From the NCBI GenBank assembly GCA_041651035.1, contig JBAZKC010000001.1:387244-451243 (forward strand): 64,000 nt of DNA. The letters are read 5' to 3'. The translations under genes were made by a program, and so were the position numbers. The notes below the pieces were generated by a model. That model was not told the DNA's origin. It did not search any database and worked only from the letters and a program-made list of their open reading frames with translations. Source of the DNA: Candidatus Omnitrophota bacterium. GTDB lineage: Bacteria; Omnitrophota; Gorgyraeia; Gygaellales; Profunditerraquicolaceae. This document shows, in pieces, positions 1-64,000 of this stretch; within the stretch, counting starts at the first letter, position 1, and every line of letters starts with the position of its first letter.

Positions 1-61
1 AGCGGCTTCTCGGCATACCTAAGGAAAGCCTCGGAATACCTTCTTACAATTATGGCGTCCT

Positions 62-559
62 TCATTCCAGCTTATCTATCCCTTCCAGGAAATCTCCGAT
101 CAATTTCTTATCGTTCTCTTCTGTTAATTTCTCTTTGATTATGTATTCCGTTGCCTGCGCGGTAAGCTCTATGATATCTCCTTTTAATTCTTCCCTGGCC
201 TTAAGCAGCTCGTATTTGATATCACTGCGGGCCCGCTCGACGATTTCCTGGGCCTCCAGATGCGCTTTCTTTCTTATTTCTTCGGTGATCTTTTGCGCTT
301 CGTATCTGGTATAATCAAGCTGGCGCTTTGTTTCCTCTTTAAGCCCCTCTATCTTCTGGTTATAACCCGATTCTAATTCCGCTATTCTTGATTTCTCTTT
401 CTCTATATTTTCCAGCTCAGATAGTATTTTTTCCCGCCTGCGGTCAAGCAGCCTAAGGACGTGCTGCCAAAAGAATTTCCGTAAAAGAAAAAACAGCAGA
501 AGGAAACTGATTATATGCGCGGCGACTTGCCCGGCGTCTAAAAGTTTCAGTAATTCCAT
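62..559 (-). CDS. atpF: F0F1 ATP synthase subunit b
   Basis: 165 aa. N-terminal TM helix followed by a long charged coiled-coil (E/K/R-rich), typical of subunit b. Sits immediately downstream of the subunit c and a genes. Confidence 0.75.
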   Translation of the reverse strand: MELLKLLDAGQVAAHIISFLLLFFLLRKFFWQHVLRLLDRRREKILSELENIEKEKSRIAELESGYNQKIEGLKEETKRQLDYTRYEAQKITEEIRKKAHLEAQEIVERARSDIKYELLKAREELKGDIIELTAQATEYIIKEKLTEENDKKLIGDFLEGIDKLE

Positions 560-571
560 AACAACTCCCTG

Positions 572-802
572 TTATAGTTTACCGGAAAGGACAAAGGCGA
601 ATACCAGCGCGTAAATGGTAATGGCTTCTATAAAAGCGCAGCCTATGGCCATATTAATCAGTATTTTCGTGGCTGCTTCCGGCTGCCTGCTTATTGCCTC
701 CATCGCTGAAGCAACTGCCTTTCCCAGTCCCATCGCTGAACCTAACGCTGCTAAACCTAACATCAAAGGTAATCCTATTGCCAGAGCTACCTGAAGATTC
801 AT
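572..802 (-). CDS. atpE: F0F1 ATP synthase subunit c (proteolipid)
   Basis: 76 aa two-helix hairpin proteolipid. Gly-rich first helix (GLPLMLGLAALGSAMGLG), conserved carboxylate in second helix (AFIEAITIYALV), polar loop RQPE. Confidence 0.85.
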   Translation of the reverse strand: MNLQVALAIGLPLMLGLAALGSAMGLGKAVASAMEAISRQPEAATKILINMAIGCAFIEAITIYALVFAFVLSGKL

Positions 803-848
803 GTTTATCTCCTTTCGTTGGAATGATTGTTATAACCTCAAGCTGTAT

Positions 849-1586
849 TTAATGGCTGCTTTCACTTTCTAAAATAAGAGCGAAATATACCGTGCTTAGT
901 AAAGTAAAGACGAACGCCTGGACCACGGCCGCTACGGCTGCCAGTATAAAATTAAAAAAGAAAAGCGGGAACCCGCTTATACCGAACCCGCCTAAGACCG
1001 CCAGGAGCAAATCATCCCCCCAAATATTACTGCGTAAGCGAAGCGATAAACTCAAAGGCTTAATTAATTCGGTGATCAGATGCAGGATGAGCATTATCAG
1101 GGGTATAACGGCCGAGAATAAAACTATGCCCCTGGGCTTGCCTGCCAAATGGTCAAAATAACCGCGGAAACCAAGTTCTTTGAAAGCGGCATACTGCACA
1201 TATACAAAAACACACAGCGCGATGGCTAAAGTAACAGACCAGTTTGAAGTGGGGGACTTCATAAAAGGGAACAACCCTAAAAGATTCATGCAAAGGACAT
1301 AAATGAAAATGGTCCCCAGGAAAGGGGTAAATCTCCTTCCATTCTCCCCCAGGATACCGCAGATAAAATCATGGATACCGCTGCCTATGGCCTCCGCGGC
1401 ATTCTGGAATTTACCCGGTATAATTTCATTCTTGCGCCAGGCGATAAAAGAAATAAAACACAACAAAAATATTATCAAACAGGAAAATATCAGGCTTTCC
1501 CATTTAAGCAGGAATTTTGAGAAACCGCTGCCTCCGGATATCTCCGCTAAGATCGTAACAATAGTAGGGAATTCATGGTTATTCAT
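849..1586 (-). CDS. atpB: F0F1 ATP synthase subunit a
   Basis: 245 aa polytopic membrane protein with the subunit-a signature LSLSLRLRSNIWGDDLL (essential Arg). Gene order a-c-b. Confidence 0.8.
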   Translation of the reverse strand: MNNHEFPTIVTILAEISGGSGFSKFLLKWESLIFSCLIIFLLCFISFIAWRKNEIIPGKFQNAAEAIGSGIHDFICGILGENGRRFTPFLGTIFIYVLCMNLLGLFPFMKSPTSNWSVTLAIALCVFVYVQYAAFKELGFRGYFDHLAGKPRGIVLFSAVIPLIMLILHLITELIKPLSLSLRLRSNIWGDDLLLAVLGGFGISGFPLFFFNFILAAVAAVVQAFVFTLLSTVYFALILESESSH

Positions 1587-1596
1587 GCCTAAAACG

Positions 1597-1830
1597 CTAT
1601 TCTATCTTTATTTTCGAGGCCGCTTTAATTATAGAAACAGTTTCTAATATCGCTGCCATAAATCCTAACCCTATAGATACGAATTGCACAAAAGGCGGGA
1701 AACGAAATTTATCTATCAGGAGCTTTCCCGCGGCATACCCTAATAAAGGGGCGCTTACTAATAGCAAAGGGATAAACGATAACATACCCCAGAGTTTCAT
1801 TAAGCCGTATATACGCGCTTTTCTCGGCAT
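1597..1830 (-). CDS. small two-TM membrane protein upstream of atpB (AtpZ/AtpI-like)
   Basis: 77 aa, two hydrophobic helices, in the position usually occupied by atpI/atpZ. A hairpin plus T-run abuts the annotated ATG, so the true start may be the internal Met (MKLWGML...). Confidence 0.4.
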   Translation of the reverse strand: MPRKARIYGLMKLWGMLSFIPLLLVSAPLLGYAAGKLLIDKFRFPPFVQFVSIGLGFMAAILETVSIIKAASKIKIE

Positions 1831-1884
1831 AAAATAAAAAATGGCGTCTTTTCTTCCTTGAAAAGCGAAAGAACAAAGGACGCC
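1831..1884 (-). terminator. Rho-independent terminator-like hairpin (GGCGTC...GACGCC) followed by T-run on minus strand
   Basis: Minus strand reads GGCGTCCTTTGTTCTTTCGCTTTTCAAGGAAGAAAAGACGCC then ATTTTTTATTTT, between the stop of the 1995..2297 gene and the atp genes. An inner CTTTTC/GAAAAG stem is also present. Confidence 0.3.
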
Positions 1885-1994
1885 ACTATCCCGCGATGAC
1901 GATTGTTTTATCCTGCGAACATCATTGTTAAAATACCACCCTGCAGGAATACTTTATAAAGATAGCATATTTATTCTGTTTGTCAAGAGGCAAG

Positions 1995-2297
1995 CTATTT
2001 CTTTATCAAGAAACCTCTATTACCCGCGGCGGTTCCTTCTTTATCCCCTTGGCCGGGGCACTTTGACCTCAAAGCTGTAATTTGTTTTTTTAAAGCCATA
2101 TTCTCCGCCTTTAAAGCGGTTATCTTCTCCATGGTTTTATCTAATTCTAAAACTTCTATTCTCTTTATTATTTGCCCAAGATTATCCGATAACGCTTTAT
2201 TTTGCTCCTTTAAAGATGAAACATACCTAAAGACAGTAACGGTATTTATACAAACTAAGACCAGAAAGGCAACCAAAATGATCCTCTCATTCTTCAT
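1995..2297 (-). CDS. FtsB/DivIC-like septum-formation-initiator-type protein (N-terminal TM + coiled-coil)
   Basis: 100 aa with a single N-terminal TM helix then heptad-repeat coiled coil (LKEQNKALSDNLGQIIKRIEVLELDK...ALKAENMALKKQITALR). Architecture only. Confidence 0.3.
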   Translation of the reverse strand: MKNERIILVAFLVLVCINTVTVFRYVSSLKEQNKALSDNLGQIIKRIEVLELDKTMEKITALKAENMALKKQITALRSKCPGQGDKEGTAAGNRGFLIKK

Positions 2298-2365
2298 CTT
2301 CCACCTCTTTTGAGTTAACGGTTCTTTTTATATATGCTATAATAAAAAATACATAAAAGCAAGTT

Positions 2366-2923
2366 TCATTGTTTAATAAGTGCTAGCGTCTCGGAACGGG
2401 TCTTCTGGTTTTCTTTGAATATACCCCGTACCGCGGAAGTAACCGTCAATGTCCCGGGCTTCCTTACTCCGCGCATGGACATACACATATGCTCCATTTC
2501 TATTACTACCATTACGCCCAACGGCTTAAGTTTGGACATAATAATCTCCGCGATCTGAGTAGTCAGCCTTTCCTGGACCTGGGGCCGGCGGGATAAAATA
2601 TCTACCACGCGGGCTAACTTACTTAGCCCTGTGACACGGCCGTTCTTGGGGATGTAAGCGATATGCGCTTTGCCGATGAAAGGCAGGAGATGATGCTCAC
2701 ATATACTGTATAGCGGGATACCTTTTAAGAGGACGATCTCGTGATGTTTCTGATCTAATACCACCTCCAACTCATCCTCAGGATCCTGGCCTATTCCCGC
2801 GAAAATCTCCTCGCACATCTCGGCAACGCGCTTAGGCGTATGCAGGAGGTCTCTTCTTTTTGGGTCTTCTCCGATCGCTTCTAATATATCCTTAACCGCT
2901 CTTTCAATTTTCTTCTTATCCAT
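2366..2923 (-). CDS. folE: GTP cyclohydrolase I
   Basis: 185 aa. Conserved FolE blocks: [47 protein letters not shown]. Confidence 0.85.
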
Positions 2924-2935
2924 TTTCCCTCCGGA

Positions 2936-4330
2936 TTATTTACCTATACAAAATTTACTGAATATCTTATCTAATAAATCCCCTGAAAGCCTCCTGCCCA
3001 GGATTTCGTCTATACACGAAAGGGCGTCCTTAATATCCTGGGCCGTAAACTCTAATGATAATTTATTATTTAATACGGCTGCTTCCGCGACAAATCTCTG
3101 CGCTTCTTTGAGCGCCTCAATATGCCTGAAATTGCTGACTAAGGCCGGCTCCGGGCATACTATTTTACCGTTATAAACCAATTTAACCAGCGCGTCCTCT
3201 AAAAGATCTATATTCTTAAGCCTCTTTGCCGAAATATCAATTACACATTTGAATTTCTTCAGGATCTTTTCTTTATCAAGCTTTTGTTTTAAGTCTATCT
3301 TATTTATAACGGCAATAACCGGCTTCCCTTTAAGCTTCCTGGCAAGGGCGATGTCATCCTTAGACAGCCTCCTGCTGCCGTCAAATAATAAAATTACCAG
3401 GTCGGCAAGCTCCATATATCTTCTTGAACGGCGCACCGCCTCCTTTTCCACCAGGTCCCTTGGTTTGATAATGCCGGCGGTATCCACGATCCTTACGGGA
3501 ATACCTCTTATGTCAATGATCTCCTCTATTGTATCACGGGTTGTGCCGGGAATGGGGCTGACAATAGAACGCTCCTGTTTGAGGAGGGCGTTTAAAAGAG
3601 AGGACTTGCCGACATTGGGCCTGCCGCATACCACCACATGTATGCCCTCGCGCAGGATCCGCCCACGCTTTGAGTCCTTCAGCATCTCTTTGAGCCTGTA
3701 ATCCAGCTGGCATAACTTTTGCGAGATATTTCTAGCAGGATCCAGCCCTTCTTCGGGGAAATCAATATCCGCCTCTAGAATAGAAAGCACATCTAACAAA
3801 ATAACCCTGATCTGATTTATCTGATTAGACAAGACACCTTTTAATTGTTCAGCTCCTGTTCTCAAGGCGGAATCCGTCTTGGCGCGGATTATATCTAAAA
3901 CCGCTTCTGCCTGCGCTAAATCAATCCTGCCGTTTAGGAACGCCCGTTTAGTAAATTCGCCCGGCTCAGCTATCCGCGCGCCATTTTCTAAAACCAGGCC
4001 TAATACGCGGCGCATAGCTACTATCCCGCCATGGCAATTTATTTCCACGACATCTTCTTTAGTGTAAGACTTGGGAGCGCGCATAACCGTAAGAATGACC
4101 TCATCAACAAACCCGGCTTTCAAAGATTGATCTATGATCCATCCGTAATGAGTAGTGTAAGTCTTAAAGGCAGAGGGCTTCTTATTGCTTTTGGAGGTAA
4201 ATATCCTGTCGGCGATAGTTAAGGCATCTTTGCCGCTGATACGGACAATAGCGATACCCGCCTCTCCTATAGGAGTACAGACAGCCGCGATCGTGTCATT
4301 TATATCATATTTTATCATTTCTGAATTCAC
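2936..4330 (-). CDS. mnmE: tRNA uridine-5-carboxymethylaminomethyl modification GTPase MnmE
   Basis: 464 aa. N-terminal THF-binding domain, G domain (GRPNVGKSSLLNAL, DTAG, NKID) and the characteristic C-terminal CIGK motif. Confidence 0.9.
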   Translation of the reverse strand: MNSEMIKYDINDTIAAVCTPIGEAGIAIVRISGKDALTIADRIFTSKSNKKPSAFKTYTTHYGWIIDQSLKAGFVDEVILTVMRAPKSYTKEDVVEINCHGGIVAMRRVLGLVLENGARIAEPGEFTKRAFLNGRIDLAQAEAVLDIIRAKTDSALRTGAEQLKGVLSNQINQIRVILLDVLSILEADIDFPEEGLDPARNISQKLCQLDYRLKEMLKDSKRGRILREGIHVVVCGRPNVGKSSLLNALLKQERSIVSPIPGTTRDTIEEIIDIRGIPVRIVDTAGIIKPRDLVEKEAVRRSRRYMELADLVILLFDGSRRLSKDDIALARKLKGKPVIAVINKIDLKQKLDKEKILKKFKCVIDISAKRLKNIDLLEDALVKLVYNGKIVCPEPALVSNFRHIEALKEAQRFVAEAAVLNNKLSLEFTAQDIKDALSCIDEILGRRLSGDLLDKIFSKFCIGK

Positions 4331-5690
4331 CTACCACAAATAATGAACCGCAAACCAAGATCAGGTCTTCTTTTCCCGCGATACGCCCGGCTAAGGCTTT
4401 TGCTTCCTTAACGCTGCCAGTCATATGCTTATCTTTGCCATTAAAATACCCTGCCAAGGCCTCTGGTTCTTGAGCGCGGGGATTATGGGATTTCGTTAAG
4501 ATAACCTCATCCGCTAAATCATACAATTCCCCGCATATTCCTTTTATATCTTTATCGCTGGAAATACCCAATACTAAAATTAATCTTTTATATCCCTTCC
4601 CGAAAAAAGCTCCTCCCTTAGAAGAAAAATTATCTTTAATTGTTTCTTTCAGCGTTTTCGCGGAAGCGGCATTCTGCGCTCCGTCTAAAACCAGGAAAGG
4701 ATGCTGCGATACGACTTCACACCTTCCCGGCCAGACGGTATTATAAAGGCCCCTTCTTATGGAATCCGCGCCCACATTTATATTATGCAACCGCAATGCC
4801 TCAATTATGCCTACCGCGGCGGCAGCATTGATCAACTGATGGCTTCCTAAAAGATTTATCTTTAAATCCGGGTACTCGCCAAAGATCCCCTTAACGCTGA
4901 ATCCCGTGCCTGTTCCTTGCAATATTATATGCTTGCCCACCTCATATAATATTGCTCCCGTTTCTTTGCATTTATTCCTGATGACTTCTATTGCCTCTGG
5001 TTCCTGAGGAGCGGAAATCACGATTGGCCCCGGGCCCCTGGCCCCTGCTTTTTGTTTTTTTATAATCCCCGCTTTTTCCGTTGCGATAGCCCTTAAGGTA
5101 CCGCCAAGTTTCTGGGTGTGCTCATAACTTAAAGAAGTGATAACGCAGGCATAAGGATTGACTACGTTGGTAGCGTCCAGCCTGCCGCCTAAACCGGTCT
5201 CTAGAACCGCGAAATCAACCTTTTGCTCTTTAAAGTAGACAAATGCCAGAGAGGTATAAACTTCGAAAAAAGAAAGCGGGCCATACTTTGAATTCTTATT
5301 GTATTTCTCTATAGCCGGCTTTAACCTGGAGATTAAACTTGTTACCTCGCATTCCGGGATCATCCCCTCAAAATCGGGGTTCTGATCCCCGGCTTTTGGC
5401 CCCGGGCTTAAAATCCTTATTCTCTCGCGGAAGTCTGATAAATGCGGAGAAGTATATAACCCTGCTTTATAGCCCGATTCTCTTGATATATGGGCAATAA
5501 AAGCGCAGGTTGAGCCTTTGCCTTTTGTGCCTGCGACGTGTAAGCATTTTAAGGATCCCTGAGGATTGCCTATTATATCCAAGAAGCCCTTTATGCGTTC
5601 TAACTTTAAAGACTCTTTATACGGATAGGCGGGTATTCTTTCGTAGTTAATAAATGATCCCAGATATTTGACAGTTTCCAGATAGGACAT
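4305..5690 (-). CDS. folC: bifunctional folylpolyglutamate synthase / dihydrofolate synthase
   Basis: 461 aa Mur-ligase-family protein with P-loop HVAGTKGKGST, LETGLGGRLDATNV and VLDGAQN motifs typical of FolC. Confidence 0.8.
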   Translation of the reverse strand: MSYLETVKYLGSFINYERIPAYPYKESLKLERIKGFLDIIGNPQGSLKCLHVAGTKGKGSTCAFIAHISRESGYKAGLYTSPHLSDFRERIRILSPGPKAGDQNPDFEGMIPECEVTSLISRLKPAIEKYNKNSKYGPLSFFEVYTSLAFVYFKEQKVDFAVLETGLGGRLDATNVVNPYACVITSLSYEHTQKLGGTLRAIATEKAGIIKKQKAGARGPGPIVISAPQEPEAIEVIRNKCKETGAILYEVGKHIILQGTGTGFSVKGIFGEYPDLKINLLGSHQLINAAAAVGIIEALRLHNINVGADSIRRGLYNTVWPGRCEVVSQHPFLVLDGAQNAASAKTLKETIKDNFSSKGGAFFGKGYKRLILVLGISSDKDIKGICGELYDLADEVILTKSHNPRAQEPEALAGYFNGKDKHMTGSVKEAKALAGRIAGKEDLILVCGSLFVVGEFRNDKI

Positions 5691-5693
5691 GCA

Positions 5694-7250
5694 TCAATGC
5701 CTGAAGTGCCTTATTCCCGTAAACACCATGGAAATCTTATATTTATCGCAGGCCTTAATTATATCCGCGTCGGATATTGAGCCTCCGGGCTGGATTATAG
5801 CCGTAATACCTGCCTTGGCCGCTTTGACAATCGCGTCGGTTTTAGGAAAGAACGCGTCTGAAGCTAAACAGGAATTCTTAGTTAAATTTCCCGCTTTGAT
5901 CTTCGCGATCGCCACCGAATCCACCCGGGACATCTGACCTGCTCCGATACCTACGGTTTTGGTCCCGCGGGTAAATACAATAGCGTTGGATTTTACGTGT
6001 TTTGCTACTTTCCACCCGAAAATAAGGCTCTCCATTTCTTTCTTAGTCGGCTTCTTTTTTGTGACTACTTTAAGATTTCCTGGATCCAGCGTGCTTGAAT
6101 CTTTATCCTGAAGCAAGAGGCCGCCGCTTACGCGTTTAAATTCGGGTTCGTTTATAGGCATTAAATCATTTAATTCCAATAAACGCAGGTTCTTTTTATC
6201 TTTAAATAAACCGGCCGCCTCTTTGGCGAATCCGCAAGCGATAATACATTCCAAGAAACCGCTCTTGCTTAAGGCCTTGGCGGTCTTAATATCTAATTCT
6301 CTGTTTAACGCCACAATCCCTCCGAACGCGGAAAGCGGGTCGCACTTACGGGCCGCGATAAAGGCCTTCTCCAATACCTTATCCTCTGCTACGCCGCAGG
6401 GATTATTATGCTTGACGATAACTGCCGCCGGGTTGTTAAATTCCTTAACCAGCTCAAAGGCGGCGTTTAGGTCTAATATATTATTAAAAGAGAGTTCTTT
6501 GCCCTGCAGTTGTTTTAAATTTATTAACCCCCTGGATTTTCCTTTTTCTTTATAGAAAGCCGCTTTCTGATGGGGGTTCTCGCCATAACGCACATCCTGG
6601 ATTTTCTGGAAATTTAAATTTAATTCCACGGGAAAACCAGAGGACGCCGGCATACTCTTAAAATAGCCCTTCAGGTAGTTATGGATTGCCCCGTCGTAGT
6701 GGCTGGTAAGCCCGAATACTTCAATAGCCAGATCACGCAAGGTCCTTCTGGATAACATACCTTTATTATTTTTTAGCTCCTCAATGATCTGGCCGTACCT
6801 ACCGGGATTAGAAACCACGGCCACATCTTTGTGATTCTTAGCGGCGGAACGTAACATAGAAGGCCCGCCGATGTCAATATTCTCGATAATTTCCTCTATG
6901 GTGACATCCGGTTTCTGCGTGGTCTTCTCGAACGGATAGAGATTCACCACTACCATATCAATAAGGCCGATAGCCTGCTCTTCCAATACCTGCATATGCT
7001 CCCTGCTGCCCCTTAACGCCAACAACCCGGCATGTATCTTAGGGTGCAAAGTCTTTACTCGTCCGTCGAGCATCTCGGGAAAGCCCGTATATTTTGAGAC
7101 TTCTTCAACGCCTATATCATTATCCCGTAACAACTTCGCGGTGCCGCCCGTCGAAAGTAACTCAACCCCGAGCTTCCTTAACTCTCCAGCAAATTCCAGG
7201 ATCCCCGCCTTATCTGAAACACTGATTAACGCGCGCTTAATTTTAACCAT
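5694..7250 (-). CDS. purH: bifunctional AICAR formyltransferase / IMP cyclohydrolase
   Basis: 518 aa. N-terminal MGS-like IMP cyclohydrolase domain (RALISVSDKAGILEFA...STGGTAK) and C-terminal AICARFT domain. Ends ...GIRHFRH. Confidence 0.9.
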   Translation of the reverse strand: MVKIKRALISVSDKAGILEFAGELRKLGVELLSTGGTAKLLRDNDIGVEEVSKYTGFPEMLDGRVKTLHPKIHAGLLALRGSREHMQVLEEQAIGLIDMVVVNLYPFEKTTQKPDVTIEEIIENIDIGGPSMLRSAAKNHKDVAVVSNPGRYGQIIEELKNNKGMLSRRTLRDLAIEVFGLTSHYDGAIHNYLKGYFKSMPASSGFPVELNLNFQKIQDVRYGENPHQKAAFYKEKGKSRGLINLKQLQGKELSFNNILDLNAAFELVKEFNNPAAVIVKHNNPCGVAEDKVLEKAFIAARKCDPLSAFGGIVALNRELDIKTAKALSKSGFLECIIACGFAKEAAGLFKDKKNLRLLELNDLMPINEPEFKRVSGGLLLQDKDSSTLDPGNLKVVTKKKPTKKEMESLIFGWKVAKHVKSNAIVFTRGTKTVGIGAGQMSRVDSVAIAKIKAGNLTKNSCLASDAFFPKTDAIVKAAKAGITAIIQPGGSISDADIIKACDKYKISMVFTGIRHFRH

Positions 7251-7273
7251 TTAATTTCCTTTTCTTAATAAGA

Positions 7274-7975
7274 TTACTTATTAAAACGAAAGTTTACCAG
7301 GTCCCCATCCTGCATTATGTAATCTTTTTGTTCCAGCCGGAGTTTCCCGGCCTGTTTAGCCTGATTCTCTCCGCCTGATTGGATAAAATCGTCAAAACTT
7401 ATGATCTCCGCCCGGATAAAACCTCTCTGTATATCGGAATGTATCGCCCCTGCCGCCTCCCAGGCGGTAGCCCCTTTTTTGATCATCCAGGCGCGGGTCT
7501 CTTTTTCTCCTGTGGTAAAAAAACTGATGAACCCGCCCTCCAGAACACATCTTGCCAATAAACTATTTAAATCTTCCAGATCTTTCTCTTCTGCTAGAAT
7601 AACCGGCTTGCTGGTGATCGGGGCATAGCCGGAAACCAGCTTTTGCTCTTCTTCATTAAGCACTATGCTGGAAATAAACTCTTCCTTTTCCAGGGCTGCT
7701 TTCAATTTACCAAGCAGGACTTTTTCTTTCTCCTCTACAGCCCTGGCTAAACGGGTCTCCATAAATTCCAGGTCTTTTAAAATAAAATCGGCCCTTAGGT
7801 CTTTTAAGGCAAGGACCGCGTCGGCATCTACGGAAGCAGTTTCGCTTACCAATTCGACCTGAATGTATGTTTTCTTCTTAGCCTTGGTTATCTTATCGAC
7901 TTCGTCAAGCCGGCTGTTTTTAACATTGTGTTTGCCAAGTGAAATACCGGCAATAGAAAATACGCTTATTTTCAT
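7274..7975 (-). CDS. YchF-like protein lacking the G-domain core (helical + TGS domains only)
   Basis: 233 aa. The C-terminal ~100 aa aligns closely with the YchF TGS region ([13 protein letters not shown]...[23 protein letters not shown]). The N-terminus retains only a scrambled P-loop remnant ([12 protein letters not shown]); switch I, DxxG and NxxD/E are absent. Only 22 bp separate it from the upstream gene, so no missing exon or frame. Confidence 0.6.
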
Positions 7976-7996
7976 TTGATCTCTCCTGAAGGATTA

Positions 7997-9952
7997 TTAT
8001 TCTTGTTTTCTGGTAGCCTGGTATTGGCTACTGATAACCGAGGCAATCTTATGAGGCACTTCTTCGTAATGAGAGAAATGCATGGCATATGCCCCTCGGC
8101 CGCCGGTAATAGAGCGCAGGTCATTAGCGTATTTAAATATCTCCGCTAAGGGGACCTGGGCCTTTACTATTTGTGATTTACTTTTTATATCCATCCCCAT
8201 AATGCGGCCGCGGCGGGAATTCAGGTCTCCCGATATCGCCCCGAGATATTCTTCCGGGATGGTCACTTCTACATCCATCACCGGCTCAAGCAGGACCGGG
8301 CCGGCCTCAATTACCGCCTTCCTTAAAGCCATGGCACCGGCGATCTGGAAAGCCATATCCGAAGAGTCCACTTCATGATAAGAGCCGTCATAAAGGATGA
8401 CCCGGACATCTTCTATGGGGCAGCCTGCTACCGCGCCTTCCAGGCAAGCCTGCCTGATGCCTTTTTCCGCCGAGGGGATAAAGTTTCTCGGGATGGCCCC
8501 GCCAAAAATCTTATCTACGAATTCTATTCCCCGGCCCCGCTCTAAAGGCTGGACCTCTATCCAAACATCTCCGTATTGGCCGCGCCCGCCTGACTGGCGC
8601 TTAAATTTACCCTGGACCTTAGCACTCTTGGTAATTGTTTCTTTATAGGAGACTTTTGGCGTACCCAGCTCTACTGCGACATTAAACCTTTTTTTCATCC
8701 TGCTGACCATCACATCCAAATGCAGGTCCCCTAAGCCGGATATGATCAACTCTTTGGTCTGCGGGTCATGCGTTACTTTAAAAGTCGGGTCTTCTGTAAC
8801 GAGCTTATGCAGGGCCCCGGAAACCTTATCTTCGTCTTCACGGGATTTTGGCTTTACCGATGCCGATATGGCCGGCTCAGGAAAGACAATGGGATCGAAT
8901 AAAAACTGCTCCTTATCCCCGGAAAGAGAATCGGACACAGCAGTCTCTTTTAATTTGGCAATAGCTACAATATCCCCACAGGAAGCAATATCAATATTTC
9001 TCTGTTCTTTCCCTTGCAGAAGATAAACCTGCCCGATCCTCTCCCTGGCTTTTTTATTGACATTAAAGAACCCTGTGTTTGAGGCGAGCGCCCCTGAAAA
9101 AACGCGTAATAAAGTAAGCTGGCCAACATAAGGATCGGATATATTCTTAAAAACAAAAGCGGCAAAGGGAGCGTCTTGCTTAAATATAACTTCTTTCTTG
9201 CCTATAGGATTACCCGGGACGGATGCCTCTATTTTCACCCGTTCTCGCGGGCTGGGCAGATACCTGATAACCGCTTCCAGGAATTCATTTATGCCTTTAT
9301 CGGTTAACGCTGAGCCAGGCAATACCGGAAATATCTTGCGTTTTATTACTGCCTGTGCCAGGCCGCGGCTTATTTCATCCCCGGAAAGCTTAGCGCCTCC
9401 CAGATATTTCTCCAGAAGGTTATCGTCGCTCTCCGCGACGGCCTCTATTAATTCCGCTGAATCCAGGCGGTCTATTAATATCGCCTTCTTAGAAAGCCGG
9501 TCTTGTATATCCGCTAATGCCTTACCGGTATCCACGCCTTCTTTATCTAATTTATTTATGAATATAAGGCCGGGTAGATTGAAGTCTTCCAGTATCTGCC
9601 AGGCTCTCTCGGTCCCTACTTCAACACCACTATTGGCATCAACAACAATAACCGCGCTGTCTACCGCGCGTACACCCGAAATAACCTCACCGAAGAAATC
9701 CGCGTAACCCGGAGTATCGACAATCTGTATACGGATATTCTTGTAATCACAATACAGCAAACTTAAATTTATGGAGCTTTTTCTCTCTATCTCATCAAAA
9801 CTGTAGTCACTAACAGTGGTGCCGGAGGCGGTATTGCCTTTTCTGTTGGTGGAATGGCAGAAATAAAGCAAACTCTCGCTAAGCGTGGTCTTTCCCGATT
9901 GGGCATGGCCTAAGAGAATAAAATTTCTTTTGTTCTCGATATCCATCTGCAT
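7997..9952 (-). CDS. elongation factor G-like GTPase paralog (EF-G2-type), catalytic His replaced by Tyr
   Basis: 651 aa with EF-G domain order (G domain, II, III, IV, V). G1 GHAQSGKTT, NKLD present. Switch II reads DTPGYADF instead of the universal DTPGHVDF. Distinct from the canonical fusA at the 3' end of the window. Confidence 0.75.
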   Translation of the reverse strand: MQMDIENKRNFILLGHAQSGKTTLSESLLYFCHSTNRKGNTASGTTVSDYSFDEIERKSSINLSLLYCDYKNIRIQIVDTPGYADFFGEVISGVRAVDSAVIVVDANSGVEVGTERAWQILEDFNLPGLIFINKLDKEGVDTGKALADIQDRLSKKAILIDRLDSAELIEAVAESDDNLLEKYLGGAKLSGDEISRGLAQAVIKRKIFPVLPGSALTDKGINEFLEAVIRYLPSPRERVKIEASVPGNPIGKKEVIFKQDAPFAAFVFKNISDPYVGQLTLLRVFSGALASNTGFFNVNKKARERIGQVYLLQGKEQRNIDIASCGDIVAIAKLKETAVSDSLSGDKEQFLFDPIVFPEPAISASVKPKSREDEDKVSGALHKLVTEDPTFKVTHDPQTKELIISGLGDLHLDVMVSRMKKRFNVAVELGTPKVSYKETITKSAKVQGKFKRQSGGRGQYGDVWIEVQPLERGRGIEFVDKIFGGAIPRNFIPSAEKGIRQACLEGAVAGCPIEDVRVILYDGSYHEVDSSDMAFQIAGAMALRKAVIEAGPVLLEPVMDVEVTIPEEYLGAISGDLNSRRGRIMGMDIKSKSQIVKAQVPLAEIFKYANDLRSITGGRGAYAMHFSHYEEVPHKIASVISSQYQATRKQE

Positions 9953-9984
9953 AGGCTCATTTCCTATAAAAACAAGGATACCGT

Positions 9985-10012
9985 ATTATATAATATCAAA
10001 TTTTGGGGGTCA
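9985..10012 (-). promoter_or_regulatory. putative sigma70-type promoter (TTGACC-N16-TATAAT) upstream of the EF-G-like gene
   Basis: On the minus strand TTGACC (comp. of 10007-10012) and TATAAT (comp. of 9985-9990) are separated by 16 nt, about 35 nt upstream of the ATG at 9952 with an AGGAAA Shine-Dalgarno in between. Confidence 0.35.
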
Positions 10013-10086
10013 AGGAATAAAACGGCGGGAATCCAGCCGGGGCTAAAAACAAAACAGCTATTGTATCAGGAACACTAAAGGATGGA

Positions 10087-11265
10087 TTACTCCAGATACG
10101 TGTAGATCTTGCCTTTGTAATTGCGTAAGACGTATTTCCCTTTTGCTTCCGAAAGGATATAGTTCGGCCCGATAGGGATTTTGCCGCCGCCGCCGGGGCC
10201 ATCTATTACATAGGTAGGCAGGGCATAGCCTGAGGTGTGGCCCCTTAATTTCTCGATTATATTTATGCCGGTTGCGACCGGAGTCCGGAAATGCTGAGTC
10301 CCTCTTACAGGATCGCACTGATAAATATAATACGGCCTTACCCTTATCTGCAAGAGCTCGTGCATGAGGCGCCTCATAACATAAGGCCTGTCGTTTATGC
10401 CTTTCAATAGGACTGTCTGGCTCCCTAAGGGTATCCCTGAGTCTGCCAACATCTCGCAGGCGCTCTTGCAGCGCTTGGTGATCTCTTTGGGATGATTGAA
10501 ATGTATGCTCACCCAGATAGGAGCGTATTTCTTAAGTATGTTAGCCAGTTTTTCTGTAATTCTCTGCGGCAATGTAACCGGAACCCTGGTACCTATCCTT
10601 AAGAATTCCACATGGGGAATAGAACGTATCTTCTGGATTAGATTTTCTATTTCTTCGTCCTCTAATATAAATGGGTCGCCTCCGGAAATAAGCACATCCC
10701 TTATTTTCCGGTTTGATTTTATATAATCTATCGCCGCGTCGAACCTTGAGGCGGAGTTGGTTTCCTGATGTTCGCCCACCAGCCTTCTCCTGGTGCAGTG
10801 GCGGCAATAAAGAGCGCAATGTTCGGTAGCCAACAGCAGGACCCTGTCCGGATAACGGTGCACAAGATGGGGCGCTGGACTATCCCTGTCTTCGGCGCAG
10901 GGATCAACCATTTCATGCGGCCCTACGATAGATTCAGAAATTACAGGTACGGCCTGGCGCCTCAAAGGGCAATTAGGATCTTCCGGGTCGATCAATGTCG
11001 TCCAGTATGGCGTTATGGCTATGGACAGCCTGCCGCTTGCCTTCTTTATCCCTTCCTCTTCATCGGGGCTTAATTTTATAATTTGAGAGAGTTCTTCCTT
11101 GGTGCGGACCCTATTATTAAGCTGCCAGTGCCAATCCTCCCAGTCCAGGGGATTTACATCTTTATACAGGCTTATCTGCTGGTAATCCTGATGCCTGTGC
11201 TGGGGTTTACGGGATTGCGTTTCCTGCGGTAACTTTTGATTCTCGGCTACGGCAATATTATTCAA
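10087..11265 (-). CDS. kamA: L-lysine 2,3-aminomutase (radical SAM, PLP-dependent)
   Basis: 392 aa. Collinear with clostridial/Bacillus KamA, including the CxxxCxxC cluster in HCALYCRHCTRRR, ISGGDP, IRVRPYYIYQCD, GHTSGYALPTYVIDGPGGGGK. Has a Gln/His-rich ~45 aa N-terminal extension. Confidence 0.85.
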   Translation of the reverse strand: MNNIAVAENQKLPQETQSRKPQHRHQDYQQISLYKDVNPLDWEDWHWQLNNRVRTKEELSQIIKLSPDEEEGIKKASGRLSIAITPYWTTLIDPEDPNCPLRRQAVPVISESIVGPHEMVDPCAEDRDSPAPHLVHRYPDRVLLLATEHCALYCRHCTRRRLVGEHQETNSASRFDAAIDYIKSNRKIRDVLISGGDPFILEDEEIENLIQKIRSIPHVEFLRIGTRVPVTLPQRITEKLANILKKYAPIWVSIHFNHPKEITKRCKSACEMLADSGIPLGSQTVLLKGINDRPYVMRRLMHELLQIRVRPYYIYQCDPVRGTQHFRTPVATGINIIEKLRGHTSGYALPTYVIDGPGGGGKIPIGPNYILSEAKGKYVLRNYKGKIYTYLE

Positions 11266-12266
11266 TTTAGCACCTTTCTTCGTTGGGAGGCGCTTATCAA
11301 TATCGCCTCAATGAGATCTTCGTATTTCATACCCGCGGCATAAGCCATAATGGGAAAATTTGATTCCCGCGGGTCAAGGCCCGGCAAAGGGTTGATCTCT
11401 AAGACGTAAGGTACATTATCCCGGCTTAAGCGTATATCTGTGCGGGAAATATCAAAACAACCTACGGCATGGTGGGTCTTTAGCGCTGTTTCCTTGACCA
11501 GCGCTTCCGTATGCTTGTCAAGCCTGGCCGGACAATAGAATGTCGGCACAAGGCCGAGTTTCCTGTCGCCCTGGAACTCTTTCATCCTCCAGGAATAAAA
11601 ATATTCTCCGCTATCCTTACAAGTTGAGAAATCTATCTCTAAAATCGGCAGTATCGTGGTCTTGCCGTTCTCTAGAATTCCCACGGTCAGTTCTTTCCCG
11701 TCGATAAACTCCTCGACTAAGGCTTCCTGCCTATATGAGCCGATAATTTCTTTGATCTTCCTGAACAACTCATCTTTGGTGTTTACGACATTGGATATAT
11801 TAATGCCTTTGGCCGAACCCTCGCAATTAGGTTTTACTATTAAAGGGAACTTAAGCGCGGAGTCCAATTCCTCATTACCCTTGGTAAAAACCTGGAAGCT
11901 CGGAGTGGGGATATTTTCCGCTTTTAATATCTTCTTGGTTAACGCTTTATTCAGCGCCAAAGCCAAAGAAAATGTGTTAGAGCCGGTATAGGGGATATTT
12001 AAATAATCGAGTATGGCCGGAACCTCTGACTCACGGAACTTGCCGCGTTTGCCTTCGGCAATATTAAAGACCATGTCCACGCGGTTGTTTTTAAAATACG
12101 AGAACAAGCTGGGATATTCCACATCAATGGCCTCAACAGCATGGCCTTTTGTCCTGAGTGCCAGGATAATCGCGTTTATTGTCTCTTCAGAGTCATGCTC
12201 TGAGAAATAGTCCTGGGGTTTTGTCTCGTCTTTTTTCTTAAGATTATAGGTTAAAGCGATCTTCAC
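11262..12266 (-). CDS. ATP-grasp ligase of the D-alanine--D-alanine ligase (Ddl) family
   Basis: 334 aa. Ddl-family blocks: N-domain ...NIAEGKRGKFRESEVPAILDYLNIPYTGS..ALNKALTKKIL, central KPNCEGSAKGI, C-terminal LEINPLPGL...MKYEDLIEAIL. Its stop overlaps the kamA start (ATGA), indicating translational coupling. Confidence 0.7.
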   Translation of the reverse strand: MKIALTYNLKKKDETKPQDYFSEHDSEETINAIILALRTKGHAVEAIDVEYPSLFSYFKNNRVDMVFNIAEGKRGKFRESEVPAILDYLNIPYTGSNTFSLALALNKALTKKILKAENIPTPSFQVFTKGNEELDSALKFPLIVKPNCEGSAKGINISNVVNTKDELFRKIKEIIGSYRQEALVEEFIDGKELTVGILENGKTTILPILEIDFSTCKDSGEYFYSWRMKEFQGDRKLGLVPTFYCPARLDKHTEALVKETALKTHHAVGCFDISRTDIRLSRDNVPYVLEINPLPGLDPRESNFPIMAYAAGMKYEDLIEAILISASQRRKVLN

Positions 12267-12281
12267 CTTGGGGAGTTTCTC

Positions 12282-13271
12282 CTAATTAAGGTTGTGCCTT
12301 TTAAGCGCGCTATCCAAGATCCTGCCGATCATCTCCTCATAAGATATGCCGATAGTATTGGCTACCAGCATAAATACGTCTTCCGTAGATAAGGAAGGCA
12401 GGGGGTTTATTTCCAGTACTTGCGGAGAGCCGGCATTATCTACCCTGAAATCAACCCTTCCGAAATCCCGGCATTCCACCGCCTTGTAAGTCTTTAAAGC
12501 CAGATCGGAGAGCCGTTTCTTTAGATCCTGGCTTATCCGCGCCGGGCATATATATTCCAACCTGTCGGATGTGATGCGGGCGAATGTATAGAATTTATCA
12601 TTTAGTTTGAGCCTTCCATCAATTTTGATCTGTACGGGAGGCAATGCTTCAGGAGGATCGTTACCGATCACAACCACGGTAAATTCCTGGCCGGAAATAA
12701 ACTCTTCTATCAACGCGGGCTGTTTATAAGCGCCCACGATGTATTCAACCTGTTTTCTTAATTGTTCTAAATTCTCTACGCGTGAATCTTCGCTTAGGCC
12801 TTTAGACGAGCCTTCAAACCGCGGCTTGACAATAAGCGGGAATTTGCAATGGTCGATATTCACTAGTTCCGCGGGGTTTTTTACTTCAAAAAATTTCGGG
12901 GTAGGGATCTTTTCGGCGATAAAGATCTTTTTTGCCATGATCTTGTCCAGAGTAAGGCTTAAAGTCAAGGCATCCGCTCCGACAAAAGGTATGCCTACCA
13001 TCTCTAACAGGATCGGGACCTGAGATTCCCTGTTCCTGCCTGATATCCCTTCTGAAATATTAAAAACGATGTCCACGCCAAGGTGGTCTATCTTTTCTAA
13101 AAGGCTGGAAACATTGCCGATCTTTTTTACTTTAAAACCGCAAGACTCGATAGCCTCGGCAATGACGTCTATGGTAGTAGGATGATCGAATTCCGCGTTG
13201 GCGTCAGGGGGATCCCCTTCTTTAAACGCGTAATCTGTTTTTAAATCGTATGTTAAACCGACTGTTTTCAT
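12282..13271 (-). CDS. ATP-grasp ligase of the Ddl family (second tandem paralog)
   Basis: 329 aa. Same Ddl-family blocks (GRNRESQVPILLEMVGIPFVGA, KPRFEGSSKGL, LEINPLPSL...ISYEEMIGRIL). 15 bp upstream of the first ATP-grasp gene. Confidence 0.7.
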   Translation of the reverse strand: MKTVGLTYDLKTDYAFKEGDPPDANAEFDHPTTIDVIAEAIESCGFKVKKIGNVSSLLEKIDHLGVDIVFNISEGISGRNRESQVPILLEMVGIPFVGADALTLSLTLDKIMAKKIFIAEKIPTPKFFEVKNPAELVNIDHCKFPLIVKPRFEGSSKGLSEDSRVENLEQLRKQVEYIVGAYKQPALIEEFISGQEFTVVVIGNDPPEALPPVQIKIDGRLKLNDKFYTFARITSDRLEYICPARISQDLKKRLSDLALKTYKAVECRDFGRVDFRVDNAGSPQVLEINPLPSLSTEDVFMLVANTIGISYEEMIGRILDSALKRHNLN

Positions 13272-13286
13272 ATGAGTATAAAAATT

Positions 13287-13314
13287 AAGGGCTCTTCCCT
13301 TGATTAGAGCCCTT
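13287..13314 (-). promoter_or_regulatory. perfect 9-bp-stem hairpin (AAGGGCTCT-N10-AGAGCCCTT) in the leader 16 nt upstream of the ATP-grasp start codon
   Basis: Inverted repeat read directly from the sequence. On the minus strand it is followed by AATTTTTATACTC and then ATG. Could be a terminator for the upstream GT2 gene or an attenuator/RBS-occluding leader structure. Confidence 0.35.
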
Positions 13315-13424
13315 AGATCTTGCCTAGTTTTTCCAATTTATTTATTTAACCTCCTAAGAATATCCTCAACATATTGTATTTACATTATTTTTTATCACAA
13401 CATGTTGCCCTTGTCAAGAATTTT

Positions 13425-14372
13425 TTATTTTTTAGCGCCCTCCCGGTCTTTTGTTTTATCGACGAGTATGCTGACCAGCCTCCGAAAATATTTTATCAAC
13501 TGCGGCCTGAACAATAAAATATAGCTCCACATAATAAAGTCGTATAAGAATATGCAGGGGAAATGCGATAAAAACCCCGGGCAGGACTCATTTTTAACCA
13601 TACAAAGGTAGCGGTTCTTTATTAGATCAAAATGCAATTCGTCGCTAAGATATCTCCGGGCGAAAGGCTTGCCTATCCCGCGGTTTTTTCTTGCCGTAGC
13701 CCCCCTTTTATGATAGGCGACCGCATAAGGCACATAATACCCCCTCCAGCCGATACGCTGGGCTCTCCAGGCGATATCTAAATCTTCGTAAAAAAAGCGG
13801 AAGCAGGGATCAAAATAGCCGCCTTTTTCTTTAACCGCTTCCAGCATTTCTTTCCGGTAGAAAGCGACCGCTCCGTTTACACCGAATATATACTCTTCTT
13901 TCTCAAACTGACCCCTGTCTTTTACCCCGTATCCTCTTTCTTTAGCTGTGCGGTAAAGGCTTAAGAATAAACCTGCGCTATCTATGGTTTGTTTATCTGC
14001 GCGTAAGATCTTCCCGCTTACCATGCCTACCTTTGGATCAATAAAAAATCCGTTTAAGGCTTTCTCAATAAATTCTTTTTCCAAAACCACATCATCATTA
14101 AGGCAAAGCGCGAATTCCCCCGTGCTTTGCTTTAGGCCCAGATTCAAAGCCTGGCAATAGGAAATATCTTGCTCCTGCGGGTACAACTTTAAGCCGGAAT
14201 AGCGCTTAATAACGCCTTGGCTAAAATTATTATCGAGGGAATTATCAATTACTATGGTTTCAATACTTGGGTAAGTCTGATCCTTTACGGAAACCAGGCA
14301 GGATTCCAGATAGCCGTTTTTTCCGCCGGCTACAATAATAACACTGACTATTTCTTTTGACGTAAGGCCCAT
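13425..14372 (-). CDS. family 2 glycosyltransferase
   Basis: 315 aa. GT-A fold N-terminus (VSVIIVAGGKNGYLESCLVSV..QTYP..ETIVIDNSLDNN) with DxD-type acidic motif (LNDDVV). Confidence 0.7.
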   Translation of the reverse strand: MGLTSKEIVSVIIVAGGKNGYLESCLVSVKDQTYPSIETIVIDNSLDNNFSQGVIKRYSGLKLYPQEQDISYCQALNLGLKQSTGEFALCLNDDVVLEKEFIEKALNGFFIDPKVGMVSGKILRADKQTIDSAGLFLSLYRTAKERGYGVKDRGQFEKEEYIFGVNGAVAFYRKEMLEAVKEKGGYFDPCFRFFYEDLDIAWRAQRIGWRGYYVPYAVAYHKRGATARKNRGIGKPFARRYLSDELHFDLIKNRYLCMVKNESCPGFLSHFPCIFLYDFIMWSYILLFRPQLIKYFRRLVSILVDKTKDREGAKK

Positions 14373-14394
14373 ATTAGGATAAAATTATAACATA

Positions 14395-15534
14395 ATGTTT
14401 GAGGCATTGCTAACCTTAATCTTTTTCCGGCCGTTTGTTTCCTCGCTTACTTTCCTGGTTTTCGCTTATGAAAATCTTGCCTATTCTATTCTGCTCCTTG
14501 GTTTTCTTGTCTTCTGGATACTGATAAAAGGTATTAATTTTAAACAGGTCGCGCCGATAAAATATCCATTAATACTTTTTCCCCTGGCCCTGCTTATCTC
14601 TTTGATGTTCTCTCAAGACAAAATAATCAGCGTAAAAGAATTATATAAATACGTAACCGGGATATCGCTACTCTTGGTCAGCGCCTCTTTAACCTGTAAG
14701 GACCGGAGGCGGCTTATTCTCTGTATAGTCATCTGCGGTTTTTTAGTCAGTCTTTTTGCAATATATCAATATTTCTTTGGTTTTCAGCGCCTTTTAGAAT
14801 ATATTACCGCGCAAGGCATTAGGGATCCATTCGTCTTAGATTATGTAAGCAGAAAACGGGTATTCTTCCCTTTTGTCACTCCCAATATTCTGGGTGGTTA
14901 TTTAGCTATGATTATACCGCTTGCCTTAATACACAAGAATACAAACTGGCTCATCATTCCTTTATCTTTGGCTCTCCTGCTTACAAGATCTTTGGGCGGG
15001 CTGTTAAGCTTATTCTTAGGATTGGCAATATATTTCTATCTGCGGGGAGGATCAAGAAAAAAAGGCGTTTTAATTCTTTCCGGTTTATTGATAATTATCG
15101 CGTTGATCGTAGCCGCAAGAACCTCTGCCTCAAAACAACACATTCAACCTATTTTTTCCGGTATGATGAGATGGGAATACTGGAAGGATACTTTAAAAAT
15201 AATTAAAGCGGCGCCTCTTACCGGAGTGGGATTAGGGAATTTTAACCTCCCGCAGGCCCGTTACGCCCATAATTCTTATTTGCAAATATGGGCAGAGATG
15301 GGCTTCCTGGGGATTCTTTCATTTTTATGGCTGATCGCCGCGGCATATAAATCCGCGTTAAATAATTACGGCAGGATTTCCGATAAGAATATGATTGCGG
15401 GTTTACTCTGCGCGAGCGCTGTTTTCCTTATCCATAATATTATGGACTTTACCTTTTTCCTGCCTGAAACAGCGTTTATCTGGTGGATAATTACTGGCTG
15501 CCTATTTTCTTTCCATTCACAATCGCAGAAATAA
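14395..15534 (+). CDS. O-antigen ligase / Wzy_C-family polytopic membrane protein
   Basis: 379 aa, about 10 TM helices. Wzy_C-type periplasmic loop with HNSYLQIWAEMGFLG motif. The only plus-strand gene in the window, divergent from the GT2 gene 22 bp away. Confidence 0.6.
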   Translation: MFEALLTLIFFRPFVSSLTFLVFAYENLAYSILLLGFLVFWILIKGINFKQVAPIKYPLILFPLALLISLMFSQDKIISVKELYKYVTGISLLLVSASLTCKDRRRLILCIVICGFLVSLFAIYQYFFGFQRLLEYITAQGIRDPFVLDYVSRKRVFFPFVTPNILGGYLAMIIPLALIHKNTNWLIIPLSLALLLTRSLGGLLSLFLGLAIYFYLRGGSRKKGVLILSGLLIIIALIVAARTSASKQHIQPIFSGMMRWEYWKDTLKIIKAAPLTGVGLGNFNLPQARYAHNSYLQIWAEMGFLGILSFLWLIAAAYKSALNNYGRISDKNMIAGLLCASAVFLIHNIMDFTFFLPETAFIWWIITGCLFSFHSQSQK

Positions 15535-16198
15535 GCTCATAGATCTTTATTGAGGTGCTTTCTTTCTTCGTATCTGCCTCATATTCTGTAACAATACAGA
15601 ACGCCTTAACCTTTCCTACCCCAGAAGCAAGCCAGATACTGCAATCCTCGCTGCTATGATTACCATTTTCTTCTTTTGTCTTCAAAGAAGAAGCAAATTT
15701 CAAACAATCAGAAAACTCGCCAGCAGGGACACTGATCTTTTCTTTATTTTCCAGGATTATCCTGCTTGTTATTTGGGCCGATCCTTGCTTGACCGCTTCC
15801 TTATCATAGCTTATAAGGTTGCCTGAATACGCCTTCTCTTCGCTTTCGTTTATGTTCGGGAAAATTACCATGGGAGGGTCATATACATCCGAATAATCGC
15901 CTTCCGCCTCTTTATATATTTTTATTCCTTCCGGATCTATGACGATACAGCTATAATCTTCCGGGGATCCCTGCTTTATTGTGCTGCTATTGTTTATTTT
16001 CTCATCACCCAATATCTCTAGCGTTACTTCTTCCTTTGCGCCATCCCTGATAATAGAATATTCCCAGCTGCTGTTATCGGCTAAAGGGTAATATTCTTCT
16101 AAATTATAAGCATTTGCCAATTTAGCTGTTGGTAGAACTAGCATTATTATGGCGAAAATAGTAGCGCCTTTAATAAATCTTAAATTATTGCTTCCCAT
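15491..16198 (-). CDS. secreted hypothetical protein (signal peptide)
   Basis: 235 aa with N-terminal signal-like segment (IFAIIMLVLPTAKLANA). No recognisable catalytic motifs. Confidence 0.4.
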   Translation of the reverse strand: MGSNNLRFIKGATIFAIIMLVLPTAKLANAYNLEEYYPLADNSSWEYSIIRDGAKEEVTLEILGDEKINNSSTIKQGSPEDYSCIVIDPEGIKIYKEAEGDYSDVYDPPMVIFPNINESEEKAYSGNLISYDKEAVKQGSAQITSRIILENKEKISVPAGEFSDCLKFASSLKTKEENGNHSSEDCSIWLASGVGKVKAFCIVTEYEADTKKESTSIKIYELISAIVNGKKIGSQ

Positions 16199-16334
16199 AT
16201 TTTATGGCCCCTGTTTTCTTAAAAAGCGATGATTAATTGAATATAACACAAAAATTCAGTTTCGGCAAGTAAGTAAAGCACTCTGCCATTTAAGAATTTT
16301 CGGCACACTGAGGCTGGATTTATCAGTAAAATCC

Positions 16335-17642
16335 TCATTGCCTTAAGGTCCTTATACGGCCGTAAAATAATCTTATTCCCCAGAGAATCATCCTGGGATT
16401 CAGCCTAAAGATATAAAAAGGATTTAAGTAATATTTAACAAATGCCCTGCGTATAAATTTATCTATTGTATTTGAATCAACCGTAAAGTTATTTTGATAA
16501 AACCAGGTACCCTTATAAGGCACTATCCTGTGAAACGAAACAAAATCGGGATTTACTTTTTTGACAAACTTAAGGATTCTTTCTCTGTCGCTATTTGTTT
16601 CATTGGGCAATCCAAAAAGGACAAAAGCAAGGATTTTTATACCAAACCGCCTGCACAGCTTTATTGCTTTATCTATCTTGTCCAGCGTAATATTCTTATT
16701 AAGATAATCCAATGATTCTTGTAAGCCTGTCTCTATCCCCGCGTGTATTATTTTACATCCGGCCGCTTTCATTTTCTCTAGAATTTCCGCGTCTAAAAGA
16801 TCCAGGCGGGTCTGGCAGGTCCATCTAAACCTATACTGTTTCTTGATAAGGTATTCGCAAAGTCCTTCTACGATCGGGCGGTTTGCGAGAAAATCCAAAT
16901 CTATGAAGTAACCCGTCCTTACATTATGTTCCTCTATAGCCGTGGTAACCTCCTGTAATACTTGTTCTTTAGATTTAACCCTTAATCCTTCCGCGTACAT
17001 GACTTTATTACAAAATCTGCACGTAAATTTGCAACCCCTGGCTGTTTCAAAAAGCGAGAAATTCCCTCCCAATATTTCATAAAAATATCTTGAGAAATCT
17101 AATAAATGATAGGCGGGAACAGGTAATTTTCTTAAATCTAATAATCCTCCCTGCGGAGTATTAATTATCTTGCCGCCTTCCTTAAACGTTATACTTTTTA
17201 TTTTTGACAAATCGCCCCCCCGGCAGATCTCAAGAACTGGATATTCAGGCTCGCCCCTTATTATTGCTTTTACTTTTGTTAAATCCATGATTCTTTCTGG
17301 CTCAATTGTCCCATGGTAGCCCATTATGTAAACTTCATCGTTTGATTGCCTTACATAATGAACCGTTTCTAGAAAAAACGAGGTGTCAATATTGGGGCAC
17401 TGCCATTTATCTAAAGAAGACGATGTAATAAATATTTTGTTGTAGCCCTTCCCTAAGAAACTGTTTATTTTATTCGGCGCAATACGCCTGGCATGGGCAT
17501 CAAGAATAGTTACCCTATGCCCCTCTTTTTCCAGGAGGGCTGCGCAATTAAGTAAGCAAAGCGGCGGCCAAATACGATTATAAGCGTATTCGCCCTTACT
17601 ATACGGGTATTGCCAATAGGGGTTAATCAAAAGGATATGCAT
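16335..17642 (-). CDS. B12-binding radical SAM protein (class B rSAM)
   Basis: 435 aa. N-terminal Rossmann-like cobalamin-binding region then radical SAM core with CKFTCRFC (CxxxCxxC). Confidence 0.75.
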   Translation of the reverse strand: MHILLINPYWQYPYSKGEYAYNRIWPPLCLLNCAALLEKEGHRVTILDAHARRIAPNKINSFLGKGYNKIFITSSSLDKWQCPNIDTSFFLETVHYVRQSNDEVYIMGYHGTIEPERIMDLTKVKAIIRGEPEYPVLEICRGGDLSKIKSITFKEGGKIINTPQGGLLDLRKLPVPAYHLLDFSRYFYEILGGNFSLFETARGCKFTCRFCNKVMYAEGLRVKSKEQVLQEVTTAIEEHNVRTGYFIDLDFLANRPIVEGLCEYLIKKQYRFRWTCQTRLDLLDAEILEKMKAAGCKIIHAGIETGLQESLDYLNKNITLDKIDKAIKLCRRFGIKILAFVLFGLPNETNSDRERILKFVKKVNPDFVSFHRIVPYKGTWFYQNNFTVDSNTIDKFIRRAFVKYYLNPFYIFRLNPRMILWGIRLFYGRIRTLRQ

Positions 17643-17644
17643 AT

Positions 17645-18541
17645 TTAATATTGCTCCTCAATGAACCCGGATGGATCTTGAGGAATCTTATTAATATTGA
17701 GCGCTCTAAAAGCAGTTAAGAAAAAAATGATCCCCAGGCTAATAAATAACAGACTAAAAATAAAATGATTACGGATTGAAAATAATAACCCTGAAAGAAA
17801 TACAAAAACCCCCGTAAATAAGAAAATGACAATGCCCCTTCTTGATATGAATGCGAGTTCCAAAGCTAGAAGATCAAAAAGCGCTTTAAAAATTCTTGCC
17901 ACTTTATAGTTAGAATAACCGAATACGCGCTGACGATGCCTGATTTCAATTTCGCACATAGAAAACCCCATTTTATCAGCAATAACCGGTATAAATCTAT
18001 GCGCGCCATTAAACAGCTTAGTGCTAATCTTTTTGGCAGGCTCATTTCTGTAGGCTTTAAAAGTACAGCCAAAATCATGCAATTTTATACCGGTTATTCC
18101 TGAAAGGAAGGCATTGCCGAAATATGAAGGCAGCACCTTAGTTAAAAAATTATCTTTCCTGGATCTTCTCCATCCACAAACAATATCATGATTGTCCATA
18201 ATCTTTTCTAGGAATCCAGGAATATCTTTCGGATCATTCTGAAGATCACCATCCAGCGTTATTATGATACTGCCTTTGCTTAACTTAAAACCCATTGATA
18301 TCGCGATTGACTGGCCATATTTCTGTTTAAACTTAACCAGTTTGAAATTATTAAATCCGTTTCTTAACGCGCGTAGTGTGCCGAAGGTATTATCTTTACT
18401 ACCGTCATCTATAAAAATAAGTTCGTAGCTTAAATCCATCCGGGATAAAACCTCTCTTAATTCTAAACAAAGAATCTCCAAGCTCGCTTCTTCATTACGC
18501 AGGGGAATAATAATTGACAGGTCTATCTTTTTATTTACCAT
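17645..18541 (-). CDS. membrane-anchored GT2 polyprenyl-phosphate glycosyltransferase (DPM1/GtrB/ArnC-like)
   Basis: 298 aa. GT-A domain (LSIIIPLRNEEASL...IFIDDGSKDNT...DGDLQNDP) plus two C-terminal TM helices, the classic GtrB/ArnC layout. Confidence 0.7.
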   Translation of the reverse strand: MVNKKIDLSIIIPLRNEEASLEILCLELREVLSRMDLSYELIFIDDGSKDNTFGTLRALRNGFNNFKLVKFKQKYGQSIAISMGFKLSKGSIIITLDGDLQNDPKDIPGFLEKIMDNHDIVCGWRRSRKDNFLTKVLPSYFGNAFLSGITGIKLHDFGCTFKAYRNEPAKKISTKLFNGAHRFIPVIADKMGFSMCEIEIRHRQRVFGYSNYKVARIFKALFDLLALELAFISRRGIVIFLFTGVFVFLSGLLFSIRNHFIFSLLFISLGIIFFLTAFRALNINKIPQDPSGFIEEQY

Positions 18542-18569
18542 AATCTAATCCGGATATTATCTTAATATA

Positions 18570-19655
18570 CTAAAAAGGCAAATTTTGCAATATAGTTATA
18601 TAGGCATCATTGGGATCCCAGCAAGCCGGGCATTCTTTTTGTTTTATCGCTTGCCTGACCCTCTGAGTAGTTGCTCCTTTTAATATCTTGTCCAATTCAA
18701 AATTGTTATCTTTAAGGGAACCCAATATCACCGGCCACATAATGCAGGGTAAAACATTTCCATAAGGGTCGATGCCTACACTGGACCAGGAACTATAACA
18801 TGGCAAAACCTGCTTAGGGGGGCTCTTAAAATATCTCCTGGATAGCCTGATGTAGATTTTTTGTATTAACCAGCGCGGATCCCAGCAGGGAATTGCTTTA
18901 TCGATTAGTTTAAGGGTTTCTAAAATCTTTGGACGGGGAATACAGGAGGCCGCGAGATTGCTTGTTTTGTCGTAATTAAAATGGCCCGATTCTAAAACAA
19001 AACTGGTCATAAATTTTATTTTTTCTTCCCTGGCCTGTTTTAGAAAAGATCCGGCCTCTTCTATATTTTCTGAACTAATGGTCATATTTTTTAAGATTTC
19101 TAAATTCCTGTAGCGCGACTTAAGATCTGAAAGAGCCTTTATGGTTCTAACCACTTTTGCGTAGCTGCCGTTTACCCCTCTGGAATAATCGTGGGCCTGC
19201 TCGCTTCCGTCGCAACTAATGGATACCTGCAGCTTGATATTCTTTCTTACGGACTTTAAAATACTGGCAGTGGAATCGCGTACCTGTTCTGGCAATGTCC
19301 CGTTGGTATTTATATTTATAGCGAATAGACTCTTACAGTGCTTTGAAGCCAAAATTATAAGGTCTTTTAAGTCCTCTCTTAAAAATGGCTCGCCTCCGGA
19401 AATTGATAAAATAGACAGGTTCTTCCCAAGTTTATATAATAGCCTCTCCCAACAGGAAATGCTAAGCTCTTCTTTCCTTTTTAAAGGGTTAGATTGATAA
19501 ATTTTCCAAATGCCGCAGTGCTTACAGCGGCAATTGCATGCATGGGTCAGAAAAATCTTTATCCTGTAGGGCAGCCGGAAAGGCTTATTTAAAGACCTGT
19601 CCAATTTAGAGGCCAAAATATTACCACAAAGCAAAAGGCATCTTTTGATATCCAT
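18570..19655 (-). CDS. radical SAM protein with C-terminal SPASM/twitch-type Cys-rich domain
   Basis: 361 aa. CNCRCKHC (CxxxCxxC) near the N-terminus, GGEP glycine motif, and C-terminal auxiliary-cluster cysteines (CYSSWSS...CIMWP...CPACWDP). Confidence 0.7.
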   Translation of the reverse strand: MDIKRCLLLCGNILASKLDRSLNKPFRLPYRIKIFLTHACNCRCKHCGIWKIYQSNPLKRKEELSISCWERLLYKLGKNLSILSISGGEPFLREDLKDLIILASKHCKSLFAININTNGTLPEQVRDSTASILKSVRKNIKLQVSISCDGSEQAHDYSRGVNGSYAKVVRTIKALSDLKSRYRNLEILKNMTISSENIEEAGSFLKQAREEKIKFMTSFVLESGHFNYDKTSNLAASCIPRPKILETLKLIDKAIPCWDPRWLIQKIYIRLSRRYFKSPPKQVLPCYSSWSSVGIDPYGNVLPCIMWPVILGSLKDNNFELDKILKGATTQRVRQAIKQKECPACWDPNDAYITILQNLPF

Positions 19656-19666
19656 ATTTTATTTCT

Positions 19667-21454
19667 CTAGCCCAACGCATATCTTATCAAGAAAATAAAT
19701 GTAAGAGCGCTGATCGCTAACCCTGCGTAAAAAGATACCGGCGCATATCTAAATTTCACGTTATAGATACCTGTTTTTTTAAGCCCGACTGAAATTAAAC
19801 CGTTAAAATTACTTACTAATCCGTGATCGCATCTCCATCCCCGGTAGTAGCTTTGATTCAGCAGTAAAATGTCTGGCTGCTTTATATTTACCCTGACAGT
19901 AAATTCATTAATCCCGAATTTGACTTCTTCAACACTATTTATTTCTTTCAAAAAATAAGACTCCCCTCGATAGTCATTGTTTAAGATCCCGCTTGCGTCG
20001 GGTAAAAGAGTGGTCTTTGCAGCCGCATTTTCAGGAAGACGCAAGTCTGTTTCCCAGTTTATTGTCCCTACCCCCCGGAAAGTATTTATATATTGCTGGT
20101 ATTCAGGCCAGGGCTCCTTTCCCTTAGCCAGGTTAACCTGATAAAAATTATCCGCCTGGACCAGATTCGAAGGTTCTTTAAAAGATATTCCCTTAAACCA
20201 GTTTCTGTGCAGGAAATAAATATGGAAAATAAAAACCAGGCAAATCGCGTAGATGGGAACCTTTAACAAAAGAGAATATTTTTTTCTTATTACATTAAAG
20301 AAACCCGCGCTGATCAGACAGATCAAAAAGAGCACTACGGGAAAATAATACGCCTTAGGGTCGCCCATAGAGTGAAAAATAGGGGCGCCCCAAATGACCT
20401 TGTTTAAATCTAATGGGCTGTTCGGCCCTAATGACAAAACCAAAAAAATAATTAAAATAAAAAATAATTTAATTACCGGGTTTTTCCGGTTAAAGACCAC
20501 GCTGAATGCAGCCAAAATAACCGGAATAAAACCTATATAATAATAGTTGGGGCTTAGAATATTCTTCTCTGCGGAAGGGATAAAAAGCATTTGCCGTATC
20601 TGGTTGAAAGCCAATGCATTATTAAATACGTTTTGATAATCGGCAGCCCGGTTGTTTACATTGAACAGTTCCCATACCGGTAATATTTTAAGCATGGACA
20701 TTAAAATAGAAAAAATAAATAAAAAGCAGCATCTCTTCAGAGTAGAAATATTAATTCTTCCTGTTTTTATGCTTGATCCCAAAGAATCAATAATTGAAAA
20801 AAGTAATATAAATAAGTAAATTACTGCCCCCTTTAGCGAACCTCTCAATAATATTAAAGAGGCTAAGAAAACAGCTAACACAAATAACTTCTTATTTTCT
20901 TTTGATTTGATGAACAAAGCGAGTAATAAAGGAAGGTAGAAAAAATGCATGGATGTAAAAAGGCCCCCCTCTATGATATTTATGCTATACCCGCCAAAAA
21001 CAAATATTGCTGAAGAGAAAAAACTGCCGAATTTACTAAAACCCAGAACTTTATTAGCCAGATAAAACATTCCCAAGGCGCCAATTAACATATATATGAA
21101 TACCAATACCCTTAGGCCTTCCCAAGTCCCAAAAGTTAAGAAAAGAAAAACCCAGGGAGTAACAGCACTACCTTCAGGATAGGAAATAATAGGATACCCT
21201 CCTCCAAAAAATGGGCACCACAAAGGAAAGGCATGGAACTCCTTAATTGATTTTACGGTGGATAATTCCCAGGCCGCATGTTCTAACCAGTCCTCTTCCA
21301 TATGAATTTTATGGATATTGCCCACTAACGGCCAAAGGAATGTAATTACTAAAATTATCAATACGGCTAAGGCAACATAATTTAAAACGCGTGGCCTTTT
21401 TTCTGATCGCATAATAATATAGAATTTATGTAAGGCTGTTGACGGCATGGGCAA
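19667..21454 (-). CDS. large polytopic membrane protein, YfhO-like putative GT-C glycosyltransferase
   Basis: 595 aa with more than 10 TM helices and a C-terminal soluble domain. N-terminal block FHAFPLWCPFFGGGYP and C-terminal YYRGW..DHG block resemble the YfhO/GT-C layout. Paralog of 32897..34657. Confidence 0.45.
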   Translation of the reverse strand: MPMPSTALHKFYIIMRSEKRPRVLNYVALAVLIILVITFLWPLVGNIHKIHMEEDWLEHAAWELSTVKSIKEFHAFPLWCPFFGGGYPIISYPEGSAVTPWVFLFLTFGTWEGLRVLVFIYMLIGALGMFYLANKVLGFSKFGSFFSSAIFVFGGYSINIIEGGLFTSMHFFYLPLLLALFIKSKENKKLFVLAVFLASLILLRGSLKGAVIYLFILLFSIIDSLGSSIKTGRINISTLKRCCFLFIFSILMSMLKILPVWELFNVNNRAADYQNVFNNALAFNQIRQMLFIPSAEKNILSPNYYYIGFIPVILAAFSVVFNRKNPVIKLFFILIIFLVLSLGPNSPLDLNKVIWGAPIFHSMGDPKAYYFPVVLFLICLISAGFFNVIRKKYSLLLKVPIYAICLVFIFHIYFLHRNWFKGISFKEPSNLVQADNFYQVNLAKGKEPWPEYQQYINTFRGVGTINWETDLRLPENAAAKTTLLPDASGILNNDYRGESYFLKEINSVEEVKFGINEFTVRVNIKQPDILLLNQSYYRGWRCDHGLVSNFNGLISVGLKKTGIYNVKFRYAPVSFYAGLAISALTFIFLIRYALG

Positions 21455-22625
21455 TTATAGTTATTTCCTTGCTACTTAGATCATCGTACATGGGTATCTG
21501 CAGGGCGCATTTGAATACTTGTTCTGTTACAGGGCACGGATAATCATCAATCAAGGTTCCTGAGCAATTATTAGTTATTTCGTCTTCTATCCCGATATCA
21601 ATTCCGTAGCGCAGCATCTTGATCCTTGCCTTATCGGCGTATTTAACAGGCAATCTTAAAATATAATAATAATACACCCTTTTACCTATGGATCTGTCTC
21701 TTTGCGGATAGACATCGGCCTTAAGGCGCCTGGTTATCTCATCTGCGATGTGTTGTCTTTTTGTATTTCTCTGCTCTAAATATTCTAATTGCCTTAATCC
21801 TAATAAAGCCTGTAATTCAGTAAAGCGTAAATAGCCGATCTTGCTTTTAAGCCGCAGGGAAAAATAGATCTTTTTTGCTACCCATTCTACAGGCTTGAAT
21901 CTTAAAAAGAAAAGCAATATAGGATAGGCCGGCGACTTAGTGAAAAGATGCTCTAAGTAAGTAAACAGGGCCTTAACCATAACTTTATTTTTATCAGTCC
22001 GGTATTTATTCAGCTTTTGTCTAATTTTACAGGCTAATTCTTCGTTATCCGTTGTGACCATCCCTCCGTCAAAGGTATTGATGAGCTTTGTGGACTCAAA
22101 ACTGAAGAATCCCGCTTCCCCTAAAGAGCCTACCTTTTTTCCTCCATATTCCGCTCCGCAGGCATGAGCACAGTCCTCGATTACTTTTAAATTATATTTT
22201 CTTGCGATATTTGATATTTTACCCATATTGCACGGGAGCCCAAAGATATGCGTTGCGACAATAACTTTTGTTTTTTCTGTAATTCTGCCTTCTATTAAAT
22301 CCGGATTTATATTAAATGAGTCCCCGTCTATATCAATTAATTTTGCCTTTAACCCCTTATCCGCTATCAAATAAATTAAATTTTTTAAAGTATAAGCGGG
22401 CATGATAATTTCATCTCCGCTATTTAACCCCAGTGAATCTAAAATTAAGCCGAAACCATTCCTGCCTGAACAGGTAGCAACCGCAAATTTGACTCCGACA
22501 TATTGCGCGAATTTCTTCTCAAATAGTTTGACATGGCGCTCTTCTTTGTTTTCCTTAGAAAAATACATCGCCAATATGTCTTTTATTTCCCCTTTATAGA
22601 AACGGCGTATCCTGCGCTTAATCAT
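21426..22625 (-). CDS. DegT/DnrJ/EryC1/StrS-family PLP-dependent sugar aminotransferase
   Basis: 399 aa. Conserved blocks DEIIMPAYT, ATHIFGLPCNM, KVIEDCAHACGAEYGGKKVGSLGEAGFFSF..TKLINT (Schiff-base Lys region). Confidence 0.75.
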   Translation of the reverse strand: MIKRRIRRFYKGEIKDILAMYFSKENKEERHVKLFEKKFAQYVGVKFAVATCSGRNGFGLILDSLGLNSGDEIIMPAYTLKNLIYLIADKGLKAKLIDIDGDSFNINPDLIEGRITEKTKVIVATHIFGLPCNMGKISNIARKYNLKVIEDCAHACGAEYGGKKVGSLGEAGFFSFESTKLINTFDGGMVTTDNEELACKIRQKLNKYRTDKNKVMVKALFTYLEHLFTKSPAYPILLFFLRFKPVEWVAKKIYFSLRLKSKIGYLRFTELQALLGLRQLEYLEQRNTKRQHIADEITRRLKADVYPQRDRSIGKRVYYYYILRLPVKYADKARIKMLRYGIDIGIEDEITNNCSGTLIDDYPCPVTEQVFKCALQIPMYDDLSSKEITIIAHAVNSLT

Positions 22626-22644
22626 AACCTATATATACATCCTA

Positions 22645-23817
22645 TTATAATTTCTCGCACCTGCTACAACCAGGCATATTTATTTCTTTCTTTAAAATAC
22701 GCCTGAAACCCCTGAATTTTTCATTATTCCAAATGCCCTGTATCGTATCCTGATGTATATTCCCCATGCTGACCATAAAACGCGCGCAGGGATAAACTTC
22801 TCCCCGCGGGGAAATCCTAATGACGTTCCAAGGGAAAAAGCATCTTCTTTGGCAATTAAAGCCATCCTCAGACCAAAGGCTTATTTCTTTTTCACTTAAA
22901 TCCGGTTTTAATAACAGTTTCACCTTTTTTCTATTCGCGTATTCTCTTATTTTGCCTAACTCTTCTGACAGGCTTTTTGGATATTTGTTACCGGGCTCAT
23001 AAGAATACGCCTGATACCCGCAGCTTACCTGCGGGAACATTCTTTTAAAATTATCTTCATAGGCGCTTAATTCTTCTTTTCTAAAAAACCTGATGAATTC
23101 TAAACTCATACAGTCAACTCTTAAATTATTTGCTATGTCAACAAGGCCAAGTAAATGTTTAATGTTTTCATCCAATATTACTGTATTTATTATCAGCCTT
23201 GGCCTGATCTTCGGCGGCTTTCCTGATAAATATCTAATATTACTGTAAACCTTTTCAAAAGTTCCTCTTCCTCTGGAAGAATCATGAATGTCTTTCGGCC
23301 CATCCAAAGAAAAGAATATATAATCTAATTTTAATCTAACCAGCTCGTCTGATATAGCTTCATTCAATAATGTCCCATTAGTAAATAATCCACATTTGAA
23401 ATTTCTCCCTTTTATAAGCCCTATGATATCTAACAAATCCTTTGCTAACAACGGCTCGCCTCCTGTCAGAAAAAAGGTTGGGTCATTTTTATCAACATAT
23501 CCCAGCAGCTTCCGCACATCACTTGATTTTAAATACTGCCCGCTATTAGCACTATTGTTGTTTATCGTAGATCTTAAATAACAGTACCCGCAAGAAAGAT
23601 TGCAATTATAATTTAAATCCAGGGTAATGTTGACAGGAAAGGGCGCGCGTCCTTTACTAAAAATATATAAAAATAAGAAGCCGGGCAGATGGGATAAGAA
23701 TTGTTTTAATGAGACCGCTTTAATAATATATATGTTATAAAATTGCCGGTTTATCTTCTTAAGTATATCTTTAAATAAATTCATAATCCCCCGTAAAGGA
23801 ATAACTTGTCTTCCCAA
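22645..23817 (-). CDS. radical SAM protein with SPASM domain
   Basis: 390 aa. CNLSCGYC (CxxxCxxC), GGEP motif, C-terminal Cys cluster (CQRRCFFPW...YPCARF...GCSRCEKL). Confidence 0.7.
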   Translation of the reverse strand: MGRQVIPLRGIMNLFKDILKKINRQFYNIYIIKAVSLKQFLSHLPGFLFLYIFSKGRAPFPVNITLDLNYNCNLSCGYCYLRSTINNNSANSGQYLKSSDVRKLLGYVDKNDPTFFLTGGEPLLAKDLLDIIGLIKGRNFKCGLFTNGTLLNEAISDELVRLKLDYIFFSLDGPKDIHDSSRGRGTFEKVYSNIRYLSGKPPKIRPRLIINTVILDENIKHLLGLVDIANNLRVDCMSLEFIRFFRKEELSAYEDNFKRMFPQVSCGYQAYSYEPGNKYPKSLSEELGKIREYANRKKVKLLLKPDLSEKEISLWSEDGFNCQRRCFFPWNVIRISPRGEVYPCARFMVSMGNIHQDTIQGIWNNEKFRGFRRILKKEINMPGCSRCEKL

Positions 23818-25742
23818 TAATTCCGCCTTAACGTAGTATGTATAATATTTTCTGCCTTCTCGTCGTAATCTCTGGCGAGCTTACTATCGCCTTTTAAAGC
23901 GTATATCTGGCTAAGATATTTATAAGCCAGAGGAGAATCGGGATTTATCTTAATCGCCTTAGTAAGAAGCATTTCGGCCTTACCCAGTTCATTCTTATAT
24001 AAGGATATCCGTGCCAGGTCGACAATCCCTTGCACAAAACCCGGATTTGAATTTATTGCCTCGCTTATTTCGGATTCGGATTTTTGTAAATCTCCTTTTG
24101 AAATATAAATTATACCCGAGTAGTAATGAAACAAAGCCGGGCTAAAATTCTCTACTTTGGCTTCTCTAAGTTCTTTTCTTGCCAGATCGGGAACCTTATT
24201 CTTTAGGAAGCCTAAACTTTTGTTTAGATGGCCCATGCTTTCGTAGAATGGAGATTTTCGATCATTATAAGATAATATTGACTCTAAAGTTTTTGCATAA
24301 AACGGATCAAGTTCTAATGACCTTATCCATGTCTTTTCGGCCGCTTTCTTGAAGCCGGACCTATAAATACCTTCTGCCAGATAATTATGGATTCTTACTT
24401 CATTTGGGCATATGTCCAAGGCGACATAGCATCGCGCCATTGCTTTTTTGTAATCAGGGTATATATTCATCCTCTCTAAAGACCCCTTTAAAAACTTATC
24501 CTGGTATCCTTTATTTAGATACAGCTCTATGAAATAAGCATCATAATCAACAAAAGTAGCAAAACGATGGGGTGGATAGGTTGTTTTATCAGGCAAAGCA
24601 AAGACTATCGCCTCACAAAAAATAATAGTAAGTATTATATATATAAGATACCTAATAACATACCTTGATTTTTTAGCTAATTCATGAAACATCATTGCTG
24701 TTAAGATAATCGCGGGCATGAAACTTAATTTTGACCAATATGCTTCACCCCAGATAAAACTATTTGTCTTAATGAAAGTAAAGATCATTATCTGTGTTCC
24801 GGCAAGTAAAAATAATAATCTCACAAAATATCCTTTTAGGTTCTTAAGAGAATAAATTATGCCTATAAATAAAACTACCCCGCTTAAGGGGCTCATCAAA
24901 GGCGCATCACAATTTACCGTCATACGGTAATCTAAATGTAATATCCGGCTCACGGGTTCTATCAAAAAGAAATTGACTCCCGTAAAAGTCGGAAGGAAAC
25001 TCAATTGGACATACCCGGGCTGAGTAAAGTATTCCAATGAGGTCCCTTTGGTTTTTATAAGGATTAAATGGCTGGCTACAAAAATTATAAATACAAAATA
25101 ACTGAAAGCGATCTCTTTGCTGGATGCCCATTTTCTGTATGGAGGCGCGGTTAAAAGGAATAAGTAGAATACGGGGACAAAAACAACCGCTTGCTCCTGG
25201 GCCATATATGATAGGATCCAAATCAAACCCAAAAACCAAAGCATGCTTCTTTTATAATTAACGCCTTCCCAAAAAACATAGATAGATAATGTAGACAGCA
25301 ACAAAATGATACCGGTATTATCAGCTATGCCGGAATAGGCAATATGGAATTGATTAAATGCCAGGAGGATTAAAGCGTATATGGCAATGCTTCTTGAAGA
25401 TTTCGCGAGGAATTTATAGATAAGGATCAGATTTAGAAAACCCAATACAACAAAAAAGAATCTTATGCCCAACGCGTTTTCTCCGAATAATTTCATACCT
25501 AACAAAACAGGTAAATCGGTAAGAATAATGTGGTTATCAAGTACATTCTCTAAAGGAAAAAAGAACCTCTCTAAAGATAAAGAGATACTTTTAACAAAAA
25601 TTACATGCGCCTCTTCTACCCCCAAAATAGGTAAATATGTCAACGAAAATGACAGCCTAAGAAAAAAACCAATAAACAAAAGTAACGCGATACCGACTTT
25701 AATTTTATTATCGAACAATCTCTTCATAATATCAAATCTCAT
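23781..25742 (-). CDS. GT-C-fold (PMT/ArnT-like, GT39/GT83-type) membrane glycosyltransferase with C-terminal TPR repeats
   Basis: 653 aa. About 12 TM helices in the first ~400 aa, then four to five TPR-like repeats (AKTLESILSY..., ALFHYYSGIIYISKGDLQKSE..., AYKYLSQIYALKGDSKLARDY). Confidence 0.5.
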   Translation of the reverse strand: MRFDIMKRLFDNKIKVGIALLLFIGFFLRLSFSLTYLPILGVEEAHVIFVKSISLSLERFFFPLENVLDNHIILTDLPVLLGMKLFGENALGIRFFFVVLGFLNLILIYKFLAKSSRSIAIYALILLAFNQFHIAYSGIADNTGIILLLSTLSIYVFWEGVNYKRSMLWFLGLIWILSYMAQEQAVVFVPVFYLFLLTAPPYRKWASSKEIAFSYFVFIIFVASHLILIKTKGTSLEYFTQPGYVQLSFLPTFTGVNFFLIEPVSRILHLDYRMTVNCDAPLMSPLSGVVLFIGIIYSLKNLKGYFVRLLFLLAGTQIMIFTFIKTNSFIWGEAYWSKLSFMPAIILTAMMFHELAKKSRYVIRYLIYIILTIIFCEAIVFALPDKTTYPPHRFATFVDYDAYFIELYLNKGYQDKFLKGSLERMNIYPDYKKAMARCYVALDICPNEVRIHNYLAEGIYRSGFKKAAEKTWIRSLELDPFYAKTLESILSYNDRKSPFYESMGHLNKSLGFLKNKVPDLARKELREAKVENFSPALFHYYSGIIYISKGDLQKSESEISEAINSNPGFVQGIVDLARISLYKNELGKAEMLLTKAIKINPDSPLAYKYLSQIYALKGDSKLARDYDEKAENIIHTTLRRNYWEDKLFLYGGL

Positions 25743-27646
25743 TGTAAGCCGCTGGCCCCAAAGATTGGATCATTGCCCAACCAATGGGCCACGGAAGGGA
25801 CCCCTTTTAATCCTAAAGTTAATTCTAAGATAGTCCAAACATGCGAGATCCCTACATAGACGAGGATCAAAGTAAATATTATTTTTGCGGCTGTTCTTCT
25901 TTCCGAAAGCCATTTAAAAACTGCTATTATTAAAGCTGGGGTAATATAAACCAAATGATAGGTCTGCCGAAAGTCAATCCAGGTAAATGCGATCGCTCCA
26001 ATTATAAACCATAGCGAAAATATTGTTTCGTTCCTGTAAGAATTAAATATAAATCTTAAGTAATATACTACCGCGTATAAAGAAAGCAAAAATAAGGGCC
26101 AGCCAAGATAGCCGCCATAAGTTAGCCATAGTTTGCTAACAGATAAATATCCTGTATAGCCAAATTCATTTATATGCAAAACCCTATCAAGAAAATGGTA
26201 AAGGAAATGATCGATAATAAACATTCTTGCGTCTATCATTAATCCGTAGATCCAATAAGCCAATACGCCAAGGATAAATCCAATAAAAATATAATTACCG
26301 AACACACTTTTTAGTATGGGCCTCTTTTCATTATTTTTTACAGCTAATATAAAATCCCTCGCCAAGATAGCCATTATTAAAATAAGGGTTTTATGATCGC
26401 TTACGGCGCACAAAAAACCAGAAATAAATAACGGCAGCCTCATCTCCTTTTTTTTGCCGGCATTATTATTGTAACTATAGTATAAATACGCGGCAGCGAT
26501 GATCGCGAAACTGGTTATTGCTTCGTAATCTGTAATAGAAAGAGATAATAATATCTCTGGGATAGCCAGATAAAGCAGGCTTCCAAATATACTGAGAAAA
26601 TAAGAACCGGTGATTTGCAAAATAAAAATTAATAAAACAATAACTGTTAAAGCGGTAAAAAGGAACTGCGAACTTCTCGTACTAACCAGGTATGGAGATT
26701 GCCAAAACCGCGCGTAGCAATTCTCTGTTATGTTCCAGATTTCCGCTTCTCTAACCCATTTATAATCAATGCCATCTTTTTGTCCAGAGAGCCCTTCTGT
26801 ATAATCGGTTCTGGCCTTTGGGGGAATAAATCTTGCTTTGCCAAGCGTAACTTCTCCGGTAATCTCTGAATTAAGCCTGGCCTTATCACCCTCTAAGCCT
26901 ATAATACTGTATTCCTTGGTCCTGTTATCGGAGAATAAAAGAGTTATTTTTTCTCCTACAAAAGGTTTCCGTCTTTTTATACCGTTAACCTCAAGTGAAG
27001 CATCATAATAATATTTAACTCCTTCCAGATTATCGAAGAATAAAATTGTATTCGCGGCGCAGAAAGCAGGTAACAGGGGATGGGAAAAATTATAAGTGGT
27101 CTTTCTGTCAGTAAGCATGCCCGGGGTAAGGTAATGAACCAAGCTATAGGCAGTGCCTTGTAAGTCCAAATCGCTGTCCGCGTATGGTTGAGCGGCAACA
27201 TAAGTACTAAACATATAAGCGGCGGTATAGGTTAAACAAAAGAGGGGGATCAATATTTTATAGTTTTTGATCTGCGCCTGGTGAAAGCCGCTAAATAGTA
27301 ACCCGATATTAGTAATAACTGCTAAGAAAATAAACAACCCCCAAGAATTTACCGTTAGATTAAAAATTAGATGGCCCAATAACCCAACCAGGGATATAAC
27401 AATTGAAAAACATAAAATAATCAATATATAAGATACCGTGTCATAAAATTTTTGTTTTAAGATACCCGCCCACGCGACTCCGGGGAGAACGAACAAGATA
27501 AGATTGGATACTATTGATAAGAAATAATTATCTAGGCGGATAAAATAATGTAGATAGTATATAAAAAAGCACGCATTAAATAGAAAAATATATATATATT
27601 TCCTCATTCTTATAATCTTATCCCGAGCCTTTCTTTCAAACTCCAT
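25739..27646 (-). CDS. large polytopic membrane protein with central soluble insertion (possible GT-C)
   Basis: 635 aa, more than 12 predicted TM helices, about 130 aa hydrophilic insertion containing DSDLDLQGTAY. No family-specific motif recognised. Confidence 0.4.
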   Translation of the reverse strand: MEFERKARDKIIRMRKYIYIFLFNACFFIYYLHYFIRLDNYFLSIVSNLILFVLPGVAWAGILKQKFYDTVSYILIILCFSIVISLVGLLGHLIFNLTVNSWGLFIFLAVITNIGLLFSGFHQAQIKNYKILIPLFCLTYTAAYMFSTYVAAQPYADSDLDLQGTAYSLVHYLTPGMLTDRKTTYNFSHPLLPAFCAANTILFFDNLEGVKYYYDASLEVNGIKRRKPFVGEKITLLFSDNRTKEYSIIGLEGDKARLNSEITGEVTLGKARFIPPKARTDYTEGLSGQKDGIDYKWVREAEIWNITENCYARFWQSPYLVSTRSSQFLFTALTVIVLLIFILQITGSYFLSIFGSLLYLAIPEILLSLSITDYEAITSFAIIAAAYLYYSYNNNAGKKKEMRLPLFISGFLCAVSDHKTLILIMAILARDFILAVKNNEKRPILKSVFGNYIFIGFILGVLAYWIYGLMIDARMFIIDHFLYHFLDRVLHINEFGYTGYLSVSKLWLTYGGYLGWPLFLLSLYAVVYYLRFIFNSYRNETIFSLWFIIGAIAFTWIDFRQTYHLVYITPALIIAVFKWLSERRTAAKIIFTLILVYVGISHVWTILELTLGLKGVPSVAHWLGNDPIFGASGLQ

Positions 27647-28590
27647 AACGAATTCTTAATTATCGAATGTCCAAACGAGAGGCGCCATTTCCTGTGGCAA
27701 TTGCTGCAAAGAGTTAAATTGCCATACTCCCTGTTTACCAATTTGCTTCTTAAATTAACCATCCTTTGGCCATTCCATAAGCTAGAAAGGTCAGGATTAT
27801 CCTTAAGGTCTCCAATTATATAAGAACCGTTAAAATCATCGCAGCAACCTGTTACTAAACCGCTCGACAAGACTGTAATCTCAGCCCAAGGCACTAAGCA
27901 ATGAATATGGTTATCTTGGTTTTTATGCCATTTATCTCTGGAATCAATCCCCGGCCAGCCGTGTAAGGGAACCCCATTAATATCATCGCAACCCAGCTTT
28001 CTCATTTTCTTAACAAATCTTTTCTTCTCCCCCTTATCATAACCAAGGTCTATAAAATTTATACTTACATACGGCTTAGTTTTCTTAAGAGAACGCCTTA
28101 AGCCCACAAAATAGCCGATATTATCCAGGACACTATTATAAGACGCCCCCTGTTTTATTTCTTCATATTTTTCTTTAACAACGCCATCAAAAGAGATAAC
28201 TATTACATTAAGCCCGGACAGGATAAGCTTTTTTGAATTATCTTCATCGAGCAAAGTACCATTTGTGAAAATCCTTGTCCATATGCCGGCCCTCCCTGCG
28301 TAAGAAATCATTTCTGGCAATTGTGGATGTAAAAGCGGCTCGCCCACCAGATATAGTTCTAGCTGTCTTATAAATCCACTATTAGAATCAATGATTTTTT
28401 TATAAAGCTCAAGAGGCATATAGCTTCTTTCTCTAACCATGGTTTTATTGCAACACATAACACATCCAAGATTACAGGAATTAGTAGGTTCAATCATTAC
28501 CACCAAAGGACGGTAATGGCATAAGGTTTTCTTTCTAAAATAGCTAACTACGAATTTTATACTATCAATTATTCCCAGCCAAAAATTCAT
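27610..28590 (-). CDS. radical SAM protein with SPASM domain
   Basis: 326 aa. CNLGCVMCC (CxxxCxxC), VGEP motif, C-terminal CLVPW...GCCDDF...CSNCHRKW cysteine array. Confidence 0.7.
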   Translation of the reverse strand: MNFWLGIIDSIKFVVSYFRKKTLCHYRPLVVMIEPTNSCNLGCVMCCNKTMVRERSYMPLELYKKIIDSNSGFIRQLELYLVGEPLLHPQLPEMISYAGRAGIWTRIFTNGTLLDEDNSKKLILSGLNVIVISFDGVVKEKYEEIKQGASYNSVLDNIGYFVGLRRSLKKTKPYVSINFIDLGYDKGEKKRFVKKMRKLGCDDINGVPLHGWPGIDSRDKWHKNQDNHIHCLVPWAEITVLSSGLVTGCCDDFNGSYIIGDLKDNPDLSSLWNGQRMVNLRSKLVNREYGNLTLCSNCHRKWRLSFGHSIIKNSLWSLKERLGIRL

Positions 28591-30051
28591 TTATTTTCCC
28601 CGCAAGATTAATCTTGTTATTCCAAGTAATTCTAAAAATACAGTTGGATTGTATAAATAAAAAAACAGGTAATTAAAGATATGCTTTACTACAAAAATGG
28701 GCCTCAATAGAAAACTCGCATAAAAGATACTCTGTGCCTTTTCTAACTCCCCGTTGCTCATGGCACTTAGATTAATCAGGGGTTTATCATAATGATACAT
28801 TTTTGAAAATGGAATGCCCTTGAGCTGGTCCTTAAATAAGCTGTATGCCGAGGAACCGGGAAAAGGTATGAAGTAAGCAACCTGTATTACGTCCGGGGAA
28901 ATGATTTTTGCAAAATTAATACTTTCCAGGAGATCATCTTTTGTTTCGGTGGGGCTGCCGACTATAAAAAGACCGACCGTAGCTATGCCTACAGAACGCG
29001 TTCTGCCTATAACATGGCGGACTCTCTTTAACCAAAGACCGCTGTTTCTTGTTTTAGAGAGAATCTCCAGAACCCTCTTTGAGCCTGTCTCGATTCCAAA
29101 CCTAAGCAATAAACACCCTGCTTTCTTCATTAGCTTAAGAAGCGCGAAATCTACCTCATCAATCCTGGCATGAGCAATCCATTTTATTTTAAGCTGCCTT
29201 GACTCAATCTCATCACATATCGCCTTCACATGGTCTCTTGAGCTGGTGAAATTGTCGTCATCAAACGTGATTACATTTGCGCCAAAATCTGATAAATGCT
29301 CCATTTCATCCACCACGTTTGTCGCCGACCTCCCGCGGAACCTATTGCCGTAACTTTCCCTCATTATTTGGGAACAGAAAATACAATGATGCGGGCAGCC
29401 TCGGCTGCTTAACATATGCCCCCATACCACTTTTTTATTCAATTTTAAAGGATAGACAAAATTATACGCCTCTAAAGAACCGGGGGCGTATATAGGGAAC
29501 GGCAGGCTATCCGGATCAGATACTTCCATTAATTTTGTTTTGAAAATATCCTGATTATAAAAGTTTTTTAATTCCTTGATATCAATGCCGTCATTTATTT
29601 TTCTAATGATAGAGGCGATCTCTATTTCTGCCTCACCTCCTAATAGAATATCAAATAAGGGATTGAAATCCTTATACTTTTCGATATCGGCAGAAATTTC
29701 CTGCCCTACGCCAAATATAAGGATACTCTTACCAATCGTGCCTTCTCTTAATATCCTGCAGAATCTCAAACTCTGCTCCACATCCAATGTTGAAATGGAA
29801 ATTACTACTATATCCGGAGCCCAGGTTTTTATATTTTTAACAATATCCTCAAAAGACAGCCTGGTTATCCTTTGGTCTATCAGTTTGACATCACAGAAAT
29901 CTTCTTTTTTCAAGAATGCTTCAATATATTTGAGGATATAAGGGGGCCTGAAGCCGATAGGATGATAACTATATTCAAAAACAGGGGGTTTTAGACGCAA
30001 AAGCGCAACTTTGCCCATTTTTCTTTTATTTTCGGCTATATTCATTATCAT
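28591..30051 (-). CDS. B12-binding radical SAM protein (HpnJ-like position)
   Basis: 486 aa. N-terminal cobalamin-binding Rossmann region, radical SAM core SSRGCPHHCIFCSQ. Last gene of the GT2/YdjC/B12-rSAM trio. Confidence 0.7.
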   Translation of the reverse strand: MIMNIAENKRKMGKVALLRLKPPVFEYSYHPIGFRPPYILKYIEAFLKKEDFCDVKLIDQRITRLSFEDIVKNIKTWAPDIVVISISTLDVEQSLRFCRILREGTIGKSILIFGVGQEISADIEKYKDFNPLFDILLGGEAEIEIASIIRKINDGIDIKELKNFYNQDIFKTKLMEVSDPDSLPFPIYAPGSLEAYNFVYPLKLNKKVVWGHMLSSRGCPHHCIFCSQIMRESYGNRFRGRSATNVVDEMEHLSDFGANVITFDDDNFTSSRDHVKAICDEIESRQLKIKWIAHARIDEVDFALLKLMKKAGCLLLRFGIETGSKRVLEILSKTRNSGLWLKRVRHVIGRTRSVGIATVGLFIVGSPTETKDDLLESINFAKIISPDVIQVAYFIPFPGSSAYSLFKDQLKGIPFSKMYHYDKPLINLSAMSNGELEKAQSIFYASFLLRPIFVVKHIFNYLFFYLYNPTVFLELLGITRLILRGK

Positions 30052-30070
30052 CTTGTAAGAAATAAAATAT

Positions 30071-30919
30071 TCAAATAAGCGACCTGCGGTTACACAAACT
30101 TATCCCGCCTTCTTGAAGTAATCTTTTTGTTTCCCGGGAAGTAAACAGCCGCGTCTCGTTCTCCCAGTGATAATTCCAGTGTGGATATGCTAGATGGGCT
30201 TGACGGGTACCCGGATGAGAGATCAACTCAAAAGAATTAAAAGGCAGCCCCCTGATTCTTCTTATGATCCCCGAAAAGACTGCCGGATTCAAATTGCCGC
30301 TATTATATATCCCCAGGGCGGAATCAATACAGAAAAGACCATTCCTTTTTATTTTCTTTCTTGCCTTATAACTGAGCAAATTCAAAATCAAGACTTTCAA
30401 GCCTTTTTTATTAAGAATTCTTAGAGGCGCGCAATATTCGGAGGGAATGCGGATAAAATTTATTCTATATTTATTCGCCAATTTAATAATTAAATCGATG
30501 ATGCCGGGCAGCAAATGAATATGGCAATGGCTGTCAATATGGGAGATCTTTATGCCGGAGTGGATCATTTTGGATATCTGCGCTTCAAGCTCTTTGTTTA
30601 TTTCGTAAATTTTTATTTTACCGGTACAAAATAACCCCAAGAAAGAAAACCAATTCCGGGGGAAATAGCCGCCTTTGTCTACTAAGGTAGGTATTTCTTT
30701 CTTATTAAGCAGCGCTTTTTCTTCTGTAAGAACAAAATGAATTCCTGTTTCAAAACCGCTGTTTTTCTCCAGGAGTTTTACCGCTGCCTCAAACTCAGAA
30801 CCATTCGCTACTAAAGACACGCTATTGACTATTCCTGCGTTAATACAATTAATTATACCCTCGTTAATTCCTCTTGATAGCCCGAAATCATCCGCATTAA
30901 TGACTATCTTTTTTGCCAT
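30071..30919 (-). CDS. ChbG/YdjC/HpnK-family carbohydrate deacetylase
   Basis: 282 aa. Starts KIVINADDFGLSRGINEGI...G.VNSVSLVANG with metal-binding His cluster (ISHIDSHCHIH), diagnostic of the YdjC family. Confidence 0.7.
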   Translation of the reverse strand: MAKKIVINADDFGLSRGINEGIINCINAGIVNSVSLVANGSEFEAAVKLLEKNSGFETGIHFVLTEEKALLNKKEIPTLVDKGGYFPRNWFSFLGLFCTGKIKIYEINKELEAQISKMIHSGIKISHIDSHCHIHLLPGIIDLIIKLANKYRINFIRIPSEYCAPLRILNKKGLKVLILNLLSYKARKKIKRNGLFCIDSALGIYNSGNLNPAVFSGIIRRIRGLPFNSFELISHPGTRQAHLAYPHWNYHWENETRLFTSRETKRLLQEGGISLCNRRSLI

Positions 30920-31640
30920 TAGTATTCTTTCTTAACTCGGGATAAGATTTGACCATCTCTAGGATCATCCTGAAAATAGTCCCCACTATTCTTTCAGGGG
31001 AAGCAAACTTAGAACAACCGCATCTTCGTGACATGCTTTTAACTTTAAGCTCTAAGATCCTAAAACCGTTATTTCTCATCTTAAGCACTAACTCCGTGTC
31101 AATAAAGGGGCCGTCGGCATTAAGTTTAATATCATTAATAATACTGCGCCTGAATATTTTCATTGCACAATTAATATCATGCAACTTTATCTTAAACAGC
31201 GATCTTATCATTAAATTAAATATGCCGGTATAAAACCGCCTTAAAAATGATTCTCGCCTTCCCATCCTGTTGCCGATTACCATATCGGCTTCGTTTCTAT
31301 CAATAATAGCCTTGCCTGGCATCAAGACATTGATATCTACTGGCAAATCCGCGTCTGTATAAAAAATTATATCTTTTTTTGCGGAGGCAAAGCCTGTCTT
31401 TAAAGCCCTGCCTATACCTATATTTTTCTTTAGATGTATCGCTCTTAGAAACGGATAAGTTTTAGTTAATTCGTCCAGTAACAAAGACGACCCGTCATTA
31501 CTGCCATCATCAACAACAATAAGTTCGGAATCTAGATTTACTGATTTCGAAAAATCATATACTATTTTTACAAGGTCCCCCGCCAGCTCTTTTTCGTTAA
31601 ACAGAGGGACAACTATAGAAACTGAAGATTGATTAGCCAT
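30897..31640 (-). CDS. family 2 glycosyltransferase (soluble, DPM1/HpnI-like)
   Basis: 247 aa GT-A fold (VSIVVPLFNEKELA...LIVVDDGSNDGS...YTDADLP). Its 3' end overlaps the YdjC gene. Confidence 0.65.
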   Translation of the reverse strand: MANQSSVSIVVPLFNEKELAGDLVKIVYDFSKSVNLDSELIVVDDGSNDGSSLLLDELTKTYPFLRAIHLKKNIGIGRALKTGFASAKKDIIFYTDADLPVDINVLMPGKAIIDRNEADMVIGNRMGRRESFLRRFYTGIFNLMIRSLFKIKLHDINCAMKIFRRSIINDIKLNADGPFIDTELVLKMRNNGFRILELKVKSMSRRCGCSKFASPERIVGTIFRMILEMVKSYPELRKNTNGKKDSH

Positions 31641-32916
31641 GTTTTAAAGACAAAACCTGTTTAATGGATTTTGATATATGCTCGATATCTCTTGCATCAA
31701 GATAATGGTTATTGGGTAATTCTATAAGGTTGTCTTTTATCGCAATGGAATTTGGGTAATCCGAATTAAATTCGGCAAAAGCGCTAAGGCCTGAACAATC
31801 AGACATCTCACTCCTTTTTGAAGTATCAATCCCCTTTCTCAATAACTGTTTCCTAAAAGAACATTTATCTTCAACCCTGACCTTGTAATATAAATAATTG
31901 GATTTATGTCTCTTGGAAGGTAATTTAATCCCGTTAAGACCACTGAGGTTATTAGTTAAAAGAAGCGAATTCTCATATCTTTTACTATCAAGAAAATCAT
32001 TTTTCTTAAAATGTTCCATCCCGACTGCTGCCTGTATATTCAACAGCTTCAAAGGCAGGGTATCAAAATTTGTGATATTCTCCGGAGGCAAAACTTCTTT
32101 TTTCTTAAGATCCATTATGTCTATGCCAAAAATATCCAGAAGCCTGATTAAGGGGAAAACAAAAAAAGTGAATAAAAAAGTGGCGGTTATTAAATACCCG
32201 GCGCTAAATTCAAAGATATTTTTAAACACGCTCTTTAATTGAGGGGCGCCACTCTCATCAATATATTCTTTGAGTGTCTCGTATATTTTCCTATCATTTG
32301 TGGTTATCATGCCTCCGCCAAAACAGGGCATATTCTTACCTAAGCTAAAACTAAAAATGCCCGCATCTCCCATTGTCCCGGTTTTTTTTCCTTTATATTC
32401 TGAGCCTAAAGAATGGGCACAGTCTTCAATCACCTTTATATTGTTTTCTTTGCCCAGAATCAGGATTTCATCCATTTCTGCCGGCTGGCCGAACATATGC
32501 GTAACTATGATGGCTTTTGTTTTCTGGTTAATTTTATTCTTTATCAATACAGGATCAATATTATAAGTATCCGGGTCTATGTCTGCGAAAACCGGGGTCA
32601 AGCCGGATTTTATAATAACTTCCGCTATAATATGAAAATTATACGCGGGGAGTATAACCTCATCTCCTTTTTCAAGCCCCAAGGATTTAAGCACCGCGAT
32701 TAGCCCTAATCTTGCCTGCGATATGCCTATGGCAAAACTGCTTCCAGTATATTTGGAGAATTCTTCCTCAAATCTTTTTATCTGAGGCCCGTTGATAATC
32801 TGTTTTGCCAATACGCAATCAAGCAAGGCCTTAAATGATTCTCCTCTTAAGTTAACTATATGCCTTGGGTATGCTCTCATCATGCCTGTTAATAGGTCAA
32901 ACGAATAAATATACAA
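31633..32916 (-). CDS. DegT/DnrJ/EryC1/StrS-family PLP-dependent sugar aminotransferase (second copy, with ~120 aa insertion)
   Basis: 427 aa. Blocks DEVILPAYNF, VTHMFGQPAEM, KVIEDCAHSLGSEYKGKKTGTMGDAGIFSFSLGKN. Contains an extra hydrophobic segment (LITATFLFTFFVFPLIRLL) absent from the first copy. Confidence 0.75.
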   Translation of the reverse strand: MYIYSFDLLTGMMRAYPRHIVNLRGESFKALLDCVLAKQIINGPQIKRFEEEFSKYTGSSFAIGISQARLGLIAVLKSLGLEKGDEVILPAYNFHIIAEVIIKSGLTPVFADIDPDTYNIDPVLIKNKINQKTKAIIVTHMFGQPAEMDEILILGKENNIKVIEDCAHSLGSEYKGKKTGTMGDAGIFSFSLGKNMPCFGGGMITTNDRKIYETLKEYIDESGAPQLKSVFKNIFEFSAGYLITATFLFTFFVFPLIRLLDIFGIDIMDLKKKEVLPPENITNFDTLPLKLLNIQAAVGMEHFKKNDFLDSKRYENSLLLTNNLSGLNGIKLPSKRHKSNYLYYKVRVEDKCSFRKQLLRKGIDTSKRSEMSDCSGLSAFAEFNSDYPNSIAIKDNLIELPNNHYLDARDIEHISKSIKQVLSLKHG

Positions 32917-34657
32917 TTAAAATAAAAACTGAAGCCGCGCTTAATAAACTTCCAATTATAAATGCCGAAGGCAGATAATAAAAGACAATTCTGTATCTTC
33001 CGGCGGGCAGCTCAGCCGAAATCAAACCATCGTAAGGCTGTACTTCGCTTTTAACTCCTTTTATTTTCCATCCTTTGTAAAAATTTTGGTTTATTACTAC
33101 CCTATCCGGCATTAGGATATTAACGTTGATTTCTATGGAATTTGGGCTAAAGCGCGACATAGCTACCTGCCCGTTATTATTTAATAGATACGCCTCGCCC
33201 TTATAATCCTGGTCGTTGTAAATCCTGACTTTACCTTTTTTTATCCCTACTACCTCGTAAGAGTTAATTACCCCGCTGTTATTAAGAAACGCCGCATACA
33301 TAGAACTCCTGCTCTCCCCGGGAAACAAATTAAAATCCCTGTATCTTTGTTTAAATTCCAGGTTTCTTTTAATTTCAGGCGGTCTTATGGTAAACGTTTG
33401 TTTCCATAAAGGGTAATTCACCAGAAAGAAATCATAAAACAATGCCCCTATCAAGATGATAATCAAATACCTGAGCTTTTTTTTCTCGCATATATCTTCA
33501 AGTTTTGATAATCCAAGCCCGGAAAAAATAGCTGCACAAAATACGAAACCTAAAATAAATCTGGAGGGGGCGTGAAAAGAATCATAAAGCGGCAGCTTAG
33601 TTAATAAGCCCCAGAGATTATAATAAGCGCTTTTGCCCAGGCTTATCCACAGCGACAAAATGCCCATTAGCCATAAAGGCCAATATTGCTTAAAATAAAA
33701 AATTAAACCGGCTATGCCCAAAATCAAAGGTACGATTCCTATATATGCCCCATACTCATGCCAGCCCACAGGGAATTCTTTATCTGCGATTATTACACTG
33801 CGCTCGGGATAGGCCAATTTTGTTTTTTGATAAAGTTGGGCTTGGCCTCTTGAAAGAAAGATATCGGGTAGAAAAGAGATTGGTATAAATTCTCCGGAAG
33901 CAAAAGCCTTACGGGGATTATCTTTTATAAATTCCAGCGCGGGAATCAGTTTAATAGAACACAGCAAGAATGTTCCTACAAATATAACTGCCATCGTCTT
34001 CAAAGGAGCCAGGCTTCTTTGCCGCAAAGATAGAAGAAAACAATAGCTAAGAAACAGTATAATCGCTATGCTAAAAATATGAACGCCGCTGCCAAATAAC
34101 ATTAAAGAAAGGGAAAATATACAGCCTATAACATATTTGAATCTTTTAAAGCTAAGAAAATAAAATAAAAATAGCCATGGTATAAAAGCCATGGCTAACC
34201 ATTCACCATGCCCTTCAGCGAAATGTAATGTGAAAACAGAACTTAACATATACACTAAAGGGGGCAAATAAGCAGAATACCGGCAGGGCAATATGTGCCG
34301 GAAAAGCAAGAAAATACCGAACATCCCGATAAACAAATGAAGAATAAATTCTAGCTTTAAACCGATTACCGGGCCGAAAATAAATACCAAAATATAAAAT
34401 GGCGAAAGGAATAAAGAGTGCGGATGGGCAAGTGAAATGTTGCCTCCGTTGCTATAATTGTTCCATAAAGGAAACTGATGATACTTTAATATCGACTCTC
34501 GGGGTGTGGCATTCCAAAAAGTAAACTGATCCCAATCCATCTGGCCCCAATAATGGATATTCTGCAATATCACTAATCCAACCAATAGGCTAATTATAAA
34601 AAAGACCACGAATGGTATAAAAAATAATTCATAAGAATATTTGCGCTTGATAGACAT
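32897..34657 (-). CDS. large polytopic membrane protein, YfhO-like putative GT-C (paralog of 19667..21454)
   Basis: 586 aa. Shares with 19667..21454 the N-terminal YHQFPLWNNYSNGGN block and the C-terminal NQNFYKGWKI...DGLISAEL block. Confidence 0.45.
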   Translation of the reverse strand: MSIKRKYSYELFFIPFVVFFIISLLVGLVILQNIHYWGQMDWDQFTFWNATPRESILKYHQFPLWNNYSNGGNISLAHPHSLFLSPFYILVFIFGPVIGLKLEFILHLFIGMFGIFLLFRHILPCRYSAYLPPLVYMLSSVFTLHFAEGHGEWLAMAFIPWLFLFYFLSFKRFKYVIGCIFSLSLMLFGSGVHIFSIAIILFLSYCFLLSLRQRSLAPLKTMAVIFVGTFLLCSIKLIPALEFIKDNPRKAFASGEFIPISFLPDIFLSRGQAQLYQKTKLAYPERSVIIADKEFPVGWHEYGAYIGIVPLILGIAGLIFYFKQYWPLWLMGILSLWISLGKSAYYNLWGLLTKLPLYDSFHAPSRFILGFVFCAAIFSGLGLSKLEDICEKKKLRYLIIILIGALFYDFFLVNYPLWKQTFTIRPPEIKRNLEFKQRYRDFNLFPGESRSSMYAAFLNNSGVINSYEVVGIKKGKVRIYNDQDYKGEAYLLNNNGQVAMSRFSPNSIEINVNILMPDRVVINQNFYKGWKIKGVKSEVQPYDGLISAELPAGRYRIVFYYLPSAFIIGSLLSAASVFILIVYLFV

Positions 34658-34687
34658 TATTTTAATAATCCTTAAATGCGTCTTATC

Positions 34688-36037
34688 TTAATTAGCCTGG
34701 GTTAATAAGCCTGAATAGACTTTTTCTAATTCCCGGGCGTTTCCTTCAATCGACGTGACGGCCGGGATATTTTTTATTAATTTTTCTATATAATCAGGAC
34801 TGTCAATTATTAATTTCATCTTATCATATAGGTCATTACAGTCCCCGGGCTTAAATAATAACCCATTAACACCATGGTTGACTAATTCAGGGATGCCCCC
34901 GACCTCAGACGCTATTACTGGTATACCCGCTAAAAAAGCTTCTTGTATTACCAATGGAGAATTCTCCAGCCAGATAGAAGGCACGATAAGCGTGTCTATA
35001 TTTAAGAAGATATCGGCAATATTATCATTGTGGAACCCGCCCAGGAACTTTATGTTTCTGTTTTGCGCTATTTTCTTGATATAGCCGGGATAATATTCAA
35101 AACCTGCGTATGGATAAGACTTGCCATATATTTTTAGTTCCGCCCTTTTGTCTTTAATTTTATTAAACGCCTCTATCATTATATGCACCCCTTTATGGGG
35201 CAGTAGCGTGCCTATAAATCCAAATCTTACCTTGCCATCCAATGTCATTTTTTCACGGTTATTAAATAAGCGTTTATTAAAACCGTAATTTAGCAATAGC
35301 GCCTTAGCAGAAGATACCATACCCGATTCAATAAATTTTGTTAGCAGAAGTCGCGAGGGAGCAATAAAAATATCTACTTTATCACACATATATTTTATAT
35401 GGGTTGCCCTGCCTTTTATTTTTCCCTCTAAAACTCCGGAGGGAAGAGTTTTTTTGGCAATATTAAAGTATAATTTCTTACAGAGAGAGGCCAGCCCTGG
35501 AATTATTCTATAACATTTCTGGTATAGCTTTTTAATATTCCTCCTTAAACTTAAATAGTAAATTTGGCAATCAACGCAATCCACATAATTGTGATTATTG
35601 CAAATAGCCATGCTCCTTCTTAATAATTGCGCCTGGGGACAAATAAGCCAATAATCATGCAGAGTATACACAACAGGTATCCCCCTGGACTTAATTTCTC
35701 TGACAATTGTAGTAGACAAAGAAAGCAGATGCTGGATATGTACAATATCCGGCTTGGTTTTATCTAAAATTTCCGCGAATCTCTTAGTTATTATCTCATT
35801 GTTATAAGTCATCTCGTAAGAATCGCAGAGGCTGAAAGTGTTATTTATGGCGTATATCTCTAACCCGTTAATATTACTACGGACAACTTCGTATTCCTTT
35901 TTATGCGGGTCATTGATCCTATGGAAAACAAACACCTTGTATTTTTTCGCTAATTCCATAGAAAGATTGTAGGTATACACTTCCGAACCGCCTACATTAT
36001 AAGGAGGAAAATTATGGATCACCTGCAATATCTTCAT
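34688..36037 (-). CDS. family 4 glycosyltransferase (GT-B, retaining)
   Basis: 449 aa. N-terminal MKILQVIHNFPPYNVGGSE, C-terminal EAFLAGIPVIASEVGGIPELV..GVNGLLFKPGD (E-x7-E-type GT4 motif). Confidence 0.7.
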   Translation of the reverse strand: MKILQVIHNFPPYNVGGSEVYTYNLSMELAKKYKVFVFHRINDPHKKEYEVVRSNINGLEIYAINNTFSLCDSYEMTYNNEIITKRFAEILDKTKPDIVHIQHLLSLSTTIVREIKSRGIPVVYTLHDYWLICPQAQLLRRSMAICNNHNYVDCVDCQIYYLSLRRNIKKLYQKCYRIIPGLASLCKKLYFNIAKKTLPSGVLEGKIKGRATHIKYMCDKVDIFIAPSRLLLTKFIESGMVSSAKALLLNYGFNKRLFNNREKMTLDGKVRFGFIGTLLPHKGVHIMIEAFNKIKDKRAELKIYGKSYPYAGFEYYPGYIKKIAQNRNIKFLGGFHNDNIADIFLNIDTLIVPSIWLENSPLVIQEAFLAGIPVIASEVGGIPELVNHGVNGLLFKPGDCNDLYDKMKLIIDSPDYIEKLIKNIPAVTSIEGNARELEKVYSGLLTQAN

Positions 36038-37260
36038 ATTATTTCAGCGTATGCCTTAAGTGTTTGTTCTACCATACACTCTCTTGTAAAATATCTTTCA
36101 ACATGTTTACGCGCTGCCTTGCCCATTTCTATTCTGCGTACTTTATCCTTTAGGAGTTGCACTATTGCCATAGCCAATGACTCCTGGTCCTCCGGAGGGA
36201 CAAGCATGCCTGTAGCGCCATCTTGCACGGTTTCAGGTACTCCACCTACCCCGCAACAGACAACCGGCTTACCATATGACATTGCCTCCAGGTATACAAA
36301 CCCGCAAGATTCATAAAGTGAAGGCGCTACGAACAGATCACAGGAACTATAATAAAAATCTAATTTGTGCGGCGGGACATAGTCTAAGAAACTGACTCGA
36401 TCTAGATATTGTTCGGGTAGAAAACGCGTAAGCACGGATTTATATGATATATTTTCTGATACATTAAACAACGCATTCCGATTATTAATAAGTGTGTCTC
36501 TGCCAATAATTATAAATTTTGCCGCGGGAATCTCTTGTAACACCAGGGGAATGGCTTTTATAAGTATGTGGATCCCCTTTCTTTTTTCTAACCGGCCGAC
36601 AAAAAGCACAAGCGGAGAATCAGGTTGTGGCGGGGGCAGAGAATTAATCTCGGGAAGGGGAATGCCCAATGGTATGATTTTAATACCGCCCGGATGGATC
36701 CCCGCTTCATCTGTAATAAGTTCTGCGTGCGCATGGGTAGAACACGTGATCAAATTACTATTTTTAACAGTGGCGTCTTCCAACCAACAACTTAGTTTAC
36801 GGTCGAATGTCACCGGCCACCCACAGAATTTAACCACCTCAGAATATTGAGTGTGCAATCTTGTAACGATCGGCGCCTTCCTGAAAAACCCATGGATGAA
36901 GGTTTCTGCTGATAAATTAGGGCCCTCTATTACGTCAATAGGATATCGCTTAGCTAGTTCATCTATTTTCTTATGTACCCGCTTGCTGTATTCTAACCGC
37001 AAAGCGAATTCCCTTAAGCCTCCTTTATAAGGGAATATCACCGGATGAACAACACGAGAAACATGCACTTTACTATCCATATATTCCCTTTCCCCGCTTA
37101 AGCCCTGGCAAATCACAAAAACTTTATGCCCTTTATCCGCTAATCCATGCGCCAGATGGTAAGTATATGTTCCTATACCGCCCCATCCAGTCTCAGGGGG
37201 ATATTCACGGGAAATAAGGCAGATGTTCAAAGCTGTTTTCATATTAATTTTGTTTGGCAC
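36034..37260 (-). CDS. family 4 glycosyltransferase
   Basis: 408 aa. YPPETGWGGIGTYTYHLAHGLADKGH...EAMSYGKPVVCCGVGGVPETV..GATGMLVPPED. Confidence 0.75.
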   Translation of the reverse strand: MPNKINMKTALNICLISREYPPETGWGGIGTYTYHLAHGLADKGHKVFVICQGLSGEREYMDSKVHVSRVVHPVIFPYKGGLREFALRLEYSKRVHKKIDELAKRYPIDVIEGPNLSAETFIHGFFRKAPIVTRLHTQYSEVVKFCGWPVTFDRKLSCWLEDATVKNSNLITCSTHAHAELITDEAGIHPGGIKIIPLGIPLPEINSLPPPQPDSPLVLFVGRLEKRKGIHILIKAIPLVLQEIPAAKFIIIGRDTLINNRNALFNVSENISYKSVLTRFLPEQYLDRVSFLDYVPPHKLDFYYSSCDLFVAPSLYESCGFVYLEAMSYGKPVVCCGVGGVPETVQDGATGMLVPPEDQESLAMAIVQLLKDKVRRIEMGKAARKHVERYFTRECMVEQTLKAYAEII

Positions 37261-37300
37261 TTTCTAGAAAACTTAAGTACTGAATACCTCAGAGTGATCA

Positions 37301-38263
37301 CTATCTTAGCTCATCCATATAACAGTTGCTGGCACAATTTAGGCATTTATCTGATGCGCGTTTTAAGGCCCCCCCGGATTTATTCCATATCGCCCCGAAA
37401 GATTCCCCATTAAACAAACTACCGATCCTGAATTCTTTAAAATTACCGCATGCGTAAACTTCACCGTCGGGTTCTACGAGAAAGGCCTTTCTCTTTCTAA
37501 AAGCGCAATCGGCAACGCGCCTGCCGGTCCTAAGCCAGGTAAGGATAAATTTTGCATAATGCGGATCGAGCGCTTTATTTTGTAACAAATCTTCCAGAGA
37601 TAGTATGAGCTTGATTTTTTCATTCTGGTCCATTTCAAAGTTTTCTCTTAAGCCCAAGCTCTTCACGCCAATATCAGAAATTGCTGCTAGGGTAAAGTTA
37701 ATACCGACACCTTTTAGTGCCGCGTATTTTCTAACGTCTTCAATCGCCTGATAATTCAGTTTACTTATGGTCATATTAAGGCCTAAAGAAAAAAAGGGAT
37801 ATAACAACATCAATTCTTTTAGTTCCTTTATAGTTTTTTCAATTCCATTAAATATGCCTGAAACTCCTCTTACGCGCTCATGAGCTTCTCCCAGGCCATC
37901 CAAAGAAACAGTTACTGTCAGCTTGACATTGGTAGGCAGGAGAACAGCTAAAATACGTTCTATGTTATCTACCACCCGGCCTGTATTAATGCCATTGGTG
38001 GGGATATCTACCCGGCAAAGCCGACGGCAATTATTTATGAGCACCTTTACGATATCTACCAAATCCTGCCGCATAGTCGGCTCACCGCCTGTTATATTAA
38101 TTATCTCTATATTCCTCCTCAATAGCGCATCTGCGAATATTTTCTCTAGCTGCCATACAGATAACTCAGGATGGTTCCTTTGTTTTGTCCATGCGGCGCA
38201 CATTATACATTTAGAATCGCATCGATAACTTGTAAATAAGACTGCGATCTTGGGGACTGGCAC
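37301..38263 (-). CDS. radical SAM protein with SPASM/twitch-type C-terminal Cys motifs
   Basis: 320 aa. CDSKCIMCAAW (CxxxCxxC), GGEP motif, C-terminal CAFRK...YACGNF...CLNCASNCY. Confidence 0.65.
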   Translation of the reverse strand: MPVPKIAVLFTSYRCDSKCIMCAAWTKQRNHPELSVWQLEKIFADALLRRNIEIINITGGEPTMRQDLVDIVKVLINNCRRLCRVDIPTNGINTGRVVDNIERILAVLLPTNVKLTVTVSLDGLGEAHERVRGVSGIFNGIEKTIKELKELMLLYPFFSLGLNMTISKLNYQAIEDVRKYAALKGVGINFTLAAISDIGVKSLGLRENFEMDQNEKIKLILSLEDLLQNKALDPHYAKFILTWLRTGRRVADCAFRKRKAFLVEPDGEVYACGNFKEFRIGSLFNGESFGAIWNKSGGALKRASDKCLNCASNCYMDELR

Positions 38264-38265
38264 GG

Positions 38266-39441
38266 TTATTTCCCTAGTAGTTTTTCGTAAATAGATACTG
38301 TCTGCTGTATAACCTTCACGGGAGCATAACGCTCTTCTATTGTCTTTCTGGCATTCCTTCCCAGCTTATCGCGCAGGCGCTCATTTGAAATAAGCCCGAC
38401 TATATTATCCGCCAGCCTGCTAGAACTGCCGGCTTCCACAAGAACGCCATTTACGCCATTTTGGATAATCTCTGGAAGCCCCCCTGTCTCTGTGGCAACT
38501 ATTGCTTTACCGCAAGCCATTGCCTCTAGACAACTGTAAGGATGATTTTCCCATAACGAAGGGATAACGCAAATAGTGCTCTTTTGGTAAAAATCCTTCA
38601 GCCGGTACCGTGGGAGAGCGTCAATAAACTCCACATTATCTTGATATCTTAATTGATTAACTTTATTTATTAAATAAGCCCTCATTCCGGAATCTTTGCC
38701 AATAAATATAAATTTTGCCTTGGGTATTTCCTGAAGCACCCGCGGTATAGCACGCATTAAAACATGGACCCCCTTTCTAAGTTCTAAACGCCCCACATAA
38801 AGCACAATCGGGGCCTTATTAAAATTTGAATTGGGAGGATGGGGGCTAAAGAAATCGGCATCAATAGGATTGGGAACAATGGGGATACCATTAAATGCTA
38901 TATTAAAATACCTGGAGGTTAGCTCTACAATCGCCCGGCTTAACCCTACTACTCTATTTGCTCTGCGTAACCACCATTTTTCCAATAGAAACCTGATCCT
39001 ATAATCTAGATCAGGGTAAACATTATCCAATTTAAGCGCGATGGACTCCGGAGTATGAAGTTTTATAAGCAACGGGGGGGTTCTTCCAATAAGAAAATAC
39101 CAAAACCCTTCAGCCCGCGCTTCGCTGCTCTCTATTATATCAATGCCGTATTTACGTACCACCTCTTTAATTTTTCTTGATACCGCATAACTATATTCTA
39201 AGCGCTCTACTGTACCGGGTAATTTATTGCGGATAATACCCAAGAAACGCAGGCGTTCTGGTTTTACCCTAAAAACCGTAACCCCCGAATCCATGTATTT
39301 ACACGGGTATTCGACCGCCTGAGTAAGGACATAAACATTATGCCCCATTTTTGCCAGCAGCCGGCTCATCTCTAATACGTATATACCCACCCCTCCTATC
39401 AGATTTGGGGGATAATCCCTGGAAAGAAAAAGGATATTCAT
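38266..39441 (-). CDS. family 4 glycosyltransferase
   Basis: 391 aa. YPPNLIGGVGIYVLEMSRLLAKMGH...EAMACGKAIVATETGGLPEII..GVNGVLVEAG. Confidence 0.75.
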   Translation of the reverse strand: MNILFLSRDYPPNLIGGVGIYVLEMSRLLAKMGHNVYVLTQAVEYPCKYMDSGVTVFRVKPERLRFLGIIRNKLPGTVERLEYSYAVSRKIKEVVRKYGIDIIESSEARAEGFWYFLIGRTPPLLIKLHTPESIALKLDNVYPDLDYRIRFLLEKWWLRRANRVVGLSRAIVELTSRYFNIAFNGIPIVPNPIDADFFSPHPPNSNFNKAPIVLYVGRLELRKGVHVLMRAIPRVLQEIPKAKFIFIGKDSGMRAYLINKVNQLRYQDNVEFIDALPRYRLKDFYQKSTICVIPSLWENHPYSCLEAMACGKAIVATETGGLPEIIQNGVNGVLVEAGSSSRLADNIVGLISNERLRDKLGRNARKTIEERYAPVKVIQQTVSIYEKLLGK

Positions 39442-39986
39442 CGGTATGTTATTTTTCTGATTTTTAGAGGAAGTACCACAAATAAAAGAAAGGAAACCGC
39501 GATGCTTCCCAATAATATTATCCCCCAGATTAAACCAAACATCTGGCCTAAGGTTAAGGGCAGCATCTTGACTGCCTTATTTCTCTTATCCTCTATGCCG
39601 AAAAGGTCTAAGGTGTTTTCGTTTCCTGAATGTACATCCAGCAACTTGATTTCTTTAGCGCCGCTAAAAAATATTAGTATTTTACCTTTGCGGTAATTTT
39701 CTTCATAGGGCTTGCCCGTAAAAAGAAATGCCTTATCAAATCTCCTCTTGCGCAGATTTAGAAGGAGTTGGATTAATTTAGATTTATTCAATCTTTCTGT
39801 ATGCGGCCCGAATAATATTTTCTCTTGGACATCGATTATCTCTTTAGCCAGGGAATAATCATCCGGGAAAAGATTGGCAACAAGAGTTATTGAAGCGCCG
39901 GGATAAAGTGAATATAAGCGCCCCACCGCTTTCTTTGCTTCGTCTAAAGTTACATAATGTGGTTTTACCGCTAAGATTTTATGCAT
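39438..39986 (-). CDS. hypothetical protein: GT9 (heptosyltransferase)-like N-terminal half plus C-terminal TM anchor
   Basis: 182 aa. KILAVKPHYVTLDEAKKAVGRLYSLYPGASITLVAN...FDKAFLF resembles the N-terminal (acceptor) domain of GT9 enzymes. No donor-binding C-domain. Ends in a TM helix. Overlaps both neighbours. Confidence 0.3.
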   Translation of the reverse strand: MHKILAVKPHYVTLDEAKKAVGRLYSLYPGASITLVANLFPDDYSLAKEIIDVQEKILFGPHTERLNKSKLIQLLLNLRKRRFDKAFLFTGKPYEENYRKGKILIFFSGAKEIKLLDVHSGNENTLDLFGIEDKRNKAVKMLPLTLGQMFGLIWGIILLGSIAVSFLLFVVLPLKIRKITYR

Positions 39987-42229
39987 ATAGAAAATGAAAA
40001 ATAGGGGTATCTGCCAGGCGAAAAACGGGATTTCTCTCGTGGTTCATATCTAAGTAACTGGATTACTCTGGCACTGTATAAGAAATCAGTATTAGACGCT
40101 CTTATAAAGTTATTCTTGTCCTTGTGGTTCCAATAGAGATCAACCTGCGGTAAAGATGACTCTAAAACAGCAGCTACTCCTACAACTATATCTTCGTAAT
40201 CATTATTTAGAATATCGGCCCACTGCCTGCCAAAAACTCTCAGGAAATCACCTTGCTTCTTCCCGCTAAACCATTTTATATATTTATCCGACAACATCAA
40301 TCCCACAGCCCCCTGTTGAATATTTATCTCTTCCTTGACCAAAAGATCTACCTTAACTAAAAAGGACCCCGGAGGCTCTATTTTAATTTCCCATTCCTGC
40401 CCTATCGGCAAATATTCATATTCCCCCCTCAGCAACATTTTTTCTTTGGTTTTCTGCACCTGCCATTCTATTTCTGAAGAAAGGAACCAACGCTCTGCGT
40501 TATATAAAGCGCTGTACAGGCCTATCCCCTTGGTAATCTCTGCGTTGTCCCAGAACAGCCTCATTTTTCCTTCCCAGCAAACAAAACGGAGATTATCATT
40601 TTGAAGGGTGCGCAACAATATTTTTTCTTTTTTTTCTTCTTCTTGGCGAAGGCGCTCTTCTTCTGCTTGACGGCGCATTAATTCCAATTTGCCTTTGATA
40701 AAGCTCCTCACTAAAGGATGGCCTTCGGGCAGCTCTTTTTTATTCCAAAAGACCTTCAATTCCTTCTTTTCCAATACGCAGTTTAATTGATCTTCGCAGG
40801 AAAGGATTTCCTGCATCTTATTATTAAAGATTGTTTCTATGTGCTTACTGATATTGGGCAACCCGAAAGAAACCTGTATTTTAAAAGAACCTTGTGTGTT
40901 ATTAAAATTACTGTTCAAACATTGTAGAACTCGCGCGTTATTCTGGAAATCGCTATTGAATACTTTCATGGTATTATCAGGAGCATCTTCTAACGGGGCA
41001 AAACAAATTGCTGGTAATCTTTTTTCTCCGGCTTCATCGGTATCAATACCGGCGGCTTTTGCAATTGAACCTTCCGGCAAAAGGTCATCCCACATAATAT
41101 TGTTACTTTGGATCTGGGGGAACTTTTCTCTACGATTATCAACGAACCATTCCTGATACCCATCAGAAAGCATTAAATTCAGCTGTTCCTGCCCGCATAA
41201 ACCCCGCTGCTGAACCTCTGTATTTACCTGCCAACAAAGAGAACCATCTTTTGAAACATCTAATTCCCAGGTCTGTTTTACGGGCAGCCTTAACCATTTT
41301 CCTTCCACCACTAATTTATTTTGGTCTTTACTCCTGATATCCCACTCTGCCTGAGTTGAGATATGCCATCTTTTAGATGAGAATACGGCGGTAAATCCTC
41401 CCAGCCCTTTGGTAATCTGCCTGCCCTGCCAGTATAAAGAGAGCCTGCCTTCACTGAATATGATATCCAGCGGTCCTTTTTGCAGCACCGCAACTCCTTT
41501 TTTACCCACCGTATCCAAATAAAACCGCACTACATCAGCTGGGTTGCCGGATTTGAGGATGTGACCGTGCTGTAAAAGAAAAACCTTATCGCAAATATTC
41601 AAAACCATGTCCAGGTTATGCGAGACAAAAATGATTGTTTTCCCTGAATCTTTGAATTCTTTTATTTTATTTATGCATTCCCTTTGAAAGACCTCATCCC
41701 CTACGCTCAATACTTCGTCAATAAGAAGTATATCTGCCGAGGCATGCATTGCCACGGAAAAGCCGAGCCGTAAGAACATTCCGGAAGAATAATTCTTTAA
41801 AGGGGCATCAATAAATTCTTCCAAACCGGAAAATGCTACAATCTCTTTAAACTTCTGGTTAATTTCTTGCCTGCTTAAGCCCAATAAAGAACCATTAAGA
41901 TAAATGTTCTCCCTGCCTGTCAAGTCCGGATGGAATCCTGCCCCCAATTCTAAAAGCGGAGAGACCTTGCCATCTAAATTAACGCTGCCAAGAGAAGGAG
42001 CGGTAACCCCGCTTAATATTTTAAGCAGGGTAGTTTTACCCGATCCGTTCTCCCCTATAATACCGATCACCTCTCCTCTGTTAGCCTCAAAATTTACGCC
42101 TTTTAATGCCCAAAGCGCCTCTTGTTTCTTCCTTTTAAGCCAACCAAATAAAATAACCTTCGATAATACCCTCTTCTCGTGAGAAATGGTATATCTCTTG
42201 CTAATGTTTCGTAAAATAACGTTCTGCAT
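39971..42229 (-). CDS. Wzt/TagH-type polysaccharide ABC transporter ATP-binding protein with ~500 aa C-terminal extension containing a tandemly duplicated domain
   Basis: 752 aa. N-terminal NBD with Walker A GENGSGKTT, signature YSSGMFLRLGF, Walker B ILLIDEVLSVGD, H-loop FVSHN. The C-terminus contains two homologous ~90 aa modules (GRLSLYWQGRQITKGLGGFTAVFSSKRWHISTQAEWDI... and GKMRLFWDNAEITKGIGLYSALYNAERWFLSSEIEWQV...) separated by an E/R/K-rich coiled segment. Confidence 0.75.
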   Translation of the reverse strand: MQNVILRNISKRYTISHEKRVLSKVILFGWLKRKKQEALWALKGVNFEANRGEVIGIIGENGSGKTTLLKILSGVTAPSLGSVNLDGKVSPLLELGAGFHPDLTGRENIYLNGSLLGLSRQEINQKFKEIVAFSGLEEFIDAPLKNYSSGMFLRLGFSVAMHASADILLIDEVLSVGDEVFQRECINKIKEFKDSGKTIIFVSHNLDMVLNICDKVFLLQHGHILKSGNPADVVRFYLDTVGKKGVAVLQKGPLDIIFSEGRLSLYWQGRQITKGLGGFTAVFSSKRWHISTQAEWDIRSKDQNKLVVEGKWLRLPVKQTWELDVSKDGSLCWQVNTEVQQRGLCGQEQLNLMLSDGYQEWFVDNRREKFPQIQSNNIMWDDLLPEGSIAKAAGIDTDEAGEKRLPAICFAPLEDAPDNTMKVFNSDFQNNARVLQCLNSNFNNTQGSFKIQVSFGLPNISKHIETIFNNKMQEILSCEDQLNCVLEKKELKVFWNKKELPEGHPLVRSFIKGKLELMRRQAEEERLRQEEEKKEKILLRTLQNDNLRFVCWEGKMRLFWDNAEITKGIGLYSALYNAERWFLSSEIEWQVQKTKEKMLLRGEYEYLPIGQEWEIKIEPPGSFLVKVDLLVKEEINIQQGAVGLMLSDKYIKWFSGKKQGDFLRVFGRQWADILNNDYEDIVVGVAAVLESSLPQVDLYWNHKDKNNFIRASNTDFLYSARVIQLLRYEPREKSRFSPGRYPYFSFSICIKS

Positions 42230-42244
42230 AATATTTATTCCTGT

Positions 42245-43039
42245 TTATACGTAATCAGCAAATATTTTCTGGTGTTTCTTAAACAACGCCAGGCCAAAAA
42301 CAAAGATAATTACGGAAGACGCTATGGTATACATAATCATTGCTGCGCTTGATATCTTCCCATAAAGAAGCAAATCCCGGTATAAGATGATAAAACATGT
42401 CATGGGGTTGGCTAGATATACACTGCGAACTCCCTCTGGCACCATGCTTAAAGGATAAAAAACCGGCGTGATATAAAAACCGACCAGAAGCATGAGCTCG
42501 ATGATATACTTCGTATCTCTAAAAAATGTGTGCAGGGTAGCCGCTATAAAAGAAATACCGAGGACAAAAAGACATTCCAGTATAATTAAACCAGGCAAAA
42601 ATAAAACTAAGAATGTAACATGTATCTTAAACGCCTGCATAAAAATAAATAAAATTGCCAGGGAAATCAGGAAGTTTATCAGATTCGCGATAACCACTGA
42701 AAAAAGAATTATTTCACGCGGGAAATATATTTTCTTAATCAAATTGGCATTATCAACTACCGAAAGGGTGCCGCTTGATAACGAAAAGCTAAAAAAATAC
42801 CAGGGCAGAAGCCCTGCCAATAGAAATACAGGATATTTTTCTATATCTATTTTTATGATCCAAGAAAACACCAGAGATAATATAAGCATCATTAGCAGCG
42901 GATTCAACAAAGTCCATAAGAAACCTAATACCGCTGTCTTGTATCTTACTTTAAAATCCTTGGCAGCTAGGTTGAATATGAGCTCCCTATAGGAAAAAAT
43001 ATTTTTAAGGTATCTTGGTATCCCGCTAATCTGTGTCAT
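42245..43039 (-). CDS. ABC-2 type polysaccharide exporter permease (Wzm/TagG-like)
   Basis: 264 aa, six TM helices, ABC-2 family layout, directly upstream of the Wzt ATPase. Confidence 0.7.
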   Translation of the reverse strand: MTQISGIPRYLKNIFSYRELIFNLAAKDFKVRYKTAVLGFLWTLLNPLLMMLILSLVFSWIIKIDIEKYPVFLLAGLLPWYFFSFSLSSGTLSVVDNANLIKKIYFPREIILFSVVIANLINFLISLAILFIFMQAFKIHVTFLVLFLPGLIILECLFVLGISFIAATLHTFFRDTKYIIELMLLVGFYITPVFYPLSMVPEGVRSVYLANPMTCFIILYRDLLLYGKISSAAMIMYTIASSVIIFVFGLALFKKHQKIFADYV

Positions 43040-44344
43040 TTATCCTGTTAGTAACCGCGCTGTTTCTTTACCTTGTAAAATTACGTCCTCCATGGACATA
43101 TAACGCCATGAGCCGTAGCGGCCGCAGGCATAAATATTATTTCTGGCAAGAAACTTTAAGATCCTCGCCCTGGCTTCATGGTAATTGATGTCATAAATAG
43201 GATAACCGTATTTTATATCATTTACATCTTCAGCGCAGATACGGCCAAACCCTGTAAGCATGCCCGCCCTTGCTAAATCTTTCCTGACGCGCGCAGCAAT
43301 ATTATTTTTGTCTACCCGCTTATTCTGCGAATAAGATACCTCTATATACATCGAGCCTTTGCCCTCGGGAGCGACAGAAGAAGAAAAGTTATGCGGGAAC
43401 CCGATACGAAAGAAGCATATTTTCTCTTCAGGATAATATACCCAATGGCGCCGGAGACCATCATTCTTCTCCAGCCCTAAATTCAGATTAAAAATAGAAT
43501 TCCACCTTAATTTCCCAAAAAAGTGGGTGACATTGTTTGGCAACGTATTGATTATGTTGGGTATTTCTGGCAGAGGGATCGTGGAGATTAGAAAATCAAA
43601 TCTTTCTTTAGTCTTCGGGCCTATTTTTATCTCTTTTTTAGCAAGGTCTATTTCTGTCACCGGGCAATTAGTATATATATGCCTGGCCTCCTGCGCTAAA
43701 GCCAAAGGAACCTGATTTATGCCGCCTCTCTTGGGATACCAAAACCGGGCATTATAACCAAACTGCCCACGGCTCTCTTTTCTCGCCCCCTGGATTACCT
43801 GTTCCAGTAAGGGCACCGGGATAAAACCATCCAGCCATTCACAAGTCAATTCCTCCGAAGGTACAGTCCAAAACTTGTTATTATAGGGAACCATAAAATG
43901 CCTGGCTATCCCCCGGCCAAAGGTCTGTTGCATCCAACGCAGGAAATTAACATCTTTTTTATCTTTACAATGACTACCTCTAGAGGCTCGAATAAATCCC
44001 AAAAGACATTCTTTAACTACAGCCGGGGGTAAACCATAGAGATTGGCCTGAAAAGGGTAGCGGGTAAACCTGCCTTGAGAGTAAACCCAGGCGTTCCTTT
44101 GGTGCTCTGCTAAATTATCCCCTAATAGCGCCTTAACAAGCTTGAATGCGTAGGGGGATTTAAAATGCAACAGGTGCCCATCGCAATCAAAGGTAAACCC
44201 ATTGATCTGCTTGGAACGGCAAAGGCCCCCAACCTGGGACTCTTTTTCAAAAACCCGGCAGTCACAGCCTTTCTTGCGTAGATGCCAGGCCGCGCTTAAC
44301 CCCGCCAGGCCGGCACCCAAAATAATAACCCTTTTCTTAGGCAT
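43040..44344 (-). CDS. glf: UDP-galactopyranose mutase, eukaryotic/long type (FAD-dependent)
   Basis: 434 aa. N-terminal GAGLAGL FAD fold and blocks shared with long-form UGMs: YPFQANL, FGRGIARHFMVPYNNKFWTVPSEELTCEWL, FWYPKRGG, HWVYYPEE, GRYGSWRY. Confidence 0.6.
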   Translation of the reverse strand: MPKKRVIILGAGLAGLSAAWHLRKKGCDCRVFEKESQVGGLCRSKQINGFTFDCDGHLLHFKSPYAFKLVKALLGDNLAEHQRNAWVYSQGRFTRYPFQANLYGLPPAVVKECLLGFIRASRGSHCKDKKDVNFLRWMQQTFGRGIARHFMVPYNNKFWTVPSEELTCEWLDGFIPVPLLEQVIQGARKESRGQFGYNARFWYPKRGGINQVPLALAQEARHIYTNCPVTEIDLAKKEIKIGPKTKERFDFLISTIPLPEIPNIINTLPNNVTHFFGKLRWNSIFNLNLGLEKNDGLRRHWVYYPEEKICFFRIGFPHNFSSSVAPEGKGSMYIEVSYSQNKRVDKNNIAARVRKDLARAGMLTGFGRICAEDVNDIKYGYPIYDINYHEARARILKFLARNNIYACGRYGSWRYMSMEDVILQGKETARLLTG

Positions 44345-45284
44345 CGACTCTCACCCGGCCCATCTTCCTGGCCAGGCCCAAACTTAACAAAACAATAATT
44401 ACAATAATGGCTATCCCCGGCATATCCGGCAGCCGGCTTAGCAACACTCCGCAAAGAGAGAAAAATAAACTTAAGCAGGCCATAGTAAACAGGGTTTTTT
44501 TCTTAGAATATCCCGCCGCTAAAAATCTTAATGCCAGGTGATCGTTGCTTTTCTTAAAAGGCAGCTTATTCTTACCTATACGCAAAAATACCAGGAACGC
44601 CGTATCAAATATAGGGAACCCTAAAATCAATAGGGGGCTTATCAGCGCGACCTTCCTTTCTACCGGAGCGTAACTTATTAACAGCGCGACAGCAGATAAT
44701 ACAAAACCCAGAAAATGGCTGCCGGAATTCCCCATATATACCTTAGCGGGAGGAAAATTAAATATCAAGAAACCGACCAGGGCCCCGGATAATGATAACG
44801 ATAAGATCGCCGTATGGATATCCCTGTTTAACACAGCCACCGCAAAAAAAGCAAGTGCTGCTATCAACGCTGTACTGCCAGCCACTCCATCCGTTACATC
44901 TAAATGATTGAAGGCGTTGGTAATCGCCAGGATCCAGGCTAAGGTAATGATTATATTCGCTGGACCACCAATATGAATAATTTGTGTCCTGACGCCAAGA
45001 AAAATAAGGAAAGACGCGGCGATAAGTTGTGCTGATAATTTAACAACCACTGATAATTCTCTTAAGTCGTCAATCGCTCCAAAAATAAGCATTAGAAATG
45101 ACGCGGCCATAATACCGCCTATTTCTGACGGCAAGCCGCCATGGAGAAGAAACCCAAAGAGGATTATAAGCAGGAAAACCAAGCCTATAGCCAGGCCGCC
45201 GACAAGAGGGACGCCTTGAGAAACTAATAGCCTGCGCTTTAAGGCCGCCTTCTTCAGCGGTAATAAAAAGATGGTCACGGCCAC
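44337..45284 (-). CDS. WecA/MraY-family polyprenyl-phosphate HexNAc-1-phosphate transferase (initiating enzyme)
   Basis: 315 aa polytopic membrane protein with NAFNHLDVTDGVAG (NxxNxxDGIDGL-type motif) and VYMGNSGSHFLGF. Confidence 0.75.
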   Translation of the reverse strand: MAVTIFLLPLKKAALKRRLLVSQGVPLVGGLAIGLVFLLIILFGFLLHGGLPSEIGGIMAASFLMLIFGAIDDLRELSVVVKLSAQLIAASFLIFLGVRTQIIHIGGPANIIITLAWILAITNAFNHLDVTDGVAGSTALIAALAFFAVAVLNRDIHTAILSLSLSGALVGFLIFNFPPAKVYMGNSGSHFLGFVLSAVALLISYAPVERKVALISPLLILGFPIFDTAFLVFLRIGKNKLPFKKSNDHLALRFLAAGYSKKKTLFTMACLSLFFSLCGVLLSRLPDMPGIAIIVIIVLLSLGLARKMGRVRVDA

Positions 45285-45312
45285 TAAACTATTTAAAAAG
45301 ATAAGAAAATAA

Positions 45313-46470
45313 TTAATTGCCGTGCCCTCCCGTTCCTTTGATTAAATCCTCATACAGCTCTTGAGTTTTATTTACCATATTTTCCAAGCAAAAAACGCTG
45401 CCAAGAGAATCTCTGGCCTCCTGGCCTATCGTCTTTCTTAAATGCCCGTTCTTTATCAGCAAGCTCAGCCTTTCCAGCATTCTGTTTGTGTCTCCAGGAG
45501 GTATAAGGAACCCTGTTTTGCCTTCCACAATTACTTCCCGGATCCCTCCTGTATCAGTAACGATCACGGGGCAAGAGGCGGCCATTGCTTCCAACACCGC
45601 TATCGGCAGGCCTTCCCATAAAGAAGTGAGTATAAAAATATCTATCTGTGGCAATATCCGGCACACATCCCGGCGCCAACCAGCCAAGATCACGCGCTCT
45701 TTGAGGTTAAGCCTGCGGATTAACCTTTGAGTATCTTTGCGCAATATTCCGTCGCCTACCAAGAGGAATTTTACATCCGGGAAAACCTTACTAACCAGGG
45801 AAACAAGCTTAACAAAATCCAGCGGAGACTTCTGAGGCTTAAGACAGGAAACCATGCATACTAAAAGAGCAGTATTATTTATACCCAAGGCTTCTCTTAT
45901 CCCCTGGCCCGTCTTAAGAAATTCCGAGTAGTCAATACCATAACGGATAATAATATACTTATCCTCTCCTCCGATACAGTTAGCGAGTCCTTTTTGCTTG
46001 TCATGATGAGAAACGACGATTAATTTACGGGTAAACTGCGCGGTCAGCCGCTCCAGCCATATAAAAACATAGCGGATAATATTCGGCTGATAATCATTAA
46101 AGCTCCACCCATGCACAGTATGAATGATAAAGTTTATTCCGGCAAGCCTCGCTGCGCAGCGGCCCAAAATACCGGCCTTAGAACTATGGGTATGGACAAT
46201 ATCTATGTTATTCTTTTTTATAAACCTGTGGATCTCAATTAGAGCCAGGATATCCTTAAGCGGGTTTATCGCCCGCTCCAGGAATGCGGACCTCTCCAGG
46301 GTTAAGCCGCTTGCCGCTAAGGCCTCTTCCAGCAACAGGCCGTCCTTGGCGGTAAACAAAAACAGATTGAATCTCCCTTTATCTAACCGGCTGATTATAC
46401 TCAGTAACTGCTTTTGAGCCCCTCCTAACTCTAATTTAGTGATTACATATAGAAGGTTAATTTTCCGCAT
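45313..46470 (-). CDS. family 4 glycosyltransferase
   Basis: 385 aa. LGGAQKQLLSIISRL N-terminus, EAMAASCPVIVTDTGGIREVIVEGKTGFLIPPGD C-terminus. Confidence 0.75.
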   Translation of the reverse strand: MRKINLLYVITKLELGGAQKQLLSIISRLDKGRFNLFLFTAKDGLLLEEALAASGLTLERSAFLERAINPLKDILALIEIHRFIKKNNIDIVHTHSSKAGILGRCAARLAGINFIIHTVHGWSFNDYQPNIIRYVFIWLERLTAQFTRKLIVVSHHDKQKGLANCIGGEDKYIIIRYGIDYSEFLKTGQGIREALGINNTALLVCMVSCLKPQKSPLDFVKLVSLVSKVFPDVKFLLVGDGILRKDTQRLIRRLNLKERVILAGWRRDVCRILPQIDIFILTSLWEGLPIAVLEAMAASCPVIVTDTGGIREVIVEGKTGFLIPPGDTNRMLERLSLLIKNGHLRKTIGQEARDSLGSVFCLENMVNKTQELYEDLIKGTGGHGN

Positions 46471-46509
46471 ATAGCCTTATATTTATTATGGCCCTTCTAA
46501 AGAAAGGGC

Positions 46510-47250
46510 TTAATTTATAACAAATTCGGTTTTACCCCAACTGATGAGATCACCTTTAATTATAATCGCGACCCCGATAACGCCGCGTATAGACTTAGCA
46601 AAATTCAACGCTGTCATTAAATCCCGTCTGGACCGTACAAGATTTCCCGCGGCTGTGGCAACGGCGTCAGCCAAACATGTATTCTTTGATAAAACGATCA
46701 CGCTATCGGCGCAGCCGAAACTTAAAGAATACCCTACTGTCCCTGAAGAGGCGCATACGCCTATGGGCGTATCCGACGGCCTTATTTTCAGGCTGAGCCT
46801 GTTCCATAACTTACGCCTGCCGTTATAAATTCCTATCAGGCGGGGTTTAGTCGTCTTTAAGAATATATCGCCGCCGTTCTCGATAATAACATTTTTGCAT
46901 CCCTTCCTTAATAAATCCCTGCCCAGGAATTCAGCTATGCTGCCTGCCACAGCCGCCATAGGCCCGACACCGGCTTTCCTGGCGCACCGGGCCATTTCTT
47001 TTACAATCATACGGGCGTTTAGCTCTACCGCCAAAGGCTCAAGCGAGGTTAAGAATCTCCTATCCCTGGCTATGTAGTTTTCTATAGCCAAACGATACAA
47101 AAATACCCTCCTCTTAAGGAAGGCCCTGTCAATTACCTTATCTGTAAGAATCTGTAAATCCGTCTCTCTGTCCACAAGGCGCGTCTTATACAGATCACTT
47201 ACATTAACCCAGTCCCGATAAAATCTTCGTTGGTATTTATCAGACTTCAT
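46510..47250 (-). CDS. UPF0280-family protein (ApbE-like superfamily)
   Basis: 246 aa with the UPF0280-type GVGPMAAVAGSIAEF motif and Gly-rich ENGGDIFL segment. No assignable function. Confidence 0.45.
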   Translation of the reverse strand: MKSDKYQRRFYRDWVNVSDLYKTRLVDRETDLQILTDKVIDRAFLKRRVFLYRLAIENYIARDRRFLTSLEPLAVELNARMIVKEMARCARKAGVGPMAAVAGSIAEFLGRDLLRKGCKNVIIENGGDIFLKTTKPRLIGIYNGRRKLWNRLSLKIRPSDTPIGVCASSGTVGYSLSFGCADSVIVLSKNTCLADAVATAAGNLVRSRRDLMTALNFAKSIRGVIGVAIIIKGDLISWGKTEFVIN

Positions 47251-47257
47251 GCCTGTG

Positions 47258-48076
47258 CTATTTTATACTTATACCGGAGGATAGAAGGTCTTCTGTCAGC
47301 TGCTGGACATCCTTAAAGACAAAACCTCTTATGCCCAATCCTTTAGCGCTCTCAACGAGTTCCGGCCTGTCGTCGGCATAGAAACAGCTATCGGGAGACA
47401 CCCCTAAGATTTCCAGGGCTCTATGGTAAATCCGGCTTTGAGGTTTTCTTAGTCCCATTTCAAAGGAGGCCATGATTTGAAAGGCATTAAAAATAGGAAA
47501 GGCTCTCTTTATATATTCAAAGTGTAAAATATTTATATTCGACAGGATGGCTAATTTATAGTGCTTCCCCAGGCTGACTGCCAGATTATACACGGAAAGG
47601 TTTTTCTCGCTGAAAAAGAATATCTCATTCCAAATAGGCAGGAATTCATCATAATCCAATTTCAAGCTGAGCATTTCCTTTACTCTTGAGAAAAATTGCG
47701 GGCCGGAAAGCCTGCCTTCTTCGAAGAGCTCTGTCAGTTCGGAATCAAAGAAAAGGTTGAATATCCCGTCAGGGGATTTATCCATAAATCCAGGGCCTTT
47801 AGATGGCGAGGAACCCTGCTGGAATAATTTTTGCACAGCTATCATGTGGTCAAAATCGATTAGGACATTGCCTAAATCAAATATAACCGCCTTTATTCTG
47901 CCCGGGGAAGCCGCCCCTTCAGATAAGGCGGGGCCTATTGTTTGTGAGCCGGCCCTATCAGCTCCGATAACGCGGCCCATAGCCGGATCCTGGTTATCTT
48001 CCATTAATTCCCTTTCTCCTTCTCTTTCCTGAACAAATCCAGGAACCTGTCTTCGTATTCCTTGTATACATTCCAC
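47258..48076 (-). CDS. HAD-superfamily hydrolase with ~60 aa N-terminal extension
   Basis: 272 aa. HAD motif I (IKAVIFDLGNVLIDFD) and C-terminal motif (FYADDRPELVESAKGLGIRG). Confidence 0.55.
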   Translation of the reverse strand: MECIQGIRRQVPGFVQEREGERELMEDNQDPAMGRVIGADRAGSQTIGPALSEGAASPGRIKAVIFDLGNVLIDFDHMIAVQKLFQQGSSPSKGPGFMDKSPDGIFNLFFDSELTELFEEGRLSGPQFFSRVKEMLSLKLDYDEFLPIWNEIFFFSEKNLSVYNLAVSLGKHYKLAILSNINILHFEYIKRAFPIFNAFQIMASFEMGLRKPQSRIYHRALEILGVSPDSCFYADDRPELVESAKGLGIRGFVFKDVQQLTEDLLSSGISIK

Positions 48077-49017
48077 TTATCCAATTCAGTTTTTAACTCA
48101 GTGGCCTTTGTGATATCAGATTTTGCCTGATCGAATAGTTTTTCGATCTTATCTTTCATGGAAATGGGCAGTTTTGTAAGCTGGCTTAGGGTCTTTTTGA
48201 TCTTCTCTATTTCTTCCTCGCCGATCGGGCCAATTTGGCTGGGAGAGCCTAATTTGAGATACTCCAGGAGTTTATTAATCTCGCTCTCCATGGTTTGCGC
48301 CTGTTCTCTAAGCTTGGTAAAGTCTATCTGGATATTTATTATCTTGGCTAACGCGCCCAGGACCTCTTGCGAAGCCCGAGGGTTTTCGATCTGAATGGTA
48401 TAAAAAGGGATCTCGCCAAGAAGGCAAAACCCCTTTAAGCCTTCTTTTTTAGCCATACCCAAGAACAAGCCGTTCATGCCGCTGATCTGGCCTTCAGGCA
48501 GCGCCTTGAAATTATATTTATTTAAATTAATGTTTATCTCCGGGGAAGTGGAAGCAAACCATACGCCGGGCTCCTGCGTATGATCGATAGGTTGAGGCAT
48601 AGAGGCAAAACTGGCGATTATTTCTACATTAAAACTTTTGGCAAGGTGGATGATTATTTTAGAGTAGGTTTCCGCCTTGGACAGGTCCGGCTGAGCGTTA
48701 CTCAGAAAAATTATCAAGTCGCGGGCATCCTGTTTTCCACCTGGACTCTTAACGGACATGCCGCTCTTTGTGGCAGGATTCTTCCAATAATAAAACTTGC
48801 TCTCCGGTAAATCCGGCACGCTTAATATTCCTTCTTTGATGATACTCCCGGTCAAATAAAAGAACTCTTCCGGGGGTATTGACGCAAACTGTTGGGCTTT
48901 TAACGCCTCCACCAAATAAGAAGCTGCTTTAAATGCCACTTCTCCCATACCGGGCCAGGCAACAATAAGATAAGGTTTCTTGAGCCTGGGCCTTTTAAGA
49001 ATTTTTATTCCTTCCAT
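48004..49017 (-). CDS. PAC2-family (COG1938-type) protein with C-terminal coiled-coil
   Basis: 337 aa. N-terminal PYLIVAWPGMGEVAFKAASYLVEAL block typical of PAC2-family proteins. C-terminal ~90 aa K/E-rich coiled-coil. Confidence 0.45.
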   Translation of the reverse strand: MEGIKILKRPRLKKPYLIVAWPGMGEVAFKAASYLVEALKAQQFASIPPEEFFYLTGSIIKEGILSVPDLPESKFYYWKNPATKSGMSVKSPGGKQDARDLIIFLSNAQPDLSKAETYSKIIIHLAKSFNVEIIASFASMPQPIDHTQEPGVWFASTSPEININLNKYNFKALPEGQISGMNGLFLGMAKKEGLKGFCLLGEIPFYTIQIENPRASQEVLGALAKIINIQIDFTKLREQAQTMESEINKLLEYLKLGSPSQIGPIGEEEIEKIKKTLSQLTKLPISMKDKIEKLFDQAKSDITKATELKTELDKWNVYKEYEDRFLDLFRKEKEKGN

Positions 49018-49028
49018 TATTCCACTCC

Positions 49029-50222
49029 TTATTGATTAATACTTTGGCGATTGTCATTTTGAAACCTGTAATTCTTCAAAAATATTTCCAAAGCAGTTGC
49101 TCCCCTGTAAAGATTATCTATTTCTGCGTATTCATCCGCTATATGCGCGCAACCCTCGGAACCGAAACCACAGGCTACTGCCGGTATATTTTTGTGCTGG
49201 AAAAAAGTCATTACAGTAGCGCCTTCAGAACCCCTGATTGCCGGCCTGCCCCCGGCTTTATGCATTGCTCCCTTAAGGCAGGCTACTAAAGGATATTCTT
49301 TGCTTATATAGTAAGGTTCTTGAATTCCCTCTATCTCTATCTGTATCTTTGCCTTACCCTGTAATGCCTTGCCAGGACGGGAGGTTTTTTTGATGCGCCT
49401 GTCAGTAATACCTTTTAAGATGCTTAAAAAATATTTTGCTGACATGCCCGGCAGAAACCGGAAATCCAATTCGAATTCACACCAATCAGCTACAACATTA
49501 ACCTTGTCCCCGCCTTTTATAGTCCCGATATTAATGGTGGGGGGCTTTAAATACCTGTTTCCAGGAGAAGAAAACTTATGCGCTTTTATCTCCTTGATTA
49601 TATCTAAGGCAATATCTATGGCGTTAATGCCTTGTTCCGGATAAGCACCATGCGCTTTCCTGCCTTGTATCTTTAGCTTAAGATGTATTAATCCTTTCTG
49701 TGTTATAATTATTTCAAAATTATCCGCGTCCAGCACAAGAGCCGCATCCGGCTGCAATATCTTTTTGTTTAATAAAGGCTGGAGGCCAAGATCTGAACCG
49801 GATTCTTCATCCGCGGTAGCCGCGAATATTAAATTATAACCCAGGGTTATATTATCCTCAACAATACTGTTTATCGCTTCTAACGCGCAGGCGAGATTGC
49901 CTTTACAGTCGGTAGCGCCTAAGCCGTAGATCCTGCCTTTTTTTATCTCTCCTGCGAACGGATCAAACTTCCAATTCGCCCCCGCGGGCACGGTATCTAA
50001 ATGCGGGCTGATAAGAAGAGAGCGTTGCCTGTTTATCCCTTCTAAAACCGCTACTACATTAGACCGCCTGCTCTTAAACTCATAAATCCTTGGGCTTAGC
50101 CCTAACGCCTTAAGATAATCTCTTACAAAACAGGCGATTTCAAATTCATTGCCGGGCGGATTCTCCGAATTTATCTTTATTAGCCTTCGAGTCAGGCTTA
50201 TAAGCCTTTTCTTATTTATCAT
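49029..50222 (-). CDS. M20-family metallopeptidase (ArgE/DapE-like deacylase)
   Basis: 397 aa. SPHLDTVPAG, GATDCKGNLACALEA and ADEESG metal-ligand motifs of the M20 family. Confidence 0.7.
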   Translation of the reverse strand: MINKKRLISLTRRLIKINSENPPGNEFEIACFVRDYLKALGLSPRIYEFKSRRSNVVAVLEGINRQRSLLISPHLDTVPAGANWKFDPFAGEIKKGRIYGLGATDCKGNLACALEAINSIVEDNITLGYNLIFAATADEESGSDLGLQPLLNKKILQPDAALVLDADNFEIIITQKGLIHLKLKIQGRKAHGAYPEQGINAIDIALDIIKEIKAHKFSSPGNRYLKPPTINIGTIKGGDKVNVVADWCEFELDFRFLPGMSAKYFLSILKGITDRRIKKTSRPGKALQGKAKIQIEIEGIQEPYYISKEYPLVACLKGAMHKAGGRPAIRGSEGATVMTFFQHKNIPAVACGFGSEGCAHIADEYAEIDNLYRGATALEIFLKNYRFQNDNRQSINQ

Positions 50223-50247
50223 AGCCGGAGCTTACTAAAAAGAGGCG

Positions 50248-50967
50248 CTAAAAACTATAATTAAGGCTGAAGGCGAGGGCTTCGCTGTCAAACGCGCTGC
50301 CTTCCAAGTTAACCCAGATCCTTTCTGCTAAAGGAAGATCAAAGCCATAAATAAGGCCGATGCTCCTGGACGGATCAGACATCTTCCGCTTTCTATCGCC
50401 TCCCTGGTCATGTATGTAATCTACCCTGGACCATCTTGTTCCTAGATAAGGCGCGATCCTCTTAAAATCACGGGAGACCAATAGAGAGGTTTGCCAGTCA
50501 TCCAAGATTGCCTTATTCTTGACATCTCCTGAATGCTTGCTTTTAGGATGGACACTTATATGCTGGAACCCAAATACCACTTTGATGTTTTTCTTATCAT
50601 AGAATTTCAAACGGAACCCGTAGCCGCCGGCAAAATTAGAAGCGTAATCAATCTTATCGCCTCCCGTAGGATACTGTTTTATATTACCGGCGCCCCCTTT
50701 TAAATCTAGAGAAAACCAATCAAAAACCCCGTAGGATAAAAGGACAAAATACTGGGCGCTCTTCATCTTGCCGTAATCATCCTCAAGATACCTTTTAAAA
50801 ATGGAATACGTCTGGGCGCCTGTGAAGAAACCTTTCTGTGGAGGCAATTTTGTTCCGTAACATGGCGCGGCATAGGAAGACGACAACAGGCTAAGGGCCA
50901 AAACCAAAGCCAGTAATAAATTACGCATTAACACTCCCTTAGTGACCCCAACGGGCATATGCCGCAT
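50248..50967 (-). CDS. putative outer-membrane beta-barrel protein (signal peptide, C-terminal Phe)
   Basis: 239 aa. Signal peptide (LLLALVLALSLLSSSYAAPC), alternating amphipathic strands, terminal ...SLNYSF. Confidence 0.4.
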   Translation of the reverse strand: MRHMPVGVTKGVLMRNLLLALVLALSLLSSSYAAPCYGTKLPPQKGFFTGAQTYSIFKRYLEDDYGKMKSAQYFVLLSYGVFDWFSLDLKGGAGNIKQYPTGGDKIDYASNFAGGYGFRLKFYDKKNIKVVFGFQHISVHPKSKHSGDVKNKAILDDWQTSLLVSRDFKRIAPYLGTRWSRVDYIHDQGGDRKRKMSDPSRSIGLIYGFDLPLAERIWVNLEGSAFDSEALAFSLNYSF

Positions 50968-51575
50968 TTTGGTTTTGACTTCAGGCAGAAATCCTTGCCC
51001 AGCCTTACTAATAGCGCGTGGTATTCGTTGAATAATTTTACATCGTTTTTGATATTTTGCATAAATAAATTTTGTACCTCTTCATAAGAAGAATCCGCCC
51101 TGATAATCCGATGCCTTAAAAGCACCCTCTTTGTATAGGCATCGACCACGAATACGGGTTTATTAAGACCATAGAGCAGTATAGAATCCGCGGTTTCCGG
51201 GCCTACACCTTTAACAGAAAGCAGTTGTATGCGCAGGGCTAAAGTATCAATTTTAGATATTTTTTTTATGCTCCCCTTATAAACCCTGAATAAAAACGCG
51301 GCGAATTCCTTAAGCCGCCCCGCCTTAATATTATAATAGCCGGACGGCCTTATAAACGAGGCTAACCTTTTAGGGGACAGCTTATAAAGCGCCTGCGGAG
51401 ATAATAATTTATTTCTTTTAAGATTGCCTACCGCTTTTTCAACGTTACCCCAATTCGTATTCTGGGTAAGGATAGCTCCCACCATGACCTCAAACGGGCT
51501 ATCAGCCGGCCACCAATGCTGCGGGCCGAAATAGAAATAAAGTTTTTGATAAATTAAACCGAGCTTTCTTTTCAA
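50928..51575 (-). CDS. endonuclease III-like HhH-GPD base-excision DNA glycosylase with 4Fe-4S loop
   Basis: 215 aa. ILTQNTNW, helix-hairpin-helix VKGVGPETADSIL, VDAYTKRVL and C-terminal CLKSKPKCGICPL...C cluster. Confidence 0.7.
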   Translation of the reverse strand: MKRKLGLIYQKLYFYFGPQHWWPADSPFEVMVGAILTQNTNWGNVEKAVGNLKRNKLLSPQALYKLSPKRLASFIRPSGYYNIKAGRLKEFAAFLFRVYKGSIKKISKIDTLALRIQLLSVKGVGPETADSILLYGLNKPVFVVDAYTKRVLLRHRIIRADSSYEEVQNLFMQNIKNDVKLFNEYHALLVRLGKDFCLKSKPKCGICPLGSLREC

Positions 51576-53524
51576 TCTCTAAGTTCCAAAGGGTTATAGT
51601 TATAGTAGGCGAAGAGCGTGTAAGTAGTGCCTGCTACCGAACCGGTGGATTTGCCCTTAGGAGTAGACCATCCGTGGCCGGTGTCCGCGGAATCCTGGGT
51701 TGCGTAAGGAAGACAGCTCTCTCCCTGCCCGGAAGGGGAAGGACTGGATATGATCATGTTGCTTAATTCCGATAGATATTCATCGGCTTTACGGGCATAG
51801 GCGCGGGATTTATCGGGCAGGCTGTCTTTATAATAATCCGCCATTATCTTATACGCCATGACCATCTGGCCTGTCCACTCCGAAGAAACAACGCCGCCTC
51901 TGGCCAAATTCCTTTGGCTGGCAAAATCAAAGCCTCTTACTTTAACAGTCTGCCCTTCCGGCCGGAGAAAGGCAACCTCTACGCTGCAATTCTGTTCGGC
52001 AAATTCTACGATCCTGTCGGGATCCATACCTATTTCTTCCAGTTTACGGGGGCCGACAGCCGCTATTGACCAGGCATAAGTATCAGTGGCAATAGTAGAA
52101 TCCCCTTTGCCGCGCTTAATCGGAAGCTCGGCCTTATCATATGTATACCGGACTAACCAGCTCAATACTTTGTTAGCGGCTTCTTGATAGCAGACCCTGC
52201 CTGTAATTTTATATAACATATTAAAGAAAGAATAAGCATCCAGATTATGTTCTGTGGCATACCATTCTATACCAGGCCCTCCGCGGATACCGCCGTCTTT
52301 GTCCTGGCCCTGTAAATCAATTATAGCCTGGGCGATCTCTTCCGCCAGCCGGACATAACTACTATCCCCGGATTTCTGAGTATACTGCATTATCGCAATA
52401 CCCAGCCAGATATTCGGCCCGCTCTGGACTACGTATTCAGAGGGGCTTCCATCGTTAGCGTAATAGGCGTTATAAAATTGCCTGTCCCGCCTTTTCGCCT
52501 TGGTATTAAAAAAATCAAATATTCTTCTGGCGCGTTGGAAATCAGAAAAAAGAGTATACGCCTGGGCGACCAGCGATTGATCATAAATAAACGCCCAGTT
52601 GGCGATATCGTTGTCTCCTTCAAAACTTATGACCAGGCCTGTGCGCGGATTTTGATGCACCTTTAGCCACTGATACATCTTCTCCACATTAGCCTGCTCT
52701 AAACTTACTTTCTCTTCGCTTAAATTTACGATCTCTTTGACAACTGCGTCTTCTTTGCGTTGGACGACAACCAACTGTTCTTCTAAGGCGGCTTTTGCGA
52801 CACTTAATTCTTTGATCAGCCCGCTTAATTCTTCCATCTTCCTGGACTGTTTGTCTGTTGCCAGCCTTGCGTTTGCCTCTACTTCAGATTTCTCCCTCTC
52901 TATAGTCTGGATACGCGGTTCTAATGCCTTTATCCTTGCTTCCAGATCCTCCCGTTCCTTGCTTATCCGGCCTATCTTCTCTTCGGCAATGCTGGATTCC
53001 TGCACAGTCTTAACCAGCTGCTCTACTAAGGCCCGGTTATCTTTAATTAATTTCGCGTTTATCAAGCTATTAACCGCGATCACTGAACCCAGTATAAAAA
53101 TAATGCTTAAGGCCACCGGGATAAATATTTTTTTGGCCCACACATAGCGCATGATCCTGTTATTCTGGAAATGGTCGATTTTTTCGTAACTTAAGCCGAT
53201 AAGATATTTATTGGGGTTTCCTCCAGGGGCTTGGGCAATCCAGACAATCCTTGCCTTGGCAGGCACGGGCTTCCTGGCCAAAGGCATCTCTATATCTAAA
53301 GATATTTTTGCCTGCCCTTCTTTTAACAACCTGGCTAATTCCGGATTTAGATTATTCACGGAAAGGCAGATCCCGCCGCGGCCGACATCATTAGTAAAAC
53401 CCTGCAGCCAATCTGATAAAAAGTGCTCCCCGTCTATCGCCAACAGGCGGAATTGCACGGGAAAAACAGAATCCAAGCGTACGTATTCACGGCGCTCTTT
53501 TCCGGGGTAATCGTGTCTAGCCAT
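51572..53524 (-). CDS. PilZ-domain protein: PilZ / single TM / long coiled-coil / large C-terminal (alpha/alpha)-barrel-like domain
   Basis: 650 aa. N-terminal PilZ motifs (ERREYVRL = RxxxR; NDVGRGGICL = D/NxSxxG), TM helix (IFIPVALSIIFILGSVIAV), about 150 aa heptad-rich segment, then about 350 aa Trp/Tyr-rich domain. Confidence 0.6.
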   Translation of the reverse strand: MARHDYPGKERREYVRLDSVFPVQFRLLAIDGEHFLSDWLQGFTNDVGRGGICLSVNNLNPELARLLKEGQAKISLDIEMPLARKPVPAKARIVWIAQAPGGNPNKYLIGLSYEKIDHFQNNRIMRYVWAKKIFIPVALSIIFILGSVIAVNSLINAKLIKDNRALVEQLVKTVQESSIAEEKIGRISKEREDLEARIKALEPRIQTIEREKSEVEANARLATDKQSRKMEELSGLIKELSVAKAALEEQLVVVQRKEDAVVKEIVNLSEEKVSLEQANVEKMYQWLKVHQNPRTGLVISFEGDNDIANWAFIYDQSLVAQAYTLFSDFQRARRIFDFFNTKAKRRDRQFYNAYYANDGSPSEYVVQSGPNIWLGIAIMQYTQKSGDSSYVRLAEEIAQAIIDLQGQDKDGGIRGGPGIEWYATEHNLDAYSFFNMLYKITGRVCYQEAANKVLSWLVRYTYDKAELPIKRGKGDSTIATDTYAWSIAAVGPRKLEEIGMDPDRIVEFAEQNCSVEVAFLRPEGQTVKVRGFDFASQRNLARGGVVSSEWTGQMVMAYKIMADYYKDSLPDKSRAYARKADEYLSELSNMIISSPSPSGQGESCLPYATQDSADTGHGWSTPKGKSTGSVAGTTYTLFAYYNYNPLELRD

Positions 53525-53527
53525 AAG

Positions 53528-55936
53528 CTATTTTATCTTTTCTGCAACTATCCTTTGTTTGATCTTCTTGGCCAGCCCCTCAAAGAAATATTTAAAATCG
53601 GGGTACTCGGCCCGGGAAATTATATTCTTCTTTAACTCCACTTTTTGCCTGAAGTATATTTTATTATTTTTATATTTATATTCAACCATGAATTTTAACC
53701 AGGGGCTTTCTTCGCTTACGCTGTCAGGTAAATATTTTATGGCCAGGCAAGAGGGCATTTCGATCTCCAATATTGTCTCTTTAATATCCAAAACGCCGAA
53801 ATCAAGGTCATACTTACGCTTATCCTTGGCTACTAAAGACGCGTCAAGGAAAGCTAATTGCGGCGGTATCCTTAAACTACCCGCTGAAGTAAAATATTCA
53901 GCCCCCTGGAAATCGTAATCCAGCGCGATAGGCGCGTTAAGGTTATCTAAATTCTGGATATTGTATTTATTGAGCTTGGCGCCAATAGAGACATCCTGTA
54001 TCTTTTCTTTCAGCATCTCCTGTATTAATTCCGGTTGTGTATACAGCAGCCAATAACGCTGTGCCTGGTCATAGAAACCAAAGGTAAAAATTGTTTTCTG
54101 CGCGGATATGGTCTCATTATTGTTTATTTTTATCCGCAGAGACTGTTTGATCAGGTTATGTTCAGCCGGGTACATAGGGGTATCTTCTATTTTAAACCCG
54201 CTTTCCCGGAATATCAACACCTTACGTCCTTGGTCGTCGCGCGGCAGATCCTTAAAAGAACAGGTTTGCGCGGTAGGGTCAAGAAAAATTATTTTATCTT
54301 CCAGGGACACGGCCGCGATACAATGGTTGAAAAGCACCGCGGGAAAATCTTCGTTTAAATTATAGTATTCCTTTGTGGCGATAAGGACGGGCCAGGCAGA
54401 AAAGCCGGCTTCTTTTAACATAGTAACCAGGAGTATCGCCTGGTCTTTGCAGTCTCCGTACTTATTCTTAAATATATCTTCCGCGCTATGCGGCTGATAG
54501 CCGGCCTTACCGTATTCTACGGCCACATAACGGATCCTTTGCGCGCAAAAATTATAAACCGCCCTTAGCTTCTGTTCTCTGGAAGCCGCATTCCTGGTCA
54601 ACTCTCTTACTTTGTTTTTTATCGCCTCATCCGCCTTTATCTTATCTTTGGCGAGCGCCCACCACCAATCATAGATATCCTGCCAATTATTAAACGTGGA
54701 TATAAGCAACGTGGGGTTTATCTGGACATCCGGGGGCATATTGGACTCCGGAACTATCTGGGGTATGTCTTTAAAGTGCCAATGATATACCAGGTTGCCA
54801 TCCCTCTCTTCGGTAAGAGGTCCCAGCTTTGCCCCGAAATCATTGTATTCATCGTTGATTACCTTGATATTCAACGGCAGGTTTTTGGGCGTGGCAATGC
54901 TAAAATGCGCCGCGATAATCGGTTCATGGGATTGCACGGCATAACTTAAGACAAAATCCTTTTTATTGATAAGTTGGTTATTATATACCTTTAGTTTATA
55001 ATCTATAACCGCGCCCTCAGTAATCTCCGGGAAAGATATTATGTAAACGCGCACATTGCTATAGAGCGGGAAGTTTAAATATTTGGACACGTCGCGTATA
55101 TGGCGCCTGCCCACATCTGTTACTGTGCCGTCGGGCTTTATTATCCTGGCGTATTCTAATTCCACTTTCTCAAAGGTAGAGTCATATTCTATGCGGGTCT
55201 CTGAAAAATCTTCTTTACCTCGCTCATTTAAAATCTTGACTATATAATGCAGCAAGGAAACCTGGGTGCCCTGGGAGCTTACTTCGATATTTTCGTCACA
55301 GGATAAAATAAGCGCTCCGGCCTGAGGATATTCTTTAGCCGCGGGTGCGCCGGCTAAGATATCATAAACTTTCCCGTCTATGTCTTTTATGCGCAGGCGG
55401 TTAGCTTGTTTCTCGATCATGCCTACGCGGGCGAGCGCTTTTGGCTTAAACGCTTTATGGGTAATTTTTTTATAAGCTCCCAGCGCCTGGTCAAATAAAT
55501 TTAATTGTTCGCAGGTTAACCCATGATAGTATAAATATTCGTCATCGGGCATATCCTCTTTGTCGAAGGTCTCTAAGGCGTCGGTAAAATTCCCCAGACG
55601 ATAATAAGAGATGGCCATAAACTTATTTGCCGGGCTAAGCCTGGACTCTTTAAATTCCGCGACCGCTTGTTTAAATTCTCCATGGCTGTAATATAACTGG
55701 CCAAGCTCAAGATGCAGCTTGTCTAAATCTTTGCCGGCGGCGATCAATGCTCTGTAGGCCTTAACCGCGTCTCGATAATAACCTTTAGACTTACTGACAG
55801 CCTCCTGCGCCTGTTTTAAATCTTTATTTTGGCCGCAACCGGAGGATAGGACAAAAAATAGGATAGCCAAAGGCAAGATCATGATCCGAGATTTAAAATA
55901 TGGCTTTGCGTTACGGCCTTTTATAATAGCGCGCAT
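53528..55936 (-). CDS. lipoprotein with N-terminal TPR-like repeats, DUF3857-like region and transglutaminase-like cysteine-protease core
   Basis: 802 aa. Lipobox LSSGC, TPR-like helical repeats in the first ~180 aa, transglutaminase-core motif YGDCKDQAILLVTMLKEAGF (Cys nucleophile). Confidence 0.6.
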   Translation of the reverse strand: MRAIIKGRNAKPYFKSRIMILPLAILFFVLSSGCGQNKDLKQAQEAVSKSKGYYRDAVKAYRALIAAGKDLDKLHLELGQLYYSHGEFKQAVAEFKESRLSPANKFMAISYYRLGNFTDALETFDKEDMPDDEYLYYHGLTCEQLNLFDQALGAYKKITHKAFKPKALARVGMIEKQANRLRIKDIDGKVYDILAGAPAAKEYPQAGALILSCDENIEVSSQGTQVSLLHYIVKILNERGKEDFSETRIEYDSTFEKVELEYARIIKPDGTVTDVGRRHIRDVSKYLNFPLYSNVRVYIISFPEITEGAVIDYKLKVYNNQLINKKDFVLSYAVQSHEPIIAAHFSIATPKNLPLNIKVINDEYNDFGAKLGPLTEERDGNLVYHWHFKDIPQIVPESNMPPDVQINPTLLISTFNNWQDIYDWWWALAKDKIKADEAIKNKVRELTRNAASREQKLRAVYNFCAQRIRYVAVEYGKAGYQPHSAEDIFKNKYGDCKDQAILLVTMLKEAGFSAWPVLIATKEYYNLNEDFPAVLFNHCIAAVSLEDKIIFLDPTAQTCSFKDLPRDDQGRKVLIFRESGFKIEDTPMYPAEHNLIKQSLRIKINNNETISAQKTIFTFGFYDQAQRYWLLYTQPELIQEMLKEKIQDVSIGAKLNKYNIQNLDNLNAPIALDYDFQGAEYFTSAGSLRIPPQLAFLDASLVAKDKRKYDLDFGVLDIKETILEIEMPSCLAIKYLPDSVSEESPWLKFMVEYKYKNNKIYFRQKVELKKNIISRAEYPDFKYFFEGLAKKIKQRIVAEKIK

Positions 55937-55949
55937 TGTGGGCTCCTTC

Positions 55950-56795
55950 TTAAGCCTTTTTCTTCAAGATACGGTTATACTCTCTTATAAAAAACCTGGT
56001 TAGCTTAAAACTACCCGCGCCTCCTGCTATCCGGCGCTTTCCTACGCAGGCAAGCGGCATGACTCCTATCAAAGAATTAGTCAAGAATGCCTCATCCGCT
56101 TTATATAAATCCCCTAGAGTTAAATTAGCCTCATAATTTTTTATATTATGCTTCTCTGCTAAATCAAATACGGCTTTTCGGGTGATGCCGGCTAAGCAGC
56201 CGCTGGATAAAGAAGGACCAAAGACCGCATTATTTTTTATTAGGAATATATTGCTCCTGGAAGCTTCGCTGAGATAGCCGCGGCTGTTTAGAATAATAGC
56301 TTCATCAAAGCCGTTTTTTTTGGCCTTCTCGTAAGCTAAATTGTACAGCATATAGCTTGTTGTCTTTATGCGCGGGGAGAAACAACCCTCGTTTTGGCAA
56401 AATCCAGAAACGCCGGCCTTAAATCCAACTTTATACTTTAAACGGGAGCAAGGATTGTATTTTTTAACTGTTACCAGGACGCCTGTGCCTTTTTCCGCCC
56501 TCCATGCTGTTAATCTTATATAAGAGTCTTTAAAATTATTTATTTTAACCGTCCTGTTGACGGTATCTTCTAACTTAAGCAGGGAATAAGGCAACTTTAT
56601 ATTAACTAACCTTAAGGATCCGGCCATCCTCCTAAGGTGCTGGTGGAAATAGGCTATACTGTTATTATACGAACGCATGGTCTCAAAGACCCCGGCACCC
56701 AGCAAGAACCCCGGGTCAGATACGGGAACATTCGCTTCTTTCGCGGGCAGAAACCTGCCGTTTAGGAAAACGATTTCTTCTCTATTATAGCGCAT
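55950..56795 (-). CDS. pabC: class IV aminotransferase-fold protein, probable aminodeoxychorismate lyase
   Basis: 281 aa with fold-type IV PLP enzyme blocks (FETMRSYNN, RLTAWRAEKGTG, GITRKAVFDLAE). Overlaps the pabB-like gene upstream. Confidence 0.65.
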   Translation of the reverse strand: MRYNREEIVFLNGRFLPAKEANVPVSDPGFLLGAGVFETMRSYNNSIAYFHQHLRRMAGSLRLVNIKLPYSLLKLEDTVNRTVKINNFKDSYIRLTAWRAEKGTGVLVTVKKYNPCSRLKYKVGFKAGVSGFCQNEGCFSPRIKTTSYMLYNLAYEKAKKNGFDEAIILNSRGYLSEASRSNIFLIKNNAVFGPSLSSGCLAGITRKAVFDLAEKHNIKNYEANLTLGDLYKADEAFLTNSLIGVMPLACVGKRRIAGGAGSFKLTRFFIREYNRILKKKA

Positions 56796-58158
56796 TTACC
56801 GCCCCCAGCATTGCTTTTGCTTTTACCAGCGTCTCTTTGTATTCCTCTTGCGGGTTTGAATCCGTGACAATGCCTCCGCCTGCGTTAAAATAAAGTTTAT
56901 CATCTTTTTTTAATATCGTGCGGATTAAAATATTAAAATCCGCCCCCCCGGAAAAACTTAAATAGCCAAGGCTCCCGGTGTAAACCGAGCGCCTTACAGG
57001 CTCCAGCTCTTCAATGATCTCCATGGACCGGATCTTAGGGCAGCCTGTAATTGAGCCTCCGGGGAAACAGGCAGACAATAGATCGATCCTGTCTTTATCC
57101 TGATGCAGGCGCCCGGATACGGTGGCTGTAGTTTGATAAACAGTATTATACTCCTCCAGGTCCCTTAAGGCATCCACCTTTATGGAATCATAGCTGCAGA
57201 CCCTGCCTAAGTCGTTCCTCTCTAAGTCAACGATCATCATAAGCTCCGCGGCATCTTTTGCGCTCTTTAATAACTCAGTCTTGAGCTCCCGGTCTTTTAT
57301 CCTGTTTTGGGAACGCGGCCGTGTGCCCTTCATGGGACGGGTAGTTACTATACCGCCATTTAGATTTAAGAACCTTTCCGGAGAAGAACTTAAGATCTGA
57401 AAATTCTGGCAATCAAGGTAAGCGCTAAAATAAGACGGGCTGATCTGGCGCAGGCGCTTGTAAATCTCGAAAGCAGATAAGCCCGTTACCGCTTTAAATC
57501 TCTGCGAAATATTCACCTGATAAATATCGCCGTTTCTAATATACCCCTTGGCTTTGTTTACTGCCGAAATATATTCTTCGCGCGTAAAATCAGACTCCGG
57601 CTTTGCGGGGAGATCTTTAAGCTTACCTTTCTTATTAACGGTTTTATAAAAATCTACCCTGGAGAGCAGTTTGTGTATTTTCTTCAAGTTGGTTTTACAA
57701 AGAGCTTTTGCTAAATGATAACTTTTTTCGGGAAAGCCTGCCGCGCATATATAAAGCGCCTTTTTTATATTATCGAAGATGACCACCGTATTATAGAACC
57801 CAAAAAAACAATCCGGGGTGCCTAAATCATCCGCGGTAACCTTCCGAAGTTTCTTTTCCAAGAGGAAACCTAAGTCATAGGCGAGATAGCCTACAGCCCC
57901 GCCTAAAAACGGAAGGCTGCCGGCGGGAGCGGGGATCTTGTATTTTTCTAATAACTCTCTTATTTTACCTAATGGATTTTTGTTTTTTGCCTCTAAAATA
58001 TGGAAAGGGGCTATACCCAAAAAAGAGAACCTGCCTAAAGAATGATTGGCAGTAAGGCTGCTGTCTAAGAAAAAACAATTCCTTTCGTTCTTCAGGGCTG
58101 TAAAGGCCTCAAAGGGGCTGATTTTTAATTTATACGAGTTCAATATGTAATATGCCAT
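56785..58158 (-). CDS. pabB: aminodeoxychorismate synthase component I (chorismate-binding, TrpE/PabB family)
   Basis: 457 aa. C-terminal chorismate-binding blocks YTGSLGYLSFSGGADFNILIRT and GGGIVTDSNPQEEYKET. Adjacent class-IV lyase plus folE/folC in the window suggest folate (PABA) context rather than Trp. Confidence 0.7.
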   Translation of the reverse strand: MAYYILNSYKLKISPFEAFTALKNERNCFFLDSSLTANHSLGRFSFLGIAPFHILEAKNKNPLGKIRELLEKYKIPAPAGSLPFLGGAVGYLAYDLGFLLEKKLRKVTADDLGTPDCFFGFYNTVVIFDNIKKALYICAAGFPEKSYHLAKALCKTNLKKIHKLLSRVDFYKTVNKKGKLKDLPAKPESDFTREEYISAVNKAKGYIRNGDIYQVNISQRFKAVTGLSAFEIYKRLRQISPSYFSAYLDCQNFQILSSSPERFLNLNGGIVTTRPMKGTRPRSQNRIKDRELKTELLKSAKDAAELMMIVDLERNDLGRVCSYDSIKVDALRDLEEYNTVYQTTATVSGRLHQDKDRIDLLSACFPGGSITGCPKIRSMEIIEELEPVRRSVYTGSLGYLSFSGGADFNILIRTILKKDDKLYFNAGGGIVTDSNPQEEYKETLVKAKAMLGAVNAL

Positions 58159-58951
58159 CTATATTAAAGATACGTTCATCATTTCTTAAAGAACAAAATC
58201 CTATTAAGTAGCTGCGGCCGTTCTCCTGTTTGATCTGGCGTGGCAGTATTTCTCTCTGGGTAACTTCAAATCCGGAAGAAGAGAGATATTTTATTTTTAA
58301 TTTCGCGCCCAAGCCGATCGCTTCCTGTATACGGGCAAGCTTTTGAGCATTCATATTATTTAAAAAGTCGGGATTAATGGCAAAGATATTTGAGAAATGC
58401 GTAAAATCCAGGATGCCTTTTGCCTCCAGCGTTTCTCTTAGTTTATTAAAGACCTCCCAGGTAAGTTCCACATCGGAAAACGCGCGGTGCGCCTGTTGGA
58501 TTTTAAATCCCAGCCTTTCTGCTACAAACCAAAGCGCGTAGCGCTCTAACCCCGGCAGAAGGCGCCGGGCCATTTTTAATATATCCACGACTATGATGCC
58601 TTCTAGCTTGCCCCGGCCGAGAAGTTTTAATTCATTATTCAAGAATTCCAAGTCAAACCCCGCGTTATAGGAGCAAAGACAGCTGCCCTGGATAAAGGTT
58701 AGGAATCCGGGCATTACTGTTTCAATACCCGGGGCATCTTTAAGCATATCCTGGGTAATCTTGTTTACCTTAAAAGCGGCTTCAGACACCGGCCTTAAGG
58801 GATTGACCAGAGTTTGGAATGCGGCTATTCTTTGCCCATCCTTGAATCTAATGCCCGCGATTTCTATTATCCTGTCGCCTGAGGCAGGCTCAAGGCCGGT
58901 TGTTTCAGTATCAAAGATAGTAAATTCCACCTCATCCATATTTTTATTCAT
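58130..58951 (-). CDS. DEDDh 3'-5' exonuclease (DnaQ/epsilon-like) fused to a C-terminal WYL-like domain
   Basis: 273 aa. Exo I FTIFDTETTGLEP, Exo II YNAGFDLEFL, Exo III HRAFSDVELT. C-terminal ~80 aa RSYLIGFCSLRNDERIFNIDGI resembles the WYL core. Confidence 0.6.
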   Translation of the reverse strand: MNKNMDEVEFTIFDTETTGLEPASGDRIIEIAGIRFKDGQRIAAFQTLVNPLRPVSEAAFKVNKITQDMLKDAPGIETVMPGFLTFIQGSCLCSYNAGFDLEFLNNELKLLGRGKLEGIIVVDILKMARRLLPGLERYALWFVAERLGFKIQQAHRAFSDVELTWEVFNKLRETLEAKGILDFTHFSNIFAINPDFLNNMNAQKLARIQEAIGLGAKLKIKYLSSSGFEVTQREILPRQIKQENGRSYLIGFCSLRNDERIFNIDGILHIELV

Positions 58952-59843
58952 CTTTTTTCTTGGCGATATACGCCGGGACCAACTTTACAGGATGATAAGA
59001 AAGCTTTACCTTTTTAAGATTCTCCAGCCCGGAATCATCCATGATATTTATATATTTATAATCTTTTAATTCCTGGCAAAAAGAACGGAATATAAACTGT
59101 GCCAGGCCCTTAACGGAGAGGTCCGCGACTTCATATAATACGCAGAAGGTATCGGGGTTTAATTCATAGCCAAAAGTAAATGCTTTTAAGTTTTGGCCTA
59201 TCTTTACCAGGCGCCCCGTAATATCCAGCTTCCGGTAATTTTTAAGCAAGGCCGCCAGGCATATTGCCGCGTCATCAAGCATACCGCAAGACAACGGGTC
59301 CGGATTGTTGGCCTTGCGCTTGCCTCTCCAGCAATCATATAACTTAAAACAATCCTCCTTATGCCTTAAGGAGAATGGCAAATATTCGAATTTATTATGC
59401 TTTATAAAATAATTAAAAGAAGAACGCTTTGATTTAAACCTGTTGCCTCCTAAATCAGTTAAATCTTCCCTCCCGCAGAGATAATCGTAAGATTTAATCC
59501 GGCAGTCAAGGCCCAGTCCCTGATAAAAAGAAATATCTTCCTCTTCAATATTTTCTATGCGCGATATCTCTTTGTTCCGGTTAAAGCTGTCCATGATCTT
59601 GAAAACCTCCTCTACAGCTCCCGGGCCTTTATTACTGCCTAACGGCGGAAGATACAGGAAACAGCCGATCTTATCCCTAAAGAATACGCACAGGCTGTCT
59701 TCTATCACTACCCAGCGGATATCAAATAGCTCTTTCCAGATAAAAATATTCTCAAAGGCATAGACAGCTAACCCGCGGGAACTCGCGCCCAGGAAACGGT
59801 TAAATAGTCTTTTATCTTTAAGGCTGATCTTAGTAAGTCGCAC
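58944..59843 (-). CDS. hypothetical protein, possibly DUF2156 / MprF-C-terminal-like (tandem-GNAT, aminoacyl-tRNA transferase fold)
   Basis: 299 aa soluble. Size and N-terminal pattern (KISLKDKRLFNRFL...YAFENIFIW) recall standalone DUF2156 proteins. Tentative. Confidence 0.3.
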   Translation of the reverse strand: MRLTKISLKDKRLFNRFLGASSRGLAVYAFENIFIWKELFDIRWVVIEDSLCVFFRDKIGCFLYLPPLGSNKGPGAVEEVFKIMDSFNRNKEISRIENIEEEDISFYQGLGLDCRIKSYDYLCGREDLTDLGGNRFKSKRSSFNYFIKHNKFEYLPFSLRHKEDCFKLYDCWRGKRKANNPDPLSCGMLDDAAICLAALLKNYRKLDITGRLVKIGQNLKAFTFGYELNPDTFCVLYEVADLSVKGLAQFIFRSFCQELKDYKYINIMDDSGLENLKKVKLSYHPVKLVPAYIAKKKDE

Positions 59844-59846
59844 CGA

Positions 59847-60338
59847 TTAGATCTCTAATTCTAAGATGTCCTGGACATCTTCGTATGCCTGCGTTATTTG
59901 CGGGTTGTTTTTAAGCATGGTTAACTGCTGTTTTGAATTAAGGTGGGCGGTCAAATAATTTATATACTCATCCATTTCCGGGGTGGACATCTTTTCATTC
60001 ACGTACGGGCAATTCAAGTCCACGGTCAAAAGCACTTTTCCGTTACACAATTTAATCAAGAATGGATAAAGCTGGCATTCAAACGGCCGCGAATCATAAA
60101 CCTTGCAGCAATTATCCGCGCTATTCAGGAATGGGCAGATAAAGCCTTCTCCCGCGGAGTTAGGTATGAGTTGCAGCCTGCGGTCAACGGAAATCGAAGC
60201 AGCCGGTATATTTTTATCTAAGAAATCCTGGACCTCCTCATCCAAAAGGCACGGGCTCCAGACAGAATCTTCTTCTTTAAACCGGCAGCAACCCTGGCAT
60301 TTAAGGCAGGCCCGGGAAGGTACAAATTGCTTGATCAT
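59847..60338 (-). CDS. YkgJ-family Cys-cluster (zinc/iron-chelating, CxxCxxCC) protein
   Basis: 163 aa. ACLKCQGCCRF ... FICPFL...NCCKVYDSRPFECQLYPF, the YkgJ/UPF0153 arrangement. Confidence 0.55.
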   Translation of the reverse strand: MIKQFVPSRACLKCQGCCRFKEEDSVWSPCLLDEEVQDFLDKNIPAASISVDRRLQLIPNSAGEGFICPFLNSADNCCKVYDSRPFECQLYPFLIKLCNGKVLLTVDLNCPYVNEKMSTPEMDEYINYLTAHLNSKQQLTMLKNNPQITQAYEDVQDILELEI

Positions 60339-60655
60339 TTAACAATACTCCCGTTGCGGAGCTTTTTTTCCGGGCTGATAATAACAATGCCGTTTTCGTC
60401 AGACCCGGCCAGGACCATCCCCTGGCTTTCTACTCCGCGCAATACCGCCGTATCCAGATTAGCCACAACCACCACCTGTTTACCTATAAGCGTTTCTTTG
60501 GGATATGAAGTTCTAATCCCTGCCACTACTTGTTTAGTACTATCGCCTAGATCCAGGGTTAATACCAATAGTTTATCGGCATTGGCATGCTCAACAGCAT
60601 CCTTAATCTCGGCGACCCTGAATTCCAATTTCCTGAAATCGTCAATTGTAGCCAT
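60335..60655 (-). CDS. tRNA-binding domain protein (CsaA / Trbp111 / MetRS-C-terminal-like OB fold)
   Basis: 106 aa. FRKLEFRVAEIKDAVEHANADKLLVLTLDLGD...QVVAGI...LIGKQVVVVANL matches the EMAP/CsaA tRNA-binding fold. Confidence 0.65.
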   Translation of the reverse strand: MATIDDFRKLEFRVAEIKDAVEHANADKLLVLTLDLGDSTKQVVAGIRTSYPKETLIGKQVVVVANLDTAVLRGVESQGMVLAGSDENGIVIISPEKKLRNGSIVK

Positions 60656-60668
60656 TAGTTTTCTCCTG

Positions 60669-62177
60669 TTAAAACTTTACTTCCACGGATAATTCTAGCT
60701 GGTAAGCGCAATCCGCCGAACCGTCACCCCTGACATAGGGATTAAACAAGCTCCCTTCGGTATCATCGCGTTTTTCTTTATAATATTTACCCGGGATAAA
60801 ATACCCGCCTAATAAGCCGATAGCCATATGTTCATTGACCTTATAATCAACAAATAAATCCGTCTCATAACCTAATTCCCTGGAGAGGAACCTGGCTTTT
60901 CCGTCTAATGTACCCACCGGACGGGTAAACGCGCTCAAATAATAAGCATAAAAACCAATTTTTAGTTTGGGGCAAAGATCATAATCAAACCCTACGGAAG
61001 GCATAATCAAATTTTCAAAGTCTCCCGAGCTAAATGTTTTCGGCCGGGTCACTCCGTAGTTTAAGCCGTAACCGCCGCCCATAGCCACAATCGGCAGCAT
61101 CTCCACATTGCTTGTGCTTATGGCATCACCTAAGTTTCTGTTACTCGGAGAATAATAGCTGAAAGCCCGGTTCCTGCCTCCGGCATACGTTTCCTCTCCA
61201 TTCTCTACCATCTCTAAGGTAGCCTTATTCCCGGAACAGAGCAGGAACTGCAGCGACGGGTTAAATTTATCCATCGCGTAATCCAGGCCTGAATAGAACA
61301 TGTAACCGGCATGCTGCACATCTTTATATTCGGAAGACGCGCTTTGGGCATAACCAAAATTATGCGCCGCCTCTAACTTAAAAGAGAATTTACCTTCTTC
61401 TATCACCCAGGCAGTGCCAAGGGTCCCCAGGAAATCTCTTTTTATCGGCGCGGTAAGAAGGCTATCGCGTTTGCCCGGAGAAGTATAATCTGCCAACACC
61501 CCGACATACGGCCAGAGAGTTTGATTCCCTAAATTTATTTTTGCATCCGTAGCGAAAAAATTTGCCGCGTTAGGCTCGTACTTTTGCCCCTCCTCCTGTT
61601 CCTGAGGGATCTTGGGGCCTAAATGGTTCTTGTAAACCAGGTCCGGCCGGCAATAATAAAACCTCCAAACCATCTTTTCGGATTCCCGGTATAAGGTCAG
61701 GCCGTAATTCTCATAACCGCCATTTAAACTAAACCCATTGCCGACTTCATAAATATAGAGCCCTGCCTTAACCCTGAATTTATCAAAGAACGCGGAATCC
61801 GCCCAGAATTCCTCAACTTGCGGTAAAAGCTGGCTGCCGTGATATTTTTCTATCCCGCCTACGGAACTAGCGGAAGAATTAAAAATAGCCACCGGCGCGC
61901 TGTAATCATAAGGCCCGTTTCTTTCAAGTTTAAGGTAAAGCCGGGGGCCTTGATTCTTGGGATCCGCGCTAAAGGATAAACTATAGTCTACCCCCAGATA
62001 ATTCGCGCGGTCAGCTTTATTGCTATTGTCTAAACCTGTTACATTCCTAAAGTTTATAAAATCCGTGCGTAAATAGGTACTTACTCCTATAAGATAATTA
62101 TCGGTTCCCAGAAGGTTGTAACCATATGCGGGAACAAGAAATAAGATAAAAAGGCAGCTAAGCCACAGCTTATTCAA
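60669..62177 (-). CDS. putative outer-membrane beta-barrel protein (signal peptide, C-terminal Phe)
   Basis: 502 aa. Signal peptide MNKLWLSCLFILFLVPAYG, Gly/Tyr-rich alternating strands, terminal ...VEVKF. Confidence 0.4.
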   Translation of the reverse strand: MNKLWLSCLFILFLVPAYGYNLLGTDNYLIGVSTYLRTDFINFRNVTGLDNSNKADRANYLGVDYSLSFSADPKNQGPRLYLKLERNGPYDYSAPVAIFNSSASSVGGIEKYHGSQLLPQVEEFWADSAFFDKFRVKAGLYIYEVGNGFSLNGGYENYGLTLYRESEKMVWRFYYCRPDLVYKNHLGPKIPQEQEEGQKYEPNAANFFATDAKINLGNQTLWPYVGVLADYTSPGKRDSLLTAPIKRDFLGTLGTAWVIEEGKFSFKLEAAHNFGYAQSASSEYKDVQHAGYMFYSGLDYAMDKFNPSLQFLLCSGNKATLEMVENGEETYAGGRNRAFSYYSPSNRNLGDAISTSNVEMLPIVAMGGGYGLNYGVTRPKTFSSGDFENLIMPSVGFDYDLCPKLKIGFYAYYLSAFTRPVGTLDGKARFLSRELGYETDLFVDYKVNEHMAIGLLGGYFIPGKYYKEKRDDTEGSLFNPYVRGDGSADCAYQLELSVEVKF

Positions 62178-62255
62178 GTTATAGCCTCTTAGGAATTATG
62201 ATAACACGCGGACAGGGGAAACTCAAGTCAAAAATCGTTTAGGTATGGGGGCAGG

Positions 62256-64000
62256 CTAGGCTTCTTTTTTCTTCTTTTCTTCAATCAGTTTCTGGGCGAT
62301 CTCCTGGGGCACCTGAAGATATTTGGAGAATTCCATGGTGGCGTTGGCGCGGCCGCTGGAAAGAGAGCGGAAAGCCGTAGCATAACCGAACATCTCAGCC
62401 AGCGGGACCTCAGCGGAGATTATTTTTTGTTTGCCTTTCGGTTCAGCGTTCAATATTTTCCCGCGGCGCGAACATATATAGCCTATACAGGCGTTGGCAT
62501 ATTCTTCGATCGTAGAGACCTCCAAAGACATATACGGTTCTAATAATATGGGTTTTGCTTTCAGGAAAGCTTCTTTAAACCCGAATATCCCGGCCATTTT
62601 AAAGGCCAGTTCCGAAGAATCTACATCGTGGAACGAACCGTCGTATAGTTCTACTTTTACGTCTACAACAGGATAGCCGACATAAACACCCCTTTCCATG
62701 GCCTCAATTACCCCTTTTTCAATCGCTGGAATAAACGAACGGGGGATCGCGCCTCCTTTTATACTATCAATAAATTCAAATCCTTCTCCGGAGTTGGCGG
62801 GGGACAATTTTAATAAAACATGCCCGTATTGGCCGCGGCCGCCGGACTGCTTTATATATTTGCCTTCGCCCTCGGCTTTATCCAGTATGGTTTCCCGATA
62901 CGCCACTTTGGGCTGGCCCACGATCGCCTCAACCCCGAATTCTTCTTTCAGCCTGTCTACGATTATTTCCAGATGCAGCTCACCCATTCCAGTGAGCACC
63001 ACTTCTTTGGTTTCCTCATCGCTATGCACTAAAAACGTGGGGTCTTCCTCAGTCAATTTAGCCAAGCCCTTACCGAGCTTATCCTGATCCGAGCGGCTTT
63101 TAGGAGCGATGCTTAAGGATACAACCGGTGTCGGGAACTGTATCGCCTCTAAAAGAACTGGATTATCCGGATCGCAAAGCGTGTCTCCAGTAACGGTATT
63201 AGCCAGGCCCGCGACCGCCACGATATCCCCGGCAAAAGCATAATCTATATTTTCCCTCTGGTTGGCGTGCATCTGCACGATACGAGAGACCCTTTCTTTT
63301 TTATTTTTTGTGGAATTCAAGACATATATCCCGGTATCCAGAATTCCGGAATAAACCCGCACATAAACGATCTTGCCCATATGCGGGTCAGCCTGCACCT
63401 TAAAAGCCAGCCCCGAAAACGGTTCGTTAAAATCCGGATGGCGCGGAATTTTCTTATCCTTATCTTCAATATCATGCCCCTCTACAGCCGGCAGATCTAA
63501 AGGCGAAGGCAGATATAAAGTTACCGCGTCAAGCAGGTTCTGCACGCCCTTGTTCTTAAATGCCGCTCCGCATAAAACCGGGACAGCTTTATTGGCAATA
63601 GTGCCGATACGTAAAGCCTTCTTTAATTCTTCGGCGGAGATCTCTTTTTCTCCGGAATCAATATACTTTTTCAACAACGTTTCATCAAAAGCAGCTATCT
63701 TTTCCACCATAATATGGCGGAACTCTTTGGCTTTTTCCAGATACTCCTGCGGGATTTCTTCAACGCGTGTTTGTTTTCCCTGCGACTCTTCTTCATAATA
63801 ACAGGCCTTCATTTCCAGAAGATCAATTACCCCGAGAAAATTATCTTCCGCGCCTATAGGGATCTCCAGCGGCACGGGGTTGCCGCTTAAGTCCACTTCA
63901 ATACCCTTTAATACTCCATAGAAATCCGCTCCGGTACGGTCCATCTTATTTATAAAAGCGATCTTGGGGACATTATATTTATCGGATTGGTGCCAGACAG
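62256..64000 (-). CDS. fusA: elongation factor G (canonical), 5' end beyond window
   Basis: Domains II-V of EF-G with high-conservation blocks (VYSGILDTGIYVLNSTKNKKERVSRI, GMGELHLEIIVDRL, GGRGQYGHV, loop VAYRETI). The ORF's first Met (MDRTGADFYGV) is the internal IMDRIGANF position of EF-G, so the gene continues past 64000. Confidence 0.85.
   Translation of the reverse strand, partial: VWHQSDKYNVPKIAFINKMDRTGADFYGVLKGIEVDLSGNPVPLEIPIGAEDNFLGVIDLLEMKACYYEEESQGKQTRVEEIPQEYLEKAKEFRHIMVEKIAAFDETLLKKYIDSGEKEISAEELKKALRIGTIANKAVPVLCGAAFKNKGVQNLLDAVTLYLPSPLDLPAVEGHDIEDKDKKIPRHPDFNEPFSGLAFKVQADPHMGKIVYVRVYSGILDTGIYVLNSTKNKKERVSRIVQMHANQRENIDYAFAGDIVAVAGLANTVTGDTLCDPDNPVLLEAIQFPTPVVSLSIAPKSRSDQDKLGKGLAKLTEEDPTFLVHSDEETKEVVLTGMGELHLEIIVDRLKEEFGVEAIVGQPKVAYRETILDKAEGEGKYIKQSGGRGQYGHVLLKLSPANSGEGFEFIDSIKGGAIPRSFIPAIEKGVIEAMERGVYVGYPVVDVKVELYDGSFHDVDSSELAFKMAGIFGFKEAFLKAKPILLEPYMSLEVSTIEEYANACIGYICSRRGKILNAEPKGKQKIISAEVPLAEMFGYATAFRSLSSGRANATMEFSKYLQVPQEIAQKLIEEKKKKEA

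What the first reader, a model, noticed from the sequence alone, without database searches (positions are those of the whole stretch)
58130..60655. Overlapping four-gene operon: DEDDh exonuclease::WYL-like fusion, DUF2156-like protein, YkgJ Cys-cluster protein, CsaA-like tRNA-binding protein
Seen in sequence: four genes with 4-8 bp overlaps or gaps. The first has all three DEDDh exonuclease motifs and a C-terminal tail with WYL-like hallmarks (SYLIGFCSLRNDERIFNIDGI). The second resembles standalone MprF-C-terminal/DUF2156 tandem-GNAT proteins, a family that uses aminoacyl-tRNA as acyl donor. The fourth is an OB-fold tRNA-binding domain. Established knowledge: WYL domains are ligand (often nucleic-acid or nucleotide) sensors that regulate defence systems (CRISPR, BREX via BrxR/CapW). 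Inference: a ligand-gated exonuclease coupled to tRNA-binding and aminoacyl-transferase-like components could be a tRNA-directed stress or defence module, or an aminoacyl-tRNA-dependent modification system. This combination is not a described system.
Basis: partly seen in the sequence, partly recalled or inferred. Interest (0 to 1): 0.55.

Follow-up and report, generated by a model that had tools for sequence, protein, structure and literature searches.

The report
Conserved Omnitrophota tRNA-binding/DUF2156/exonuclease-WYL gene cluster
Four tightly packed genes (a tRNA-binding protein, a cysteine-rich metal protein, an aminoacyl-tRNA-transferase-like protein and a DNA-type exonuclease fused to a WYL domain) form a real gene cluster kept intact across Omnitrophota bacteria, but it looks like housekeeping rather than anti-phage defence, and the exonuclease family occurs on its own in other phyla.

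Summary
The four minus-strand ORFs at 58130-60655 hit PF01588 tRNA_bind, PF03692 CxxCxxCC, PF09924 LPG_synthase_C/DUF2156 and PF00929 RNase_T plus PF13280 WYL, all above Pfam cut-offs. The order tRNA_bind-YkgJ-DUF2156-Exo is unbroken at every observable junction in 16 related loci (11/11, 12/12, 16/16), while both flanks vary. All these loci appear to be Omnitrophota.

- Overlaps are the rule in this window (median gap 3 bp, 53 of 54 genes on one strand).
- The neighbours are housekeeping genes, and there is no defence or mobile context.
- The ~275-aa Exo-WYL architecture is widespread (Chloroflexi, Thermodesulfobacteriota, Dadabacteria). In ten loci from eight sequence clusters outside Omnitrophota it never sits next to the other three genes.
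- WYL-less positional orthologues exist.
- The exo domain resembles DnaQ/PolC proofreading nucleases most closely. The WYL domain resembles the ssDNA-binding WYL of Pif1 helicases and keeps their arginine positions.

Best reading: a lineage-specific housekeeping operon. A soluble DUF2156 aminoacyl-tRNA transferase with a Trbp111/MetRS-beta-like tRNA-binding helper is plausible but untested. The exonuclease is probably an independent ssDNA-directed enzyme. A defence role is not supported.

The parts
60335..60655 (-). Free-standing tRNA-binding OB-fold protein (106 aa), Trbp111 / MetRS C-terminal-domain type
   Evidence: PF01588 3.7e-27. TIGR00399 metG_C_term 117.4 vs cut-off 116.65; CsaA model well below its cut-off. 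PDB 1MKH, 1PYB, 8VTZ at about 1e-23.
59847..60338 (-). YkgJ-family Cys-rich Zn/Fe-binding protein (163 aa)
   Evidence: PF03692 CxxCxxCC 9.5e-08, 33.1 vs 23 bits. No solved relative by sequence. Always lies between tRNA_bind and DUF2156 in related loci.
60285..60308 (-). CxxCxxCC motif (C11, C14, C17, C18) of the YkgJ-like protein
   Evidence: Read directly from the translation (CLKCQGCC). A second Cys cluster, CPFLNSADNCCKVYDSRPFEC, lies downstream.
58944..59843 (-). Free-standing soluble DUF2156 / LPG_synthase_C tandem-GNAT protein (299 aa), 2HQY subfamily
   Evidence: PF09924 2.7e-26, full length. PDB 2HQY 2.3e-29. AF2 model pLDDT 77.5. Foldseek: 2HQY TM 0.75, then MprF C-domains, FemX and Sba18/Sbb17 at TM about 0.5-0.55.
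59391..59447 (-). Conserved basic segment GNRFKSKRSSFNYFIKHNK (residues 133-151) between the two GNAT lobes. It occupies the position of the alpha(+) helix that binds aa-tRNA in MprF and ErdS.
   Evidence: K137, R140, N144, F146 and K148 are invariant in 24 orthologues. The segment lies between the lobes in the model. The role of the alpha(+) helix is taken from PMC7334510.
58130..58951 (-). DnaQ-like DEDDh 3'-5' exonuclease fused to a C-terminal WYL domain (273 aa)
   Evidence: AF2 model pLDDT 88.1, pTM 0.82.
58448..58918 (-). Exonuclease domain (residues 12-168) with DEDDh residues D14, E16, D100, H155, D160
   Evidence: PF00929 2.9e-36. Residues invariant. Nearest sequences and structures are PolC exo, DnaQ epsilon, DinG exo and ExoX.
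58139..58342 (-). WYL domain (residues 204-271), a five-stranded beta-barrel in the model
   Evidence: PF13280 2e-12. Strands at 218-272. Best PDB-sequence match is the C-terminal WYL of the Pif1 helicases 8BNV and 8BNS. R233, R256 and R260 align with DdPif1 R464, R491 and R495.
56785..58158 (-). pabB (aminodeoxychorismate synthase component I). It overlaps the exonuclease gene by 29 bp and is a neighbour in 6 of 13 related loci.
   Evidence: PF00425 and PF04715. TIGR00553 pabB 333.3 vs cut-off 328.4. Junction counts.
55950..56795 (-). Class IV aminotransferase, probably pabC. It always follows pabB where pabB is present.
   Evidence: PF01063 1.6e-60. Below all NCBIfam equivalog cut-offs. PabB|PabC junction kept in 5 of 5 loci.
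60669..62177 (-). Porin-like outer-membrane protein gene ending 13 bp upstream of tRNA_bind. It is a variable flank, present upstream in 4 of 8 loci with enough sequence.
   Evidence: Only weak Alginate_exp and DESULF_POR1 hits. Synteny.

Best explanation
This is a lineage-specific, conserved housekeeping operon segment of Omnitrophota, not a defence system. It probably contains two functional units that are co-expressed rather than one machine.

Unit 1 (inferred). The soluble DUF2156 tandem-GNAT protein takes an aminoacyl group from a charged tRNA and transfers it to an unknown acceptor, most likely an envelope lipid or another amine- or hydroxyl-bearing molecule. The upstream Trbp111/MetRS-beta-type OB-fold protein binds the tRNA body and helps recruit the aminoacyl-tRNA. 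It would do in trans what the fused aaRS does in LysX or ErdS. The YkgJ-type Cys-rich metal protein between them is an accessory of unknown chemistry, possibly acting on the product's amine.

Unit 2 (better supported). Exo-WYL is a DnaQ/PolC-type 3'-5' exonuclease acting on DNA. Its C-terminal WYL barrel serves as an accessory single-stranded-nucleic-acid binding or sensing module, as in Pif1 helicases. This would give a repair or proofreading nuclease directed to ssDNA 3' ends.

Shown: domain identities, fold similarities, conserved catalytic and basic residues, conserved gene order within Omnitrophota, and absence of that order elsewhere.
Inferred: all activities, the tRNA-helper role, and co-transcription.
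For: Domain calls are above curated cut-offs.

Gene order:
- Block junctions are kept in 11/11, 12/12 and 16/16 observable loci, whereas Exo|PabB is kept in 6/13 and PabC|TGase in 0/5. The gene upstream of tRNA_bind differs between loci: porin, lipoproteins, pseudopilins, response regulator, V-ATPase.

DUF2156:
- The model matches 2HQY (TM 0.75) and then only aa-tRNA-dependent transferases among characterised proteins.
- A conserved basic inter-lobe segment is present.

tRNA-binding protein: MetRS-C/Trbp111-like.

Exonuclease:
- Best sequence and structure neighbours are PolC exo, DnaQ epsilon, DinG exo and ExoX (about 1e-12). RNA exonucleases score about 1e-8.
- The WYL domain best matches the Pif1 WYL. 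R233, R256 and R260 (plus R263 in most orthologues) sit at predicted ssDNA-contact positions.
- WYL domains of Pif1, DriD, CapW and PafBC bind ssDNA.
- One out-of-phylum Exo-WYL follows leuS-lptE-holA.
- Two WYL-less positional orthologues and one related representative (P0266) end in Q-x-[ST]-L-F, which resembles a beta-clamp-binding motif (the motif consensus is from my own knowledge).

Housekeeping context with no defence or mobile genes.
Against: - No functional data exist for any of the four proteins.
- The link between tRNA_bind, YkgJ and DUF2156 rests only on synteny within one phylum, whose genomes are compact and broadly syntenic here.
- In four out-of-phylum loci, free-standing DUF2156 genes have other neighbours and never PF01588 or PF03692: an Eis-like GNAT in Parabacteroides and Acetoanaerobium, and peptidase M20 plus a Na/Pi transporter in Fusobacterium.
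- The tRNA-binding protein may simply be a detached MetRS beta subunit, or a substitute for the B2 domain missing from the nearby PheT.
- The DUF2156-Exo junction is the most conserved of all (16/16, including WYL-less forms). That argues against the exonuclease being a mere passenger.
- DNA versus RNA specificity of the exonuclease cannot be read from sequence. WYL domains can also bind RNA or c-di-GMP (one search lists a c-di-GMP case).
- The DUF2156 model has only moderate confidence (pLDDT 77.5), and TM-scores to MprF are about 0.5.
Confidence: 0.45

Rival explanations
1. Neighbours only. These are four unrelated housekeeping genes: a detached MetRS-beta or PheT-B2-like tRNA-binding cofactor, an Fe-S/Zn protein, a lipid- or metabolite-modifying GNAT, and a DNA repair exonuclease. 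They stay adjacent because this compact, co-directional genome region is inherited as a block. No shared pathway exists among any of them.
For: - 53 of 54 genes in the window share one strand, with a median gap of 3 bp, so overlaps carry little information.
- Other adjacent pairs of mixed function are equally stable: TGase|PilZ protein 5/5 and PilZ|HhH-GPD 6/7.
- Identities of flanking genes (52-68%) are similar to those of the block, so the sampled genomes may not be very divergent.
- Neither Exo-WYL nor free-standing DUF2156 has these partners outside the phylum.
- The nearby PheT lacks its tRNA_bind domain.
Against: - Both borders of the block have been rearranged repeatedly. There are at least five different upstream and five different downstream neighbours in 12-16 loci, yet no internal junction is ever broken.
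- DUF2156-Exo adjacency survives in much more divergent loci, where DUF2156 is 33-42% and Exo 43-45% identical.
- A tRNA-binding protein close to an aa-tRNA-dependent transferase fold is a functionally sensible pairing.
Confidence: 0.3
2. One tRNA-centred machine that includes the exonuclease. Trbp111-like protein holds the tRNA, DUF2156 uses or edits its aminoacyl group, and the DEDDh-WYL enzyme trims or turns over the tRNA 3' CCA end in an RNase T-like manner, with WYL binding the single-stranded 3' tail. The result would be a tRNA quality-control or stress module.
For: - DUF2156|Exo is the most conserved junction (16/16), with 1-8 bp overlaps or small gaps.
- Two of the four proteins have tRNA-linked folds.
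- DEDDh enzymes include RNase T, which appears among the structural matches at about 1e-8.
- One out-of-phylum Exo-WYL follows CysRS and another follows leuS-lptE-holA.
Against: - The exo domain is clearly closer to DNA proofreading and repair nucleases than to RNase T, Orn or ERI.
- The WYL domain matches ssDNA-binding WYLs and keeps their arginines.
- Some WYL-less positional orthologues end in a clamp-binding-like motif.
- Outside Omnitrophota the Exo-WYL family has no tRNA_bind or DUF2156 partner in ten loci from eight sequence clusters.
Confidence: 0.12
3. An anti-phage or stress defence system in which a WYL sensor gates a nuclease effector, with tRNA-directed accessory proteins.
For: WYL and DEDDh domains both occur in defence contexts. 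PADLOC returns domain-level hits to CRISPR-associated DEDDh and WYL models, PDC-S48 and a DRT WYL model.
Against: - No PADLOC hit for the other three proteins.
- No wHTH domain, so this is not a BrxR/CapW-type regulator.
- In every sampled Omnitrophota locus the genes sit in the same syntenic housekeeping region with 57-79% identity, unlike patchy defence islands.
- No integrases, transposases, restriction-modification genes or other defence genes lie within about 20 kb.
- The WYL domain is dispensable in positional orthologues.
Confidence: 0.04

Closest known systems
DnaQ (Pol III epsilon), PolC exonuclease domain and T. maritima stand-alone PolC-type exonuclease (PDB 2P1J)
   Same: DEDDh catalytic residues and fold. 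These are the best sequence and structure matches: 2P1J 6.2e-27; Foldseek target TM-scores 0.87-0.89 for the DnaQ domains 8H2F, 2GUI and 2IDO.
   Different: The window protein has no Pol III alpha-binding C-terminal tail and no polymerase. It carries a C-terminal WYL barrel instead. All NCBIfam equivalog cut-offs for dnaQ and polC are missed; only the generic TIGR00573 subfamily-domain model is passed.
WYL accessory domain of bacterial Pif1 helicases (TePif1, DdPif1 8BNV, SsPif1 8BNS)
   Same: A C-terminal single WYL domain is appended to a DNA-processing enzyme. It is the best PDB-sequence match for the window WYL (1.1e-07), and the Arg positions implicated in ssDNA binding are conserved (10.1101/163188).
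   Different: The catalytic partner is a 3'-5' exonuclease, not an SF1 helicase. ssDNA binding has not been tested here.
WYL transcription regulators of defence and DNA-damage systems (BrxR/CapW, PafBC, DriD)
   Same: WYL fold. The ligand of these regulators is ssDNA.
   Different: The window protein has no wHTH DNA-binding domain and no WCX domain. It is not adjacent to defence or damage-response regulon genes, and it is an enzyme fusion rather than a regulator.
MprF C-terminal synthase domain and free-standing DUF2156 proteins (B. thetaiotaomicron 2HQY); ErdS and LysX aaRS-DUF2156 fusions
   Same: PF09924 membership, tandem-GNAT fold, and a basic inter-lobe segment. The idea of coupling a tRNA-handling module to the transferase is also shared.
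   Different: There is no membrane or flippase domain and no fused aaRS. Any tRNA-binding module would be a separate Trbp111-like protein two genes upstream. Sequence similarity to MprF is too low for phmmer detection, and only 2HQY is hit. The acceptor and amino acid are unknown.
Trbp111 (Aquifex aeolicus) / MetRS beta subunit / E. coli YgjH; CsaA
   Same: A roughly 110-aa free-standing PF01588 OB-fold. It passes the metG_C_term model.
   Different: It is not CsaA-like: the CsaA models are far below cut-off. Whether it partners MetRS, PheRS (whose beta subunit lacks B2 here) or DUF2156 is unknown.
YkgJ / FliB / DpdM family (PF03692 and the related DUF3109)
   Same: CxxCxxCC plus a second Cys cluster; Pfam hit above cut-off. 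A YkgJ homologue, DpdM, is proposed as a preQ1 methyltransferase. From my own knowledge, FliB is a flagellin lysine N-methylase.
   Different: No evidence of methylase activity here. Sequence similarity is limited to the metal-binding core, and there is no solved relative.

Membership tests
DEDDh (DnaQ-like) 3'-5' exonucleases | Exo I DxE, Exo II D and Exo III H-x4-D catalytic residues | tested here: met
   D14, E16, D100, H155 and D160 are present and invariant in 21 orthologues. PF00929 2.9e-36.
DEDDh (DnaQ-like) 3'-5' exonucleases | RNase H-like exonuclease fold | tested here: met
   AF2 model pLDDT 88. Foldseek TMt 0.87-0.89 to the DnaQ domains 8H2F, 2GUI and 2IDO.
DEDDh (DnaQ-like) 3'-5' exonucleases | 3'-5' exonuclease activity and substrate (DNA vs RNA) | not testable with these tools
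   Only similarity ranking is available: DNA exonucleases rank above RNA exonucleases.
Pol III epsilon subunit (DnaQ proper) | Passes the dnaQ equivalog models; has the C-terminal alpha-binding tail | tested here: not met
   TIGR01406 113.2 vs cut-off 222.7; PRK05711 106.4 vs 196. The C-terminus is a WYL domain.
WYL domain | PF13280 profile match above the gathering score; Sm/SH3-like beta-barrel | tested here: met
   47.3 vs 21.8 bits. Five strands at residues 218-272 in the model.
WYL domain | Conserved basic residues of the ssDNA/ligand site | tested here: met
   R233, R256 and R260 align with DdPif1 R464, R491 and R495. Position 263 is R in more than 90% of orthologues but N in the window protein.
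WYL-regulated defence systems (BrxR/CapW type, CRISPR-associated WYL) | wHTH-WYL-WCX architecture, or adjacency to defence genes | tested here: not met
   No HTH or WCX domain. No defence genes within about 20 kb. PADLOC gives only generic domain hits.
DUF2156 / LPG_synthase_C aminoacyl-tRNA transferases | PF09924 full-length match | tested here: met
   92.8 vs 27.5 bits, profile positions 12-297 of 298.
DUF2156 / LPG_synthase_C aminoacyl-tRNA transferases | Double GNAT fold with a positively charged helix between the lobes | tested here: met
   Foldseek: 2HQY TM 0.75; MprF C-domains, FemX and Sba18 TM 0.5-0.56. Basic segment 133-151 with K137, R140 and K148 invariant. The feature definition is from PMC7334510. 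The model is of low confidence at residues 133-140.
DUF2156 / LPG_synthase_C aminoacyl-tRNA transferases | aa-tRNA-dependent transfer activity | not testable with these tools
   No assay is possible. The nearest solved relative, 2HQY, is itself uncharacterised.
MprF (bifunctional lysyl-PG synthase/flippase) | N-terminal LPG_synthase_TM membrane domain fused to the synthase | tested here: not met
   The 299-aa protein has only PF09924. No PF03706 gene was found in the annotated ~31 kb around the block: window 43040-62177 and L171, about 10 kb on each side of the DUF2156 gene.
Trbp111 / MetRS-beta tRNA-binding proteins | Free-standing PF01588 OB-fold passing the metG_C_term model | tested here: met
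   PF01588 94.7 vs 27. TIGR00399 117.4 vs 116.65, a marginal pass. PDB 1MKH and 1PYB.
CsaA export chaperone | Passes the CsaA subfamily or equivalog models | tested here: not met
   TIGR02222 55.8 vs 119.65; NF007496 52.9 vs 171.
YkgJ / CxxCxxCC (PF03692) | Profile match and CxxCxxCC plus a second Cys cluster | tested here: met
   33.1 vs 23 bits. C11, C14, C17 and C18, then C68, C77, C78 and C88, read from the sequence.
Known anti-phage defence system (any in PADLOC-DB v2) | Multi-gene match to a described system | tested here: not met
   Three of the four proteins have no hit. The exonuclease has only single-domain hits.

The most novel reading that the evidence does not exclude
tRNA_bind-YkgJ-DUF2156 (with or without Exo-WYL) is an undescribed aminoacyl-tRNA-dependent modification pathway of Omnitrophota. 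A free-standing Trbp111-type protein would channel charged tRNA to a soluble DUF2156 transferase. A YkgJ-type metalloprotein would then process the newly added amine, for example by N-methylation, in parallel to the Eis-like N-acetyltransferase that follows free-standing DUF2156 genes in Parabacteroides and Acetoanaerobium. The invariably adjacent DnaQ-WYL nuclease would be functionally tied to this pathway.
Probability: 0.2. Interest if true: 0.6.

Novelty: new variant of a known kind. Interest (0 to 1): 0.36.

Why it matters
Free-standing DUF2156 proteins of the 2HQY type have no known substrate. All characterised members of the fold divert aminoacyl-tRNA from translation to modify lipids, cell-wall precursors or metabolites. 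A conserved pairing with a stand-alone tRNA-binding protein in an uncultured phylum gives a concrete three-gene construct that can be tested for a new aminoacylated product.

Separately, the ~275-aa DnaQ-WYL exonuclease is a broad family (about 100 clusters at 50% identity, found in several phyla). I found no experimental work on it in the literature searched. It would extend the role of WYL from regulator domain to an ssDNA-targeting module of a nuclease. Both points are hypothesis generators rather than surprises, because every component belongs to a known family and the evidence for coupling is synteny within one phylum.

Tried and rejected
1. Defence system: rejected on the PADLOC result, the housekeeping context and the distribution.
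2. Overlaps as evidence of a dedicated operon: rejected, because overlaps are the norm across the window.
3. A promoter or terminator delimiting the four genes: nothing above shuffled expectation. The one 10/12 promoter-like site overlaps the tRNA_bind start codon.
4. Four-gene order outside Omnitrophota:
- None in ten Exo-WYL loci from eight sequence clusters, named members of which are Chloroflexi, Thermodesulfobacteriota and Dadabacteria.
- None in about 145 other DnaQ-family loci fetched, by tblastn with the window proteins.
- None in four free-standing DUF2156 loci from Bacteroidota, Bacillota, Fusobacteriota and Alphaproteobacteria.
5. A general Exo-WYL link to lipid genes: LPG_synthase_TM lies directly upstream in L086 and a PlsC-like acyltransferase in two Chloroflexi loci. 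The other six out-of-phylum loci (five sequence clusters) did not repeat this, so I kept it only as a note.
6. Gene fusion as Rosetta-stone evidence: P0155 fuses YkgJ and DUF2156, but it also carries only 18 residues of tRNA_bind and comes from a single 3.7-kb Logan contig. I treat it as a possible artefact.
7. MetRS in the window, to test the detached-beta-subunit idea: not present in the 64 kb.
8. First metagenome scan with a 19-sequence alignment failed for lack of a conserved stretch.
9. YkgJ against plasmids: one uninformative hit.
10. Literature searches for DUF2156, WYL+DEDDh and YkgJ found no description of this cluster.

Full report
**What is in the sequence**

The region 58130-60655 holds four minus-strand ORFs exactly as described. 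In transcription order they are:
- a 106-aa tRNA_bind protein (60335-60655);
- a 163-aa CxxCxxCC/YkgJ-type protein (59847-60338);
- a 299-aa LPG_synthase_C/DUF2156 protein (58944-59843);
- a 273-aa RNase_T + WYL protein (58130-58951).

All Pfam matches exceed the gathering scores. The DEDDh residues D14, E16, D100, H155 and D160 are invariant among orthologues. The junctions are a 4-bp overlap, a 3-bp in-frame gap and an 8-bp overlap.

Two details need correcting. First, the tRNA-binding protein is of the Trbp111 / MetRS C-terminal-domain type, not the CsaA type. Second, the overlaps are not distinctive. In this 64-kb window 53 of 54 genes lie on the minus strand, the median gap is 3 bp and 40% of junctions overlap. 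The exonuclease gene overlaps the downstream pabB by 29 bp, and the upstream porin-like gene ends 13 bp before tRNA_bind. No convincing promoter or terminator brackets the four genes.

**Organism and surroundings**

Homologues carry Omnitrophota/Omnitrophica names. The public contig (ENA ERZ27247363, 513 kb) reads pheS - pheT - mgsA - a long EF-G-like gene - porin-like - [tRNA_bind - YkgJ - DUF2156 - Exo-WYL] - pabB - pabC-like - transglutaminase/DUF3857 - PilZ protein - HhH-GPD glycosylase - peptidase M20 - PAC2. Glycosyltransferases follow. No integrase, transposase, restriction-modification or other defence gene lies nearby. PADLOC returns only generic DEDDh, WYL and PDC-S48 hits for the exonuclease and nothing for the other three proteins.

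**Is the gene order conserved?**

A scan of GTDB species genomes with an Exo-WYL alignment returned 11 Omnitrophota loci. A metagenome scan added five more. I mapped all window proteins onto these loci with tblastn.
- tRNA_bind|YkgJ is kept in 11 of 11 observable loci, YkgJ|DUF2156 in 12 of 12, and DUF2156|Exo in 16 of 16.
- Exo|PabB is kept in 6 of 13 and PabC|TGase in 0 of 5.
- The gene upstream of tRNA_bind is a porin in only 4 of 8 loci. Elsewhere it is a lipoprotein, a pseudopilin, a response-regulator-like protein or a V-ATPase subunit.

The four genes are therefore a stable core whose two borders have been rearranged repeatedly. At least 18 Exo-WYL and DUF2156 database hits also share identical longest-contig lengths, some only 2-6 kb, which suggests adjacency in many more genomes.

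Two caveats apply. Flanking genes in these loci are about as similar to the window as the block genes are (52-68%), so the sampled genomes may not span the phylum. Other mixed-function pairs nearby are equally stable.

**Divergent relatives**

Three short metagenome contigs (L088, L089, L091) carry DUF2156 (33-42% identity) directly followed by an exonuclease (43-45% identity). In two of them PabB and PabC come next. These exonucleases are 206-214 aa and have no WYL domain. The DUF2156-Exo(-PabBC) arrangement is thus older than the WYL fusion, and the WYL domain is dispensable for whatever keeps the genes together. Two of these proteins, and a related representative (P0266), end in QPSLF, QASLF or QDTLF. 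From my own knowledge this resembles the QL[SD]LF beta-clamp-binding motif. It is a lead towards a DNA replication or repair role, not a demonstration.

**The Exo-WYL family beyond Omnitrophota**

An exhaustive HMMER search of 1.84 billion representatives found 150 clusters at E <= 1e-30. About 100 of them are full-length 255-310-aa Exo-WYL proteins at 30-55% identity. A profile of the distant ones retrieved proteins named from Chloroflexi, Thermodesulfobacteriota and Dadabacteria, all carrying PF00929 + PF13280. I read ten contexts from eight sequence clusters. None has DUF2156, YkgJ or tRNA_bind nearby. The neighbours are:
- hemA-hemC with PTPS and folE;
- a PlsC-like acyltransferase (two Chloroflexi loci);
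- an LPG_synthase_TM gene;
- a nitroreductase;
- CysRS;
- leuS-lptE-holA;
- a HAD hydrolase;
- no same-strand upstream partner (L168): the only upstream gene is unannotated and on the opposite strand, and an MFS transporter lies downstream.

The fusion is therefore neither unique to this genome nor tied to the other three genes.

**What the exonuclease most likely does**

By sequence the exo domain is closest to the PolC exonuclease, a T. maritima stand-alone PolC-type exonuclease (2P1J, 6e-27), DnaQ epsilon, the DinG exonuclease and ExoX. The AlphaFold model (pLDDT 88, pTM 0.82) gives the same ranking: DNA exonucleases score about 1e-12 and RNA exonucleases such as ERI and RNase T about 1e-8.

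The WYL domain's best match among PDB chain sequences is the C-terminal WYL of the Pif1 helicases DdPif1 and SsPif1 (8BNV, 8BNS). The paper describing them confirms the identity of those entries. It lists R464, R491, R495, R498 and R501 as predicted ssDNA contacts, in line with TePif1, DriD and PafBC. In the alignment these correspond to R233, R256, R260, position 263 (R in more than 90% of orthologues, N here) and G266. Experimentally studied WYL domains of Pif1, DriD, CapW and PafBC bind ssDNA.

The simplest reading is a DnaQ-type DNA exonuclease with an accessory ssDNA-binding or sensing barrel. RNA or tRNA substrates cannot be excluded from sequence.

**What the other three genes most likely do**

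The DUF2156 protein hits only 2HQY, an uncharacterised Bacteroides protein, by sequence in the PDB. Its model (pLDDT 77.5) matches 2HQY at TM 0.75. The next matches are MprF C-terminal domains, FemX and the aminoacyl-tRNA-dependent peptide synthases Sba18 and Sbb17 at TM about 0.5-0.56. All characterised neighbours therefore use aminoacyl-tRNA.

A conserved basic segment (residues 133-151; K137, R140 and K148 invariant) lies between the two GNAT lobes. MprF and ErdS have their aa-tRNA-binding alpha(+) helix in that position (PMC7334510). There is no membrane domain.

A free-standing Trbp111-like tRNA binder two genes upstream could supply charged tRNA in trans. This would be analogous to the fused aaRS of ErdS, where the fusion is needed for full activity.

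The YkgJ-like protein has the canonical Cys clusters but no solved relative. A YkgJ homologue, DpdM, has been proposed as a preQ1 methyltransferase.

Free-standing DUF2156 genes in Parabacteroides and Acetoanaerobium are instead followed by an Eis-like GNAT acetyltransferase. In Fusobacterium and Microvirga the neighbours differ again. The specific trio is therefore not seen outside Omnitrophota in this small sample.

A competing mundane role for the tRNA-binding protein is a detached MetRS beta subunit. It could also substitute for the B2 domain, which the nearby PheT lacks.

**Verdict**

The cluster is real, is conserved in Omnitrophota and has not been described as a unit. The defence or 'ligand-gated tRNA-directed nuclease' interpretation is not supported. 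My best explanation (confidence 0.45) has two parts:
- a housekeeping operon segment combining a plausible aminoacyl-tRNA-dependent modification module (Trbp111-like protein, YkgJ, DUF2156);
- an independently acting, ssDNA-directed DnaQ-WYL exonuclease.

The main rival is that the genes are merely stable neighbours (0.30). A single tRNA-centred machine that includes the nuclease (0.12) is kept alive by the unbroken DUF2156-Exo junction. Defence is unlikely (0.04).

Each component is a member of a known family. The DnaQ-WYL architecture and the Trbp111/YkgJ/DUF2156 grouping are uncharacterised variants. Interest is moderate.

**Limits**
- Locus sampling was capped at 600 pattern rows per scan.
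- The taxonomic depth within Omnitrophota is unknown.
- Neighbour detection in unannotated loci relied on tblastn with the window proteins.
- No expression or biochemical data exist.

Noticed in passing
L171:832-2874 (same contig; about 6 kb upstream of tRNA_bind and about 3 kb beyond the 64000 end of the window): The PheRS beta subunit is only 680 aa. It has B3_4, B5, CLM and FDX-ACB domains but no PF01588 tRNA_bind (B2) domain. A free-standing PF01588 protein is encoded about 6 kb downstream on the same strand and might compensate.
   Followed up: partly
window 62256-64000 (cut by the window end; full gene L171:4490-7588) and window 7997-9952: The EF-G-like gene next to the cluster encodes 1032 aa, with an N-terminal extension of about 340 aa before the GTPase domain. 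A second EF-G paralogue (43% identity) lies at 7997-9952.
   Followed up: partly
L088:652-1296, L089:738-1358; protein P0266: WYL-less positional orthologues of the exonuclease (206-214 aa, still between DUF2156 and pabB) end in QPSLF, QASLF or QDTLF, which resembles the bacterial beta-clamp-binding motif.
   Followed up: partly
L086:4949-6828; L081:5321-6831; L084:5255-6864; L169:3828-5849: Outside Omnitrophota, Exo-WYL genes sit directly after an LPG_synthase_TM gene (the membrane half of MprF, 4-bp overlap), after a PlsC-like acyltransferase (two Chloroflexi loci) and after holA (Pol III delta). Six other out-of-phylum loci (five sequence clusters) did not repeat the possible lipid-gene link.
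   Followed up: partly
protein P0155 (498 aa, single 3.7-kb Logan contig): One ORF joins the first 18 residues of the tRNA_bind protein to a complete YkgJ and a complete DUF2156. This is either a real fusion or deletion, or an assembly artefact. In the window, YkgJ and DUF2156 are in the same frame, separated by a stop codon and one further codon.
   Followed up: partly
proteins P0392 and P0429: There are Exo-WYL variants with extra domains: a 457-aa form carrying PTS_EIIA_2 and a 433-aa form with N-terminal TPR repeats.
   Followed up: no
L172:4980-6863 (Parabacteroides distasonis) and L173:4986-7061 (Acetoanaerobium noterae): In two different phyla, free-standing 2HQY-type DUF2156 genes are immediately followed by an Eis-like GNAT acetyltransferase (Acetyltransf_9, with Acetyltransf_17 and SCP2_2 in Acetoanaerobium). 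This may be a conserved two-step pair: aminoacylation followed by N-acylation.
   Followed up: partly
window 1-64000: 53 of 54 ORFs of at least 120 aa are on the minus strand. Coding density is about 97%, the median intergenic distance is 3 bp, and GC skew is persistently negative.
   Followed up: partly
window 58163-58165 (codon for residue 263 of Exo-WYL): The window protein has Asn where more than 90% of orthologues have Arg. That position aligns with a predicted ssDNA-contact arginine (R498) of the DdPif1 WYL domain.
   Followed up: no
L004:10791-13170, L005:3482-5865, L009:13008-15514: In some relatives a HypD-like gene (product beginning MRYVDEFRN...) and a gene of about 363-380 aa are inserted before the transglutaminase gene. 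In L004 and L005 they directly follow Exo-WYL and no pabBC was detected; in L009 they follow pabBC. I did not run family searches on these ORFs.
   Followed up: no
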